NCBI GenBank assembly: GCA_963728565.1
Contig: CAVSLC010000018.1
Span: 32,001-96,000 of the forward strand
Direction of reading: 5' to 3'
DNA length: 64,000 bases
Source: an uncultured delta proteobacterium
GTDB lineage: Bacteria; Desulfobacterota; Binatia; UBA9968
In this document: positions 1 to 64,000 of the stretch, one piece after another
How the letters are laid out: every line of letters starts with the position of its first letter
Position numbering within the stretch: position 1 is the stretch's first letter
Notes under the pieces: model-generated
What the model saw: the letters and a program-made list of their open reading frames with translations, nothing else
The model's database searches: none
Told to the model about the DNA's origin: nothing
Made by a program: the position numbers and the translations under genes

Positions 1-503
<503 letters not shown>

Positions 504-634
504 TTTTGCTGCGGTTGATGCGGCCAACCCGTGGAATCTTCACCCCTAATCGTCGGCCCAGCTAACTGCGGCGACGCCTATGCCGCATGTATTGAGTTGC
601 AGTGATGGCGAAAGGCGAATCCGGATCGAACTGA

Positions 635-665
635 GAGGACGAGCACGAGCACGAACACGAACACG
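635..665. repeat. Hexamer tandem repeat GA(G/A)(G/C)AC x5
   Basis: gaggac gagcac gagcac gaacac gaacac read directly. Confidence 0.8.
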
Positions 666-737
666 GTTTTCGTTGATTTGATTGCGCTGGGCAAAAAGAT
701 AGTGCTGTGCTAGTACCAGCCAAAGATTGAGGCCAAT

Positions 738-1761
738 ATGACTATGTCGATTCGATTGCGATTGTTTCTCGCTCCGATCTTAATCATCGTGATTTTTCTA
801 GCCGCCTGAGTCGAGTCCGGCCTCTGGCGAACTGCTGGTCGCCTACGGCGGGCATAACGAGACCATGGCGCCGATGTGGGTGGGCGTTGATCGAGGTTTG
901 TTCAAAAAGCACGGTGTCGATCCGCGAGTGTTGCAGACCCGCAGCGGGCCGATCATGATGGCGACCCTGGCTTCGGGCGGAGCCCCTCTGGTTTGGGCGG
1001 CGCCGACCAGCGCCATCAGCGCGGCGCTGGGAGGAATGAAGCTCGGGTGCTTCGCAGTCGGCAACGATAGAATTCCCCGCGAGTTGATCGCCCGCAAGGG
1101 GATCGAATCGCTGGATGATTTGCGCGGTAAAACCTTCGGCGTTCAAAGCATCGGCGGCGGCTTCTGGTTGGCCACCATGGCCGTGCTCAACGGGCTCGAC
1201 ATCGATCCGGACAAGTACAAGCTCAGTATGCGGGTGATTGGCGATACTGGAACTGTGACGCAAGCCCTGACCACCGGCAATATCGACGCTGCGGTGGTGC
1301 CTTATAGTTTTGCCGATATGGCCAAGAGGGCCGGCGCCCGCTCATTGGCGGATGCGGGCACGGTAAAACTCGTTTATCAGGGCACAGCGATGTGTGCGCG
1401 GAAAGATTCTACCGCCATTAGTAATGAAACGATGATCGGATTGGCCAAAGGAATTGTCGAAGCGCTGGTTTATATCCAAGAGCCGGCAAATAAGCGTGAT
1501 GTGTCCGAGATTCTCAAGAAGCATCTCCGCCTGACAAGAGACGAAGATATCGAAGCATCATACAAAGTGACACGTTTACAGATGACAGCTTTGGATATCG
1601 CCCCCAACGGCGAGGCTTGGCGAAGAATCCAGCGCCTGCTCACACGGGTCAATCCTAAAGTTAAGGAGGCGGATCTGGATCAGTTACTGGTGAGCAACGC
1701 AGCACGGACTTTGGAGGAGAGCGGCTTCTTGCCCGAGATGAGAAAGAGACTCGGAAGGTAA
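738..1761 (+). CDS. NMT1/THI5-like (SsuA-type) substrate-binding protein; apparent frameshift near 795-805
   Basis: ORF 865-1761 has APMWVGVDRGLFKKHG and DLRGKTFGV; a signal-peptide-like start MTMSIRLRLFLAPILIIVIF at 738 is in a different frame. Confidence 0.8.
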
Positions 1762-1889
1762 TGAATTGCGACTAGGAACCAAGCGAGCGGTCTCGTGTTG
1801 CTGCTCATGCATCGTGACCTGAGATGAGCTTAGCTGAGGAGCACGAACAGGTTGGCGTGAACCGGATCAGACAGGAAGGAGATTGAATC

Positions 1890-3602
1890 ATGCAAGGTGG
1901 ACAGGCAATGTTGAAGGCGATCGAGCGAAGCGGCGTCGATTACATTCTTTCTTCTCCGGGCTCGGAATGGCCGCCGGTCTGGGAAGCCTTGGCCGAGGCG
2001 GCGGCGCGTGGAGCGCAAAAGCCGAAGTACATCAACTGTCGCCACGAAGCCGTCGCTGTCGCGATGGCGGCGGGTTACACGAAAGTGACCAATCGGCCGC
2101 AAGTGGTAATGCTGCACGCTACGGCTGGTCCGCTCAATGCGGCCATGACTTTGCGCGCGGCCTTACACGAGCGTACGCCGATGGTGATCCTCAGCGGTGA
2201 AATCGCCGCCTACGGTGAGAATACGCGCGTTGCCGACCCGGGCGGTCAGTGGCTACACGATCTCACGGATCTCGGCGGCTCACCGGATTTGCTCAGAGGC
2301 TGCGTCAAGTGGGCGGATCGGATTTCTTCCGCCGAGCTGTTGGCGCCAACGATAGAGCGCGCCATGCAGATTGCCGTTGAGCCACCGGCGGGTCCGGTGC
2401 TTATCGGCATCCCATTCGAATGCATGATGGAAGAAGTTCAGTGGATCGAGCATGGCAAAGCCAACGAAGTCGTGCGCTCGGTGGCAGTAGACGATAAGGC
2501 TATAGATCAGGCGCTAAAGCTCATTGCCAGTGCAAAGAATCCCGTCGCAGTCACGGAATATGTCGGTGGCGATCCGCGCGCTGTTGAGAGGCTCGTGCAG
2601 CTTTGTGAATTGTTTTCCATTCCGGTGATGGAAACGTACCGGCCGGCATTCGTGAATTTTCCGCGCAGTCATCCACTTTATTTGCATCATGACGCGAAGG
2701 CCATCGATGCGGCGGATTTGATACTGATGGTGGAAGCTGTGACACCCTGGTATCCGGCGAGCAAGTCGCCCAAGAACGCCAAAGTCATCGCCATTGCCGC
2801 AGAGTTTCCCAATTCGCGGCTCCCTTACTGGGGCTACAATGTCGACCTAGCTCTAGTGGCGCCGCCGGCGCAGACGCTGGAGAAAATAGTAACCAAAGCA
2901 AAAGCGTCCGAAGAAGTCGCCAGCAATCGCGCGGCTTACGAACAACGCCTAGGGCGCACGCGCGAAAAACATGACGATCATTTCGGCAAGTTGAATACTG
3001 AAGCCCGAAAACATGCCGATGACACGCCGATTGACCCAAGATGGCTGTGTCATGCGTTGGCCGAGGCGTTGCCCGAGAACTCGGTGATCTCGGAAGAGAC
3101 CACGGTTTATCGCACCCTCATACAGGAAGCGATCCCACGCAACCAGCCGCAATCATATTTTGCCCGAATCACCGGCGGGCTCGGCGTCGGTTTAAGCTAT
3201 GCGTTGGGCGTAAAATTAGCGATGCCCGACCGGCCCGTGTTCGCGCTGATCGGCGATGGCGCGTTTCACTACAATGCCGTGCCGTCATGCCTTGGGGTCG
3301 CTGAAGAATATCAGCTGCCGATCCATGTGGTGGTTTTCAACAATGGCCGCTACTTGTCCATGGAAACCAGCCTGATCAAATATTTCCCGGAGGGCGCAGC
3401 GAAAAAGACCGGAGTTCACTTTGGCGCCAACATCGCACCGCATCCGGACTACCAGTATTATGCCCAAGCGCACGGCGGTCGCGGATTCCGGGTGACGCGG
3501 CCGGATCAAATCAAGACGGCAGTGGAGCAGGCGCTGGTGCAAGAAAGGGAAGGCAAACTCACAGTGATCGATGTCGTTCTCAGCGATTTCAATCCGCGAT
3601 AG
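1890..3602 (+). CDS. Thiamine pyrophosphate-dependent enzyme (acetolactate synthase/benzoylformate decarboxylase superfamily)
   Basis: CRHEAVAVAMAAGY; TPP motif GDGAFHY...NN; good SD. Confidence 0.9.
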   Translation: MQGGQAMLKAIERSGVDYILSSPGSEWPPVWEALAEAAARGAQKPKYINCRHEAVAVAMAAGYTKVTNRPQVVMLHATAGPLNAAMTLRAALHERTPMVILSGEIAAYGENTRVADPGGQWLHDLTDLGGSPDLLRGCVKWADRISSAELLAPTIERAMQIAVEPPAGPVLIGIPFECMMEEVQWIEHGKANEVVRSVAVDDKAIDQALKLIASAKNPVAVTEYVGGDPRAVERLVQLCELFSIPVMETYRPAFVNFPRSHPLYLHHDAKAIDAADLILMVEAVTPWYPASKSPKNAKVIAIAAEFPNSRLPYWGYNVDLALVAPPAQTLEKIVTKAKASEEVASNRAAYEQRLGRTREKHDDHFGKLNTEARKHADDTPIDPRWLCHALAEALPENSVISEETTVYRTLIQEAIPRNQPQSYFARITGGLGVGLSYALGVKLAMPDRPVFALIGDGAFHYNAVPSCLGVAEEYQLPIHVVVFNNGRYLSMETSLIKYFPEGAAKKTGVHFGANIAPHPDYQYYAQAHGGRGFRVTRPDQIKTAVEQALVQEREGKLTVIDVVLSDFNPR

Positions 3603-3641
3603 CGCGGCAGAGAGGGATAAACGAACGGCGGGTTTGAGCAG

Positions 3642-3902
3642 CTAAGGAGAGTTTCTTTTGTTTTTCGGCTGATGTTTGGATACGGCGGTTTTCTTGCGCA
3701 TCCCAGTACGCTGCTTCGCCGGCAGTGTTTTCTTTACGCGGGAAACAGTCGGGGGTAATCCCAACTTTGTTTTTCTTGTTGTTTCCTGCTCCGTTTGCAT
3801 CACCAGAGGTTGGCCTACAGCCCACTCGGTAACCGGGTCTTTCTTGCTTTTGTTGGGATGCCGCATAGCTTCTATGATGTCACAGTTGTAGTATCTTTCC
3901 AA
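3642..3902 (-). CDS. Possible small Lys/Arg-rich hypothetical protein
   Basis: ORF converging on the TPP gene; strongly basic; no recognisable motif. Confidence 0.25.
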   Translation of the reverse strand: MERYYNCDIIEAMRHPNKSKKDPVTEWAVGQPLVMQTEQETTRKTKLGLPPTVSRVKKTLPAKQRTGMRKKTAVSKHQPKNKRNSP

Positions 3903-4304
3903 TACCAGAGCGCTGCATGTAACTTTCGGTTAAGTACATATCCTTGGACCGGCTCCATCCGGATGGCATCATGGCGCCGGCACGCATTGGCTCACTACCT
4001 CATTTCGTTAGAAAAGATGCCGTGATTTAAAGCGACCGCGCGAGGGGCCGAGCCAGGCGCTTCAGGGTTAAATCCATGCTTCGTGATCAGCATCTTTTTC
4101 TTACCATGGGCATAGCCTTTGGTAGTCGCAATGCTTTTTCGGTTTTCTTACTCGCGGTGATTGACGTTAAGAGCGGCGGTTTTTATCTGGACAGCGGGCT
4201 CGCGCAGAAGCAGATGAGCTCGGTGACACCACAAAGCAAATGATACTTCTAGTTGTTATCCCGTTTGTTTATCCACTCACGATAACAAGTGTAAGCACGT
4301 TTGG

Positions 4305-5312
4305 TTACCTACCTGCCGATGCACCGAATATGCGCGGAAAGAGCTTTCTCACATTGCCCTCGGTAATTTTGTATCTCTCTTCCTGGGTGAGCCAATCAAT
4401 TTCCTGAAAAATCGGCACGAGGTCCTCGAAGTTTCTGCCGGTCATGGGATCGATGGCATTAACGGCGCCGAACATCTCAGTGGCAAAAAGCACGTTATCG
4501 GCGCCTACCCGCTTGATTAGAAGCTCCATCGATTCTTTGTCGTAGATCGCCATGTCCCAATAAACTCGCCGCGCCGCTTCCTCGAACGGCTCAAGCCCTT
4601 CCTTTACGTGCATGCCGCGATTGCGATTCCATTGGTACGGGACGGCGCCGCCGCCGTGCGGAATGATGATCTTTAATTTTGGAAAATCTTTGAACACGCT
4701 GGATTTGAGCAGCTCGATGGCGGCCGAGTTGTGATGAGCAAGATAATAAGAATTTGTAAGATGCATTGCCGGATTGAGCGAAGCGCTGGCATGGATCGTA
4801 CACGGCACGTCGAGTTCGACCATCTTTTCCCACAGGGGATACCACCAGTCACTGCCGAGAGAAGGCGTCAGAGGTTCGCGTCCCCCGGCAACATCGGGGT
4901 TAACGTTGCAACCGACGAATCCCAATTCTTTAACGCAACGGTCAAGTTCATCGACCCATTCCTTCGGGCTGACATCCGGCGATTGCGGCAACTGGCATAC
5001 GGCGGAAATCTTATCCGGCCATAACCGCGCAACGCGCGCGATGAGATCGTTGCACGCCTCTGTCCAGTAGCGGCTAACGAGGGGCGAGCCGAAATGATGG
5101 CCCATCGCGGAGGCTTGGGGAGAAAACAGAAGCCGATCGATACCGGATTCTTTCATTCGCTTGAACTGACCTTCCATTGAGCGTGCCAGAACCTCATCGC
5201 TGATCTGTAACTTTGCTGGTATGGGCTTCCCTAGATGCGTGATCTGCTGGCCGCGGTACGCCTGCAGCTGCGCTGGAGCAGTGGTGTAGTGGGTGTGGGC
5301 ATCGATGATCAT
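4305..5312 (-). CDS. ligJ: Amidohydrolase-2 family, LigJ-like 4-oxalomesaconate hydratase
   Basis: MIIDAHTHYTTAP, FSPQASAMGHH, ELGFVGCNVNPD and IIPHGGGAVPY resemble LigJ; SD GGAAGGAG before ATG 5312. Confidence 0.7.
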   Translation of the reverse strand: MIIDAHTHYTTAPAQLQAYRGQQITHLGKPIPAKLQISDEVLARSMEGQFKRMKESGIDRLLFSPQASAMGHHFGSPLVSRYWTEACNDLIARVARLWPDKISAVCQLPQSPDVSPKEWVDELDRCVKELGFVGCNVNPDVAGGREPLTPSLGSDWWYPLWEKMVELDVPCTIHASASLNPAMHLTNSYYLAHHNSAAIELLKSSVFKDFPKLKIIIPHGGGAVPYQWNRNRGMHVKEGLEPFEEAARRVYWDMAIYDKESMELLIKRVGADNVLFATEMFGAVNAIDPMTGRNFEDLVPIFQEIDWLTQEERYKITEGNVRKLFPRIFGASAGR

Positions 5313-5416
5313 GAGGTGGCTCCTTCCTATATTTTCCAAAGGCGAATCGGTTTGTCTGACATAGAGCCCTTTGCTATACAACTGGCGCAAGCAACGATAC
5401 CAAGGAGTACGGTGTC

Positions 5417-6285
5417 ATGTCAGACATACCCCGCTTAAACGGCGTAATCAAAGCCCTCGAGCAAGGCCATACCGCCTTCGTTTCATTTTGCCCGGTCGAT
5501 ATCGAAAGTGCCGTCGCCATGGCGGGATCGCAGCTCGATGGCGTCGCATTTGAAATGGAGCATGGCCCCCTCGATTTCCCCGGTTTACGCCAGGCTCTGC
5601 AGTTCATGCTCGACCGGCGTCAGATCGTCGAACAAGCAACGTTAGCTCCCGCGGTCACGCCTATGGTGCGTATTCCGCCCAACGGCGGCGAGCACAATCA
5701 ATGGATCGCTAAGCAGGTGCTCGATATCGGCGTTTTTGGAATCATTTTCCCGCACGTCAGCTCTGTCGAGGAGGCCTGGAACGCCGTGTGCGCATGCCGC
5801 TATCCGCGTCTCGCTACAGTTCCGCGCTACGACCCAGCCGGAATTCGCGGTGACGCGCCGGCGCGAGCGGCGCGCTATTGGGGTTTAACCCAACAGGAGT
5901 ATTACCAACGGGCCGACGTGTGGCCATTGGCACCGCACGGAGAAATTCTCGTCATCATTCAATGCGAAGATACGCGCGCCATCGATAATCTTCCGAAGAT
6001 TCTCAAGGAGGTGCCCGGCATCGGCGTTGTTTTGATAGGCGAAGGCGATTTAAGCCAGGAGTTGGGCCATCCGAGAATTACGAGCATCCGGTTGTGGCGG
6101 ACGCGATCGATAACATTCTCAAAATTTGCAAGGAGCACAACGTACCGTGCGGCCATCCTCACCCAGACTCGCATAATATTGAGCGGCTGGTCGCCTGCGG
6201 CTATCGCTTCCTGATGCCGTCTGCGCCGCGATCCTTCAATGTTCTCGAACTTGGCCGCAAGCTCGCCGGCAGAACTGCCGGTTGA
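5417..6285 (+). CDS. HpcH/HpaI aldolase family protein; single frameshift near 6075
   Basis: EMEHGP, KQVLDIGVFGIIFPHV, IGEGDLSQELG; C-terminus (HPVVADAI...CGHPH) continues in the frame of ORF 6094-6285. Confidence 0.85.
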
Positions 6286-6316
6286 ATCTCGTCGATAAAA
6301 AATAAAACTGTGCAGT

Positions 6317-6637
6317 TCAATATATCTGACTGATTGACCGCAAGAGCTTGCTATAAGAGACGTTGCTTGAGGATTGCCCATAAGGGACGTGAAGGACGAG
6401 GCACTTTGCGCGGCCGCCAGTCTTGATAAACTCGCTCAGAGGAATTCGAAGGCCGAAAATCCCAGCGCCTGCAACTGGCTGCTGATTCGAGGGCAGCCGT
6501 GATTCATGATTACATTTTTCTCCACCACAATATTGCTCTTGAGCCAGTAAGTATCTGCTCGGGCGACTGCGATTCATCCCGGGATTGATCTCGTACTCGA
6601 TGCCGTAAAAGGCAGGCGGGCACATCAACATCCCCAT
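6317..6637 (-). pseudogene. Internally deleted amidinotransferase/DDAH-like remnant
   Basis: N-terminal LMCPPAFYGIEYEINP joined by ~35 aa to C-terminal LSEFIKTGGRAKCLVL; family members are much longer. Confidence 0.7.
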
Positions 6638-6790
6638 ATGAATATTTTACCGCCCTATCGTTCGGGAGAGACGAAAGCGGCCACATCTAACGGAATCGCA
6701 CCTACGATCAGGTCTACGTTGACAGCGGATTCTTATGTGATAAGAGGCACGACATCTTGCTGAAGGCAGGCTGCCTGCTGGGGTGACAAC

Positions 6791-7156
6791 ATGAGACTAC
6801 TACGTCGGCTGATTCGTGGCCTGCTTGCATTAACGATTTGTCTGATTTCCGTTCCGCAAAAACTAAATTCTCACGGCGGAGACCCTGACCTGATTCACGC
6901 CTGCATCAACGATAAGGGGATCGTTCGGATTGTTCGTCCCAAGGATGAATGTGCCAGATCGGAAACGGCGCGTCACTGGATACGAGTTCGACCGGGGGAG
7001 AAGCCGCCGCGCGACCGCAATGTGTCCGACGGCAAGTTAGCGTCGGTAGAGTTGTTGGACTTAGCCGTAGGTCTCGCATACACCCGGCGCGGGCTCGCGG
7101 AAAGTAAGCTGTTGTTCGCGGAACCATCGCGGAGCTTGCCACTTCCCAGTGACTGA
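6791..7156 (+). CDS. Small secreted hypothetical protein
   Basis: Signal-like N-terminus; HGGD..IHAC...GIVRIV....C...E....W module typical of N-termini of exported proteins. Confidence 0.55.
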   Translation: MRLLRRLIRGLLALTICLISVPQKLNSHGGDPDLIHACINDKGIVRIVRPKDECARSETARHWIRVRPGEKPPRDRNVSDGKLASVELLDLAVGLAYTRRGLAESKLLFAEPSRSLPLPSD

Positions 7157-7375
7157 GCTCGATGATACCTCGCGCCCCCGCGTTCGGAATAGCGCTATCT
7201 TCGGATAGTAGTTTTTTGGCGGCGCTTATGGCCCCTGCGGCCTTAAACTTATGCTGACGCGGCTAAGATTATCGAGCGCGCAGGATAAACACTGCCGTCC
7301 CGCCCCTCGTTTGTTTACACAGATCCGGGTTTCGAATAATACATCAGACATCTAGGCTCGACATTAGGAGGTGCC

Positions 7376-8406
7376 ATGATTTACACCCGCATTTGCGATT
7401 TGCTTGGCATCGTTCATCCGGTCGTTTTGGGGGGATGGGAACTGCGACCACCGCGCCGCTCGTCGCTGCCGTATCCAATGCCGGCGGTTTCGGTACTCTG
7501 GGCACGTCTGCCTTCAATGCCGCAACCCTTGATACGGAAATCGCGTCGATCCGTGAGCGAACCGAAAAGCCATTCGGCATCAATCATCTGCTCTTTCAAA
7601 TCCAGGAAGATATGTTCACGGTTACACTGAGCGCTAAACCGACGGTGGCCGCGTTTGCCTGGGCTCGCAGGGATCAGAACCTGCGTGAATATTTTCAGCG
7701 GGCTCACGATGTTGGATCTAGGGTCATGTACATGGCGGGTGAAGTTCCTGAAGCTCTCCGTGCCGCAGACGCCGGGGCGGATGTGATCGTGGCGCAGGGC
7801 ACAGAAGCCGGAGGGCATGTGGGTTGGATGGCGTCCCTGCCGCTGCTACCGATGATGGTCAAAGCCGTAGCGCCGTTACCAGTTCTCTGCGCGGGTGGCA
7901 TTGCCGATGGCCGCGGGCTTGCTGCGGTGCTGGCGCTTGGCGCCGAGGGCGTACTGCTCGGCACCCGTTTTATGGCCACGCCGGAGGCGCCGATTCACCC
8001 GAACTTCAAACAAGCGATTGTTGAAAGCGACGGTCACGACACCGTGCTGACGGAAATTCCTGATCTCGCCAGTCAGCGCGTCTGGCCCGGAGCAATGTCG
8101 CGAGCTCAGCGCAACCGTTTCATCGAGCGCTGGTCCGGACGCGAATGGGCGCTGCGACAGAATGCCCAGGACGTTGGCCGGCAGGTTGCGGCTGCCCGCG
8201 CTGCCGGCGATATCAATAATGCCTCGCTTTCCTTCGGTCAGGATGCGGGCTTGATCGGTTCCATCAAGAGCGTACGGGAAGTAATTCAAGACATCATCGG
8301 CGAGGCGGAGAATATCATCAAAGATCGATTGCCCGGCCTTGTGCGCCAGAGCGGAGAAGCGAACAAGTTAGATAGCGGCAAAAAGACTGCGTCAAAAGGT
8401 TCGTAG
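7376..8406 (+). CDS. Nitronate monooxygenase/FabK-like flavoprotein; frameshift in the G-run at ~7429-7434
   Basis: MIYTRICDLLGIVHPVVLGG (SD AGGAGG) joins MGTAT..AAVSNAGGFG, QGTEAGGH, AGGIADGRG, GTRF. Confidence 0.9.
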
Positions 8407-8547
8407 TAACCGCACCGATTTGCCTGGACGTTTGATGGGTGCGGGCGAGGCAGTGAAGAACAGTTCTTCGGCGGACAGAAGTTCAACACTGCGCTCTACC
8501 CGACGAGTGGCTTAAATACTCGCTGGTTCAGCTGAACATGGCAACGA

Positions 8548-8787
8548 TCAACGTGATCTAAAGGCCCCCCGGGTTTTACCTATTTTCAACCAATCAGGTG
8601 ACTCTTCCAAATGCGCCGACTGGCATCGTTCATCACGATGCTTTTGAATACAGCTCAAGCAGAAGCCGATCACCGGCGAATCAGCGATCTCCTCATAGTA
8701 GCGTAGCGGCCAATTCTCGCATTCTCTGCAGAAGTGCCAGATGTCGGTCAGGTTAGACTTTCGATAAAAGGTTCTCAAATCGGACAT
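8548..8787 (-). CDS. Cys4 (WHFCxxC...CxxC) microprotein, paralog A
   Basis: 79 aa; SD AGGAG; motif shared with the paralog at 11683 despite divergence. Confidence 0.75.
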   Translation of the reverse strand: MSDLRTFYRKSNLTDIWHFCRECENWPLRYYEEIADSPVIGFCLSCIQKHRDERCQSAHLEESPDWLKIGKTRGAFRSR

Positions 8788-8812
8788 GCGAGCTCCTGAT
8801 CAGCAGGGTCGA

Positions 8813-8998
8813 TTACGAGCCACAGGAGAATGGAGCGGCGATGCAATCAACGACTTTGCTCCAGCTTCCCGCCAGTTCATCGCCAATGTTAGTGCTTCTC
8901 ATGCCGCCCCAGAAAACCAGGGCCACCAGAAATACGATCAAGGTATATTCCATCAATCCCTGACCGCGCTCATTACGCAAGTTCTTTAGTGGTTTCAT
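8813..8998 (-). CDS. flp: Flp family (Tad) pilin, copy 1
   Basis: ERG|QGLMEY prepilin cleavage motif (E+5, Y+6), hydrophobic helix, 61 aa; SD AAGGAG. Confidence 0.9.
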   Translation of the reverse strand: MKPLKNLRNERGQGLMEYTLIVFLVALVFWGGMRSTNIGDELAGSWSKVVDCIAAPFSCGS

Positions 8999-9051
8999 GA
9001 CTTTCTCCTTTGTTGCTTTTGCGACGTTGTGGTATCACGACGCGGCATAGC

Positions 9052-9066
9052 GCAACTCTAATGCCA
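9052..9066 (-). promoter_or_regulatory. sigma54 -24/-12 promoter for flp copy 1
   Basis: TGGCAT-TAGAG-TTGC on the minus strand, GG-N10-GC spacing. Confidence 0.8.
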
Positions 9067-9119
9067 CAAAGCAAGCTCTTGAGATGTTTGAAGACTTGGT
9101 GGTAGGGCAATTGTATTTT

Positions 9120-9164
9120 TGCCGACGTTGACAAAAATCAATTGAAGACTTGTCAGATTCGGCA
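9120..9164. promoter_or_regulatory. Paired enhancer-like sites TGYCR-N4-YGRCA
   Basis: TGCCGACGTTGACA (9120-9133) and TGTCAGATTCGGCA (9151-9164), 31 bp apart, upstream of the sigma54 promoter. Confidence 0.6.
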
Positions 9165-9522
9165 CCTGGGCGTGAGGATTAGCGTGCTTCGAGAAACTGT
9201 TAAGTAGCTTTACGCTGCGCTTGATACCGCAGGTTGTCTGAAAAATTGACCGGCTTCATTAGGAATGCTCCCGCTATGCTGGGAGATCGAGGCTTACACC
9301 TTGAAGCGAAATCAGGGTCGTAGAAAAATCTCTTTGTAAGCAGTGACCTTGAGGACCGCGCAGATCTAAAGGTTGGATATCAAAAGCATCATCGTACTCA
9401 CAAAGTAGCCGATAGCCGGCACCACCAGGACACTACTAATTCGCGGAGAGATCCGTTAATTGGTCATCAAACTCCAGCTCATCAGAGACTAGCATTTGGT
9501 CGCCATGCTCGTGAACTGCCAG

Positions 9523-11004
9523 TCAGCGCGGTGTCACCAGCGAGCCAGCCAAAGAATGGCCGGCAGAAAGCGCAGTCACTCTTTGCTTAAAGGAAGCTTT
9601 ATCGATTCCATATTCGCGCATCTTACGAGAAAGGGTGCGCACGCCGATCCGGCAGCTCTTTGCGGTGAGTCCGACGTTGCCGCCGAAATCATCGAGTTTT
9701 TGCGCCAGATACTCCTTTTCTTTTTCCTGCAGCCATTGGTTGAGCGGGGCGTTAAAGGCGTTGCCGCCGCTGCTTGGATGCGCCTCAAAGCTGACTTCCG
9801 GCAGATCGACGTGTTCGATGGTTCGGCCGGTGTTGAGAACGATGGCGCGCTCGAGAACATTTTGCAGTTCGCGAATGTTGCCCGGCCAGGAGTAGTCTAG
9901 CAGCCGACGCATCGCTTGCTTGGAAATCGAGGTGATCCCCTTGCCCGCGGCCACCGGATGGCGATGGAGAAAATCCTGAACCAATAGGGGAATATCCACC
10001 TTTCTCTGCTGTAACGGGATCAGGTGGATCGGGATGACATTTACCCGATAATAAAAATCCGAGCGCATTTTGCCTTCGGCGACAAGCTGCTTGAGCGGCA
10101 CATTGGTGGCCGTGATCACGCGCATGTCAACGTGGATATCGGCGCTGCCACCGAGCCGCTGAACCTTCTGATCTTCCAGCACCCGGAGCAATTTGCCCTG
10201 CATGACCACTGAGATGCTCTCGATCTCATCGAGAAACAAGGTGCCGCCGTGGGCTAGCTCAATCTTTCCTGCTTTGGCTTGTACCGCGCCGGTAAAGGCG
10301 CCGCGTTCGTATCCAAAAAGCTCGCTCTCGAGCAGGGATTCGGGAAAGCCGGCGCAGTTAATCGTGACAAACGGTTTGTCGCGCCGCCCGCTATGATAAT
10401 GAACCGCGCTGGCCACTAACTCCTTACCGGTGCCGGTTTCTCCTTCGATGGAGACCGTCATCTCGGTGGGCGCTACCATGCGGATGATTTCGAACATCCG
10501 ATGCATCTCGGCCGTTTTGCTGAGCATGCCGCCAAACTCAGAGCCATTCTTAAGACCCCGACGCAGATGGCGAATCTCCATGTAGACCCGGGTCTTCTCC
10601 AGAGCTAAACGCGTCGATTCCTGTACCGTGCCCAGATCGAACGGCTTGACCACAAAATCGGCCGCGCCAAGTTTAAGAACGTTTATCGCGATCTCGATAT
10701 TCGAATGCGCCGTGACTGCGATCACCGGAACATCAGGAGAATTCTCCTGAATGTGAGCTATCAGCTCGATACCGCTCATTCTCGGTAAATTGATCTCGGT
10801 AATGACGAAGTCTATGTTTCTCTCGGTCAGCAACCCTAAGGCTTCTTCACCCGAACTCACCCCGACAACGATATAACCGTTATCGAGATATAGCCGCATC
10901 ATGAGCTCACGGGCGACAACATCATCGTCAACCACAAGAAGTTTGGGTGTCATTGCGTTCGCCGGAGGGCCGCTGATCAGGCGTGCAGGAGATGTACTTA
11001 TCAT
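9523..11004 (-). CDS. sigma54-dependent activator (NtrC/PilR family: receiver, AAA+, Fis HTH); start uncertain (11004 or 10953)
   Basis: GETGTGKE, ESELFG, GAFTGA, LFLDEI, WPGNIRELQN and C-terminal HTH; receiver reads FVITE rather than VITD. Confidence 0.95.
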   Translation of the reverse strand: MISTSPARLISGPPANAMTPKLLVVDDDVVARELMMRLYLDNGYIVVGVSSGEEALGLLTERNIDFVITEINLPRMSGIELIAHIQENSPDVPVIAVTAHSNIEIAINVLKLGAADFVVKPFDLGTVQESTRLALEKTRVYMEIRHLRRGLKNGSEFGGMLSKTAEMHRMFEIIRMVAPTEMTVSIEGETGTGKELVASAVHYHSGRRDKPFVTINCAGFPESLLESELFGYERGAFTGAVQAKAGKIELAHGGTLFLDEIESISVVMQGKLLRVLEDQKVQRLGGSADIHVDMRVITATNVPLKQLVAEGKMRSDFYYRVNVIPIHLIPLQQRKVDIPLLVQDFLHRHPVAAGKGITSISKQAMRRLLDYSWPGNIRELQNVLERAIVLNTGRTIEHVDLPEVSFEAHPSSGGNAFNAPLNQWLQEKEKEYLAQKLDDFGGNVGLTAKSCRIGVRTLSRKMREYGIDKASFKQRVTALSAGHSLAGSLVTPR

Positions 11005-11304
11005 TTGATGTATTACCTTAGAATTGAAATATTTGTCATAGCACGACAAAAATACAGCGCTGTCAGCATCTGCAAGAAGCAATCCACAGCTGCCCTTAGA
11101 TCATTAAATAATAAATATTGTAGGATGATCAAAATCGAAAAACAGATACATATTAAGCGAGTCGAATCTAATTGACTGCACCAGCATGGCGTTACCATAA
11201 CATTCGCATCTCGCGAGGGAACTAATAAGCTCCTCGCGCCGCTATCGATTCCACGCCGGAATCAGTTACATAACTTGCTCAAAGACACAAAAGTTATAAG
11301 GTGG

Positions 11305-11349
11305 TGCCGAATCTGACAAGTCTTCAATTGATTTTTGTCAACGTCGGCA
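11305..11349. promoter_or_regulatory. Paired enhancer-like sites TGYCR-N4-YGRCA
   Basis: TGCCGAATCTGACA (11305-11318) and TGTCAACGTCGGCA (11336-11349). Confidence 0.6.
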
Positions 11350-11402
11350 AAAATACAATTGCCTTACCTCCAAGTCTTCAAACATCTCAAGAGCTTACTT
11401 TG

Positions 11403-11417
11403 TGGCATTAGAGTTGC
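11403..11417 (+). promoter_or_regulatory. sigma54 -24/-12 promoter for flp copy 2
   Basis: TGGCATTAGAGTTGC, ending 55 bp before the flp ATG. Confidence 0.8.
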
Positions 11418-11471
11418 GCTATGCCGCGTCGTGATACCACAACGTCGTAAAAAGCAACAAAGGGGAAAGTC

Positions 11472-11657
11472 ATGAAACCACTAAAGAACTTGCGTAATGA
11501 GCGGGGTCAGGGATTGATGGAATATACCTTGATCGTATTTCTGGTGGCCCTGGTTTTCTGGGGCGGCATGAGAAGCACTAACATTGGCGATGAACTGGCG
11601 GGAAGCTGGAGCAAAGTCGTTGATTGCATCGCCGCTCCATTCTCCTGTGGCTCGTAA
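11472..11657 (+). CDS. flp: Flp family pilin, copy 2 (protein identical to copy 1)
   Basis: Same G|QGLMEY motif; one synonymous difference. Confidence 0.9.
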   Translation: MKPLKNLRNERGQGLMEYTLIVFLVALVFWGGMRSTNIGDELAGSWSKVVDCIAAPFSCGS

Positions 11658-11682
11658 TCGACCCTGCTGATCAGGAGCTCGC

Positions 11683-11928
11683 ATGTCCGATTTGAGAACC
11701 TTTTATCGAAAGCTGCCGCACGAGAATGTATGGCACTTCTGCAGGAAATGCGAGAACTGGCCTCAGTTTGGATACGGTGAACGCGACGATACGGATCCCC
11801 ATTCGGTGATCTTCTGCTTCCGATGCATCGAGCATCATCGTACAAGCCCGTGCGAATGGCTTCACTTGGAATTGTCCCCGGATCCGCTGTCTCTGCGAAG
11901 CGTCAGAGGGGCGACCTCGTTTGTCTAA
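11683..11928 (+). CDS. Cys4 microprotein, paralog B
   Basis: MSDLRTFYRK...WHFCRKCENWP...FCFRC; 81 aa. Confidence 0.75.
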   Translation: MSDLRTFYRKLPHENVWHFCRKCENWPQFGYGERDDTDPHSVIFCFRCIEHHRTSPCEWLHLELSPDPLSLRSVRGATSFV

Positions 11929-11946
11929 AGCTATGAAGGAATTCCA

Positions 11947-12309
11947 ATGAAGAAGATTTTGATCGCCGATGACTATCCAGACATGCGTGAATTGCTGGGC
12001 AGACAGATAGAATCTCTGGGCTTCGTTCCAATTCTGGCTGAAAACGGTAAGGACGTTTTAGAGAAAGCTATCCGTGAGAAACCGCAGTTGATACTACTTG
12101 ATATGATCATGCCGATAATGGACGGTTGGGAAGCCGTCCGAAGTTTGCGGGCCAATCCTGAAACCAAGGACATACCGATTTTGGCAGCAACGGCGTTATT
12201 TCACCAATCGGATCTCAACACCTGCATAGAACAAGGTTGCGACGGCTACATCAATAAGCCGTTTACCATCGTGGAACTTAAAAAAAAGGTCGAGGAACTT
12301 ATTCGCTAA
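11947..12309 (+). CDS. Single-domain response regulator (CheY/DivK-like)
   Basis: ILIADD, ILLDMIMP (Asp intact), ATA, INKP. Confidence 0.92.
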   Translation: MKKILIADDYPDMRELLGRQIESLGFVPILAENGKDVLEKAIREKPQLILLDMIMPIMDGWEAVRSLRANPETKDIPILAATALFHQSDLNTCIEQGCDGYINKPFTIVELKKKVEELIR

Positions 12310-12374
12310 ATGAACGGGCAACCGCGGGCGGTGTCCTGTGTTGCAGTGTATAGATAAACGATCGGCTACGAAGA

Positions 12375-13376
12375 TCATTTATAAAGCTTATCGACGAATC
12401 CTGACTTACCGAGTTCCATGAGTATGGAGTTGTCGATGAGACTTTCTGGCTTGGCCGCTTTGGCGTTCTGATGCGACGCGAAGTTAAGCATTGTTTGTAC
12501 GGCCGCAGCCGGGACCATGGGAAGCCGTTCCCAAGCGGGTACAAATGCTTGATAAGAACTTTCCAAGTCTGCCGCATCGGTTGTCTTGGTATACTTGCCG
12601 ATCATCTGTTTGGCGAAATCCGCGTCAGTGAGAGCGGTTTTAATGCCCTCGAGATATGCCTGCAAAAACCGCCGCGCTAAATCAGGATGGGTCTTGAGAT
12701 AATCTCTGGTTGTTGCTAGAGCCGCGTGGATCATTGGAATATTCTTCTCCGTCACATTCACCAGTTCTTTCAGTCCTGCGGTGCGCGCTTTCAAAGTTGT
12801 TGGCGCTGTAAAGATTCCCGCCACGGCGTTTCCCTGGTTTATTCCCGCCAAAATTTCCGGCATTCCCCTGAGATAAAGAAGCTTGACATCCTTTCCCGGC
12901 GCCAAACCCGATTGTTGGAGCAGCACACGGGCGGCGAAATCAGTGGTCGCGCCGGGCACGGTAACGCCCAGGACTTTGCCTTTTAGGTCGGACATCGAGT
13001 TGATCTCCGGCTTTGCATAGATCGACATCACGGCTCGATTGAGAATTCCCGCGATGAATACCACCGGCTCGCCATTCAATCCTGCTTCGACGATCTCACC
13101 GCCCGGATTGATAATATCAAGGTTCTTGGCCAGCAGTGCCTGAGTCGCGGTGGCCGGCGCGATGTATCGTAGGTCGACATTCAAGCCGTATTTAGTGAAT
13201 AAGCCTCTCTCCGTTGCAATCCACAACGGCGCGAAGGCGCCGCTAATGGCTGCATAGTTAGCGCGTACCAGGGGCATCTCAGCCGCGCGAGCTGCACCGG
13301 AACCGGTGAGAATGTAAAATAGTGACAGCAGAACTGCCGATCCGCAGGCTCGTACCGAGATTCTAATTACCCTCAT
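12375..13376 (-). CDS. NMT1/THI5-like substrate-binding protein
   Basis: Signal peptide; APLWIATERGLFTKYGL; DLKGKVLGV. Confidence 0.88.
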   Translation of the reverse strand: MRVIRISVRACGSAVLLSLFYILTGSGAARAAEMPLVRANYAAISGAFAPLWIATERGLFTKYGLNVDLRYIAPATATQALLAKNLDIINPGGEIVEAGLNGEPVVFIAGILNRAVMSIYAKPEINSMSDLKGKVLGVTVPGATTDFAARVLLQQSGLAPGKDVKLLYLRGMPEILAGINQGNAVAGIFTAPTTLKARTAGLKELVNVTEKNIPMIHAALATTRDYLKTHPDLARRFLQAYLEGIKTALTDADFAKQMIGKYTKTTDAADLESSYQAFVPAWERLPMVPAAAVQTMLNFASHQNAKAAKPESLIDNSILMELGKSGFVDKLYK

Positions 13377-13509
13377 TTGGCCTCCGCGTTCCTAACGATC
13401 ATTTTATCTAAGCTCTATCACAAATCGGTTTCTCGTCAGTATTGCCATGAAACGTCAAGTCGCGATTTTTACCTGCAATCCAAGATGCGACTCGGGTGCA
13501 ATAACAGCA

Positions 13510-14508
13510 TTATTGCTTATATAATTGTTTGATAAAGCCGGTGGCTTCGATTTCTTGCACCAAACTCATATCGACGAACGCCTTAGGATCGGCCGTCGCC
13601 GCCTTTGGGTTTCGTGGCGCAAGGTCGTCCAGCATGGTTTTGACGCCATCCGGAGTGGGAAGCAAATTTTCCGGAAAAACGGAGACATAAGCTTGGTAGG
13701 CTCTTTCAAGACCTTCTGGATCGGTGAGCTTGAGATTTTTGCTGTAGATCGCCTTGGTTCCTTCTCTGTCGTTTTTGATGTAGTGAATGGCTTCCATCAT
13801 TGCGCGAGAAAATTTCGTCAACACCGCTCGATTTGACTTCACGGCCGACTCTTTGGCGAGAACAGCATTCCACCAGAACGGTATTTTTAATGACTGGATA
13901 TCGAACAGATCTTTGAACCCTAACTTCTCAGCTTCACGGACAAAAGGCTCCGGCATGATGCTGAACTGAATGATCCCGCGAGAAATCGCCGCCAGTCTCG
14001 CCGGATTGTCTCCGGCGGTAATAATCTTGACGTCTTTTTCCGGATCAATCCCCTTCCGGCGCAGCGCCAGCCGGAGCCCCAAATCCGAAGTGCTGCCGAG
14101 GCGGTTTACCCCGCCTGTCTTACCCTTTATCTGCTCGAGAGTCGTAACGCTCGGATGGGAGATGATGTGATCTAGGAAAGTCGGTACCATTCCTAGAATC
14201 ATCACGATATCGGCCCCTGCCAGGCGAGAGAGGGCGAGCGTAGTGACGGAAGTTACGATCACATCTACTTCGCCAGCAAGCAAAGCCTGTAGCGCAATCG
14301 GGCTTGCGGAAATACTGATCACCTCGCCGTTAAGTCCGTGTTTCTTGAGCAACCCTCTTTCTTGAACCACCCAAATCGGGCTATTTGCCGGACTCACTCC
14401 AGCCCAGGCGATCCGAATTCTTTCCTGTGCGAGGGCCTGATCTCTTTCACCTGAGAGAACGACCAGAGCAGTGAGTAAGACTAAAACAATCCGTCTTAAA
14501 GATGCCAT
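13510..14508 (-). CDS. NMT1/THI5-like substrate-binding protein
   Basis: Signal peptide; PIWVVQERGLLKKHGL; GIDPEKDV. Confidence 0.88.
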   Translation of the reverse strand: MASLRRIVLVLLTALVVLSGERDQALAQERIRIAWAGVSPANSPIWVVQERGLLKKHGLNGEVISISASPIALQALLAGEVDVIVTSVTTLALSRLAGADIVMILGMVPTFLDHIISHPSVTTLEQIKGKTGGVNRLGSTSDLGLRLALRRKGIDPEKDVKIITAGDNPARLAAISRGIIQFSIMPEPFVREAEKLGFKDLFDIQSLKIPFWWNAVLAKESAVKSNRAVLTKFSRAMMEAIHYIKNDREGTKAIYSKNLKLTDPEGLERAYQAYVSVFPENLLPTPDGVKTMLDDLAPRNPKAATADPKAFVDMSLVQEIEATGFIKQLYKQ

Positions 14509-14564
14509 GATTTAAGCTCCCAACTTCAGTGATGTCACGCAGGTCGTGTTACATCGAAAAGCGC

Positions 14565-15374
14565 TCAGACTCTCTGCTCCCATTTCAACAGTGATAAAAA
14601 ATTGCTCGAGAAAACTTTTCTCAAGTCCTCCTGATTGAGTTTGGCGGCCCGGGTTACGTGTCTCGATATTTTTTCAACTTCCATGGACAATGGATTGTAA
14701 GGATGATCGGAGCCAAAGAGGATCTTGCTTGTGCCAACGCCGCGAAAGGCCTCGAGCAGCAGCGGCATCCAACCCACGACTGACGTTTCCAGAAAAATAT
14801 TTTCATTCTGCCGAGCCACCGCCACCGCCAACTTTACATATTCCGAAACACCCATGTGGCCGAGAATAACCGGGACATCTTTATACTTGGCGGCGAGCTC
14901 TGCGATAACCCCTGGTGATGCCTTGCTCGACATTCCAGTATGGAAAATAATCGGCACATGATAGCGCCGAGCCGCAGCATAAATCGGCTCCATTAACTCC
15001 GCTTCGTTCGGATCGAAGAACTCGATCTCCGGATGGAGTTTGATTCCCTTCAGTTTGAGATTACCCAGGCAATGCTCCAGCGCATCCGCCGAAGCCTGCG
15101 GGCCAAAATTAGGATTGATCCTGCAGAAACTGATGATACGTGTGGGATGCTTGGCCATTTCCTCCGCCATGATTTGGTTTGCCTCTGAATAGTCCGTGTA
15201 TGAAGCTCCCAGAGGAAAGGCCACGGCACAATCGAGGCCTGCTTCGTCGAGATTACGGACTAAATCATCGCCAAGAAAACTCGCCACTCCGTGGCCCAAT
15301 GGGGTTTTGCGCCGCCCCAAGTGAGAATGGGCGTCGACCGCGTAATATTCAGAATCGTTAATGCGTAAAGCCAT
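14565..15374 (-). CDS. Amidohydrolase-2 family protein
   Basis: DAHSH, GIKLHP, IFHTG, LGHMG, LFGSDHP. Confidence 0.9.
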   Translation of the reverse strand: MALRINDSEYYAVDAHSHLGRRKTPLGHGVASFLGDDLVRNLDEAGLDCAVAFPLGASYTDYSEANQIMAEEMAKHPTRIISFCRINPNFGPQASADALEHCLGNLKLKGIKLHPEIEFFDPNEAELMEPIYAAARRYHVPIIFHTGMSSKASPGVIAELAAKYKDVPVILGHMGVSEYVKLAVAVARQNENIFLETSVVGWMPLLLEAFRGVGTSKILFGSDHPYNPLSMEVEKISRHVTRAAKLNQEDLRKVFSSNFLSLLKWEQRV

Positions 15375-15720
15375 TTAAGATCTCCTTCATCCGACTAGGA
15401 CGCCGTGATCAACGCTTCATACGAATGTCGCGTCATCTGAAAATTCCTACCGACCTAAATTATCGGATTTGAACTCAACAAACCATTGGGACGGTTGCGG
15501 GCAATCGGCAGCAACTATTGCGCCAGCTCTAATATGGTTCATAAGCCCTGTCAACCAATGGGAGTTTGGCGCTCCTGGTTTGCTTGTGCAAATGTCTTTG
15601 AATCGATCCTGATGATCCGGCCGAGCGCTCGCCCGGGAACTTGGCTGATGAGAGAAGTTTTTGTGGTGTCATAATCAGCGAAATTCTAGCCGGCAGCTAC
15701 TGGCGACGCTTGAGAAAAAC

Positions 15721-15750
15721 TTGACACGGGTAGTTAGTAAATGCTAACTA
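15721..15750 (+). promoter_or_regulatory. sigma70-type -35 with adjacent palindromic TetR operator
   Basis: TTGACA at 15721; TAGTTAGTAAATGCTAACTA (15731-15750) ends 6 bp before the tetR ATG, suggesting a leaderless mRNA. Confidence 0.7.
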
Positions 15751-15756
15751 ACCAGT

Positions 15757-16446
15757 ATGGGAAATGTCGCACGGCTGTCGGCAGATCAGAGAAAGCAAGC
15801 GATTGTCGATGCTGTCCGGGACGTTTTTGCCGAGAAAGGGTTTGACGGCACGACCACCCGGGAGCTAGCTAAAGCGGCCGGTGTTTCGGAAGCGCTGCTC
15901 TACAAGCATTTTCCCAGCAAAGAATCTCTTTATGCGGCGATGTTGGATGCCTGCGCCAAAGGACCGGCGTTTGTACAGTTCAAGCGGATCTTGGCGCTTG
16001 AGCCGTCGACTTCAACGTTGGTTTTGATGGTTTATTTCACCATCTCTCACTATGTGCTGCAGCGTCCGGGCGATCCGCACAAAGCGGCGCTGAATTGCCT
16101 GCTCGTACGCAGCCTGCTTGAGGACGGAGCTTTGGTTCGGCTGACACACAAGAAATTTGCCAGCGCGTGGGTCGCCAAGTTCGAGGCTTGCGTGAAGGAA
16201 GCGGTCAAGACCGGAGATATCGACGAGACGCGGTTGCGCCGAGATTTACGGGTTTGGTTTGTGCACCACATTGGGTTCTCGTTGATGCTGCACCTCCATC
16301 CCAAAGTGCCGGCGATTGATTACAACGTGTCCAAGGATGCGTTGGTCGAGCAGGCGACGTGGTTTGCACTTCGGGGGGTAGGTTTGGGAGAAGAAGCAAT
16401 CAAACGTTTTTATAACCCCAAGGCATTATCTCTACTGGGTGATTAA
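15757..16446 (+). CDS. TetR/AcrR family regulator
   Basis: FAEKGFDGTTTRELAKAAGVSEALLYKHF HTH. Confidence 0.93.
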   Translation: MGNVARLSADQRKQAIVDAVRDVFAEKGFDGTTTRELAKAAGVSEALLYKHFPSKESLYAAMLDACAKGPAFVQFKRILALEPSTSTLVLMVYFTISHYVLQRPGDPHKAALNCLLVRSLLEDGALVRLTHKKFASAWVAKFEACVKEAVKTGDIDETRLRRDLRVWFVHHIGFSLMLHLHPKVPAIDYNVSKDALVEQATWFALRGVGLGEEAIKRFYNPKALSLLGD

Positions 16447-16455
16447 ATTTAATGT

Positions 16456-16473
16456 GGTGAGTAGAAGCTCACC
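16456..16473. promoter_or_regulatory. Probable second TetR operator
   Basis: GGTGAGTAGAAGCTCACC palindrome; core resembles the operator at 15733-15748 (12/16 identical). Confidence 0.5.
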
Positions 16474-16491
16474 GGAGAATGTGAGAGGAAA

Positions 16492-16938
16492 ATGAAAAAC
16501 AAGACAATGGAACAAAAAGAGACCCATCTAGAAGAAGAACAACAAGAGAAAAGCTTCAGCGCAGAGGATCGCTTGAGCCCATTGTTCCAGCCCGACACTT
16601 TAATGTCGGACGAGTACTTCGCAAACTACCGGAGAAGGATTCCTTTGGAGCCGGAGAAAACCTTGCTGCTGGCCGTTTTGGAAGACGGAGTGCGCACCTT
16701 TCAGGACAATATCTGTGCTGAGACCGGCAAGAAGCGCGTGCTGCTGGACGAAGCCCGCGAGTGGCTTTTCAGCGACGGCTTTGAGCACGTTTTTTCGTTT
16801 AACTCAGTCTGCTCTTCGCTGGGAATTGATCCGGGGTACATCCGTCGCGGCCTGAAGCGCTGGGAGGAGCACACGCGAGCTGCAACAAGGAAGAAGCAGC
16901 GAGTATCCCAAGCTGCTCCTGAACGTCTGGTAGCCTAA
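16492..16938 (+). CDS. Conserved hypothetical protein (FQPDTL..PEK.LLLAVLED..EAREW..FSF..VC..LGIDP.YIRRGL)
   Basis: Motif pattern recognised from a hypothetical family recalled as common in Binatia-like genomes; SD GAGG. Confidence 0.75.
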   Translation: MKNKTMEQKETHLEEEQQEKSFSAEDRLSPLFQPDTLMSDEYFANYRRRIPLEPEKTLLLAVLEDGVRTFQDNICAETGKKRVLLDEAREWLFSDGFEHVFSFNSVCSSLGIDPGYIRRGLKRWEEHTRAATRKKQRVSQAAPERLVA

Positions 16939-16941
16939 TCG

Positions 16942-18117
16942 ATGAGACGGTTGGCGCTGACTCAGGACGGTGAGAGCCCTCTTAAAGTGAATGAGATTTT
17001 GGGCCTGCTGCTGATTCTGTTCTTGTTCGGATGTGACAGACAAGCGCCCGCCTCTCTCGAGCGTCCGCCCGCGCCGGTTTCCGTCGCTGCCGCGCTGACT
17101 CAAGATGTGCCGATCTATATCGATGCTGTCGGCAAGATTGTCGCCCGAGAGGTGGTTTCCATCCAGCCGCAGGTATCGGGAAGGGTTACGAACATTCATT
17201 TCGCCGACGGCGCCGATGTCAAAGCCGGGGAGGTGCTGTTCACAATCGACCCACGTCCCTATCAGGCCAACCTCAATCAAGCCGAAGCCAATGTCGCCCA
17301 GGCGCAGGCGGCATTGAACCTGGCTAGGACCAACTTCGCCCGGGTTGAAAACCTCAGCGATCCTCGCGCGGTTTCGCGGCAAGACTTCGATGCCAAGAAA
17401 AATTCCGTGGAAGTAGCCGAAGCCCAGCTACGGCAGAATCGCGCCGCGGTGGAAATGGCTCGCTTGAATCTCGAATATTGCACGATCCGCTCGCCAATCG
17501 ATGGGCGCGCCGGGCAGCGGTTGGTGGATCTCGGTAATGTGGTTACGCCGGGCAATAGCCCTCTTTTGGTGATCCAAAGGCTGGATCCGATTTACGCCGA
17601 TTTTACAATTCCCGAGAGCGATCTTACCGAAGTACAGCGTCATATGGCGCGTCGGATGCTGCGCGCGGAGGTTCGGCTTGCCGACGAAATGACTAAAGCG
17701 CGCGAAGGAAAGCTGACCTTTCTCGATAATTCGGTGCAAGAAGGAACCGGCACCGTCAAGTTGCGCGCAACTGTGGAAAACAAGGACCGGCTTTTTTGGC
17801 CAGGGCGGTTTGCCAGAATCCGGTTGATTCTGGACACGCATCAGTCGGCGGTTTTGGTGCCGGCCGACGCGCCGCAACTTTCGGCCAAGGGGTCATTTGT
17901 CTACGTCGTCAAGCAGGACGAAAGCGCCGAGTTGCGGCAGGTGACTGTCGGCCAGCGCCACGGCGACCTAGTCGTCATTCGGCAAGGCGTGAAAGAAGGT
18001 GAGCGCGTCGTCACCAATGGCCAGCTTGGTGTTACCCCCGGCGGCAAGGTTAAGATCGCGGCTCCCGGATCAAAAAAAGGTCCAGCAGCAGCCTCGCAAT
18101 CTGGCATCAAATCATGA
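16942..18117 (+). CDS. RND periplasmic adaptor (MdtA-like), probable lipoprotein
   Basis: FLFGC lipobox-like; IQPQVSG; IDPRPY; IRSPIDG; TGTVKLRA. Confidence 0.92.
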   Translation: MRRLALTQDGESPLKVNEILGLLLILFLFGCDRQAPASLERPPAPVSVAAALTQDVPIYIDAVGKIVAREVVSIQPQVSGRVTNIHFADGADVKAGEVLFTIDPRPYQANLNQAEANVAQAQAALNLARTNFARVENLSDPRAVSRQDFDAKKNSVEVAEAQLRQNRAAVEMARLNLEYCTIRSPIDGRAGQRLVDLGNVVTPGNSPLLVIQRLDPIYADFTIPESDLTEVQRHMARRMLRAEVRLADEMTKAREGKLTFLDNSVQEGTGTVKLRATVENKDRLFWPGRFARIRLILDTHQSAVLVPADAPQLSAKGSFVYVVKQDESAELRQVTVGQRHGDLVVIRQGVKEGERVVTNGQLGVTPGGKVKIAAPGSKKGPAAASQSGIKS

Positions 18118-21100
18118 GCTTCTCGGAGTTATTCATTCGCCGGCCGGTCATGACGATGGTCTTGACCGTGTCGGTGGTTCTCTTTGGGATTCTCAGTTAC
18201 CTGCGTCTTCCGGTCAACGATTTGCCCGCAGTGGATTATCCCGTCATTCAGGTTCAAGCGAACTATCCGGGCGCCAGCCCCGATACCGTGGCGAACAGTA
18301 TCGCTACGCCTCTCGAGCGTCAGTTCATGCAGATCAACGGGCTCGAGCTGGTGATATCGAAGAGCACCCAGGGACATACCAGCTTGACTTTGCAATTTGC
18401 GTTGGACAAAAGCGTCGATGTAGCGGCCACCGACGTCCAAACGGCAATATCACAGGCCACCGGCAGTTTGCCGGTGGATCTACCTTCGCCACCGACATAC
18501 TCCAAGACCAATCCTAACGATCAACCGATCATGTATATTGCGCTGACCAGCGATTCCGTCACCGTGGGTCAGCTCTACGACTATGCCAGCACTCAAGTAG
18601 GCCAGCGCATTAGCATCCTGCCGGGGGTCAGCCGGGTCAATGTCTTTGGCGCCAAGTCGGCAGTGCGCATCAAAGCCGATCCGTCCGCCATGTGGGCCCG
18701 CGGCATTTCCGTTGAGGATCTCGCTGAAGCGATTCGCAACGGCACCAGCACCATCGGCGCGGGGCAATTCGACGGCTCCGGCGGAACGTTACTGCTTCGC
18801 CCGCAAGGTCAATTGGACGACGCCAAAGAGTATGGCGATCTAATCGTCAGCAGCAAGAACGGCTCGCCGGTTTATTTGCGCGATGTCGCGCAGGTAAAAA
18901 ATTCGGTCCAGGATGAGCGCATCAACATGCGCTTCTGGGTGCGCGGCTATGATCCGCCCGCAGCCACGGTAATTGTCGCGGTTAACCGGAAAGCGGGAGC
19001 CAATGCGGTGGAAGTGGCTCAAAGCGTTCGCCAGCTGCTGCCGCTGATCAGCACCGAGTTGCCGGGATCCGTGAGGGTGACTCCGATCTATGATCGTTCC
19101 CAGACGATCATTCACTCCATTCTCGACGTCCAGTTGACCTTGGCCATCGCCTTCGCGCTGGTGGTACTCGTCATATTTGTCTTTCTCGGCCGCGCCACCG
19201 ACACTTTGATACCCGCGGTGGCTTTGCCGTTGTCCTTGCTGATCACATTCGTGGTCATGGACCTGCTGGAATTCAGCCTTGATAATTTATCGCTCATGGC
19301 CCTCACCTTGGCGATCGGTTTTCTGGTCGACGATGCCATCGTTTTTCTTGAAAATACCGTGCGTCGGATGGAGCACGGCCAAAAAGCTCTCGAAGCAACC
19401 ATCGCCAGCGCTCGAGAGATCAGCTTCACGATCATCTCGATGACCATTTCGCTTGCCGCGGTTTTCATCCCGCTGGTCTTCATGCCGGGACTAGTCGGAC
19501 GGATCTTCCGCGAATTCGCGGTCACTATTGTCGTCGCCATCATCGCCTCGGGCTTGGTTTCGCTGACTTTGACCCCGCTGATGTGCGCTCGGATGTTAAG
19601 CGACCGCGGCAAAGGTTCCAAGCAAACGTGGATGGAAAGGAAGATGAGCGCTTGGGAAAAAAGGTTCCTCGACCGCTATAGCCGCGCCCTCTGGTGGTTT
19701 CTGCGTTTTCGTTGGGTCTCGGCGCTGATCTGGGTTGTTTGTCTGGCAGGTACGGTCTGGCTTTTCATGCTCGTTCCCAAGGCTTTTCTGCCGGCTGGGG
19801 ACAGCAGCTTTATATTCGGGTTGATGATCGGCCGCGAAGGGTCCTCGCCAGGGCAAATGCACCAGCTTCAGAACCAGGCCGACGAAATTCTCCGTGCCGA
19901 TCCAGGTGTCAGAGCCACTTTTACCATGACTGGTAACGGCCAGTTTCTCGCCTCGAACCAGGGCCTGCTCCTGGCGTTTCTTGAAGAACCCGGCAATCGC
20001 GCGCCGATCGAGGATGTAGCCGGGGGGTTGATGGGGAAACTGGCGACGGTGCCGGGGGTGATGCCGTTTATGCGGCCACGTCCGGTGCTCGAGATCAGCA
20101 CCGGCGCGACCAACCAAAATCAGGGGCAGTACGCATTCTCGCTCTCCGGTGTGAACCCCAAGCAAGTTTACGATGTCGCCGGCAAGCTGATGGAGCGTTT
20201 GCGGCCGTATCCGGGCTTTGCCAGTTTATCTTCCGACTATTTCAACAATACGCCGAACCTCGACATCGAAATCAAGCGCGAGGAGGCGCGGCTGCACGGA
20301 GTCTCAGAGGCGCGCATTCTTCAGTTGCTGCGCAGTGCCTATGCACAAAACTATCTTTATCTAATCAAAAAACCCGAAGATCAGTATCAGGTCATTCTGG
20401 AAGCCGAGGATGCGGCTCGCTCTGAAGCGCAAGATCTATCCTTGCTGCACATTAAATCCGACGACGGCAAAAAGCTTGTGCCACTGAACACATTGGTTAC
20501 CTGGAAAGAATCGCTGGGCCCGCAGGCAGTGAATCATCTCAATCAGTTCACCAGTGTCACTCTGTTCTTCAATCTCAGACCGGGAGTCGCAGTCGGCGAA
20601 GCCACAGATTTCATCAACAAAGCGGCGGCAGAAATTGTGCCGCCTACTGTCCGCGCCAGCCTGCAAGGTGAAGCGCAAACTTTTCAGGATACGGTGCGGC
20701 ATTTAACCCTGTTAATGGCCCTGGCTGTATTTGTCATGTACGTAATCCTGGCAATTCTTTATGAAAGCTACTTGCATCCTCTAACCGTTTTATCCACTTT
20801 GCCCACCGCATTGGTGGGAGGTCTGTTAACCCTGTGGCTTTTTGGCGAACAAGCATCGCTCTATGCGTTCGTCGGCATGTTTATGTTGATGGGCATCGTT
20901 AAAAAGAACGGCATCTTGATCGTTGATTTCGCTATCCATCGAGTTATCGCCGGCGAACGGGCCGACCAAGCGATTCACGATGCCAGCCTGGACCGTTTCC
21001 GTCCTATTCTGATGACGACCCTGGCCGCGGTATTTGGCGCGCTGCCGATTGCCTTGGGCATCGGCGCCGACGGCGCCTCGCGCCGGTCGCTGGGGCTGGT

Positions 21101-21257
21101 GATTGTCGGTGGGCTGGTCGTTTCTCAATTCATCACCTTGTTCATCACCCCAGTGATTTATCTCTATCTCGAGCAATTTCAAGAAAACGTGCTCGACCGG
21201 ACCTCGTTCTTTCGATCGCACCGAACCACCTCGACGCCGGCGCTTGGCGCAGACTGA
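18114..21257 (+). CDS. RND efflux permease (MdtB/C-like)
   Basis: FIRRPV, LPAVDYP, GFLVDDAIV, VKKNGIL, RFRPILMT; 1047 aa. Confidence 0.95.
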   Translation: MSFSELFIRRPVMTMVLTVSVVLFGILSYLRLPVNDLPAVDYPVIQVQANYPGASPDTVANSIATPLERQFMQINGLELVISKSTQGHTSLTLQFALDKSVDVAATDVQTAISQATGSLPVDLPSPPTYSKTNPNDQPIMYIALTSDSVTVGQLYDYASTQVGQRISILPGVSRVNVFGAKSAVRIKADPSAMWARGISVEDLAEAIRNGTSTIGAGQFDGSGGTLLLRPQGQLDDAKEYGDLIVSSKNGSPVYLRDVAQVKNSVQDERINMRFWVRGYDPPAATVIVAVNRKAGANAVEVAQSVRQLLPLISTELPGSVRVTPIYDRSQTIIHSILDVQLTLAIAFALVVLVIFVFLGRATDTLIPAVALPLSLLITFVVMDLLEFSLDNLSLMALTLAIGFLVDDAIVFLENTVRRMEHGQKALEATIASAREISFTIISMTISLAAVFIPLVFMPGLVGRIFREFAVTIVVAIIASGLVSLTLTPLMCARMLSDRGKGSKQTWMERKMSAWEKRFLDRYSRALWWFLRFRWVSALIWVVCLAGTVWLFMLVPKAFLPAGDSSFIFGLMIGREGSSPGQMHQLQNQADEILRADPGVRATFTMTGNGQFLASNQGLLLAFLEEPGNRAPIEDVAGGLMGKLATVPGVMPFMRPRPVLEISTGATNQNQGQYAFSLSGVNPKQVYDVAGKLMERLRPYPGFASLSSDYFNNTPNLDIEIKREEARLHGVSEARILQLLRSAYAQNYLYLIKKPEDQYQVILEAEDAARSEAQDLSLLHIKSDDGKKLVPLNTLVTWKESLGPQAVNHLNQFTSVTLFFNLRPGVAVGEATDFINKAAAEIVPPTVRASLQGEAQTFQDTVRHLTLLMALAVFVMYVILAILYESYLHPLTVLSTLPTALVGGLLTLWLFGEQASLYAFVGMFMLMGIVKKNGILIVDFAIHRVIAGERADQAIHDASLDRFRPILMTTLAAVFGALPIALGIGADGASRRSLGLVIVGGLVVSQFITLFITPVIYLYLEQFQENVLDRTSFFRSHRTTSTPALGAD

Positions 21258-21365
21258 TAATCGATTCGACCGCCGAGATACAGATTCCCGGCACCTGAGG
21301 ACCGAATGATCGAAGTCCGTTTATTGTTGCGTGTCGCTGCTCTGCTCCATGAGCTGCGCCTGTCC

Positions 21366-21408
21366 TTGCCGCGGCGAAGGAAACTAGTTATACTCAATTA
21401 GTTTCCTT
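21366..21408 (+). promoter_or_regulatory. sigma70 promoter overlapped by palindromic operator
   Basis: TTGCCG-N17-TATACT; AAGGAAACTA-N12-TAGTTTCCTT (21377-21408). Confidence 0.75.
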
Positions 21409-21416
21409 GGTACTAT

Positions 21417-22055
21417 ATGGCCGTCCCTTCGTCCCGAACCCGAAAGGGTGCCCCGATTCCATCGCACGGCAATGATTCTGCTGCGCGAATCATTGCCGTA
21501 GCGCGGCAACATTTTTTTGCCCACGGTTTTCGCGGCGTCACCATGGATGATCTAGCCGGGGAATTGGGGATGAGCAAGAAAACCCTGTACGCCTCTTTTC
21601 CGACCAAGACCGATCTGTTACGAGCCGTGCTTCTGGACAAATTTCGCCGGGTCGAAGTCGATCTCCAACGCATAGCCGCCGGTTTTCCCAACGAGATGCT
21701 GGGCTCGTTGCGTCAACTGCTGGCATGCCTGCAGCGTCATACCGAAGAAATAAAACCGCCGTTTGTCCGCGACATCAGGCGTGAAGCTCCACAAATGTTC
21801 GAGTTGGTGCAAACCCGGCGACGTCAGGTAATTCAAACTTATTTTGGTTCTTTACTGGACGAATGCCGTAAAGCTGGAGTGGTTCGAAAGGATGTTTCGA
21901 GCCGGCTGATCATCGAAATTCTTCTCGGTGCAACCGAGGCGATTATGAATCCGGCGAGGATGGCCCAACTGGGTCTGACCCCCAGGACGGGATATTCAAC
22001 GATCATCAATGTGGTTTTCGAAGGTGTATTGACTGAAAAGGGGCGCAGACGATGA
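21417..22055 (+). CDS. TetR family regulator
   Basis: FFAHGFRGVTMDDLAGELGMSKKTLY. Confidence 0.93.
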   Translation: MAVPSSRTRKGAPIPSHGNDSAARIIAVARQHFFAHGFRGVTMDDLAGELGMSKKTLYASFPTKTDLLRAVLLDKFRRVEVDLQRIAAGFPNEMLGSLRQLLACLQRHTEEIKPPFVRDIRREAPQMFELVQTRRRQVIQTYFGSLLDECRKAGVVRKDVSSRLIIEILLGATEAIMNPARMAQLGLTPRTGYSTIINVVFEGVLTEKGRRR

Positions 22056-22083
22056 CACGCGATGCCGACAGCGTGAGCAGCGG

Positions 22084-23115
22084 GTGCTCATGAGACGGCG
22101 TTTTTTGATCGGCGGACTGATAGCGGTGAGCCTCATTGCCGCAGTCGCAGCCTGGCGGCTGATGCAACGCGAGAGTGCTGCAACGCATCTGACGCTTTAT
22201 GGCGATATCGATCTTCGGCAAGTACAGCTTTCTTTCAACAACAGCGAGCGTATCGCGGCTGTTTTGGTTCAGGAAGGCGATCGTGTCAAGCAAGGTCAGC
22301 TGCTGGCGCGGCTCGATACGGCAAGATTGGAGCCGCAGCTGGCTCAGGCCGAGGCCCAAGCCGCAGCGCAATTGCAAATTGTGAAGCGACTGCGCAGCGG
22401 CAGCCGTCCTGAGGAGATCGCCCAGGCGCGGGCGAACCTGCAAGCGGCGCAGGCTGATCTGGCCAATGCGCGGCAACAGTATGAGCGTTGGAAGAGCGCC
22501 GCCGAAATTTCTGCCGGCCGCGCAGTGCGCCAGCAGGATGTCGACAATGCAAGAACTGCGGTGCAAGTCGCGGAAGCCAGATTAGCGGTAGTCCAGAAAA
22601 CATTGGACCTGGCGATAGCCGGGCCACGCCAGGAAGAAATAAACGAGAACGAAGCGCGGCTAAAAGCATTCGAGGCGCAAGCGAGCCTGCTGCGCCAGCA
22701 ACTAAAAGACGCTCAACTGATCGCGCCCGTGGACGCGGTGATACGCACCCGATTGATGGAGCCGGGAGAGATGGCTTCGCCGCAGCGGCCGGTGTTCTCG
22801 CTGGCGATTACCGATCCAAAGTGGGTCCGCGCCTTCATCTCTGAGCCGGATCTTGGAAAAATCAAATCCGGCATGGCCGCCGCTATCGTTGTGGATAGCT
22901 TTGCCGGTCGGCGGTTCGACGGTTGGATAGGATTCATTTCGCCGGTCGCTGAATTCACGCCAAAAACGGTGCAGACCGAGGAACTGCGAACCAGCCTGGT
23001 GTATGAGGTGCGCGTGTTTGTGAAAGATCCTGACGATGAACTGCGATTGGGAATGCCGGCGAGCGTTTACTTCAGACAAGAACACGGTACGACGAGCGGG
23101 AGACGGGAGAGATGA
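22084..23115 (+). CDS. ybhG: HlyD-type membrane fusion protein, YbhG-like
   Basis: LYGDIDLRQV, GFISPVAEFTPKTVQTEELRTSLVY. Confidence 0.85.
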   Translation: MLMRRRFLIGGLIAVSLIAAVAAWRLMQRESAATHLTLYGDIDLRQVQLSFNNSERIAAVLVQEGDRVKQGQLLARLDTARLEPQLAQAEAQAAAQLQIVKRLRSGSRPEEIAQARANLQAAQADLANARQQYERWKSAAEISAGRAVRQQDVDNARTAVQVAEARLAVVQKTLDLAIAGPRQEEINENEARLKAFEAQASLLRQQLKDAQLIAPVDAVIRTRLMEPGEMASPQRPVFSLAITDPKWVRAFISEPDLGKIKSGMAAAIVVDSFAGRRFDGWIGFISPVAEFTPKTVQTEELRTSLVYEVRVFVKDPDDELRLGMPASVYFRQEHGTTSGRRER

Positions 23116-25095
23116 GCGCCGTAAATCCCAGCGTCTTGATCGGCCGCGACATTCGCAAGACTTTCCGCCGCGACAGCGGTGAAAAGGTTGAGGCGCTCAA
23201 CCGCGTTTCGATCGAGGTGGCTCATGGCACGTTGACGGCGCTGGTGGGACCCGATGGGGCAGGGAAAACTACCCTGATCCGACTCGCCGCCGGCTTGATC
23301 CGGCCCGACGGCGGCGATCTAAAAGTTCTCGGCATCGATGTCGCTTCCGAGCCGCAACGAGTGCAAGACCGGGTCGGCTATATGCCGCAAAGATTCGGCT
23401 TGTACGAGGATCTTACCGTTCAGGAAAATCTCGATCTCTACGCCGACTTACACGGCGTCTCCATGAAAGAACGGAGCCAGCGGTACCCGAGTTTGATGGA
23501 GATGACCGCGTTGGAGCCTTTCGCCGGGCGATTAGCCGGACGGTTGTCCGGCGGCATGAAGCAGAAACTCGGGCTGGCGTGCACACTGGTGCGCGCGCCG
23601 GAGTTACTGTTGCTGGACGAACCGACAGTCGGTGTCGACCCGCTTTCGCGTCGTGAGTTGTGGAACATCATTCTGCAACTGGTCAACCGGCAAAGCATGA
23701 CGGTATTGCTGAGCACTTCCTATCTCGACGAGGCCGAACGCTGCGGACAGGTGGCCGTAATGCATCACGGCAACATTCTTTCGCATGGTCATCCGCATGA
23801 GATCAGCTCATTAGCTCAAGGCCGGGTATTTCTTGCCGAGCCACCGACGGGCCAGAAGGCCAGAGAATATCAAGCTCGGCTGCTGGACAAGCGGGACGTG
23901 GTGGATGCCGTCCCCGAAGGCGGACGGGTGCGGGTCGTTACAGAAAACCGGGAGGATGGAAGCAGATCCTTGAGAGCAGCTGTTCAGATCCGAGGAAGAG
24001 GAGACAAGGAGACCGAGAGACGAGGCGGTCCCCATCACTTAGACGGCATAGCTATTTCAGCGCAGCCGCGCTTCGAAGATGGCTTTATGGTGCTGCTTAA
24101 AGCAGGCGGGATGATTGAGAGACCAGAAGACACGGGACACAGACATGACGACAAGCAGACATGGGGACAAGGAGCCCAGGAGTCTGTGCCGGACGCTTCC
24201 TCTGCTCAGAATCTTTTCCCTTTCTTGTCTCCTAGTATCAATGTCTCCTTACCTGAATCCCCCGATCACCCGCGCTCTACGTCTTCCCGTCTCCCCGTCT
24301 CCCAGCCTCCGAATGCGGCGGTCGTTCAGGTTGAAAATCTGGTCCGTCGCTTCGGAAGATTTGTCGCCGTCGATCATGTCACATTCGAGGTTCAGCGCGG
24401 CGAAATTTTCGGACTGCTGGGTCCAAATGGGGCGGGCAAGACCACAACCTTTCGCATGCTCTGTGGTTTATTGCCGGCAAGTGAGGGAATGTTGCGGGTA
24501 GCCGGAGCGGATCTGCGCCGCGCACGAGCCTCGGCGCGCCAGCACATCGGCTATGTCGCCCAAAAATTCTCTCTTTATGGGCAGCTCTCGGTCAGCGAGA
24601 ACTTGGAGTTTTTTGCCAGGGCTTATAATCTGCGCGGCGCGCAAAAAGATCGGCGCATCGATTGGGCTCTACAACACTTCGAGCTAGCAGCCTTGGCAAA
24701 CCTGCCAAGCGGCAATCTCCCCGGCGGTTTTAAGCAGCGTTTGGCAATGGCGGCGGCGCTGCTGCATGAGCCAGAAACGCTTTTTCTCGACGAGCCGACC
24801 AGTGGCGCGGATCCTTTGGCCCGGCGCGATTTCTGGCGGCGAATCACCGCGCTCTCCCAAGAAGGAGTGACGGTGGTGATCACGACCCATTTCATGGAAG
24901 AAGCCGAATACTGTGATCGCATCGCAATTCTAGACGCCGGCAGAATACTCGCGCAGGGTACGCCTGCGGCAATTCGCGGCCAGGCGAGTCGAAGAACCGG
25001 GAAGCGAGCCGACCATGGAGGATGCGTTTATAGCGGTGGTCGAACAGGCGCGCGCAAAACAGGCGCAAACCACTGCCGCGCGGGGTGCGGCATGA
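23112..25095 (+). CDS. ybhF: Dual-NBD ABC ATPase, YbhF-like; frameshift near 24990 and repeat-derived linker insertions
   Basis: Two Walker A motifs (GPDGAGKT, GPNGAGKT); canonical tail EPTMEDAFIAVV...GAA* lies in another frame and ends at TGA 25093-25095. Confidence 0.85.
23990..24305. repeat. Degenerate GGAGAC-type ~8-bp repeats (direct, then inverted) inside the ATPase CDS
   Basis: ggagacaa ggagaccg agagacga; agacacgg gacacaga..ggggacaaggag; then tgtctcct..tgtctcctt..cgtctccccgtctccc. Confidence 0.7.
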
Positions 25096-26216
25096 CGACA
25101 AGTTTCAGTTCGCGGCGCATCGGCGCCTTGGTGCGAAAGGAGGCTAAACAGATGCTGCGCGATCCAAGCAGCATCGCCATCGGCATCATTATGCCGGTGC
25201 TGCTCATTTTGCTCTTTGGCTATGGATTATCTCTCGACGTAACCAAAGTGCCGGTGGCGGTTGTTCTGGAAGATCCATCGCCGGCCGCGACGGAATTGGC
25301 CGCCGGCTTTCAACTCTCGCATTATTTCGAGCCGGTATTGCTGACGTCAATGGCTCACGCCGAAGAGCTCATGTTGGCTCGGAAGGTGGACGGCATCATC
25401 CGCATCCGACCTGACTTCGCTCGCACTCTGACTGCCGGCGGCGCCGAAGTGCAAATACTGGTGCACGGGGTTGATGCCAACCGCGCCCGCATCATTCAAA
25501 ATTATGCCCAGGGGGCGGTTGGCCAGTGGACTGCGCGGCGAGCGGCTCGAGGAATCGAAGTGGTTGCTGGTCCGGCGACGGTGCAAAGCCGCATGTGGTT
25601 CAACGAGGCCAACGAAAGCCGCTATTTCCTGGTGCCCGGATTGATCGTTTTGATCATGACTTTGATCGGCGCCTTACTTACCACGCTGGTAATGGCCCGT
25701 GAATGGGAACGCGGCACACTGGAGGCGTTGTTCGTGACCCCGGTCCGGACCGATGAAATCTTGCTTGGAAAAACGATTCCTTATTTCATTCTAGGCATGA
25801 TCGGTTTGGTGCTCTGTCTGCTCGCCGCCAAGTTTCTGTTCGCCGTTCCGTTTCGCGGTTCGGTAACGGTGCTCGCCGGCGCGTCCATGCTTTACCTGCT
25901 GGTGGCTCTCGGGATCGGTCTGCTGATCTCTTCGGCGGTGAAAAACCAGTTCGTTGCCAGTCAGATCACCTTGCTGGTTTCGTTTCTTCCGGCGGTCATG
26001 CTGTCGGGATTTCTCTTCGACCTGCGCAGTATGCCGGACTTGGTGCGGACGATCACTTACGTGCTGCCGGCGCGTTATTACGTGGCCTTACTCCAGACGA
26101 TTTTTTTCGCCGGAGATATTTGGCCTGTGATTATTCCCAACGCTCTGGTGCTGGCTGCAATGGCCGCGGTGCTGGTTATTTTCACCAGAAGGGTCACTAC
26201 GAAGAGGCTTGCTTAA
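25092..26216 (+). CDS. ybhS: ABC-2 permease, YbhS-like
   Basis: ATGA overlap with the ATPase; KEAKQMLRDPSS, WFNEANES, AREWERGTLEALFVTP. Confidence 0.85.
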   Translation: MTTSFSSRRIGALVRKEAKQMLRDPSSIAIGIIMPVLLILLFGYGLSLDVTKVPVAVVLEDPSPAATELAAGFQLSHYFEPVLLTSMAHAEELMLARKVDGIIRIRPDFARTLTAGGAEVQILVHGVDANRARIIQNYAQGAVGQWTARRAARGIEVVAGPATVQSRMWFNEANESRYFLVPGLIVLIMTLIGALLTTLVMAREWERGTLEALFVTPVRTDEILLGKTIPYFILGMIGLVLCLLAAKFLFAVPFRGSVTVLAGASMLYLLVALGIGLLISSAVKNQFVASQITLLVSFLPAVMLSGFLFDLRSMPDLVRTITYVLPARYYVALLQTIFFAGDIWPVIIPNALVLAAMAAVLVIFTRRVTTKRLA

Positions 26217-26222
26217 TAAACG

Positions 26223-27340
26223 ATGCTCGACACCCTGTACCGCATACTCGCTCTGACGCGAAAGGAGTTGTTGGCGATTCTCAAAGATCCACGCAGCCGG
26301 TTTAGCCTTATTCTGCCACCGATTTTGCAGTGCCTCATTTATGGCTATGTGGCGACCTATGACTTAAATCATGTTCCCTATGCCGTGTTCGACCACGATC
26401 GCAGCGCGGCGTCGCAACAACTGCTGGCAAGAATAGACGGCTCGGGAGTTTTCCAGCGAGTGGCAATCTCGAGCGCGATCTTGACGTGAAGACTGTCATC
26501 GATCAGCGGCGCGCTTTGCTGGTCATTCGGATCGATCGCGATTTCGAGCGGCGCTTGCTCTCAGGTATGCCGGCGACCGTGCAAGTCATTGCCGACGGGC
26601 GCAATTCCAATACCGCCGGCACAGCGATGGGCTACGTTAATGCCATTGTCAACGAGTTCAACGCGGATTGGCGCAACCACCACGGCCAAGGTGGAGCGCC
26701 GATCCGGATCACTACCCGGGCTTGGTACAACCCGAATCTCGAGACTCGCTGGCACATGATTCCAGCTCTCATCGGCACTTTGACATTGATTCAGACGCTG
26801 CTTCTAACCGGCTTGTCAGTGGCGCGCGAGCGCGAGCAGGGGACCTTTGATCAGTTGCTGGTGACGCCGTTTCGGCCGGCGGAGATCATGGCGGGCAAGG
26901 CGCTGCCCGCGGTAGTCGTTGGAATCGTCCAGGCGACTATGGTTTTGCTGGTGGCGCAACTCTGGTTTCAAATCCCGTTTGCGGGGTCGTTTGTTACGCT
27001 TTATGTGGGTCTCGGCGTTTTTCTGCTCGCGGCGATCGGCATCGGGCTGTTGCTATCGTCGCTGGCCGCGACCATGCAGCAGGCGATGCTATTTTCTTTT
27101 CTTCTGATCATGCCCTTTTCATTGTTATCAGGGTTGACCACGCCGATCAGTAGTATGCCGATGGTTCTGCAGTACCTGACCCTGCTTAACCCGCTGCGTT
27201 ATGCCATCGATATTGCTCATCGGGTGTATCTCGAGGGAGTAGGTCTGAATTTTTTAATACCTGAGCTTTGGCCCCTGGCGCTCATGGCCGCGGTCACGCT
27301 CTCGGCAGCCTCATGGATGTTTCGCCATCGGCTAACCTAA
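26223..27340 (+). CDS. ybhR: ABC-2 permease, YbhR-like; frameshift near 26466
   Basis: RKELLAILKDPRSR..; continues DGRNSN, WYNPNL, AREREQGTFDQLLVTP. Confidence 0.85.
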
Positions 27341-27380
27341 ACAGAGACATGCAAGCAATACTCAGATCAAGGACAATCCA

Positions 27381-28823
27381 ATGAGCCTCGGTAAATTCGC
27401 AAGTAATTCTCGTGCCGTCTGGGCAGTGATGATTCTGGTGGCGGGATGCTCCGTCGGCCCGAATTATAAACCGCCGGAGATCTCAGTTCCGGCAAGCTGG
27501 AATGAAGCGCAGCAATCCGACTTCGACACTGGGCCTGCGCCACTGAAGGATTGGTGGACGGAGTTCAACGATCCATTGCTCGATACGCTGGTGGCGCGAG
27601 CCGTGCAGTTGAACCTGGATATCCGCTTAGCTGAGGCACGCATTCGAGAGTCGCGGGCGCTCAGGGCAGCGACGGCAGCGGATGCATGGCCGGGCCTGGA
27701 CGCTGCGGGTTCTTACAGGCGAAGCCGCTCGAGTGAGAACGCGTCTGTTTCCGGCGGAGACGGCGACGCCTTTTCAGGCGGCAATGGCGCAGGCGATCTC
27801 TTCAGGGCCGGTTTCGACGCCAGTTGGGAAGTCGATATCTTTGGCGGGGTGCGGCGGAGGGTGGAAGCGGCCGACGCCAATATCGCTGCATCGGTCGAAG
27901 AGCGGCGCAGTGCGTTGGTGACCTTGCTCGGTGACGTCGCCAGGAATTATATCGAGGTGCGTGGTTTTCAACGCCGGCTGGCAGTGGCGCGATCCAATCT
28001 TCGCGCACAACAAGAAACGTTGGAACTAACCAGAGTGCGGTTTGAAGCGGGGCTCTCGAGCGACTTCGAGGTGGCGCAGGCCGAAGGCCAGGTGAACACG
28101 ACCGCGGCGCAGATCCCAGCTCTCGAAAGCGCGCTCAAGGGAAGCGTGCATCGTCTCGATGTGCTGCTCGGCCAACAACCGGGCGCGCTTTGGGCGGAAC
28201 TCAGCAATGAGGCGCCGGTCCCGGCATTGCCGCCTCAGGCGCATGTCGGTATGCCTGCCGAGCTCCTCAGAAGGAGGCCGGATATCCGGCGCGCCGAGCG
28301 GGTCTTAGCCTCTACGACCGCGCAAGTCGGCGCCGCAACGGCTGATCTGTATCCGAGATTTTCGTTGACTGGAGCTTTTGGCTTCCAGAGTATCAGTGCA
28401 AGCGACTTGATCTCCGCTCCGAGCCGTTTCTGGTCGATAGGGCCGAGGATTTTCTGGCCGGTTTTCGATGCCGGCAGGATTCGCGCCAACATTGCCGTGC
28501 GCAACGCGCAGCAGGAGCAAGCTCTGACGTTGTATGAGAAAACTGTTCTGACGGCGTTCGAGGATGTGGAAAATTCTCTGGTGAACTACGCCAAGGAACA
28601 AACCCGATATCGCGCTTTGATGGATGCGGTGGCCGCCAACCGCCGCGCTGTGCAGATGGCCAACGAGCTTTATACCAGAGGTCTGGTCGATTTTCTCAAT
28701 GTGCTGGAAACGCAGCGCTCGCTGTATGCGTCCGAAAGCGAGCTCGCCCAAAGCGAAACGGTCATGGCGTCGAATCTGGTTGCCCTGTATAAGGCGCTGG
28801 GCGGCGGCTGGGAGACGGACTAA
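27381..28823 (+). CDS. Outer-membrane efflux lipoprotein (NodT/OprM family)
   Basis: LVAGC lipobox, VGPNY, LLRRRPDIRRAE, LYKALGGGW. Confidence 0.95.
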   Translation: MSLGKFASNSRAVWAVMILVAGCSVGPNYKPPEISVPASWNEAQQSDFDTGPAPLKDWWTEFNDPLLDTLVARAVQLNLDIRLAEARIRESRALRAATAADAWPGLDAAGSYRRSRSSENASVSGGDGDAFSGGNGAGDLFRAGFDASWEVDIFGGVRRRVEAADANIAASVEERRSALVTLLGDVARNYIEVRGFQRRLAVARSNLRAQQETLELTRVRFEAGLSSDFEVAQAEGQVNTTAAQIPALESALKGSVHRLDVLLGQQPGALWAELSNEAPVPALPPQAHVGMPAELLRRRPDIRRAERVLASTTAQVGAATADLYPRFSLTGAFGFQSISASDLISAPSRFWSIGPRIFWPVFDAGRIRANIAVRNAQQEQALTLYEKTVLTAFEDVENSLVNYAKEQTRYRALMDAVAANRRAVQMANELYTRGLVDFLNVLETQRSLYASESELAQSETVMASNLVALYKALGGGWETD

Positions 28824-28891
28824 GACAAGTATAAAAGATGAAAGCGGAAAGATGAAACGTCGCCCGCGCGGGCCGGTGATTACGGATTCGA

Positions 28892-29494
28892 TTATGGATT
28901 GTTACTCGGCAGTGCCTGCGCGATTTCGATCCAGTTGCGGTGCCTGCTTACCAGCTCATGTTGCGTATTTTTCCGGTTCCATGGGCGATCCAGCAATGCA
29001 ACGGGAGTCTTCATCTGAGATGCCAAATACATTGCCATGATCGGCGAGTCTTCCACAGCCCAACAGAAGCTGTGACTGATCAGGGCCTCGAGAGAGATGC
29101 ATTGGCTGCCATCGGGTGCGAACCGGCCATATTTATCGACGATCAATATCCTGTTATGGGGCACCCCGTGTTTATTTAGCCATTGCACGGAAGGCTCATA
29201 GGTGTCCGGTGGGCGGCCCGTGACGATGGCAATCTCGTAGCCGGCAGCGCTCCATTGCTGCAAAACCTCGACGGCTCCTGGAATCGGCGGGATGTTTAAG
29301 AGCTCCTCACCCTGATGCACGATCCGGTACAACTGCTGTTTTTCCTCTGCCGTGAGCTCGCAAGCCTGGCCGACATCGAAATCGGTGAGTTGCTCAAAGG
29401 TAAATCTTTTCCCGAAATCTCTTTCGAGAATCGTTAGAAAGTGCTGCGCCGTTTGGCACAAGACATCATCCATGTCGACGTAAACGGATTGCAT
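28892..29494 (-). CDS. HAD 5'(3')-deoxyribonucleotidase-like protein
   Basis: VDMDDVL, IVTGRP, VEDS, LLDRPWN. Confidence 0.8.
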   Translation of the reverse strand: MQSVYVDMDDVLCQTAQHFLTILERDFGKRFTFEQLTDFDVGQACELTAEEKQQLYRIVHQGEELLNIPPIPGAVEVLQQWSAAGYEIAIVTGRPPDTYEPSVQWLNKHGVPHNRILIVDKYGRFAPDGSQCISLEALISHSFCWAVEDSPIMAMYLASQMKTPVALLDRPWNRKNTQHELVSRHRNWIEIAQALPSNNP

Positions 29495-29963
29495 GTAGTC
29501 ATTCCTTCACCACGTCAGTTGCGATGGTTGCGACGCTTCCGGTATCCGCCAGAATCGAGTAATTTTTCGCTACAATCAACCTTATCGCTTCTTGTGCGCG
29601 AGCTCATCTGCTGGATTGCTCGATCTTCTCGCCGGGCTATCTGACAGGTTAAGGTCTGATTCATCTTGCATCTTGCAGTCGGAAGTGAAACAGCGATCAA
29701 TGGGCAAGCACTCCGGAGCGAACCAAGACAATGGACCTGTGCCCTGTAGCGTTTGCAATCTTTGTTGCTGCAGGGACTTTCCGGCGAATCATTAGCCATG
29801 TACCAAGCGCCAAACATGAGGTTGAATCTGCTCGCTTCTGTTTCTTTCGCTCCCCAGGTCGCGCGCTCGATCGGTCCCAAACGACTCTCTCCTGCGAAAT
29901 CCGGGTTTATTCATTATTGAGTTTCCCGCGGCCTGTTTCTATACTTCTGCACTGGAGAAAATT

Positions 29964-30761
29964 ATGTCTTTGTTGAAGATTGCTACCTGGAACGTCAATG
30001 GCATTCGCGCGCGCGAAGCCCAGGTGCTCGAATGGGTCGAGCGCGAGCGACCGGACGTTGTCTGTCTTCAGGAATTGAAATCGACCGTGGCGCAGGTTCC
30101 CGCGGCGCTTTGCGAGCTGCAGGGCTATCGATGCTACTGGCATGGCGCGCGCGCTTATTCGGGAGTCGGTCTGCACATACGCCGCGACGCTTTTGCCGAG
30201 GAGCCGCGCTTCTTTCATCCTTCCTTCGATTTCGAAACCCGTGTGGTCGCAGCGCAAATGGACGATCTGGTGGTGGTCTCGGCTTATGTTCCAAACGGCG
30301 GTAAAGATTTTGCGGCAAAAATGCAGTTCCTGCGCGATATGGAAAACTATGTTGACGAAGTTCACGCCAGTGGCGCCCGGCTGGTTTTCTGTGGCGATCT
30401 CAACATTGCGCGAAGCGAGCGCGATGTGCATCCGAAGGAGCGAAATCCCGCGATCATCGGGCAACGGCCGGAGGAGAGAGAATTGTTCGAGCGAATTCTT
30501 AATCATGGTCTTGTGGACGTTGGACGGGCGCTTGATCCGGATAATGAAAACCTTTTCACCTGGTGGGCGCCGTGGCGTCGCATGCGCGAGCGCAATATCG
30601 GCTGGCGGCTCGACTACGTTCTCGCCACCCAGTCTCTAGCAGCGCGCGCTTCGCAGTGCTTGGTCTATCGTGAAATCGGCACCAGCGATCACGCGCCGGT
30701 GGTCGCGCTATTCAATCTCGATGATGATACCGGTGAAACGGTGATGGTAGAACCCGTATGA
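29964..30761 (+). CDS. xth: Exodeoxyribonuclease III
   Basis: ATWNVNGIRAR, CLQELK, YVPNG, GDLNIA, GWRLDY, SDHAPV. Confidence 0.95.
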   Translation: MSLLKIATWNVNGIRAREAQVLEWVERERPDVVCLQELKSTVAQVPAALCELQGYRCYWHGARAYSGVGLHIRRDAFAEEPRFFHPSFDFETRVVAAQMDDLVVVSAYVPNGGKDFAAKMQFLRDMENYVDEVHASGARLVFCGDLNIARSERDVHPKERNPAIIGQRPEERELFERILNHGLVDVGRALDPDNENLFTWWAPWRRMRERNIGWRLDYVLATQSLAARASQCLVYREIGTSDHAPVVALFNLDDDTGETVMVEPV

Positions 30762-31417
30762 AAAAAGATCGTGCGCAGCCGGACGATCTGAGCCACTTCG
30801 GCAGGCTGGCAGAATACAATCGCAAGCGTCACTTCGGTGTCACCCCGGAGCCCCAGGGCAAGCCCGGCCGGCCAAACAGGAAAACTTTAGAATTCGTCGT
30901 TCAAAAACACCGCGCCAGCCGGCTGCACTATGATTTTCGTTTAGAGCACGAGGGGGTCATGCTCTCATGGGCAGTGCCAAAGGGCCCATCCACCGATCCG
31001 GCGAACAAGCGATTTGCAATGCAAACCGAAGATCACCCGATGGAGTACAACCAATTTGAAGGCGTAATCCCGGAAGGGGAATACGGCGGCGGCACCGTAA
31101 TGATTTGGGACCGAGGCACGTGGGAGCCCGAAGTGGATGATGTCGAGAAGGCGCTCGCCAAAGGCGACCTGAAATTTAAACTTAACGGGAAGAAGCTGCG
31201 CGGCTCCTGGGTGCTCGTGCGCATGCGGCCAAGGCAGTGGTTGTTGATTAAGCACCGTGATACCGCCGCCTCTGAGGAGGACATCACAGACGCGAAACCC
31301 CGTTCCGCTGTATCTCGTCGAAGCCTAGCAGGAATCGCGCGCAAGGCGGGCGCAACTCCTCGACAGCTGGCGCAAGCAGAAGAAGCAGACCGATCTGCGT
31401 CAATACCAGCCGAATAA
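30758..31417 (+). CDS. Stand-alone LigD 3'-phosphoesterase (PE) domain protein
   Basis: FVVQKHRASRLHYDFRLE, SWAVPKGPS, TEDHP, YGGGTVMIWDRG, WLLIK. Confidence 0.92.
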   Translation: MKKDRAQPDDLSHFGRLAEYNRKRHFGVTPEPQGKPGRPNRKTLEFVVQKHRASRLHYDFRLEHEGVMLSWAVPKGPSTDPANKRFAMQTEDHPMEYNQFEGVIPEGEYGGGTVMIWDRGTWEPEVDDVEKALAKGDLKFKLNGKKLRGSWVLVRMRPRQWLLIKHRDTAASEEDITDAKPRSAVSRRSLAGIARKAGATPRQLAQAEEADRSASIPAE

Positions 31418-31523
31418 ACTGAAGGTTTCTTAGATTGAATGATGCGATCGCGTCGCGCACTCTAAACTGTACCTAGCGCGGGCTTTTACGGGGAGCTTAA
31501 TCAAGAACTAGCGGCGCGAGGCG

Positions 31524-32222
31524 TTACGATCTTAGATTGTCAGCGGCAAAACCTAAATCGCTGGTATCGTACTGTAGCAACAAATCCTCCGCATCGCGGT
31601 AAATTGCCACGCAGCCGGCGCGGCGCAGTTCCTCCTGGGTCCAGCCGCCGCACAGTAAGCCAATGGTTTTTATGTTTGCCTTGGAAGCAGCCTGCGCATC
31701 GTAGGGTGTGTCGCCGATCACGACGGCATTTTCGGGCGCTACGCCTTTTAAACGAGCCAGGGCCGCCTGGAAGATATCCGGGTACGGCTTGGATCTTTCG
31801 GCGTCATCGGACGAAGTTTCACTTTCGATCAGATCGTCGATTCGAGCAATTTTCTTGTACACGTCGAGTTCATCCGCCTTTGCGGAGGATGCCAGAACGA
31901 TTTGTTTGCCGTCTTTTTTTATTCGCTGGAACAATTCCCGCACTCTCGGAAATGCTCGTACGCGGGGCAGATAATCTTTTTTAAATATCTCACTACGGTA
32001 TTCGTCAAGATCTTCACCGAATTGATCCAGCTCTTCCTTCGAGAAAAAAACCGGCAGTAATTGGTCGGAGCCCTTACCGATTTGGCGGCGGATCTGATGA
32101 AATGGAAAAGTCTTGCCGAACTTTTCGAAAGCAACTCTCCACGCTTCGGCATGCAGATCGACCGAATCAACGATTGTGCCATCGACATCAAATATCACGG
32201 CTTGCAACATCATTTTTTTCAA
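31524..32222 (-). CDS. HAD family hydrolase/phosphatase
   Basis: FDVDGTIVDS, SKPYPD, IGDTPYD. Confidence 0.9.
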   Translation of the reverse strand: MKKMMLQAVIFDVDGTIVDSVDLHAEAWRVAFEKFGKTFPFHQIRRQIGKGSDQLLPVFFSKEELDQFGEDLDEYRSEIFKKDYLPRVRAFPRVRELFQRIKKDGKQIVLASSAKADELDVYKKIARIDDLIESETSSDDAERSKPYPDIFQAALARLKGVAPENAVVIGDTPYDAQAASKANIKTIGLLCGGWTQEELRRAGCVAIYRDAEDLLLQYDTSDLGFAADNLRS

Positions 32223-32308
32223 CTACGGTATGTGGTCCCGATGAGACACTTGCCTTCCACTTTGTGCCAGGAACGAAACAGGGAGCATAGCGAGTTGCAG
32301 CATTGAGA

Positions 32309-32343
32309 CAGACGAAGCAGCAAATATTCGGCTGCTTCGTCTG
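32309..32343. terminator. 13-bp stem hairpin downstream of the small peptide gene
   Basis: CAGACGAAGCAGC...GCTGCTTCGTCTG; no clear U-tract. Confidence 0.45.
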
Positions 32344-32359
32344 CCGAGCGTCCTTCAGG

Positions 32360-32437
32360 TCAGCGCAATCCTAAATAGCCCAAGATAAACAGCACTACGA
32401 CGATGACGCCGATGATATAGAAAATATTTCCAGGCAT
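32360..32437 (-). CDS. 25-aa single-TM microprotein MPGNIFYIIGVIVVVLFILGYLGLR (not in ORF track)
   Basis: AAGGAGG SD, hydrophobic helix, upstream sigma54 promoter, downstream hairpin. Confidence 0.8.
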   Translation of the reverse strand: MPGNIFYIIGVIVVVLFILGYLGLR

Positions 32438-32555
32438 GACGATCCTCCTTAGTAGTTGATTTTCCTGAACCCACTCCAGAGTTTTCCAAACTCTGCAGGC
32501 GAACGCAGGCAAAATAGTTGCGACAGATCCGAGACTACAAACGTGAACTGTTTGA

Positions 32556-32570
32556 GCAATTGATATGCCA
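32556..32570 (-). promoter_or_regulatory. sigma54 -24/-12 promoter
   Basis: TGGCAT-ATCAA-TTGC(T) on the minus strand. Confidence 0.75.
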
Positions 32571-32671
32571 CGAGCGAAAATACTATTCGCGATCTGAGCT
32601 GCATCGAGGCGAGTTCGCGATTAGACTGAAACCTGGAGTACCGCGTCTTTAGTTAAAAATAGCGCACGAAG

Positions 32672-34618
32672 TCAACTTTGATCGACGTTAGCGAGACTGA
32701 TGGCCTGCTTCGAGGCTGAACTCCATTCGGCAATCACAAGCGCGACCCCGAGAAGAATGCCGGCGGCATTCGCTCCGAGCCAAAGGGAAGTGGACGCGGA
32801 TGGAATCAGCAACAGCCCGGCCGCAATCATCAGCGCGCGTTTTATCCAGCCCAGCCGCTGGAAGAGATAACCCGCCACGCCGACGCTTAGGAAAATGACT
32901 CCGATGATCGCCGTGATGATCGCTGCGCCGACTTCTACTGGCGTACCTTTGAAGAGCAACGCCGGATGAAAGACAAAAACAAAGGGAACGATATAAGCGA
33001 CGATGCCCAGTCTCATGCCGGTCCAGCCGGATTTCCAAAAGTCGGCGCGCGCAATCGATGCCGCCGCGTAAGTCGCGATGCAGTCGGGCGGAGTAATCAG
33101 CGACAGCATCCCGAAGTAGAAGAAAAACAGGTGCGCGGCCAGCGGAGGGATGCCGACTTGTACAAGCGCCGGGCCGACCAGCACCGCAAGCATGATGTAG
33201 ACCACCGTCGTCGGCAGCGACATCCCGAGAACGATCGATACTACAGCCGTGAGAATCAAAAGAATCATCGTACTACCGCCGGCCGTGTTGACCAGCAGCA
33301 GCGCGAGCTTGAAGGTCAGACCGGAAAGTTGGAAGGCGCCGATGACCAAGCCCGCCAGCGCGGTCACCACGGCGATGTCCAAAAGTATTTTGCCGGTTTC
33401 TTCGATGCTGACGAGAATGCTCTTGAAGGTCGGCCGCGTTTCCTTTTGCAGCGCGCCGACGAGAAACGTCGCGATTACGGCCGCCATGCCGGCTTTGCCC
33501 GGCTCCCAAAAAGCGAACATGAGAGTGTAAACCAGCACAGCGAGCGGAACCAGAAAGACCCAACCTCGTTTGATCACGTCCCGGAGCCTGGGAATTTCGC
33601 TTTCCGGCATGCCGACGAGCCCCAGTTTAGCGGCTTCGAGATCGATCTGGGTGAACAGGGCGACATAGTAGAGACAGGCGGGGATGGCCGCGGCAAGGGC
33701 AACTTCGCCGTAAGATATGTTGAGGAACTCGGCCATGAGAAACGCCGCCACACCCATCACCGGCGGCATGATCTGGCCGCCGTTGGACGCCACCGCTTCA
33801 ATCGCTGCGGCAACATGCGGCGGATAACCGCTCTTTTTCATCATCGGGATGGTGATGGCGCCATCGACGACGACGTTCGCCACGGCGCTGCCGGACACTG
33901 TGCCGAAGAGAGTCGAGGAGACAACGGCAACTTTAGCAGTTCCGCCGCGAAAACGGCCCATGAGCACCAAAGCAATATCGGTAAGAAACTTATCGCCGCC
34001 GACCGCATACAGCGCTTGACCGAAAAAGATGAAAGCGACGATTACGCTGGCCGCCACATCCAACGGCAAGCCGAAGATGCCACTCGAATCTAAGTAAAGG
34101 TAACTGACGAGGCGTTGCCAGCTCGAGCCATTGGCGTTCAATATGCCGGGGAAGAGATAGGCGAATTTGGCGTAGAGAATAATCGGCACGGTGATCCACA
34201 CCAGCGCCCAGCCGACGACCCGGCGTGTCGCTTCGAGAATTAAAAGAATTGCCGTGCCGCCCAGTATCCAGCGCTCCGGCGAGAGAACTCCCAAGCGGTA
34301 CGCGATGACCGGGTACATGACTGTGACATACCCACCCACGGTCAAACCGGCGCTCGCCAGGACCCAGTCGTGCCAGGGGATCACATTGTCAGGATCGGAC
34401 GTGCGCGCTTTGACGTTGATAAAAATGCTCGCGAGCACGAGGGCGAAGAAGAGCCCGAGATATTGTTCCTTAAAAAATGTCCACGAGAATGTGTCGTGAA
34501 TCTCGAGCGCCCAGAGCGCGCCCAAAAGGGTCAGGGCACAAAGCAGCAGCCGCGCCAACTTCGCCGGCGCTCCGGTGAGAGACCTGAATCTGGTTGTCGG
34601 CGCGAGGTCGTCACTCAT
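32672..34618 (-). CDS. TRAP transporter fused permease (TAXI-type 4TM/12TM)
   Basis: GTVSGSAVANV, IEAVASNGGQIMPPVMG, ITPP. Confidence 0.93.
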   Translation of the reverse strand: MSDDLAPTTRFRSLTGAPAKLARLLLCALTLLGALWALEIHDTFSWTFFKEQYLGLFFALVLASIFINVKARTSDPDNVIPWHDWVLASAGLTVGGYVTVMYPVIAYRLGVLSPERWILGGTAILLILEATRRVVGWALVWITVPIILYAKFAYLFPGILNANGSSWQRLVSYLYLDSSGIFGLPLDVAASVIVAFIFFGQALYAVGGDKFLTDIALVLMGRFRGGTAKVAVVSSTLFGTVSGSAVANVVVDGAITIPMMKKSGYPPHVAAAIEAVASNGGQIMPPVMGVAAFLMAEFLNISYGEVALAAAIPACLYYVALFTQIDLEAAKLGLVGMPESEIPRLRDVIKRGWVFLVPLAVLVYTLMFAFWEPGKAGMAAVIATFLVGALQKETRPTFKSILVSIEETGKILLDIAVVTALAGLVIGAFQLSGLTFKLALLLVNTAGGSTMILLILTAVVSIVLGMSLPTTVVYIMLAVLVGPALVQVGIPPLAAHLFFFYFGMLSLITPPDCIATYAAASIARADFWKSGWTGMRLGIVAYIVPFVFVFHPALLFKGTPVEVGAAIITAIIGVIFLSVGVAGYLFQRLGWIKRALMIAAGLLLIPSASTSLWLGANAAGILLGVALVIAEWSSASKQAISLANVDQS

Positions 34619-34796
34619 TTGGATCGCTTAAACCGGATTGCGCAATCAAAAGTAATCCAGTGATCGAGCGGTGAGCCCTCCGGAGCAAAGGCACAGACGC
34701 GGGGACTTTCTGCGCCTGGGCCGGCGCCGATACAAGCAAAAACGTCGCGATGCCGACAGCCATGAAAAAATCGCGAATGTCACCTCCCGTACCCAC
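34611..34796 (-). pseudogene. Possible N-terminal remnant of a second TAXI receptor
   Basis: Signal-like VGIATFLLVSAPAQA-QKVPASV resembles the neighbour's VANA-QQLPKSA, then degenerates. Confidence 0.35.
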
Positions 34797-34850
34797 AAAA
34801 TTCCTTGCGTTGTTGTTTTAGGATCCTCAGTTTGCCGAACTGCGAACTTT

Positions 34851-35888
34851 TTAGTTTAGAGACAGCAGCTTTTTCTGCACCTCATCCATTTTCGCCGGCC
34901 ATGCGTCGTTCTCTTTGAAGAAGCGAATCGCGGCCGGGTGATACGGCATGGTGACTTCCGCGTCGACCGCCCGCGTCTTGGTCCACTCCGCGAAACCGGG
35001 ATGAAACTGCGGAAGCTTTTCGACGTTGACCCAGATTGCTTGCAGGGCGGAGCGCACGAAGACGTCGGGCAGCGCCTTGTGACCGACAAGGTAAATGTCG
35101 TACGTGTAAGCGCAAGTGTCTTCGACGATGCCGGTTGAGGAACCCGCTTTGACGACGGAGAGATAATACCCCGGCACAGCTTTTTTGATCCGCTCTTCGC
35201 CTTGCCTGGAGCAGTCGAGCGGAATATAACGGATTCCCACGGAAGCGTCCGCCTCCCGTACTTTCGCGGAGCCAATGGCATGGGTGGTCACGTCGGCGCG
35301 TCCCTGAACGAGAGCGTCGACGCCTTCGTTCACCGCCGGAACCGGGACCACCTTCACATCCTTCCATGTCAAACCCGCGTTGGCGAGTGAACCGAACACA
35401 TTGTACCAGACGGCAAGCTGCGCCGGATATTCACCGGTCACCCGTCTACCTTTGACTTCACGAATGGTCTTTATCGGCGAGTCCTTTTTGACGATCAAGC
35501 TGCTGCGCAACGGCGAGCCTCGCATGATCAGCCGAGAATTGGGCGTGTGCGGGAACGGATTTCTGCCGCCGATCTGCAAACGCTTCGGTCCCTGGTAGGC
35601 GAGACCCATGTCGACCGCGTTGACGACGCCTAGGTCCAGTTCACCGGAATCGAGCAAGGGTAAAAATGTACTGGTGCCGGAGTAGGGCTGAACTTGGGTT
35701 TGAACGCTGGTTGAATCGCTGATCACCTTGGCTAGGCCGCTAGCCAACGCATAAAACAGCGACCCTGGCGGGTTGGAACCGATGGCTGCGGATTTAGGAA
35801 GCTGTTGGGCGTTCGCTACGCCACCGAGAAGCACGAGCGCTAATAACGTGGTCATTAAGAACCGATATAGATTCAGTTGGGCATTCAT
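34851..35888 (-). CDS. TAXI family TRAP solute receptor
   Basis: IGSNPPGSLFY, PYHPAAIRFFKE; SD AAGGAGG before ATG 35888. Confidence 0.9.
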   Translation of the reverse strand: MNAQLNLYRFLMTTLLALVLLGGVANAQQLPKSAAIGSNPPGSLFYALASGLAKVISDSTSVQTQVQPYSGTSTFLPLLDSGELDLGVVNAVDMGLAYQGPKRLQIGGRNPFPHTPNSRLIMRGSPLRSSLIVKKDSPIKTIREVKGRRVTGEYPAQLAVWYNVFGSLANAGLTWKDVKVVPVPAVNEGVDALVQGRADVTTHAIGSAKVREADASVGIRYIPLDCSRQGEERIKKAVPGYYLSVVKAGSSTGIVEDTCAYTYDIYLVGHKALPDVFVRSALQAIWVNVEKLPQFHPGFAEWTKTRAVDAEVTMPYHPAAIRFFKENDAWPAKMDEVQKKLLSLN

Positions 35889-35998
35889 CGCCAATAATCC
35901 TCCTTCGCTGCCGCTAATCCGACTGGAGCGTTTTGCCATGCCGGATAAAATTTCACATCAGCATTTCTTGTGTTCCGCCAGCGAATTTATTTGCCGCC

Positions 35999-37024
35999 TT
36001 ATTTCGCTTCGGGGATCTCCACCTTGCCCATGCGCTTGATGGCGTCGGCGAGCATCTTGGCATCCTTGTCCCAGAATTTTTGAAACTCGGGCGCATCAAG
36101 ATAGGCGATGGGCGTCTCTAATTTTTCCATGGCCGATTTGAACTCGGTTGTGTTCACCGCCTGCTTAACGGTATCGCGAATTGTTTTCATCACGGCAGCC
36201 GGCGTTCCTCTTGGGGCAAACAGTCCGGCCCAGATGTAAAATTCGACATCATATCCAAGCTCCTTGAAAGTCGGCACATCAGGAAGGGAATCGACCCTCT
36301 TCGCGCCCCATCCGGCCAGCGGTCGCAGCTTGCCTGCCTTGATGTGTGGGATCACCACTGCCGGACCTGAGGCGAGGGTGTCGACATGTCCTCCGAGAAT
36401 CGCCGTGAGCGCCGGCCCCGCTCCGGCATAAGGAACGTGCTTCAATTTGATGCCCGCGGAATGAGAGAGCATCTCCATCGCCATGTGCAGCGTCCCGTAC
36501 ACACCAGAGGAAGAGAAAGAAATATCCGCCGGCCGTTTTTTGGCATCTTCGATAAATTCTTTAACGTCTTTCCACGGTCGACTCGCGCTCACGACGAAAA
36601 TCGTCGGATCAGCGGAAATCAACGCAATCGGAATGAGCTGGTCCATGGTATAAGCGGGTTTGCGGTCGAAGAGCTTATCCGCCTCTGGAATGATGGAAAT
36701 GCTGGAGAGAGCCATGAGCAGGTTGTATCCGTCAGGCTTGCTATTGCCGACGAAAGACATTCCGACAGCGCCAGCCGCTCCAGTCTTGTTCACGACCACC
36801 ACCGGGGTTTTCAAAACCTTCTCCATCGCGGCGGCAACCGGCCGAGCCGTCAGATCGGCAACCCCCCCGGGAGGGAATGGAGCTACGATGGTGATCGGAC
36901 GGTTCGGGTATTTCTCCTGGCTCGGCGATTCAACCGTCAGAGCGAAGAACTGAACCACCAAAACTGACAGAAAGTGAACCCAGCGCGACCGCGGCAGAAT
37001 AGCTGGACTATGGTTGTTTGTCAT
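35999..37024 (-). CDS. tctC: Tripartite tricarboxylate transporter binding protein (Bug/TctC)
   Basis: YPNRPITIVAPFPPGG, HVPYAGAGPA, LPDVPTFKELG. Confidence 0.93.
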   Translation of the reverse strand: MTNNHSPAILPRSRWVHFLSVLVVQFFALTVESPSQEKYPNRPITIVAPFPPGGVADLTARPVAAAMEKVLKTPVVVVNKTGAAGAVGMSFVGNSKPDGYNLLMALSSISIIPEADKLFDRKPAYTMDQLIPIALISADPTIFVVSASRPWKDVKEFIEDAKKRPADISFSSSGVYGTLHMAMEMLSHSAGIKLKHVPYAGAGPALTAILGGHVDTLASGPAVVIPHIKAGKLRPLAGWGAKRVDSLPDVPTFKELGYDVEFYIWAGLFAPRGTPAAVMKTIRDTVKQAVNTTEFKSAMEKLETPIAYLDAPEFQKFWDKDAKMLADAIKRMGKVEIPEAK

Positions 37025-37047
37025 TGTTCACCTCCCAGAGACGATAT

Positions 37048-38586
37048 TCAGGTGCTGTCCTTTGCCGCTAATCCAAGCCGCTGGCGCCAATCCAGCCGCT
37101 TCATAAGAAACGGACGGGCGGCTAATAAGAGCAGCGACAGTCCAACGATAAGCATCACCAAGGCAATCGGCCGCTTAAGAAAGATAGCGTAGCTGCCAGA
37201 CGACATCGCCAGCGACTGACGAAAGCTCATCTCCATCAGCGGCGCCAGGATAAGTCCCAATACTACCGGCGCGGTGTCGAAGTCAAATTTGCGCAACATG
37301 TAACCGAGCGCGCCCATCACTGTCATGATCCCGATATCGACGACGCTGCCATTGACCGCATAGACACCGATAAGACAAAAAATGAGAATTGCCGGATACA
37401 GAAGCGGATATGGAATTCTTAAAACACTGACAAAAATCCCGACCAGCGGCAGATTCAAGATCAAGAGCACTAAATTGCCAACGTACATGCTGGCGATGAA
37501 ACCCCAGAAGAGCTCCGGTTGCTGGGCGATCAAAAGAGGACCCGGCGAAATACCATGCACCATCATCGCGGCAATCATCACGGCCGGGATCGGCCCGGAA
37601 GGCACACCCAAGGCGAGCATCGGAACGAAGGCTCCTGATGTCGCCGCATTGTTGGCCGATTCCGGTCCGGCTACTCCCTCGATGGCGCCATGACCGAAGC
37701 GCTCAGGATGTTTGGAAAGGCGCCGCTCCATCGCGTACGAGACGAACGAGGCGATAATGTGCGCCGAGCCCGGTATGATGCCGATCAAAAAACCCAAGAC
37801 GGTCCCTCTACCAAGCGGCCAGAATGAATCGCGCCATTCGGCGCGCGAGGGGAGAAGCTCACGCAGCCGGGGCTGCTTCACTCGGGGCGTGGACGGTTGT
37901 CCTGCGGTCAGCAAAATTTCTGAGATGCCAAACAGCCCGACTGCGACTGGAACAACCCCGATGCCGTCACCCAGCTCGATCAATCCATAGCTAAAACGAA
38001 TGAATCCGGTCATCGGATCGATGCCGATCATGCCGAGAAGCAACCCCAAGGTTGCCATAGCCAGCGACTTGAGCATGGAGCCGCCGCTCATGTATGCCAA
38101 AGCCAAGAGGCCGAGAAGTAGAAGGGCGAAATATTCCGGCGGTCCGAAGCGGAGCGCAAAGCTCGCTAAAGGCGGCGCCAAAAGCATGAGACCGACGATG
38201 CTGGCGGTACCGGCTATATAGGAAGCCACCGCAGCAATGGCCAAAGCGGCGCCGGCCCGGCCTTTGCGCGTCATCTCATAACCGTCGATACAGGTCATGA
38301 CCGACGCTGCTTCACCCGGGATGCGCATCAGTATCGAAGTGGTGGATCCACCGTACATGGCTCCGTAGTAGATCCCCGCCAGAAGCACTATCGCGGAAGT
38401 GGCATCGAGACCGAACGATACAGGCAGGAGCAAACTGATTCCGGCAAGCGGACCCACGCCCGGCAAGACGCCTACGAGCGTTCCAATGACGCAGCCGACA
38501 AAGGCGTAGAATAGGACGTTGGGCGCAAGCGCGACTGAAAAGCCGACATAAAGGTTATGCAGAGTTTCAGTCATGGACGTTATCAA
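37048..38586 (-). CDS. tctA: Tripartite tricarboxylate transporter large permease
   Basis: GVLPGVG, YGAMYGGS, PESANNA. Confidence 0.95.
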   Translation of the reverse strand: MITSMTETLHNLYVGFSVALAPNVLFYAFVGCVIGTLVGVLPGVGPLAGISLLLPVSFGLDATSAIVLLAGIYYGAMYGGSTTSILMRIPGEAASVMTCIDGYEMTRKGRAGAALAIAAVASYIAGTASIVGLMLLAPPLASFALRFGPPEYFALLLLGLLALAYMSGGSMLKSLAMATLGLLLGMIGIDPMTGFIRFSYGLIELGDGIGVVPVAVGLFGISEILLTAGQPSTPRVKQPRLRELLPSRAEWRDSFWPLGRGTVLGFLIGIIPGSAHIIASFVSYAMERRLSKHPERFGHGAIEGVAGPESANNAATSGAFVPMLALGVPSGPIPAVMIAAMMVHGISPGPLLIAQQPELFWGFIASMYVGNLVLLILNLPLVGIFVSVLRIPYPLLYPAILIFCLIGVYAVNGSVVDIGIMTVMGALGYMLRKFDFDTAPVVLGLILAPLMEMSFRQSLAMSSGSYAIFLKRPIALVMLIVGLSLLLLAARPFLMKRLDWRQRLGLAAKDST

Positions 38587-38857
38587 CTCACTTCACCAGT
38601 CTCTATCTGGCGGCTTGAAGAAGTTGAACCTGGAGGCCTCACTTCGAAGTGACACTGCGATCGAAGGCATTTTGGAGCAAACGCGACACCTCTTCGAGCG
38701 ATCGCGGCCTGCGACTGTGCAAAAATATCGTCGCTCCACGGTCAAGCACCACGAACCGTATTGGATTGTTTCCCTTCAGGCTCCCCTCGATGGTGTAAGT
38801 ATTTCTTTTTCTCCTGCGGAATTCGAGTTTGAATCGTCACGCAAGGTGAACTCCCCT

Positions 38858-39298
38858 TCAGAATCCGAATGGCCCTTGAGGCAGAGGCACCCGCAGGACG
38901 GTATAGAAAAGGAAGAAGGAACCGAAAGACAACGTAAAGGCAAAAGATAAAGACACTATCCAACTGCGCTGCTCCAGTAGTTTAACCAGAAAGCCCAACA
39001 CGAGCAGCACAGTGAGGCGGTAACCAAGACGCTCAATGGCGAAAACGGAGAAGAGGGATGCCGCCAAAATCGCCACGGCATGACGCCACTCGGTCCAGGT
39101 AATGGATGATAATGACGGAGCGCGATTGCTGGTGAGCACAAGGAATACCGCGAACATCAGAAGTAGCAAAGCCAGCAGTATCGGAACGAAGGCGGGGCCG
39201 GGTTGGCGTAACGTTCCGAGCGGAAGCTGACGGCTCTCCCATATTACTAGAAGAGCGAAAATGATAAGGGCGATTGCCGAGGCCCGGTCGGTTGTCAT
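38858..39298 (-). CDS. tctB: Tripartite tricarboxylate transporter small permease
   Basis: PGPAFVP, ~4-5 TM, LRVPLP; position upstream of tctA. Confidence 0.88.
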   Translation of the reverse strand: MTTDRASAIALIIFALLVIWESRQLPLGTLRQPGPAFVPILLALLLLMFAVFLVLTSNRAPSLSSITWTEWRHAVAILAASLFSVFAIERLGYRLTVLLVLGFLVKLLEQRSWIVSLSFAFTLSFGSFFLFYTVLRVPLPQGPFGF

Positions 39299-39341
39299 AG
39301 CGGCGCGATCTTAACCAGCCGACTACGGTACGAAATTCCGT

Positions 39342-40496
39342 CTACCTTCCCCACAAATGTTTTGTCGCGATGCGCGCGCCTTCGGCCATCGCTTCGAATT
39401 TCGCCCACGCAATCTGCGCATCGCCGACGCGAGGCCCGAGGCCGCAGTCGGTGCCCGCCATCACGTTCTCACGACCAACAATCCTGGCATAACGCATCAA
39501 GCGTTCGGCGATCACTTCCGGGTGCTCGACGATATCGGTGGCATGGCCAACTACGCCGGGCACGATGACTTTGCCCTGCGGAAATTTCACATCCTCCCAC
39601 ACGCGCCACTCGTGCTCGTGGCGTGGGTTGGACGCCTCGATTGAGTAGGTGTTGGCGTTGACTTTAAGAATGATGTCGACGATATCCCGCAGCGGAATAT
39701 CGAACTTGTGCGGGCCATGATAACTGCCCCAGCAGGTATGGAAACGAACTTTCTCCGGCGGGATATCTCTCAAGCCGTGATTGAGCGCATCGACGCGCAG
39801 TTCGGCGTAACGGCGATATTCCGGCACCGACATTTGCGACATGAACTGCCAGCCGTCGGGCAGATCCGGATCGTCGATTTGCAGCAAAAATCCGGCATCG
39901 ACAATTGCCTTGTACTCCTCGTGCATCGCATCGGCGATAGCGGCCAGATACGATTCATCGTCGGGATAATAGTCGTTCTTCATCCAGTGCTCGATGGTGC
40001 CGGGCGCGATCGCCGGAAGAAAAGCTTCTTCGAAGGATTGTCCTTGCAGGCCCGTTTTGAAGTCCTCGATCTCGGCTTGAAGCGAGGCATGACCGACGTA
40101 TTTCAGCGGGCCATTGCAGAAGACTCTCTTGACGTTTTCGCCGCGAATGCCGCCCATGCGCCTGCGGAAATAATCGCCGAACTCGACCATGTCCCGAGCG
40201 AAGATCGAAGAAACGTGATCTTCCGGTTTCGCTTCACGCTCGATGAAGCCGCTCAGGCGCTCCCGGGCGTAGCGCGAAAAGTTGGACTTGCCGAGTTCGC
40301 CATCGTTGATGATATCGAGGCCGCAAGCCAACTGTTTCTTAATCACTTCGGCGACCGATTGGCGCACCCGCTGAGCGAAAGCGGCCTCATCGATGAGCTG
40401 GCCGCTGATTTTTGCTGTGTGCATCTGCTTGAGATCGTCGGGTTGGGGCAAGGCTCCGGCGTGGGTGGTCAGTATTCGGTCAGTGCTGAATTTCAT
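39342..40496 (-). CDS. Cobalamin-independent methionine synthase II-like (single-barrel MetE family)
   Basis: ILTTHAGALP, INDGE, LQIDDP, HTCWG and TDCG zinc motifs. Confidence 0.88.
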   Translation of the reverse strand: MKFSTDRILTTHAGALPQPDDLKQMHTAKISGQLIDEAAFAQRVRQSVAEVIKKQLACGLDIINDGELGKSNFSRYARERLSGFIEREAKPEDHVSSIFARDMVEFGDYFRRRMGGIRGENVKRVFCNGPLKYVGHASLQAEIEDFKTGLQGQSFEEAFLPAIAPGTIEHWMKNDYYPDDESYLAAIADAMHEEYKAIVDAGFLLQIDDPDLPDGWQFMSQMSVPEYRRYAELRVDALNHGLRDIPPEKVRFHTCWGSYHGPHKFDIPLRDIVDIILKVNANTYSIEASNPRHEHEWRVWEDVKFPQGKVIVPGVVGHATDIVEHPEVIAERLMRYARIVGRENVMAGTDCGLGPRVGDAQIAWAKFEAMAEGARIATKHLWGR

Positions 40497-40513
40497 TATT
40501 CCTCCGAATGATC

Positions 40514-40546
40514 ATTCAGGCCGTTCAAAATGTTGAAGTGGTTCAA
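40514..40546. repeat. Degenerate 9-bp-period GTTCAA repeat
   Basis: attcaggcc gttcaaaat gttgaagtg gttcaa; same unit as 45877-46014. Confidence 0.55.
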
Positions 40547-40579
40547 TCCGTCAGAAGTTATATTTTTGTCTGCGTTCCC

Positions 40580-41587
40580 CTACTTCATCGAATCCGCAAC
40601 TTTCTCAGCGAAGCTGAAGTCAAAGACACGCTCCGGTAGGACCGGATCTTTGGGTTTGACCCGTTGCGCCGCGGTGGCGATCATGTCGCGCTGCAATTTA
40701 TCGTCGACCGCTCCCGACTGGAGATAGAACTGCAAAGCGGTGTCATAAACTCGATCGGCGTACTTGTCGCGTTCTTTTCCTAGGTCAAGAAACGGCCCCT
40801 TGATAAAGTCGACGGCGAATTTCTTATCATTGCGGATCAAGCGCAAGGCCTTCTGTGTTGCGCGAATGACTCTCGTGACAACCTCCGGGCGTTCGCTGAT
40901 GACCGTCTTTGTAGTGGTCAGACCGCCTTGAACGGCCCGGTAAACATCGGCGCCCGAAGCGATCTTCCGATAGCCTTCTTCTTGAGCGATGAGATTCTGA
41001 GGCACTTGCAGCATGGTCGCATCGATGGTGCCGGCCTTTAGGGCGACGTACGTGACATCGCTCGTGCCCAGTGGGAGCATGGTGACCTGGTCCAGCGGGA
41101 TCTTGTTTGCCAGCAGAATCTGCCGGGCAAGGATTTCCGTGAGCGAGCCGGGCGCGGAAATGCCGAGTTTCTTGCCGCGCATCTGCTGCAGGTTGGTGAT
41201 GTTCGACTGCGCGATCATATCGAAGGAGGGCTTGTCTGTCAGAGCGAACACCACCCGCACATCGGCTCCATTTACCGCGGCGCTGATGGCGGTGCCGGTT
41301 GCGGTGCCAAAATCGACGCCGCCGGCAAGCATTGCCTGCACCGTCTGGATCGCCTTCATGAAGATAAACTCCACGTCCAAACCCTCCTCGCGGAAAAAAC
41401 CGCGATCGCGGGCGATGACATAGGGCATATCCAAGATGCTGCGCGAAACGTAAGCGATGCGAACCGGCGTGAGTTTGCCGGTTTTTTCAGCACACCATGC
41501 GAATTCGGTTGCGCCCAGGAGAAGTGTCGATAGCACCAGAAGCCGGAGAGCCGTCGGGATCATCTTGATCATGAAAACCACCTCCAA
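40580..41587 (-). CDS. NMT1/THI5-like substrate-binding protein
   Basis: PYVIARDRGFFREEGLDVE, RGKKLGIS, VFDFSF. Confidence 0.88.
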   Translation of the reverse strand: MEVVFMIKMIPTALRLLVLSTLLLGATEFAWCAEKTGKLTPVRIAYVSRSILDMPYVIARDRGFFREEGLDVEFIFMKAIQTVQAMLAGGVDFGTATGTAISAAVNGADVRVVFALTDKPSFDMIAQSNITNLQQMRGKKLGISAPGSLTEILARQILLANKIPLDQVTMLPLGTSDVTYVALKAGTIDATMLQVPQNLIAQEEGYRKIASGADVYRAVQGGLTTTKTVISERPEVVTRVIRATQKALRLIRNDKKFAVDFIKGPFLDLGKERDKYADRVYDTALQFYLQSGAVDDKLQRDMIATAAQRVKPKDPVLPERVFDFSFAEKVADSMK

Positions 41588-41630
41588 ACCGCTATCGACG
41601 TATTGACCCTTCAGCTAGTGTCCTCGAAAT

Positions 41631-41756
41631 GCAGGCTGCAAAAAAGGCCTCAGAGACAAGGCGCGCGAAGTTCGATGAGCTGAGGCGTACACTTCAGTAC
41701 GTTGAAGCGAATCGGGCGAGCGCAACGAAGTATATGAGGCCTTTTTTGCAGCCTGC
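41631..41756. mobile_element. 126-bp MITE with perfect 22-bp terminal inverted repeats
   Basis: GCAGGCTGCAAAAAAGGCCTCA ... TGAGGCCTTTTTTGCAGCCTGC; non-coding and intergenic. Confidence 0.8.
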
Positions 41757-41765
41757 TCGCGTGTC

Positions 41766-42440
41766 TCATGCATACGCGTCGTAGATGCCTTCGAATTTTG
41801 CCAGTTTGAAACGGACCATGTTACGCGCCGCGGCGCGGACCATCTCTTTGTCCCGGTCAGTGTTGGCATTGCGGGCGATGCTTTCGGAAGCCATGGCGGT
41901 GTGCTCTTGATCGACTTTGCTATGGACGATGAAGAATGTTCGGGCGCGGCTATCAAAACCGTAGTGCTTCTCCAAGTAGGTGTCGAATTCGCCGGAATAG
42001 CGGCAAACCATGGTTTCATTCACCAGCGCGCCGGCGCGGCTTTCGGCTTGGGTTCCTAAAAACATGCCCCGAATCACCGCCGCGGTGTGCGCCACGCATT
42101 CAAAGATCAACAGCTCTCTGTCAAAATCTTCATCGGTCAATCCAATGGCCAAACCGAACCGTTTCATCAAGCCCGGATGCGACTGCTCTTCGGTAAACAG
42201 CTCCTGAAATTGGTTGTAGAGCGGCGGGTTATTGGCGTTTCTCACCATGCAGAACGCCAGGCCCTTATTGATCGCGTGATTGCAATGATAGTGCTGTAGC
42301 GCGAAGCCTTTGAGCCGCTTCTGCGATAACTTGCCTTGCCTTAACTCGGTGAAGAAACGGTTATTGAGTAGCTGATCGACGCCTGGCTCAACGATTTCTT
42401 GGATAATAGAATCGACAAATTGGTTTTCCATGATCACCAT
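41766..42440 (-). CDS. Heme-oxygenase-like fold protein (TenA/PqqC/CADD-like iron-containing redox enzyme)
   Basis: FFTELRQGKL..FALQHY, EEQSH, FFIVHSKVDQEH. Confidence 0.8.
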   Translation of the reverse strand: MVIMENQFVDSIIQEIVEPGVDQLLNNRFFTELRQGKLSQKRLKGFALQHYHCNHAINKGLAFCMVRNANNPPLYNQFQELFTEEQSHPGLMKRFGLAIGLTDEDFDRELLIFECVAHTAAVIRGMFLGTQAESRAGALVNETMVCRYSGEFDTYLEKHYGFDSRARTFFIVHSKVDQEHTAMASESIARNANTDRDKEMVRAAARNMVRFKLAKFEGIYDAYA

Positions 42441-42533
42441 CCTGAAGGAAAAGAATCATCGGCAGCCGAACACTCTCAAAGCAATCATAAAGTGTCAAGC
42501 GACTCAACGGGTGCGGCTGAGAGGGAAGTTCGG

Positions 42534-43250
42534 TCAAATTCCTAGATGCTGCTGCAGCAGTTCCGGCCGATTGCGTAATTCGCTGCCGGCGCCTTCAAAA
42601 ACAACCCGGCCTTTGACCAGGATAATGTTCCGATCGGTGAGAGCCGAAACGGCGCCGAAGTTTTTGTCAACGATGATGGCAGCGATCCCACTTTCGCGAA
42701 CAGTGCGGATGATGCGCCAAATTTCCTGGGCAATCAGGGGCGCGAGGCCTTCAGTGGCCTCATCGAGCACCAGCAATGTTGGATTGGTCATCAGGGCGCG
42801 GCCAATGCAAAGCATTTGTTGCTCGCCGCCGGAAAGCTGTTGTCCACCCTGTGACAAGCGCTCGCCTAGCCGGGGAAAAGTTTGCAGCACCCGCTCGTAG
42901 GTCCAGTCACACTGCCCATTCGGTCCGGGTCGCGCCATCATGAGCAGATTTTCGCGAACCGAGAGATTCGGGAAAATGCCGCGTCCCTCGGGAACGTAAG
43001 CGATGCCTTGGCGCGCGATCAGGTAGGGCGGCGCCTGAGTCATGACACGGCCGTTGATCTTAATCGCGCCATGGCGTGGCGCGATCTGACCAACCAGAGT
43101 GCGAATCAGCGTGGTCTTGCCCATGCCATTGCGTCCCATGAGACCAATGGCTTCGCCGCGGCGCACTATCAAGTTAATGCCGTGAAGAATATGGCTGGCG
43201 CCGTAATAGGTGTGCAGGCCTTCGGCCTCGATGATCGGGCAAGCCGTCAT
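42534..43250 (-). CDS. livF: HAAT ABC transporter ATPase
   Basis: GRNGMGKT, LSGGEQQML, LMTNP. Confidence 0.92.
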   Translation of the reverse strand: MTACPIIEAEGLHTYYGASHILHGINLIVRRGEAIGLMGRNGMGKTTLIRTLVGQIAPRHGAIKINGRVMTQAPPYLIARQGIAYVPEGRGIFPNLSVRENLLMMARPGPNGQCDWTYERVLQTFPRLGERLSQGGQQLSGGEQQMLCIGRALMTNPTLLVLDEATEGLAPLIAQEIWRIIRTVRESGIAAIIVDKNFGAVSALTDRNIILVKGRVVFEGAGSELRNRPELLQQHLGI

Positions 43251-44005
43251 GAGTGTTCGTTGAACTTACCCAAGTACGCGCGTTGGACTTGCTCATCGGC
43301 CCGAACTTCATCCGGCTTGCCGGAAGCGAGAACCCTGCCGTCGACCATAACCGTGAGCACCCGAGCCAGTTGAAAGACCGCATCCATGTCGTGTTCCACC
43401 AAAAGAATAGCGTGCGTCTGCGCCATGCGACCGATCAGCTCGACCATTTTCGAAGACTCTTCGATACCGAGACCCGCCAACGGTTCGTCCAGCAGCAATA
43501 GTTTGGGCTGGGTGGCCAGCGACATGGCGATTTCGAGCTGGCGCTGCTCGCCATGACTGAGAGTGAAGGCTAGGGTCTCAGCGCGATTTGCCAGGCCGAC
43601 ATCTGCGAGCGTGGATCGGGCCGTGGCTACGATCACATCGTAGGAGCCTGCCTCGCGCAGCCAGTTCCATGGACGTGGATCGCGCGCCTGCGCTGCCAAG
43701 CGGCAGTTCTCCAGCGCGCTAAAGGCGGCAAAAATGTTTACCTTCTGATAGCTTCTGCCTATCCCTAAACGCGAGCGGCGCTCCGGTGAAAGATGCGCCA
43801 CTTCCTCGCCGCCGAAGCGAATGCTGCCGGCGCTGGGCGATAGATCGCCCGACAGCATGTTAATCAGTGTGGTTTTACCGGCGCCGTTAGGTCCGATAAC
43901 CGCGTGCAGTTCGCCGACATTGACGTCCAGTGAAACCTCGTCGACCGCTGCAAGGCCGCCGAATGTTTTGGCTAATCGGCGCACCTGCAGAATCGGCTCA
44001 ATCAT
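43247..44005 (-). CDS. livG: HAAT ABC transporter ATPase
   Basis: FGGLAAV, GPNGAGKT, VEHDM, VQRAYLG. Confidence 0.92.
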   Translation of the reverse strand: MIEPILQVRRLAKTFGGLAAVDEVSLDVNVGELHAVIGPNGAGKTTLINMLSGDLSPSAGSIRFGGEEVAHLSPERRSRLGIGRSYQKVNIFAAFSALENCRLAAQARDPRPWNWLREAGSYDVIVATARSTLADVGLANRAETLAFTLSHGEQRQLEIAMSLATQPKLLLLDEPLAGLGIEESSKMVELIGRMAQTHAILLVEHDMDAVFQLARVLTVMVDGRVLASGKPDEVRADEQVQRAYLGKFNEHS

Positions 44006-45005
44006 CGAGGGCCTCTTCCACCCGCGCCGGCTTAGTTGAGCGGATGCGCGACGACAGATCGAGAATCCCGGCCAGCCCGTGCGGGAAAGCCAGGACGATT
44101 AACACGATCAAGCTTCCCATCGCCAGCTGCCAGTGTTTGGCGTACGAACCAAGCAGCAACGGCGTCGACAGAATTTCTTGCAGCAAGGTATACGCCAACG
44201 CGCCGAGCACCGCGCCGTGAAGTTTGCCCAAGCCGCCCAGGATCACCATCATCAACACGCCGGCCGAATGATGCCAGGCGAGAATCTCGGGATTGACGAA
44301 ACCAAACTGGCACGCCGCGAGATAACCGGCGACTCCCGCAATCGCGCCGCCGAGCACGAAAGCGCCGAGCTTGTAGCTCGATACCGGATAGCCGATAGAG
44401 CGCATTCGGTGCTCGTTGGCTTTGATGCCCGCGAGGGCGCGCCCGAACGGAGCATGAAGCACTTTACTCAACAAAGCATAAACACCCACCATGATCAGAA
44501 GCACGAAGTAATAAAATTGCACCGGGCTTTCCAGATCGAAAGCTCGGATGCCGGCTACTGCCAGTTCCGGCCGCACGTATATGTAAATCCCGTCAGAGCC
44601 GCCGCCCAGATTGGTGTCGTGAAAAATAGAATAGAGCATTTGCGCGAAGGCAAGCGTCACCATGATGAAATAGACACCGGTGGTTCGCACCACAAGAAAA
44701 CCGATCACCAGCGCCGCCAGAGCGGTGATTCCAACCGCCACAGGCAAGGTCAACCAGAGATTGGCTGCTTGATATTGGGGTGAAATCAATGCCAGCACAT
44801 ATGCCGCCAACCCGAAATAAGCTGCGTGTCCCAGGCTCACCAGACCGGTATGGCCGACGAGAAAATCCAGGCTCAAGGCAAAGATCGCCATGATCATGAT
44901 CTTAGCGCCGAGCTGAACGTAGAATGTCGAGCCCACTAGCGGGACAATGGCGATCGCCGCGGCGGCGATGAGCAAGACCGATCGCGGCAGAGTGATAGGG
45001 CTCAT
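43998..45005 (-). CDS. livM: HAAT ABC permease
   Basis: GHTGLVSLGHAAYFG, YFIMVTLAFAQ, VILGGLG. Confidence 0.9.
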   Translation of the reverse strand: MSPITLPRSVLLIAAAAIAIVPLVGSTFYVQLGAKIMIMAIFALSLDFLVGHTGLVSLGHAAYFGLAAYVLALISPQYQAANLWLTLPVAVGITALAALVIGFLVVRTTGVYFIMVTLAFAQMLYSIFHDTNLGGGSDGIYIYVRPELAVAGIRAFDLESPVQFYYFVLLIMVGVYALLSKVLHAPFGRALAGIKANEHRMRSIGYPVSSYKLGAFVLGGAIAGVAGYLAACQFGFVNPEILAWHHSAGVLMMVILGGLGKLHGAVLGALAYTLLQEILSTPLLLGSYAKHWQLAMGSLIVLIVLAFPHGLAGILDLSSRIRSTKPARVEEALDD

Positions 45006-45009
45006 CGCC

Positions 45010-45870
45010 TCAAGCTCTACCGGCGATTCCTTGGGGCCGCCATAACAGAATCGTCGCCATCAGCAAATAAACTGCGAATGCGGAATATTCCGGCGCCATT
45101 ACTTTGCCGAGGGTATCGGCCAGGCCAATCGCCAAAGCGGCGATCATTGCGCCGTTGATCGAACCGATGCCGCCGATGATCACGACTACGAAACAAATGA
45201 TCACGATGTGATTGCCCATGCCGGGAGACACCGAGGCAATCGGCGCCGAGATCGTTCCGGCAAAACCGGCGAGCGCGACGCCAAATGCGAAGACCAACGC
45301 AAACAGCAGCGCAATGTTGACCCCGAGCGAAGCGGCCATTTCGCGATTGCTGGTGGCGGCCCGAATCATCATGCCGATGCGGGTCTTATGGATGATGAAG
45401 TACATGGTAAGAGCAATGGTGATGCAAACGGCCGTGACGAACAAGCGGTAAACCGGATAGGAGAGAGTCTCCGTGAGAGGAATCGAAAAATCGAGCAGCG
45501 GCGGCACCGGAACGCCATGCACGTCGTCGCCGAACAGAATACTGCGCAGTTCTTCAAACACCAGGATCAAGCCGAACGTGAGCAATACCTGATAGAGGTG
45601 GTCCCGCTTGTACAGCCGGCTGAAGATGGTTGTCTCAAGCAGCAGACCAATCGAAAAAGCGATGATAATACTGAGCGGAATGGCCAACCAGAGACTGCCC
45701 GTCGTCCTAGCCAGCCAATAAGCCAGATAGGCACCGATCATATAAAAGCTGCCGTGGGCTAGATTGATGACACCCATAATCCCAAAGATCAGGGTCAAAC
45801 CGCTCGCAAGTAAAAACAATAGCAGACCGTACTGGATGCCGTTTAGAAGTTGGATCAAATAAAACATCAT
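45010..45870 (-). CDS. livH: HAAT ABC permease (start uncertain; ORF extends through the repeat element to 45999)
   Basis: QLLNGIQYG, GLTLIFGIMGVINLAHG, WRPQG. Confidence 0.9.
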   Translation of the reverse strand: MMFYLIQLLNGIQYGLLLFLLASGLTLIFGIMGVINLAHGSFYMIGAYLAYWLARTTGSLWLAIPLSIIIAFSIGLLLETTIFSRLYKRDHLYQVLLTFGLILVFEELRSILFGDDVHGVPVPPLLDFSIPLTETLSYPVYRLFVTAVCITIALTMYFIIHKTRIGMMIRAATSNREMAASLGVNIALLFALVFAFGVALAGFAGTISAPIASVSPGMGNHIVIICFVVVIIGGIGSINGAMIAALAIGLADTLGKVMAPEYSAFAVYLLMATILLWRPQGIAGRA

Positions 45871-45876
45871 CAAGAT

Positions 45877-46014
45877 GTTCAAACGTTCAAGCAGTTCAAA
45901 ACGTTCAAGAGGCGCCGCCCAAGTTCGTGTCCGTGCTTTATCCAAAAGTTTTGTGTATCGCTTTGCGATTCCGATTACGGCTTGAACGGCTTGAACCATT
46001 TGAACGTTTTGAAC
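45877..46014. repeat. MITE-like element: 4x GTTCAA cluster, ~73-bp spacer, inverted 4x TTGAAC cluster
   Basis: GTTCAA at 45877/45885/45894/45903; TTGAAC at 45982/45991/46000/46009. Confidence 0.8.
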
Positions 46015-46043
46015 TCCGCCACAGCCGGAGACCGGTGGCGCTC

Positions 46044-47234
46044 TTACATCTTACATCCCCGCGCCGGATCGGCGAGCGCTTTATGGGCGATGCTAACCAT
46101 TTTGTTTTCGCGACCGACTACTCTGCGCAAGTAGATGTCTTGTACAGGATTGTGTGCTTTCGACATCGTCCAGGGTCCGCGCGGGCTGTCGATCTTGGCT
46201 TTTTCCATAGCCGCGATCATTTCTTTCTTTTTGGTGACGTCGCCCTTCACTGCATCCAGTCCGATGTTGAGGAGAAGACCGGCGTCATAGCCTTGCACCG
46301 CGTAGACGTCGGGCTCGCTCTTGTATGCTTTGTTATATGCCGCGCGGAACTCGCGATCGCGCTTGGTGTTCAGGCCATCGGCATAGTGGAGCGTGGTTTC
46401 CAGGCCTTCGGCGGCTTTATCCACGGCATCGAGCACGCCGTCGGTCAGAAAGCCCGAACCGAAGAGCGGGATCTGCCTGCGCAGCCCGGCCGCGTTATAG
46501 TCTTTGATGAACTTTGCCGCGCCGGCGCCGGCAAAAAATACGAACACCGCGTCCGGTTTGATCGAAGCGATTTCGGTGAGCAATGCTTGAAATTCCACAT
46601 TGGGAAACGGAATCCAAAGTCCACGAACCGATTTGCCGCCGGCTTTGATAAAGCCTTCATTAAATCCGGCCACGGCTTCCTGTCCAGCGCCGTATTTCCA
46701 AGCCAGAGTCACAATATTGTTCATGCCGCGGTCGGCAAGCACTTTGCCCATCGGATAGGACGGCTGCCAATTGGAAAACGAAGTTCGAAAGATATTCGGC
46801 GCGCACAGCGCTCCTGTAGCGGCGTCGAGGCCGGCATTGGGAATGATCATTAAGGTATTGCTTTCTTTCGCAACTTTGACCATGCCCATCTGCACGCCGC
46901 TATGAACTGTGCCGACCAGCACGTCGACCTTGTCGCGCTGCACCAGCCTATTGGCGTTCTCCGGCGCTTTAGCCGGTTCGGATTCATCATCGACGGAAAA
47001 GTATTCCAGTTCGCGGCCGGCGAGTTTGCCGCCGCGCTCCGCCACCGCGAGTTTGAAGCCGTTGGTTATGGCGGTGCCCAGTTGGGCGTAAGTGCCGGTG
47101 TAAGGGAGCATGAGGCCAATGCGTAGCTTCGAGGTCTGTGCGAGTGCCGGCGGATTCGGCAGCAATGCGCTTGCCGTGAGCAGGCCAGCTTTGACAAGAA
47201 ATTGCCGGCGGCTCGAGTTTAGATCGATGTTCAT
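46044..47234 (-). CDS. HAAT substrate-binding protein, aromatic-acid (benzoate) type, Tat signal
   Basis: SRRQFL; LPYTGTYA, GTVHSGV, FRTSF, HNPVQDIYLR; adjacent to the CoA ligase. Confidence 0.88.
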   Translation of the reverse strand: MNIDLNSSRRQFLVKAGLLTASALLPNPPALAQTSKLRIGLMLPYTGTYAQLGTAITNGFKLAVAERGGKLAGRELEYFSVDDESEPAKAPENANRLVQRDKVDVLVGTVHSGVQMGMVKVAKESNTLMIIPNAGLDAATGALCAPNIFRTSFSNWQPSYPMGKVLADRGMNNIVTLAWKYGAGQEAVAGFNEGFIKAGGKSVRGLWIPFPNVEFQALLTEIASIKPDAVFVFFAGAGAAKFIKDYNAAGLRRQIPLFGSGFLTDGVLDAVDKAAEGLETTLHYADGLNTKRDREFRAAYNKAYKSEPDVYAVQGYDAGLLLNIGLDAVKGDVTKKKEMIAAMEKAKIDSPRGPWTMSKAHNPVQDIYLRRVVGRENKMVSIAHKALADPARGCKM

Positions 47235-47271
47235 GATTGCCTCCGTGGAGTCCTAAAAGGTTCAGCGCGGG

Positions 47272-48851
47272 TCATGGCCCTAGTGGTTCTCGCAGTTTGA
47301 ACCGTTGGATTTTGCCGGTAGCGGTTTTTGGCAGCTCGGGCACGAACTCGATCCAGCGGGGATAATTATGCGGCGCCAGATGCGTTTTTACGTGTTGCTG
47401 CAGTTCAACGGTAAGCTCCGTGGTCGGCAATATCTCAGCACGGAGTACCACGAATGCTTTGGGTTTGATCAGCCCGTTACCGTCCTCGTGGCCAACCACA
47501 GCGGCTTCCAGCACCGCTTCGTGCGAGACCAGCACTGCTTCGACCTCGAAAGGGGAGACCCAAATGCCGCTGACCTTGAGCATGTCGTCAGCACGACCAC
47601 AATAGGTAAAAAAACCGTCGTTCGCTTTCGATGTATTTATCGCCGCTCCTGGTCCACGCGCCGAGAAATGTGTTGCGGCTCTTCTCGCGATTGTTCCAGT
47701 AGTACGCGGCGCTGCTGGGGCCGCTGACCTGCAATTCGCCGATCTCACCTGTGGCCACCTTGTTGCCGTCCTCATCGAGCAGCCGCACCTCATAACCCGG
47801 AACCGGTTTACCGGAAGTCCCGTAGCGCACGTCGCCCGGTCTATTGGATAAAAAGATATGAAGCATTTCGGTGGAACCAAGGCCATCGAGAATGTCTACT
47901 CCGGTATGTTCGAGCCACTTCCGGCCGACGTTTGGCGGCAAGGCTTCGCCGGCCGACGTGCAACGTCGCAGGTTAAGCTCCGCGCGGTTGGGCAGCTCCG
48001 AACTCGCCAGAAGCGCGCCATAGAGAGTCGGCACGCCATAAAAGATTGTTGGCCGGTGCTGGCGCAGAATCCGGCAAACCGCAGCAGGTGTCGGCCGCTC
48101 TCCTAGCAAAACCGTGGTCGCGCCCACTGAAAGCGGAAAACTCAGCCCATTGCCAAGACCGTAAGCGAAAAACAATTTCGCCGCCGAGAATACAACATCG
48201 CTCTCCTCTATTCCCAGGATTGGTTTGGCGTAGAGCTCTGTGGTTGCAACCATACTGGTCTGAACGTGGACCGTGCCTTTCGGCGTACCTGTGGAGCCAG
48301 AAGAGTAAAGCCAAAAGCAGGCATCGTCGGGCCGGGTCGGCGCGACGGTAAACTCGTTCTTCGCGCGTGCCATCAACTCTGCAAGCCGCGGCTCGCCGGA
48401 AGCGCTCGGGCCGGAGACCACAACATGGCTCAGGAACGGCTGTCCTGCCAGTATCGGTTTGAATACCGGTAGTAATGACGTCCGATACCACCAGGATGCG
48501 AGCGCGGCTGTCGCGCAGCATGAAGTCGTAATCGCCGCTGGTTAACAGCGTGTTCACCGCGACTGGAACGAGGCCCGCCTTGATGGCGCCAAGAAACACG
48601 CTTGGGAAATCCATCGTATCGCTCAGACAGACCATGACACGCGACTCCAACGTCGCGCCCAGCTCACAAAGGGCATGGGCGCAGCGATTTACGCGCTCTG
48701 CGAGCTCGCTAAAGGTGTAACGGCCGTTGTCGTCGATGTAGGCGATTTTTTCAGGGCGCACAGCGAGGTTGCGTTCAATCAAGTCGGCTGCGGCATTGTA
48801 GTAATGCATGTGATGACGAGCCGATCCCGACCCATGTGAATTCTCAGCCAT
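47272..48851 (-). CDS. Benzoate-CoA ligase family protein; two frameshifts (~48480, ~47620)
   Basis: YNAAADL, FWLYSSGSTGTPKG, AAKLFFAYGLGN, GSTEMLHIF, GRADDMLKVSG, PKTATGKIQRF spread over three frames. Confidence 0.9.
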
Positions 48852-49106
48852 CGTCAGTTCCTCGCAATCCGGATTGTTCGGCTAACGCTCATAGCTTGCC
48901 AGCCATGGCTAGCATCATTTTTTACTATGGAAGGGCGGCAACCATCAAGACGGCTGTTGCCAGGTTGGAAATTCCCCGAATGTGGGCGCGCGACATCGCG
49001 CAATGATGAACAAAGATGCGCGATGACCTGCTCCGATAGCATGCCAATCAAACGTGCATGATCTTTGGGATCGCGCACTTCGTTCCTGAACGCGATTAAT
49101 GGTTCT

Positions 49107-49814
49107 CTACCCGATCAAATGCCGGCTAAAAAATTCCATGGCTTTGGGCCATGCCAAAGCCGCTGCGTGAGGCCGGTAGTTGGCGGAACCGGCGTTGGCA
49201 AAGGCGTGAGCGGCGCCGGCGTAGGTGTGAAACTCGTGCGGCTTATTCCAGCGTGTGAGTTCGGCTTCGAGCTTGCGCATGTCGTCGGGTGATGGGTTCT
49301 GATCATCCGCGCCGAAGTGTCCTTGAATCGGACAGCTGATTTCGCGGGTGCGATCAAATGGCGAGGGACCCTCGCCCAACGGCGTCATCGTGCTGCTGCC
49401 GTAAAACATCACAGCGGCTTTGAGCTCGCGAGTCGCCGCCGACATCAGATAAACGATTCGTCCGCCCATGCAAAAACCGACAATGCCTAAGCGCGCGCCG
49501 TCGACCTGGCGGTGGTTCTTCAAAAACTGCAGCGCGCCGGTAATATCCGCGATGATATTGGGATCGCGCACTCTCGATTTTTTGGTCATGTTATCGTCTT
49601 TGCAATCCGGACCATCGCGATGGTACAGGTCCGGCGCAATCGCGGCATAACCCTGTAGCGCCAGCATGTGCGTCGTTTCTTTGATGAAATTTTCCAATCC
49701 CGACTGTCCGTGGACGACGACGATGCCGGGCACCGGGCCGCCCCGTTCCGGCACGCTAAGATAGAGCGGCATTGTGCTGTTCTCGACGGTAGTACTTTCC
49801 CATAAGCTGGTCAT
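49107..49814 (-). CDS. Dienelactone hydrolase family protein
   Basis: GFCMGG, GADD, AAHAF. Confidence 0.92.
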   Translation of the reverse strand: MTSLWESTTVENSTMPLYLSVPERGGPVPGIVVVHGQSGLENFIKETTHMLALQGYAAIAPDLYHRDGPDCKDDNMTKKSRVRDPNIIADITGALQFLKNHRQVDGARLGIVGFCMGGRIVYLMSAATRELKAAVMFYGSSTMTPLGEGPSPFDRTREISCPIQGHFGADDQNPSPDDMRKLEAELTRWNKPHEFHTYAGAAHAFANAGSANYRPHAAALAWPKAMEFFSRHLIG

Positions 49815-49999
49815 GGCTCACCTCCGCTGTTCGTGGCAATCAAAGCCCGATGTGGCGATTATCTGGTTGTTGATTGTCGTCGAGTAAGCGCTTTCCTCCA
49901 TAGTGCAGCGCTCCATACCTGTCAAGCCAGATTGTCAATCCTTGCGGAGTGCTGCGCCTGTAAGTTAGAATCGAACACTTTCTAAGAGGGAGATTAATA

Positions 50000-50383
50000 A
50001 TGGACTTTGTCAACCTGGGCGAAAAACAATCCGAAGCGTGCGAAAACAAGAAGAGAAAGATCGACCTTTTCGGAGCCGATAATTTCCGCTCCTGGATGCT
50101 CTACTTCGTTCCGGGAGACGGAACGGACATGCATTATCATGCCAGCCCCGAGACTTTTCTCGTGCTCGAAGGATCGGGCACGGTCAAGGGCATCAAAGGC
50201 GACGAACGACCAGTGAAGAAACACGACGTGCTGTTTCTTGGCGCAAAGGATTATTACCAGATTACAAACACTGGAACCGAGCCTCTGGTGCTGTTTGGCA
50301 ATCGCTCTGAAGCGTTCGGCGGCGCGCACATTCTTGCCGACGGCAAGGATAGAAACCAAGCCGAACATCGGTCGAGCGACTAG
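50000..50383 (+). CDS. Cupin domain protein
   Basis: MHYH..PETFLVLEG, ITNTG. Confidence 0.85.
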   Translation: MDFVNLGEKQSEACENKKRKIDLFGADNFRSWMLYFVPGDGTDMHYHASPETFLVLEGSGTVKGIKGDERPVKKHDVLFLGAKDYYQITNTGTEPLVLFGNRSEAFGGAHILADGKDRNQAEHRSSD

Positions 50384-50464
50384 TTTCGCGCGACCTAGGC
50401 TCAATTGACAAGCCCGGTGTCGGTGATTACTTTAGCTTTTAACTATCGCGATTGAGGAATCAGC

Positions 50465-50788
50465 ATGCCCATCTATGAATATGAGTGTCAGAAATGTGGA
50501 ACTTTTGAAATGACGCAGAGAATTACCGACGAACCATTATCCAAGTGTCCGACCTGTAAGGGAAAGGTGAAGAAGTTGATCTCAAACACATCGTTTCAGC
50601 TCAAGGGCACGGGCTGGTACATCACCGATTACGCGCGCAAGGGTAAAGATGCCCCTAAGACCGAGAACGGCGCAAGTTCGTCATCTTCAGAATCCAAAAA
50701 CGAGAGCAAGGAAACGAAAACCGAGACCAAGAAAGAGTCTGCTCCAGCTAAATCCGAGTCTTCGTCAACTTCCACGACTAGCACCTGA
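50465..50788 (+). CDS. FmdB family zinc-ribbon protein
   Basis: [12 protein letters not shown]...CPTC...[13 protein letters not shown] and a Ser-rich tail. Confidence 0.93.
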
Positions 50789-50821
50789 CGCTACGATTCG
50801 CTCGATCGAGTAAGTTTCACC

Positions 50822-50852
50822 AACGCCGCGCTGATCATCAGCGCGGCGTTTT
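50822..50852 (+). terminator. Intrinsic terminator-like hairpin
   Basis: AACGCCGCGCTGAT-C-ATCAGCGCGGCGTT followed by TT. Confidence 0.7.
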
Positions 50853-51020
50853 AGCTTCTGTGAACTGTTTGAATCTGTTGATCTGTGCCGGTGCCTGACT
50901 GCCGTCGTTTCGGCGCTCAATTATTTATTTCTTCCAAACAAAGTCATCCCTTCGCTGGATTTGTGAGTTGATTTTGGCTATAGCTGGGCCATTCATCACA
51001 CTCGAAAGGAGAGAATTAAG

Positions 51021-51755
51021 ATGGCTCAGACCATAGACAATATCGTTGACCCGAATGATTCCAGCCTCACGTCGGAGATGGTGCAGTTTCCTGGCAATGC
51101 GGGAACCGTCAGCGCCTATGTTTCGCGACCCAAGGATGGCAAGAACTTGGGAACGGTTATGGTGATTCATGAGAACCGAGGGCTGGTCGGTCACATCAAA
51201 GACGTTGCTCGACATTTCGCCAAGGAAGGCTTTGCGGCGATAGCGGTGGACTGTATGGGTCGCATCGGCGGTAGCGATCAATACAATGGCAGCGACGAGG
51301 CCACCGAAGCCATCAAAAAAGTAAACGGTGGTATGGTCGCGGAGGATCTGACCGCGGCTCTTAATTACATGAAGAAGCAGAGCTATGTGAACGGCAAGGT
51401 AGGCGTCGTTGGTTACTGCTGGGGTGGCGGTCAATCGCTAAATTTTGCTACCAAGAATAAGGATCTCAACGCCGCGGTGGTTTACTATGGACGCAATCCG
51501 GATCCGCTCGATTCAGTGGCAAATATTCCCTGTCCGGTGATGGGCAATTACGCTGAAGATGACCCGAACATCATGCCGGGCGTTGAACCGTTGAAAGCCG
51601 CGATGCAGAAGGCGGGAAAGTCATTCGATGTGAAGACTTACCCCGGGGCGAAACATGCGTTCAATAATAACACCAACGCTGATCGCTATAATCCGGAAGC
51701 GGCCAAGGATGCCTGGGCAAGAACAGTCAATTTTTTCAAGAAGAACCTGGCTTAA
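51021..51755 (+). CDS. Dienelactone hydrolase family protein
   Basis: VIHENRGL, GYCWGG, AKHAFNN, RYNPEAAKDAW. Confidence 0.93.
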   Translation: MAQTIDNIVDPNDSSLTSEMVQFPGNAGTVSAYVSRPKDGKNLGTVMVIHENRGLVGHIKDVARHFAKEGFAAIAVDCMGRIGGSDQYNGSDEATEAIKKVNGGMVAEDLTAALNYMKKQSYVNGKVGVVGYCWGGGQSLNFATKNKDLNAAVVYYGRNPDPLDSVANIPCPVMGNYAEDDPNIMPGVEPLKAAMQKAGKSFDVKTYPGAKHAFNNNTNADRYNPEAAKDAWARTVNFFKKNLA

Positions 51756-51780
51756 TCGACCGGACGTAAGCTGATAAACC

Positions 51781-51824
51781 GGCACGTGGCCGCCATCCCA
51801 AAGATGGTGGTTGCGTGCCTTTTT
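51781..51824 (+). terminator. Intrinsic terminator
   Basis: GGCACGTGGCCGCCATC...GATGGTGGTTGCGTGCC-TTTTT. Confidence 0.7.
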
Positions 51825-52158
51825 ATTTCGGCTCCCTGAGTTCGGGCCGATCGCCGATGGCCTTGCGCGCTTGTCGGGGGGTTATGAAATAAGGGCCTTC
51901 AGTGGTGTCGCGCCAAATCTGCCTTGTCAAATCGGCATTACCCCCTGTTAGCACGAAGGATAAAGCTCCGCTGACCATTCCCATCGACACGGAGATCGCT
52001 TTAGCCGGAAGGAACACGAGGTTCCCCGCTGTCACGCCAACATCGACAGCGGCTATTTCAATGGCCGCTTCCGCGTTGAGAATGGATGGGCAGAGGCTGG
52101 CGACGAATAATGCGGCGGCAACAATCAGACGGCGAATGGTTTTGGCGGTTTTCAGCAT
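51823..52158 (-). CDS. Small exported/membrane hypothetical protein
   Basis: Signal-like N-terminus; GNLVFLPAK..LTGGN..W....GPYFITP; ATG follows the stop of the upstream gene. Confidence 0.65.
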   Translation of the reverse strand: MLKTAKTIRRLIVAAALFVASLCPSILNAEAAIEIAAVDVGVTAGNLVFLPAKAISVSMGMVSGALSFVLTGGNADLTRQIWRDTTEGPYFITPRQARKAIGDRPELREPK

Positions 52159-52159
52159 T

Positions 52160-52600
52160 CTAACCTCGCATGAAAAGCTTCGACCGGATTGCATTGACTC
52201 CGTGCGTTGGGTTCCAGTAACGGCGCAGGCCGAAATAGTAACAGCAGCTATCGTTATCGAGATCGTTGTTAAAGCAGCGCAGTGCGCCGTCTTGAAAGCG
52301 AATCCGGGCGAGACAGGTGCCGCCGGGCACCGAAGAAGTCATACATTCCATCACCACACCGATCCCCCAGTGTTCATAACGAAGATGCGTAACTTCGTCG
52401 CCAACCCCCAGAAAAAGCCGCTTTCGTTCCTTGAAAATTGAACTCTCTTCAGGGCGATTTTCAGTAACGGTGGGAGCAAGTTTTACTGTCGAACACGCAG
52501 GCGGCGCTTTTGCTGGCTGCTCTTGCTCCGTCTGGGTATGATTTTTACGTCGTCGAGCGGGCTTCCTCGGTGTCGCTTCGTCCTTCTCAGTGCGCTTCAC
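52160..52600 (-). CDS. DUF3553-like (SH3-like) Cys-rich protein
   Basis: GDEVTH...WGIGVV...IRFQDG motif. Confidence 0.65.
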   Translation of the reverse strand: MKRTEKDEATPRKPARRRKNHTQTEQEQPAKAPPACSTVKLAPTVTENRPEESSIFKERKRLFLGVGDEVTHLRYEHWGIGVVMECMTSSVPGGTCLARIRFQDGALRCFNNDLDNDSCCYYFGLRRYWNPTHGVNAIRSKLFMRG

Positions 52601-52931
52601 AAAAATTCCTTTAGCTTCAAAACGTTCTTAAAGAATTGCTCCTCGCTCAATTCACCCCTTCATATTCACCAAAATGCAGAGTGACAGTCAAGCTCTGAAA
52701 TTATGGGTAGATAAGCAGAACTCCGGCCAAGACTGAGTTGACAGCGAAAGGCGCGATCAGTATGAAGGCGAGAGGCGCGGGTTCCTTGGTAGATTTTCCT
52801 GCGGCTGAACGTTTGCGACGAGATGAACTCGTAGCATTGAAGATCATCCGCAGGGTGTCATCGCGAGCCACGCCAGTGAACATGTTTGAAGTGAGCCATG
52901 GAGACTAGGTTAAGGGAAATGATCCATACTT

Positions 52932-53870
52932 ATGCCTGACCAGCACACGCCTTGCGGTATCGAGCTTCCTCAGGTTTTTTTCGATGGTCCCACGGACATG
53001 GAACACATTCGCAGGTTCGCGATGCAAGCGGAGATGCTGGGTTACGACGGCCTATGGCTGCAGGAGCGGATCATCGGCGACTTCACCATGCTCGAACCCG
53101 TGACACTGCTGAGCTATGTCGCCGGGATCACAACCAGACTGAAGTTGGGCACATCGGTCATTCTGTTGCCGCTGCGTAACCCGTTGCAGTTAGCCAAGGC
53201 GTATTCGAGCTTGGACGTGATGAGCCGCGGCCGCGCAATATTGGGCGTTGGGCTCGGCGGCGGTCATCTCGGATCTCATGAAGATGTCTTTGGCTATAGC
53301 CGGGAAGGGCGAGTGACACGCTTTACGGAAGCAGTGCAGATCATGAAGCTTCTTTGGACCGAGCCGACGGCGAGTTTTCAAGGCCGTTACTGGAGCTTCA
53401 AAGAAGTCTCCATGGAACCCAAACCGCTGCAGAAGCCGCACTTGCCGATCATCTTTGGCGGCCATCACGACAACGCGCTTCGCCGGGCGGTGAAGTCCGC
53501 CAATGGTTGGATGGGCGCAGGGTCGTCTTCCTCCGCATCTTTCATTCGCGAGGCGGCACGGATTCGTATTTTCTTAGACCAGGCGCAGCGCGATCCGGCT
53601 AGCTTTCATTTTGCCAAGAGAGTCTATCTCGCAGTCGACAAGGACAAGGCTCGCGGCGAGAAGCGTATCCGAGAATGGTTTGCTCGACGTTACAAAAACG
53701 CTGATTTGGGACCGAAGGTCTCGATCTGGGGTAGCAGCGCCGAATGCGCCGAAAAAATTCAAGAGATCGTCCATGCCGGCGCGCAGCACATTGTCTTTAA
53801 TCCCATGTTCGATGAGATGGAGCATTTGGAAATCTGCGCCAAAGAGATCATGCCACATTTGTGTGAGTGA
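52932..53870 (+). CDS. LLM class flavin-dependent oxidoreductase
   Basis: GYDGLW, TTRLKLGTSV, LDVMSRGR, PKPLQKPH. Confidence 0.92.
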   Translation: MPDQHTPCGIELPQVFFDGPTDMEHIRRFAMQAEMLGYDGLWLQERIIGDFTMLEPVTLLSYVAGITTRLKLGTSVILLPLRNPLQLAKAYSSLDVMSRGRAILGVGLGGGHLGSHEDVFGYSREGRVTRFTEAVQIMKLLWTEPTASFQGRYWSFKEVSMEPKPLQKPHLPIIFGGHHDNALRRAVKSANGWMGAGSSSSASFIREAARIRIFLDQAQRDPASFHFAKRVYLAVDKDKARGEKRIREWFARRYKNADLGPKVSIWGSSAECAEKIQEIVHAGAQHIVFNPMFDEMEHLEICAKEIMPHLCE

Positions 53871-54415
53871 GATTAACTCAGAGAAATGATCGTACGAGGT
53901 CGGATTTTCTCGCGTACAGGCGTAAAGACGCCAACTGAAGAGGTAGTCTCACTAGGACGGACCCGTGGGTCTCTATATCTCCCGCTTTTTTAGAAATTGA
54001 CAAAAGTTGCCGGTGACTCTTTCGGGTTAAGGCTTGTCAGGACGCCCAACGGTTATGTGCCACGTGTCAGTTGGTAATGCGACCCCGCGAACGGATGCGC
54101 GCGCCTTTCTTAGTCGCAGTGTCTGGTTCCGGTCGACCGTAAGCTTGCGGACGTGAAGCCGCTCGGGCGGTGCGCAACGTTATAGCGCATCGCCTGCCTG
54201 AGCCAGCTTCTGCGAGGGTGCAAAGCACTCCGCTCTCGCCACGAACCGGCTTCTAACAATCTTTGACTTTCAGGAGGTCAAGCAAATCGATTCCGTCCTG
54301 TGCAGCGCGCCGCGCAGTTCCGTTAAGTTGAGTTTTGATCCTTGCTTACACAAGATCGGATGCGATAGAAGCGATCCATCTGATACTCGACTCGCGTGAA
54401 GGGAGGAACTTGGGC

Positions 54416-55528
54416 ATGTCAAAAAATGGGCTTCGCGCCTTCGACAGCGATATGCATGTCTTCGAGCCGGCCGATTTGTACACGAAGTACATGAATCCCA
54501 AATGGGGCGAGCGTATTCCGCGCGGCCAGCCGCGCACAAAGCACGGCATGACGCGCTATTTTTTAGGGAACGGCAAGCCGATTCGAGCGCCGAGCGACGT
54601 GGTGGATTTTCATGAAAGCCGCATGGCCGATCGCTTCAAGGAATCGCTGGCGCGGGATTACGACAATATTTCTCAACTGGCGGCCATGGATAAGGAAGGT
54701 TTGGACATCGCAGTCCTGTTTCGCACTTCACCGCTCCACACTAACGAAAATTTTGAGCCGGAGTACGCCAATGATCTGTGCAAAGCATGGAACGATTGGA
54801 TGGCCGATTTTTGCAAAGCGGACTCCAGGCGTCTCAAAGGATCAGCGTTGATTACGCTCCACGACGTTGATCTTGCCGTGAAAGAAGCTAAACGTTCCGT
54901 AAAGAACGGCGCAGTAGGTTTGTCGCTTTGTCCGGAGCCGATCAACGGCCGGCAGATTCACGATCGCTACTTCGATCCGCTATGGCACGAAGCGCAGGAA
55001 ATGAACATTCCTATCTGTTTTCATCCGCCGGCGCGCCCGCAGCAGCCGCAGGTATCGAAAGACCGGTTCGAAGGCCATCCCAACCAGGCGCTTTTGGTCA
55101 ATCCGCTGCGCAATCCGATCGAGCAGATTCTGGCGGTCAGCGCCTTCACTGCCGGCGGTGTGTTGGAACGTTTCCCGAAATTGAAAGTCGCATTTCTCGA
55201 AGGCAACTGTAGCTGGCTACCCTGGCTGCTTTATCGGATTGATGAATACTGGGAGATGCAAGGCGCGATGGCAGACATTCCTTTGCGCAAGAAGCCCAGC
55301 GAGTATTTCAGGGAGCAGTGTTTTATCTCTGTGGATGTGGATGAAGCGCTGGTCAAAAACGTGATCGATTATTTGGGCGACGACAATATCGTGATCTCCA
55401 CCGACTACCCGCACATTGATTGTCGCTGGCCGCATGCGCTCGATGAGTTTCTGAGGACGCCGATCAGCGAGCAATCAAAGAAAAAAATTCTCTGGGACAA
55501 TTGCGTGCGGCTGTACAACCATCATTAA
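54416..55528 (+). CDS. Amidohydrolase-2 family protein
   Basis: DSDMHVFEP, GGVLERFPKLK, STDYPH, ILWDN; SD GGAGG. Confidence 0.92.
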   Translation: MSKNGLRAFDSDMHVFEPADLYTKYMNPKWGERIPRGQPRTKHGMTRYFLGNGKPIRAPSDVVDFHESRMADRFKESLARDYDNISQLAAMDKEGLDIAVLFRTSPLHTNENFEPEYANDLCKAWNDWMADFCKADSRRLKGSALITLHDVDLAVKEAKRSVKNGAVGLSLCPEPINGRQIHDRYFDPLWHEAQEMNIPICFHPPARPQQPQVSKDRFEGHPNQALLVNPLRNPIEQILAVSAFTAGGVLERFPKLKVAFLEGNCSWLPWLLYRIDEYWEMQGAMADIPLRKKPSEYFREQCFISVDVDEALVKNVIDYLGDDNIVISTDYPHIDCRWPHALDEFLRTPISEQSKKKILWDNCVRLYNHH

Positions 55529-55549
55529 CCAATCGCGGAGGAACTCGCT

Positions 55550-56506
55550 ATGTGCCGTTCCGCATTCTGTGCAGCTGTAATTTTGGGCATTTTGCTGTTG
55601 GCATGCCAGACCGGCACCGCCCAAACCCGCCTGCGCGCGTCGTACGGTTCCCTAGCAGTCTCACAAGTGGTTTTGCCCTTGGGCGTCCGCGCCGGCATCT
55701 TTCAGAAAAATGGCCTCCATCTAGAACCTATCTATATCGGTGGCCGATCGGTCTCCGCCTTGATCAGCGGCGATGTGCAATTCGGCTTCATGGGTGGTCC
55801 GCCAGCCATCCTCGCGCGCGTCAGTGGTGCCGATGTAGTCATGCTTGGCGGGTTGAATGGTCTCGATCAGATTCTTGTTGCTCTGCCGATCATCAAACGC
55901 GGCGCCGATCTGGTCGGTAAGCGGGTCGGCATCAGCCGTTTCGGGACTACGGCGGATTATGGCGCTCGTATCGGGCTCAAGAAGCTGAAGCTGCAGGCGC
56001 AAAAAGATGTGACGTTGATCCAGATAGGAGACACGCCGGCGCGCATTGGAGGTATGTTGTCAGGGGCCATCGAGGCCGCGACGTTGAACAGCAGTGAAAA
56101 GGAGCTGGCCTTCAGGAATGGCTTTCACATCCTGGCTGATCCGAGCGATATCGAATTTCCCGGCAACGCAATCGTGACCACGCGGTCATTTATGAAAACA
56201 AACAGGGAGGACGTGAAAAGATTCGTCCGCGCTTTGGTCGAAGTCATCGAGTTTGTGAAAACTCAGCCTGAGCGCGGCAAAAAATTGCTGCAAGAGATTT
56301 ACCGCCAGAATGACGCGGCAGTGATTGCCAAGCGCTACGATGCCATGGTGGAGATGTTTCCCGACTATCCTTATTTAACCAAAGGTTCGGTGCTGTCATT
56401 CCTGGAAATACTGCGTGACGAAGGGAAATTGAAAGATCCGCTTTATCCTGAGCCATTTCTCGATACAAGCGTGTTGTCGGAAGTGGAGCGGGAGCGAAAA
56501 AAATAG
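55550..56506 (+). CDS. NMT1/THI5-like substrate-binding protein
   Basis: GIFQKNGL, DLVGKRVGISRFG, KDVTLIQIG. Confidence 0.88.
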   Translation: MCRSAFCAAVILGILLLACQTGTAQTRLRASYGSLAVSQVVLPLGVRAGIFQKNGLHLEPIYIGGRSVSALISGDVQFGFMGGPPAILARVSGADVVMLGGLNGLDQILVALPIIKRGADLVGKRVGISRFGTTADYGARIGLKKLKLQAQKDVTLIQIGDTPARIGGMLSGAIEAATLNSSEKELAFRNGFHILADPSDIEFPGNAIVTTRSFMKTNREDVKRFVRALVEVIEFVKTQPERGKKLLQEIYRQNDAAVIAKRYDAMVEMFPDYPYLTKGSVLSFLEILRDEGKLKDPLYPEPFLDTSVLSEVERERKK

Positions 56507-56571
56507 ATGGTTCGGAGTTCGGGGCGAAGGCATGATCGGAGCGCTTCAGCTTGAACTTCGAACGGAAGGTG

Positions 56572-57708
56572 TCAGCCTTCGATCCCGTAAAATTTGACGC
56601 AGTTATCCCACAAAATCTTCCTGCGACTGTCCGCCGGCATCTCTTGATGAAAAAACTCCTGGGTGGCTTTGGGGAAGTCCGAGTCGCTGTGCGGATAGTC
56701 ACTGGAGAAAACCAGATTGTCGTCGCCGATCAACTGGCAGACGTTGCCAATATCTGCTTCGTCGCCTTCGCAGCCAATTACGCACTGGCGTTGGAAATAT
56801 TCACTGGGCTTCATCGTCAGCAGCGGTGCGTCATGCTTACCGAGCTGCTGCCAGTGCCGGTCCATGCGCTGCAGCCATGAAGGCGCCCAGCCGCAGTTGC
56901 ATTCCAGGAAAGCGACTTTCAGCCGCTCAAATCGTTCCAACACACCGCCGACGATGATATCGACCATTGTCACCATTTGGCCGGTGACATGGGTACAGAT
57001 GTGACGCAGCAAGCGGTTGCCTACGCCGAACCGTTCAAGATGGGGGTAGTGTCCTGAGTTAGTGCATTCGTGAAAGCCGACGGTCATGGCTGTCTCTTCC
57101 AGTTCCGCCCATAAAGGCTCCCAGTAGACGCTGAACCAAGTTTGTCCCGGCAAGGGCGTGGCGCGCAGGAACGCAGTTACGAATCCGAGCTTCTCTCTGG
57201 CGCGGCGTGCTTCGCGCACGGCAAGCGAAACATCGTGCGGCGGCAGCAGCGCGGCGCCGAAAAGTCGCTTGGGATTTTCCTGGCAGAAATCGTGGAGCCA
57301 GTCGTTGTAAGCGCGGCAGATCGCTTCGGCGAGCAGCGGGTCCATGTCCGGCATCGTCATGATGTGCAGGCACGCGGTGGGGAAGAGCACGGCCACGTCG
57401 ATGCCTTCGATATCCATCGCTTCGAGCTGCGACTTGGCGTTGAAATTTTGCTTGCGTGCGAAGTCGATGACATCCCCGCGGGTGTTGTTTCGCCTGCCGC
57501 TGATCATGCGTACGTCGTGGGCCAAGGTCGGACTATTTTGGCGCGGTTCTTTACCGTCCACCATCAGCAGGTTTAAATCGCCGCGCGTAGGTACGCGCAC
57601 CGGCCGGGGCGCGCGCTCTTTGAAGCGCGGGTCGATGTATTTTTCCCAAAGATCCAGCGGTTCCATGATATGCATGTCTGAGTCGATGATCTTAAATCCA
57701 TTCTTCAT
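56572..57708 (-). CDS. Amidohydrolase-2 family protein
   Basis: IDSDMHIMEP, GGVLERFERLK, SSDYPHSD. Confidence 0.92.
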   Translation of the reverse strand: MKNGFKIIDSDMHIMEPLDLWEKYIDPRFKERAPRPVRVPTRGDLNLLMVDGKEPRQNSPTLAHDVRMISGRRNNTRGDVIDFARKQNFNAKSQLEAMDIEGIDVAVLFPTACLHIMTMPDMDPLLAEAICRAYNDWLHDFCQENPKRLFGAALLPPHDVSLAVREARRAREKLGFVTAFLRATPLPGQTWFSVYWEPLWAELEETAMTVGFHECTNSGHYPHLERFGVGNRLLRHICTHVTGQMVTMVDIIVGGVLERFERLKVAFLECNCGWAPSWLQRMDRHWQQLGKHDAPLLTMKPSEYFQRQCVIGCEGDEADIGNVCQLIGDDNLVFSSDYPHSDSDFPKATQEFFHQEMPADSRRKILWDNCVKFYGIEG

Positions 57709-57847
57709 TGGTCTTCCCCACTTCAAGATGACGCCGTTTCGATATTTCCAACTACAACTAGCGCGGAGGCGCTGTCAACCATCACCTTGACATGAGCGAA
57801 CCGGGAGTAATAGAAATTCGCACAGCGAGTCACAGGGAGTCGGCACG

Positions 57848-58864
57848 ATGGCATCAGACGTTTGTAAATCAGTATATCGGCGTAAACCAAGAACAGCGAT
57901 CTTTCTCTCGGTCGTGATGCTGCTATTCGGTAGCGCAGTCCGAGAGGCTTTTGCCGGGAGTGCCGCCGAGCCCACGCGCTTGCGCATCAGCATTCCCGGC
58001 GTCGGCTCATCGTCTTATCCTCTGATAATGGCGCAGAAGAAAGGTTATTTTCGCGCCGAAGGCTATGAAGTCGAGCTGATCCCGATGGCAGCCGGACTCG
58101 CGGTAAAGACGTTACTCGCCGGCGAAGTCGGTGTCACTGCCGCGGGCACTGTACTGGCCAACTTGCAAGGCGCGAAGGTGCGCGTGGTGATGGGTTTTAT
58201 CCGCGAACTTCCGTACGATCTCGTGGTGCCGCCGGAGATCAGACGGGTCGAAGATCTGCGCGGCAAAAAAATCGCGGTGGCCGACCGCGGCAGCGTGACT
58301 TTCTTCGTCGTGCGGGCGATTTTGCAAGCGCATGGCATGGAGCCGGATCGGGATGTCACGTTACTCAACATGGGTACGCCGGCAGTACGTCATCAAGCGC
58401 TCCTGGCCGGGATTGTTCACGGCGTAGTGGCGAACTTTGACGGTACCGCTCTGCTGGCCGACCGCGGTTACCGTTCCGTGGCGAAGGCGGGCAGGTTCAT
58501 GAAAGGCTTCGCTGGGTCGCTCTCGGTGACGCAAGAACATTTGGAGAAGCGGCCTGATGAAGTGTTCCGAGCCGTACGCGCTACGCTGAAAGGTATTCGT
58601 GCCTACCTGGAGCAGCGTGACGAAGCGATCAAGTACAGTTCGGCATGGACCAAGATCTCAGCGGACAATGCGGCGAAAGTTCACGAGCTGATGTCGGCTG
58701 GCGCATTGGCGCCGGATGGTCTGCTAGATCGCGAGACCATGGAATCCGTGATACAGGAATCCCGTGAAGTCGCCGGGGTTAAACGCGCGGTCAAGCTCGA
58801 CGAAGTTTTCGACTTCCGTCTTGTCCAGCGCGCCAATGACGAACTGCGGAGCTGGCGGCCATAG
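57848..58864 (+). CDS. NMT1/THI5-like substrate-binding protein
   Basis: AQKKGYFRAEGYEVE, DLRGKKIAV, VFDFRL. Confidence 0.88.
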   Translation: MASDVCKSVYRRKPRTAIFLSVVMLLFGSAVREAFAGSAAEPTRLRISIPGVGSSSYPLIMAQKKGYFRAEGYEVELIPMAAGLAVKTLLAGEVGVTAAGTVLANLQGAKVRVVMGFIRELPYDLVVPPEIRRVEDLRGKKIAVADRGSVTFFVVRAILQAHGMEPDRDVTLLNMGTPAVRHQALLAGIVHGVVANFDGTALLADRGYRSVAKAGRFMKGFAGSLSVTQEHLEKRPDEVFRAVRATLKGIRAYLEQRDEAIKYSSAWTKISADNAAKVHELMSAGALAPDGLLDRETMESVIQESREVAGVKRAVKLDEVFDFRLVQRANDELRSWRP

Positions 58865-59148
58865 TTAAGCGAGCGCAAACGCGTTGCTTTAAAGTTGCGA
58901 AAAACAAAATCGCTGCGAACATTGTCGCGATGGACCTGTCTCATGGTTTCTCGCTTATGCGCGATCGAAGCCGACGACCCGCGCACACGTTTTGACGCCC
59001 GTGGCAGTATGCTAAGGCGACACAACAGGAGTTGCTTGTCGTCGTCCGAGTGAATGTGCAGCAAGGGTTATCGAGAAATCCGGTTCGATAGGACGCTTGG
59101 AACCATCGCTTAGCGAATGACACAGTCTAAAGTGGGAAAAGGATAACC

Positions 59149-59937
59149 ATGGATCTAGGACTGCGGCGGAAGGTGGCTGTTGTGAGCGGTTCCAGTGATG
59201 GCATCGGCTATGCTGTGGCGCATTCTTTGGCCCAGGAGGGTGCGCGAATTGTTCTGTGTGCCAGACGTGAGCCGCTCCTCGCCGAGGCGCGAAGAACCAT
59301 TGAGAAGGAAACTGGCGCCGAAGTTTTGGCGGTAACCTGCGATGTTCAACGCCTGGACGAGGTCCAGCATTTAGTCGCGGAAGTCATGCAGCGCTTCGGC
59401 GTGATCAATATTTTGGTCAACAACGCCGGGAGCGTTCCAAGTATACGCTTTGCCGATATCGACGATGCTCAGTGGTATCGGATGCTGGAAGGAAAATTGC
59501 TCGGCTATATTCGGATGACCCGAGAGATCGCGCCACACATGCGCAAGGTTGGGTGGGGCCGGATCATTAACATTGCCGGGACCGCCGGCTGGGAGCCAAG
59601 CGGTACCGCGATGGCAGTGGGTCTGAACAATGCCGCGGTGATGAACTGGACGAAGTCGTTGTCTCTCAATTATGCCGACGACGGCATTTTGGTGACGGCG
59701 GTGGCGCCGGGGTCCATCGAGACGCCGCGGCAAATTCGCAATCGCCAACGCGAGGCGGATATAACCGGCAGGAATCTCGAAGAGATCCGCAAGGCGCGCG
59801 CGCAGGAAATTCCGCTGCACCGGCTGGGCCGAGCCGAGGAAGTGGCTAATGTCGTTGTCTTTCTCGCATCAGAACGGTCCAGCTATATGACCGGTACCTG
59901 CGTGACCGTGGATGGCGGCGTGGTGCGGGGGATTTGA
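59149..59937 (+). CDS. SDR family oxidoreductase
   Basis: MDLGL..VAVVSGSSDGIG, LVNNAG, VDGG; canonical YxxxK not seen (VGLNN). Confidence 0.9.
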   Translation: MDLGLRRKVAVVSGSSDGIGYAVAHSLAQEGARIVLCARREPLLAEARRTIEKETGAEVLAVTCDVQRLDEVQHLVAEVMQRFGVINILVNNAGSVPSIRFADIDDAQWYRMLEGKLLGYIRMTREIAPHMRKVGWGRIINIAGTAGWEPSGTAMAVGLNNAAVMNWTKSLSLNYADDGILVTAVAPGSIETPRQIRNRQREADITGRNLEEIRKARAQEIPLHRLGRAEEVANVVVFLASERSSYMTGTCVTVDGGVVRGI

Positions 59938-60171
59938 TCGCACACAGGTTAGATCCGGGCTGGCCGGCGTGAGTACCACGGCTGGAGATGGCCGGCGTCA
60001 TGGCATCGTCGGATGATCCAGCGAGAGTCGAAGTCAGCGCAGAGTTTTCACTACCGGAGTAGAGTAAACACTACCCTTCGGGTGTGAAGTCGCCTCCCAA
60101 ATCACATCCTTGCTGTTTCAGATTCCTTGCTCATCCAAGGCCTTACTCCATCGAGATTGATCTTGTCTGAG

Positions 60172-60186
60172 TGGCACGACGGTTGC
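60172..60186 (+). promoter_or_regulatory. sigma54 -24/-12 promoter
   Basis: TGGCACGACGGTTGC, near-perfect consensus. Confidence 0.8.
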
Positions 60187-60351
60187 GCTTCCAATCGGCA
60201 CCGGTAGGTTCGCTGCCTTGACGATACCGGTCATCTGATAATTCAGATCCTACTACTTCAGCAAGGAGGAGGAGCCATGACCTAACTCACTTAGCCGGCC
60301 CCGCGTAAAACGATTGATCTGAAACATGACATTTAACACAGGAGGATAGTT

Positions 60352-61656
60352 ATGAAGTCACGATGGATTGGACTAATCGTCTTCCTTTCGTTTACAGCTA
60401 TCTTCTTTTCCCTGGCCGCGATGTCCATTCGAGATCTGGGCGATCACTCTGCCTGGGCAGATGATGACGATAAGCTGCCGTTTCCGAAGAACGCGACGGT
60501 TACGACTCTGATCACAACACCCCGATCAATCGAGGGGTTGACGGGAGACAATCATGATAACTTATATACCGGTGGTTGGGGTGCGTCTCCTTGCCCTGTT
60601 TGGAAAATCAACCTCCACAAGCCTAGTCTCGTTCCAGTTGGATTTATACAATCCGCCGAAAACTGCATTCTCCTGGGAATTGCATTTAACGAGAACGGCG
60701 ACCTTTTCGTGGCTGACGGCCTTGCCGGGATCGTCTACACATTTACCCCAAACAGCCAGACTCCGCCCAGCGCCGTAATTTTCGCTTCTGCTCCGGGAGC
60801 CAACAGCATGGCCTTCGATAAGAAGGGAAACCTCTGGCTGACTGATGGGACTACGGGCCAGGGCAGAGTTTGGAAAATAACCGGCCCGGGCGCCAACTGT
60901 ACATCGACGCCGGCAGTTAACTGCGAAGAAGTTTTTCGTGTCCAACCGATGGCCAATGAGGTCAATCTAAATGCGGCCGGAGTGGGTGGTGTGGGACGTG
61001 ACGTCCGTGTCCTGCCCCAAGGTATGATCACCGTGACACCGACGTCGCGCAACGCCGCCGACACTCTCGCTTCGCAGCCGCTGGTGGCCAATGGCATCGC
61101 CTTCGACAAAAATGGAGATACACTATTCATCGCCGATACGGCGCGAGGAGCCATCTGGAAGGCGACGTTCAGCCCCAACGGCGACTTAAAAAGCAAGACC
61201 GGCTGCGATACCACCTTCACGCCCAACACCCTTTGTCTGGACAATGTCTTTGTCGCGCATCCCTACCTCGAAAGTGCTGACGGGATCGTATTGGATCAAG
61301 GCGAAAACATATGGGTCAGTCTTCCCGAACGCCAAGCCATCGTAGTTGTGACGAAGAACGGGAAAGTGATTGAAGTGTTCCGTAATCCGGTCAACTCACC
61401 GAGCGGGATTGGTCTAAGGAACGCGGGTGATCAATCAGTAGGAAACAACCACATTCTTGAATCTCCAACGGTTCCCTTCCTGATGGGAAAGGTGTTCTGC
61501 ACGGCTCAGGATGATACGGGCAGGCGGGATAATTCCCCCCGACGGGAAGGCGAAGTCAGTGGCGGCCAACCCCAAGATGGCGCAATTCCTCTGGCCAAGA
61601 TCTCCTGCATGGATCAAGAGTTAAAAATTTCTGGTCTACGCTTACCCATCGACTAG
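60352..61656 (+). CDS. Secreted SMP-30/gluconolactonase-like beta-propeller protein
   Basis: Signal peptide; repeated GIAF..GDLFVAD / NSMAFD..GNLW / NGIAFD..LFIADT blades. Confidence 0.75.
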   Translation: MKSRWIGLIVFLSFTAIFFSLAAMSIRDLGDHSAWADDDDKLPFPKNATVTTLITTPRSIEGLTGDNHDNLYTGGWGASPCPVWKINLHKPSLVPVGFIQSAENCILLGIAFNENGDLFVADGLAGIVYTFTPNSQTPPSAVIFASAPGANSMAFDKKGNLWLTDGTTGQGRVWKITGPGANCTSTPAVNCEEVFRVQPMANEVNLNAAGVGGVGRDVRVLPQGMITVTPTSRNAADTLASQPLVANGIAFDKNGDTLFIADTARGAIWKATFSPNGDLKSKTGCDTTFTPNTLCLDNVFVAHPYLESADGIVLDQGENIWVSLPERQAIVVVTKNGKVIEVFRNPVNSPSGIGLRNAGDQSVGNNHILESPTVPFLMGKVFCTAQDDTGRRDNSPRREGEVSGGQPQDGAIPLAKISCMDQELKISGLRLPID

Positions 61657-61830
61657 CCGACGGACTTGAGGTGACCGAGTCGTCGGGATCAAATGCAATG
61701 ACAACACTGCGCTTGGACGTTTCCCAAGCGGAGATGTGAGAACGAACCCGCAGTCAGCACCACACCTTGGTTCAGACGGTGTAAAGAAAAAAACGGATAG
61801 GATTCAACCAGTCAGCACAAGGAGGATGAT

Positions 61831-62379
61831 ATGAAAAAGCTAGTGATGATCACGGTAATGGCAATAACCATGATCGCAAGCGTGAGCAGAGGCATGGTCA
61901 GTGCAGATGATGGAAAAAAAGTAGCTATCAAGGGACTCGAAACCTTCGAGACTAACGCCCTCTTTCTAAGCAATCTAAGATTTGCCCCGGAAACCATCAA
62001 GGTAGAGAAGGGAGACACGGTGACCTGGAAGGATGATGCTTTGACTTCAGTGCCCCACACCATCACCATCTTTGACCCCACAGTCCTGCCCGTTGACTTT
62101 GCCACAGCCTACATCTGTAACTGGGATAAGAGAATCCTCGGCGTTGACGGCCCTTGCTTGGAGTTTATGGACGCCCACGGAGGGATACCTCCTACAATGC
62201 CGGTGGTTAGCGCCGGGCGCAACGGACTCGACGTTGCCGGCGACTCAATCTTTCTGCCACCGAATGGCTCCGTCAGTGCTCAGGTTGCGGCCGCTCCCGG
62301 CACCACACTCCACTATATTTGTATCATCCATCCGTGGATGCAGGGTTCGATTACGATAGAGGACAAGAGACGGGAGTAA
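61831..62379 (+). CDS. Secreted cupredoxin (type-1 copper) protein
   Basis: FAPETIKVEKGDTVTW, PHT, YICIIHPWMQG. Confidence 0.85.
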   Translation: MKKLVMITVMAITMIASVSRGMVSADDGKKVAIKGLETFETNALFLSNLRFAPETIKVEKGDTVTWKDDALTSVPHTITIFDPTVLPVDFATAYICNWDKRILGVDGPCLEFMDAHGGIPPTMPVVSAGRNGLDVAGDSIFLPPNGSVSAQVAAAPGTTLHYICIIHPWMQGSITIEDKRRE

Positions 62380-62687
62380 TAGACAAGCCCAAGCAGGGCA
62401 ACGGCGAAGCGGCTGGTATCGGCCTGCAGCGATACGCGCCGCTGGGCTTATCACAGGCAGGAGCCGTTTGACAGCGAAGTTCGCGGTCGGATAGGCTCTA
62501 GACCAATCCAACAACCTCGCTTCTCCACTCATCGCGATTAGCCAAAATGACAGTTCTCTTCGCCTAGATTTAGGAGAACTTTGATGAGATCGCTCCAGTC
62601 ATTAAGAATAGCAATTTGCAAGCGCCGACTGAGCAACTGGTAAGTGGCGAAGGCCAAAGTCGCTAGCGCACGTTAGATGGAGGTAAC

Positions 62688-63665
62688 GTGCTTAGAAGGA
62701 CGTCTGCTTTTACGCTGGGGTTTTTATTTCTACAGACTTTCTACCCGGCTCACGCGCAGCAGCCAACAAAGATTGCTCGGATAGGCTATCTGAACCCCGG
62801 GGATCCGGTGAGCAGAGCTTATCGCACCGAGGCATTCAGGCAAGGACTGAAAGAGCTCGGCTACATCGAGGGGAAAAACATTATTATCGAGTACCGGTTT
62901 GCAGACGCCAGGCCGGAACGGTTACCCGAATTAGCGCGGGAGTTCGTGGATCTCAAGGTCGACATCATCTTTGCAGGGAGCGGGCCAGCAACGGAGGCCG
63001 CTAAAAACGCGACACAAATTATTCCGATAGTCACAAGCAATCAAGACCCGGTTTCGTTGGGATTTGTCAACGGCTTATCGCGATCGGGCGGGAACGTTAC
63101 TGGACTGACCAACCTCACCTCCGAGCTGGGCGGCAAACGGCTGGAGCTGCTCAAGGAGGCGATTCCACAGCTCTCCCGAATCGCCGTCGTTTGGACTCCC
63201 AGTACTCCCACGTCCATAACCTGGAGAAGAATTGAGGTTGCGGCTAGATCCCTCGGGGTGCAACTCCAGGCAGCGGAGGTAAGAAAGCGAGACGATTTAG
63301 AGCCCGCACTAGCAGCGCTAAAAGAATACCGTCCTGAGGCCCTGTTCATGATACGAAGTCCCATCGTTAATGACCTGACAAAACGGATCGTGAACTTGGC
63401 GGGCAAGAGTCAGCTCCCGTCCATCTACGATGAAAAGAGATTTCCAGAGCTCGGTGGCCTCATGAGTTATGGAACCGATCTGGCTGGTGTAGACCGGCGC
63501 GCGGCAGTCTACATTGATAAGATCCTCAAGGGAGCCAAGCCGGCGGAGCTCCCGATTGAACGGCCGACGAAGTTCGAGCTGGTGATCAACCTCAGGACTG
63601 CCAAACTATTGGGATTGAAAATTCCTGCGCACCTGCTCATGGAGTCAGCCGCGGTGATTGAGTGA
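62688..63665 (+). CDS. ABC_sub_bind-type substrate-binding protein
   Basis: AFRQGLKELGYIEGKNI, GGNVTG, KRLELLKE, PTKFELVINLRTA. Confidence 0.9.
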   Translation: MLRRTSAFTLGFLFLQTFYPAHAQQPTKIARIGYLNPGDPVSRAYRTEAFRQGLKELGYIEGKNIIIEYRFADARPERLPELAREFVDLKVDIIFAGSGPATEAAKNATQIIPIVTSNQDPVSLGFVNGLSRSGGNVTGLTNLTSELGGKRLELLKEAIPQLSRIAVVWTPSTPTSITWRRIEVAARSLGVQLQAAEVRKRDDLEPALAALKEYRPEALFMIRSPIVNDLTKRIVNLAGKSQLPSIYDEKRFPELGGLMSYGTDLAGVDRRAAVYIDKILKGAKPAELPIERPTKFELVINLRTAKLLGLKIPAHLLMESAAVIE

Positions 63666-63821
63666 GTCGATTTTGGATTTTCGGCTGCAAACTCTTCAGC
63701 ACGCTTTTTGGACTTTGGTTGGGGAGAAGGCGAGCAATATTCGCGGATCAATGTCGTTTTGAATAGAAGGTTTTATGAACTACTCGGTTAGCGCTTCGGT
63801 GAAAGCAGTCAGCGGGCGAGT

Positions 63822-64000
63822 ATGGCTGCACGAATTCAAAAGCTAACGTCGACAATCCAAATCAGCCAGGGTAGGCGGAAGCGCGGCCGTCTTGTTCGCC
63901 ACTACTTCCTGATCTCCCTGGTTCTGATCAGCGGCGGGCTTATCACTAGCGGAGTCAGCGAACTTTATTTCCGTTATCGCGAGAGTGCGGCAGATCTTGT
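63822..64000 (+). CDS. N-terminus of a probable membrane sensor protein (3' truncated)
   Basis: Open to window end: RGRLVRHYFLISLVLISGGLITSGVSELYF, a TM1-like segment. Confidence 0.5.
   Translation, partial: MAARIQKLTSTIQISQGRRKRGRLVRHYFLISLVLISGGLITSGVSELYFRYRESAADL

Follow-up and report, generated by a model that had tools for sequence, protein, structure and literature searches.

An inverted gene cassette in an uncultured soil bacterium of the Binatia very probably goes back to an old inverted duplication of one expression unit, the two copies now flanking a sigma-54 activator that is itself duplicated; it occurs in a sub-lineage of one Binatia genus. The pattern of substitutions indicates that its two arms evolve in concert, gene conversion by homologous recombination keeping the copies alike. 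What is new here, as far as the sequences tell, is an activator core kept identical to that of a distant, kinase-linked twin while the receivers differ. In the account that we propose, homologous recombination would act twice, between the 410-nt arms and between the cassette activator and its twin. The cell would hold a recombination-kept twin unit, a pair of activators with one output and two inputs, and a pilin regulon with three targets. We give this account as a whole a probability of roughly two in three; the recombination history taken alone is very probable.

The window, i.e. the whole stretch of 64 000 nt that was analysed, lies on contig C18 of the genome G000 (4.5 Mb in 28 contigs, 80 per cent complete). 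The comparison set consists of relatives in Candidatus Binatia, among them the congener G005 (30 contigs); both assemblies are highly contiguous. The features of the cassette are as follows.

8548..8787, minus strand: Cys4-L, small protein of 79 aa, first ten codons inside the left arm (ORF, orthologues, family alignment)
8758..9166, minus strand: left arm, homogenised tract (repeat finder and alignment)
8813..8998, minus strand: flp-L, Flp-type prepilin of 61 aa, protein identical to flp-R (ORF, alignment)
9051..9066, minus strand: left sigma-54 -24/-12 site, predicted start near 9040 (motif)
9120..9164, minus strand: left enhancer-like element with a pair of 14-nt palindromes spaced 31 nt apart, reaching to the inner arm edge
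9167..11302, no strand: invertible interior, 2136 nt, reversed in the congener G005
9523..11004, minus strand: sigma-54 enhancer-binding protein, 493 aa, no adjoining kinase (ORF, Pfam, alignment)
9615..10669, minus strand: second homogenised tract, about residues 112–464 (2 of 1055 nt differ from the C10 paralogue)
10795..10797, minus strand: codon 70, Glu in place of the receiver phospho-acceptor Asp (alignment)
11303..11712, plus strand: right arm, homogenised tract (repeat finder and alignment)
11305..11349, plus strand: right enhancer-like element, two 14-nt palindromic sites (11305–11318 and 11336–11349) 31 nt apart
11403..11418, plus strand: right sigma-54 -24/-12 site, predicted start near 11429 (motif)
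11472..11657, plus strand: flp-R, Flp-type prepilin of 61 aa (ORF, alignment)
11683..11928, plus strand: Cys4-R, small protein of 81 aa, 52% identical to Cys4-L (ORF)
11947..12309, plus strand: single-domain receiver protein, 120 aa, Asp intact (ORF, Pfam)

The repeat finder returned the arms as the pairs 8758–9020/11450–11712 (263 nt, 99%) and 9017–9166/11303–11452 (150 nt, 97%); each of the remaining 11 inverted pairs in its listing for the window measures 25–33 nt. In the alignment, 7 of 410 columns distinguish the two arms. Each carries an enhancer-like element, a sigma-54 promoter, a gene for the same 61-aa Flp pilin and ten Cys4 codons; the two activator sites, promoter, pilin gene and Cys4 start would together form the duplicated unit. 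The preliminary description of this DNA had proposed just such a mirror-image cassette around an activator, with arms about 98 per cent identical, enhancer-like palindromes and a sigma-54 promoter in each, an identical pilin and the start of a Cys4 protein. Repeat finder, arm alignment, ORFs and Pfam agree with it, and the regulatory anatomy is further supported by conservation.

In Flp prepilins, which are 50–80 aa long, a short leader with Gly as its last residue is followed by Glu at +5, Tyr at +6 and a hydrophobic stretch. In the cassette pilin the corresponding G12, E17 and Y18 are invariant in seven of seven aligned rows. The Pfam model Flp_Fap scores 15 bits on it (E 0.022), below the cut-off of 32.2; over a stretch of 52 aa it shares 62 per cent identity with the pilin at the head of the tad operon, itself without a Pfam match at 0.01. 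The sigma-54 consensus is GG-N10-GC; the pattern used here has 129 matches in the whole 4.5-Mb sequence, a frequency of about 0.0014 per 100 bases on one strand, and the same motif precedes the other flp genes examined (G000 contigs C13 and C28, and G001, G002 and G007). The enhancer motif, derived post hoc from the sites that it matches, is present at three places only in G000, the two arms and the tad promoter, with 0.33 matches per shuffled genome. It is also kept before flp genes in G001, G002 and G007. A palindrome upstream of the operon of the twin shows no more than loose conservation (strictly matched in one of nine genomes), and the one before the cassette activator is not conserved among the relatives compared.

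The two Cys4 ORFs have only their first ten codons in common and are 52 per cent identical overall; beyond the arm, orthologues of Cys4-L are 87–96 per cent identical in nucleotides (G004, G005 and G006). The family motif is WHFCxxC...WP...CxxC, and its two CxxC pairs (C20, C23, C45 and C48) are at least 90 per cent conserved in a 105-row alignment. No Pfam family is found in more than 4 of the 105 members at E 0.05, and a PDB sequence search gave no match. The predicted model has a pLDDT of 77.6, and fold searches returned only a weak N-Ada match (Z 2.3, rmsd 3.0, 45 aligned; Foldseek E 2.7). These proteins may be putative zinc-binding microproteins. The 120-aa receiver gene is conserved behind Cys4-R in G001, G004, G005 and G006 and is probably co-transcribed with flp-R and Cys4-R.

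Arm identity is 97–100 per cent within each species versus 84–96 per cent between species. In comparisons of G000 with G005, G006 and G004, the informative arm sites are 14, 37 and 15 species-linked and none side-linked (66 versus 0 in total, the three comparisons all sharing G000), whereas just beyond the arm the species-linked and side-linked counts are 0/73, 3/56 and 0/75. Synonymous flp changes are common to both arms of a species. The inner arm edge lies 2 nt outside the distal enhancer site, and in the lineage of the metagenome contigs L073, L074 and L077 it is about 30 nt further in, a shift that argues for homologous rather than site-specific exchange.

Repeat collapse or polishing could in principle have created this identity, and one interior orientation could be a misjoin; we regard such an artefact as very unlikely. 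Both the G000 and G005 assemblies have homopolymer-type indels, the G005 arms are 100 per cent identical, and the read-derived data consist of short-read contigs. Chimeric short-read contigs do exist: three of six metagenome contigs (L074, L076 and L078) join cassette and twin parts via the tract that the two activators share, so orientation deduced from short reads is untrustworthy. Collapse, however, needs prior near-identity, and outside the tracts identity is only about 51 per cent next to the arms and about 63 per cent in the receiver. Private arm differences also persist, seven in G000 (all within the inner half), nine in G006 and two in G004. The pattern of arms and flanks recurs in four genomes, two of them the contiguous assemblies G000 and G005, and an independent soil run has unitig breaks at 9137, 9615–9644, 10640 and 11332, which coincide with the repeat ends predicted here. 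Coverage in run X1 speaks against our account: the unitig for the shared sequence reaches a depth of 29 and unique parts 17–29, where double would be expected of a repeat.

G005 matches positions 5000–9166 and 11264–15601 of the window on the plus strand and 8708–11762 on the minus strand, and its flipped interior sits inside a collinear block of more than 100 kb (C18 then C10 of G000). With these same flanks around a reversed interior and the arms in concert, the earlier suggestion that the interior can invert by homologous recombination is supported: the alignments indicate that a crossover between the arms reversed it, as seen between two species. The two orientations occur between species only, and each rests on one assembly (G000 and G005), the read-derived data being short-read contigs. 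recA is present in the genome. A genome-wide search for recombinases of the tyrosine (integrase) type gave nine matches, none of them on C18. A site-specific inverton of the fim, hin or piv type was rejected on two grounds: there is no recombinase nearby, and in place of short repeats with a fixed crossover site there are 410-nt arms homogenised throughout, with a shifting inner boundary.

Since each arm contains its enhancer, promoter and pilin in full, flipping is likely to be almost silent. It would leave both pilin promoters intact and mainly change which flank receives read-through from the activator. A selected, recombinase-free phase switch for bet-hedging, in which orientation sets which Cys4 operon gets read-through or extra upstream elements from the asymmetric interior, could draw on the existence of both orientations in nature. 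The downstream operons do differ (their Cys4 proteins are 52 per cent identical, and only one of the two includes a receiver gene), and between the activator stop and the arm there is no terminator above chance (six found, 4.2 expected over the region). One RNA-run contig covers 9064–9202, upstream of the predicted start, and could be DNA. We think such a switch improbable: flipping changes little with the whole unit inside each arm, the seven differences between the G000 arms suggest that exchange is not rapid, and plastids with 399- and 440-nt repeats had a single orientation in the cases described in PMC7145664. The flip itself is probably a by-product.

The likely start of the activator is the ATG at 11004, which gives 493 aa with an NtrC-type architecture: a receiver, a sigma-54 AAA+ domain with GAFTGA and a Fis-type HTH. 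G000 has about 17 such activators, which counts against tying the enhancer motif to this one in particular. No NCBIfam cut-off is reached (best AtoC, 412 of 714 bits), and there is no PilR model among the 25 of 121 NCBIfam matches listed. Two details absent from the preliminary description are Glu70 and the near-identical activator copy on contig C10. This twin has Asp at the phospho-acceptor position and an adjacent PAS kinase; the cassette activator has neither, with Glu70 and no kinase in the window. In G005 the two genes are about 167 kb apart.

From 9615 to 10669 (AAA+ and HTH) the paralogues are 99.7–99.8 per cent identical, species by species: over these 1055 nt they differ at two positions in G000 and three in G005, orthologues at 22–25, and there are 21 species-linked and no locus-linked sites. 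This distribution indicates that conversion keeps the tract (receiver end, AAA+ and HTH) alike while the first 110 residues diverge. In G000, residues 112–464 or thereabouts are identical in the two proteins, and the receiver DNA differs at 104 of 284 nt. Between G000 and G005 the cassette receiver has 9 non-synonymous and 5 synonymous codon changes, that of the twin 1 and 11 (Fisher p 0.005). Position 70 is Glu in 12 of the 21 rows of the cassette-type clade, many of them near-duplicates and not independent, and Asp in the other nine; of the 66 other rows, 64 have Asp there. At least three Asp/Glu changes fall on the receiver tree. With its fast-evolving receiver and Glu at the phospho-acceptor, the cassette activator would most likely be activated without a kinase or in some otherwise uncoupled way. 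D54E activates NmpR (PMC6211767), and Asp-to-Glu alone often does not activate (PMC4395418).

Decay fits part of these data as well as adaptation does, since near-identical proteins carry Asp (L074) or Glu (L077) and one X1 contig has deletions of 1, 2 and 1 nt, shifting the frame, in the receiver. The cassette activator might then be a passenger, a slowly decaying duplicate with its core repaired by conversion from the twin, and the twin or another protein would drive the arms and tad. The relaxed receiver is in keeping with this, as are activator pieces in two RNA runs that carry the 3' end of the twin (loose ends at 9598) and the enhancer motif that G002 keeps before a single flp without any cassette. 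We nevertheless hold it to be unlikely. All 21 cassette-type rows (69–100 per cent receiver identity) retain Thr and Lys as switch residues; their acidic pocket hardly varies, and no residue other than Asp or Glu occurs at position 70, in a search that returns intact ORFs only. At both ends of the interior, 5' and 3', the unique sequence shows 75–90 per cent conservation across lineages.

Alternatively, a non-phosphorylatable Glu form might join the rings of the twin or occupy the enhancer and so lower or buffer pilin transcription. The identity of the central residues would allow it, an inactive partner inhibits an active one via identical central domains in RedR1/RedR2 (PMC10084136), and Glu is often insufficient for activity (PMC4395418). 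Such a damper could equally have Asn, Ala or Gly at this position, as is common where receivers lack the aspartate (PMC4395418), and only Asp and Glu occur through all the changes on the tree; we find it rather improbable. Similarly doubtful is a selected control unit in which long-range conversion would hold the AAA+/DNA-binding output of both sigma-54 activators in step as their receivers take on separate roles, one gated by a kinase and the other phosphomimetic; mixed rings would act on a three-promoter Flp/Tad regulon, and a RecA-driven, recombinase-free flip would determine which of the Cys4 operons is joined to the transcript of the activator.

Under the two-input account that we prefer, the targets extend beyond the window. 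Pfam scans covered 57 of its 58 non-overlapping ORFs with a length of 110 aa or more, all but an antisense frame that overlies flp-R; in one batch 9 of 50 had no match at the strict 1e-12 cut-off. No gene for tad/cpa functions, a peptidase A24, a kinase, a recombinase or a transposase was found, as first described. The tad genes, which were to be sought elsewhere, form a full set on contig C28: peptidase A24, RcpC, a secretin, an ATPase, two T2SSF, two TadE and a TadG-like gene. rpoN was found in seven of seven congeners and was not found in the 80 per cent complete G000 assembly. The idea of a self-contained regulon is not supported: the pilins need the tad genes, which are on another contig and have the enhancer motif in common with the arms, rpoN is elsewhere, and the output of the activator is shared with the C10 twin. 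The chances seem somewhat better than even that the cassette activator acts on both arms and on the distant tad operon, to which one enhancer motif is common, doubling the supply of major pilin to the C28 Tad machine.

As a natural example the cassette is unusually clean: two conversion tracts are nested, and their sharp edges follow function, the first tract matching a whole unit of promoter and pilin and the second the module through which a transcription activator gives its output. If our reading of the activator is true, a regulon has gained a second, kinase-independent input without drift of DNA-binding specificity, and there is a natural Asp/Glu allele pair for a direct test of phosphomimicry. 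A candidate Flp/Tad regulon and its enhancer are defined in an abundant uncultured soil lineage, with the warning that short-read assemblies of these organisms yield chimeric activators.

Several known systems resemble the cassette in part. In the sap locus of Campylobacter fetus, inversion proceeds by exchange in conserved 5' regions of oppositely oriented surface-protein genes and brings a single promoter before one or another of several silent cassettes that differ from each other. In the present case both arms have a sigma-54 site of their own and encode the same pilin, which leaves no room for an antigenic switch, and a sap-type promoter inversion was rejected (the locus is mentioned in PMC1950947). 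As in Moraxella bovis, an invertible segment lies beside two pilin genes. There a dedicated Piv invertase swaps two different type IV pilins, whereas the cassette has identical Flp pilins, an interior encoding an activator and no recombinase nearby. The Moraxella inversion is listed in PMC11868660. Plastid flip-flop likewise involves gene-bearing homogenised inverted repeats and two interior orientations, with no dedicated recombinase named (PMC7145664). The plastid repeats measure 10–30 kb, compared with 410-nt arms around 2.1 kb of a bacterial chromosome, and the two orientations of the cassette are those of two species; plastids with repeats of about 400 nt have one orientation, according to the same source.

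TGTC is contained in the enhancer-like elements of the cassette. PilR sites in Pseudomonas also contain it. Control of pilA by PilS/PilR in Myxococcus, as outlined in PMC6211767, similarly joins an NtrC-type activator to a sigma-54 promoter before a pilin gene; the cassette differs in its Flp rather than type IVa pilin, the lack of an adjacent kinase, the family cut-offs not reached and two mirror-image targets. RedR1 and RedR2 of Aromatoleum anaerobium are sigma-54 activators with identical central domains under different control, one constitutive, thought to come from duplication (PMC10084136). Their input is GAF-PAS and they share one gene cluster; they form hetero-oligomers, and that paper does not use the term 'gene conversion'. 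The cassette pair likewise combines an identical central domain with different inputs, but has receiver inputs, copies more than 100 kb apart and conversion traced across species.

NtrC D54E is reportedly an engineered activator with Glu at the phospho-acceptor. Aspartate-less receivers, in which Glu is the commonest natural substitution (26 per cent; PMC4395418), and NmpR D54E (PMC6211767) have Glu where the cassette activator does, and it can mimic phosphorylation. The cassette differs from them in that a single young clade alternates between Asp and Glu alleles, in a receiver grafted on a core that conversion appears to maintain.

The arrangement in the preliminary description, two outward-facing arms with an activator gene between them, is present in the genome that carries the window (G000; 28 contigs, 80.6% complete). 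The arms were aligned and differ in 7 of 410 columns; all seven differences fall within 11364–11504 of the right arm. In a repeat search of the whole window they form the sole long inverted repeat. Past the arms, the DNA of the two small-protein genes, Cys4-L and Cys4-R, is only about 51% alike. The features of the cassette are as follows.

8758–9166 (left arm) and 11303–11712 (right arm), inverted, each with the following in the outward direction: a pair of palindromic 14-nt sites (31 nt apart), a sigma-54 −24/−12 site, a gene for a 61-aa Flp-type prepilin (flp-L, flp-R) and the first ten codons of a Cys4 gene
9523–11004, between the arms: activator of 493 aa (receiver–AAA+–HTH), the lone gene of the interior
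Downstream of Cys4-R: single-domain receiver gene

An Rfam search of 8000–13000 gave no matches, and scans for sigma-70 promoters and terminators were both at chance level. Two short ORFs without a Pfam match lie close to the cassette (6791–7156 and 16492–16938; 121 and 148 aa). Elsewhere the window holds a REP-like 27-nt inverted pair (41631–41756; 93% identity, 72 nt between the copies) as well as a dispersed REP-like 31-nt repeat (20439–20470, 59036–59066 and 59656–59686). It also contains an AMP-binding enzyme in two ORFs (47275–48851), possibly an assembly frameshift, and a stand-alone LigD 3′-phosphoesterase domain gene (30758–31414) that follows an endonuclease/exonuclease/phosphatase gene.

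Within species, the two arms are 98.3 per cent identical in G000, 100 per cent in G005, 97.0 per cent in G006 (304 nt) and 98.9 per cent in G004 (179 nt), the last three being congeners. Between species, identity is 84–96% over longer stretches and 81–95% over the last 178 nt. In three comparisons, the informative sites inside the arm (14, 37 and 15) all group by species and none by side, whereas just beyond the arm 73, 56 and 75 sites group by side and 0, 3 and 0 by species. This reversal at the arm boundary marks an old duplication whose tract has been homogenised again and again. The inner edge of the arm lies 2 nt outside the distal enhancer-like site, so the homogenised unit consists of enhancer, promoter and pilin; in a more distant lineage (metagenome contigs L073, L074 and L077) the shared tract reaches about 30 nt further inward. 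Concerted evolution of duplicate genes is well known in bacteria, for example for tuf, rrn and flaA/flaB. Since recA is present and no recombinase was found nearby (Pfam scans of the window ORFs gave none, and no tyrosine-recombinase match lies on C18, the contig of the window), we infer homologous exchange, with conversion where there is no crossover and inversion where there is one. The exchange would be RecA-dependent.

A second homogenised tract, absent from the preliminary description, links the activator to a kinase-linked paralogue, the twin, on contig C10. Over 9615–10669, which covers the AAA+ and HTH domains and the end of the receiver, just 2 of 1055 nt in G000 and 3 in G005 distinguish the paralogues, against 22–25 for the orthologues, and 21 of 21 informative sites group by species. 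In the receiver DNA just upstream, 104 of 284 nt differ between the paralogues. The twin is preceded by a PAS histidine kinase and followed by stressosome-like genes (C10 about 8250–14400, L102:3639–7602: UDP-sugar dehydrogenase gene, PAS kinase and twin, RsbR/STAS stressosome-like genes); in G005 it lies about 167 kb from the cassette activator on one contig. A further activator paralogue, with its Asp intact and 71–73% DNA identity, occurs in G005 and G002 (L033:6663–7971 and L034:600–1878). Among the 24 repeat pairs of at least 300 nt in G000, three other near-identical pairs (580–970 nt, 94–99.5%) could be further conversion tracts: C9:43330–44295 with 59087–60053, C5:286957–287622 with C21:92062–92728, and C9:71263–71842 with C15:28330–28911.

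In X1, an independent soil run, the unitig breakpoints fall where both tracts are predicted to end, although depth is not doubled there. Three of six metagenome contigs with cassette or twin pieces (L073–L078) fuse a cassette half to a twin half through the second tract, and may be either assembly chimeras or true recombinants. An origin of the whole structure in misassembly has very little probability; the cassette is real, and its evolution is of more interest than the flip itself.

At the phospho-acceptor position, the cassette receiver has Glu70 in G000 and G005, and Asp is found in all nine aligned twin-type or other paralogues. Of 101 database matches, 87 were aligned (near-duplicates and the window's own protein included), 14 with another domain make-up were excluded and 39 entered the tree. 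Cassette-type receivers form a clade of 21 rows (support 100/99) with 12 Glu, 9 Asp and no other residue, which requires at least three Asp/Glu changes; the remaining 66 rows have Asp in 64, Glu in one and Gly in one. A natural allele pair exists at this position, two near-identical cassette activators (L074:1613–3082 and L077:210–1691) of which one has Asp and the other Glu. Between G000 and G005, codon changes in the receiver are 9 non-synonymous and 5 synonymous for the cassette and 1 and 11 for the twin (p 0.005). One X1 contig, from a relative (record 5, window 10721–10882), carries frame-breaking deletions of 1, 2 and 1 nt in the receiver part. Constraint on the cassette receiver is thus relaxed, yet not lost.

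The idea that the cassette activator is a decaying passenger is conceivable but unlikely. According to PMC6211767, Glu can mimic phosphorylation (NmpR D54E), but according to PMC4395418 Glu at the phospho-acceptor is often insufficient. A damper acting in mixed rings is less likely still. In the mechanism that we propose instead, the cassette activator would provide a second, kinase-independent input, and the two arms would double the pilin supply.

A sigma-54 site is kept ahead of every flp gene with an aligned promoter, and ahead of the twin's operon in nine of nine genomes. The element TGACA-N16-18-TG(A/T)CA-N4, defined after inspection of the sites that it matches, occurs at three places in G000, namely both arms and the tad operon promoter, and likewise upstream of flp genes in G001, G002 and G007. 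It is missing ahead of the C13 flp gene and of G007's single flp. Looser versions precede 7 of 222 sigma-54-like sites, against 3.1 expected, which is no clear enrichment. We lean towards the cassette protein (by position) and the twin (by HTH identity) as the putative binders of the element, among about 17 sigma-54 activators in G000. The rpoN gene was found in all seven congeners and not in G000. Autoregulation through a palindrome at about 11032–11050 was rejected, the palindrome not being conserved. The twin may act on its own operon through the enhancer-like motif, though the palindrome upstream of that operon is only loosely kept, with a strict match in one of nine genomes.

The search for tad genes away from the cassette, suggested at the outset, revealed on contig C28 (94.7–105.1 kb; L101:8678–19093) a tad/cpa operon that is complete and includes an flp gene; its secretin is in two ORFs, possibly an assembly frameshift. 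Apart from this operon, C28:57560–59658 holds two TadE-like ORFs and one TadG-like ORF, so named by resemblance only. A third orphan flp (C13 233944–236271; L103:1945–4269) is 81% identical and has a sigma-54 site without the arm enhancer; a divergent single-domain receiver gene adjoins it, and a 188-aa ORF without a Pfam match lies behind.

The idea that the interior might invert is borne out between species: in G005 (30 contigs) both flanks run in the same direction as in G000 and the interior is reversed, within a block otherwise collinear with C18 for about 100 kb and then running on into C10. Each orientation is supported by one assembly. In the fragmented assemblies, contigs stop inside the arms at both flanks (G004, G006) or at the right flank only (G001). 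The proposed search of related genomes thus recovered the cassette or its broken ends in five of the eight genus genomes; none was found in G002, G003 and G007, where the flanking genes are scattered. A seven-row flp profile matched 52 of 90 family genomes, among which close inverted flp pairs on one contig occur in G000 and G005 only, although fragmented assemblies would hide them. Tandem same-strand flp pairs occur in two further family genomes (G014 C13:36219–36647; G077 C31:97191–98498). Of 24 runs, all available as short-read contigs, four were compared with the window, and no piece from them spans the cassette. Of the six metagenome contigs, L073, L074 and L077 suggested the flipped state, L078 that of G000, and L075 and L076 were uninformative; three of them are chimeras formed across the activator tract, so the set was rejected as a guide to orientation. 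Pieces from RNA runs over 8708–8869, 9064–9202 and 11562–11817 are 93–94% alike to the window; they may be DNA and were not counted as proof of transcription. The flip would be nearly silent, and its selection as a recombinase-free switch is improbable. The recombination history is common to the passenger, damper and switch readings, which overlap in part.

The Cys4 proteins belong to a broad, unnamed family: G000 has four copies, 47 of the 90 family genomes give a match, and there are 223 clusters at 50% identity. Four Cys, a Trp–His pair and a Trp–Pro pair are conserved. The predicted structure is fair (pLDDT 77.6; an earlier model from 15 rows, at 52.5, was discarded as too poor), and a small zinc-binding domain is likely. 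No named relative was found in Pfam, NCBIfam, PDB sequences or two fold searches, which gave no clear fold match; an Atlas search gave unnamed clusters only, with recognition below threshold. At 28 Cys4 loci and 3 flp loci outside the cassette, the two genes never occur together within the stretch examined. Since Cys4 stands apart from flp in congeners lacking the cassette, the pairing is recent and a role of Cys4 in piliation doubtful. The two further paralogues in G000 are at L104:1326–1553 (C25) and L105:1557–1739 (C2); the C2 copy, like several in other genomes, is flanked by receiver-domain genes.

The cassette is so far limited to part of one genus, and its function is predicted from sequence. 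Literature searches, with most subscription journals and supplements outside their scope, found nothing on the cassette, on Binatia pili, or on conversion either between paralogous sigma-54 activators or limited to their output domains. Judged by the defining features of those classes, the cassette is neither a site-specific inverton nor a promoter switch of the sap type. The cassette works like the plastid flip-flop on a small scale (PMC7145664), and the cassette activator and its twin like the RedR1/RedR2 pair (PMC10084136).
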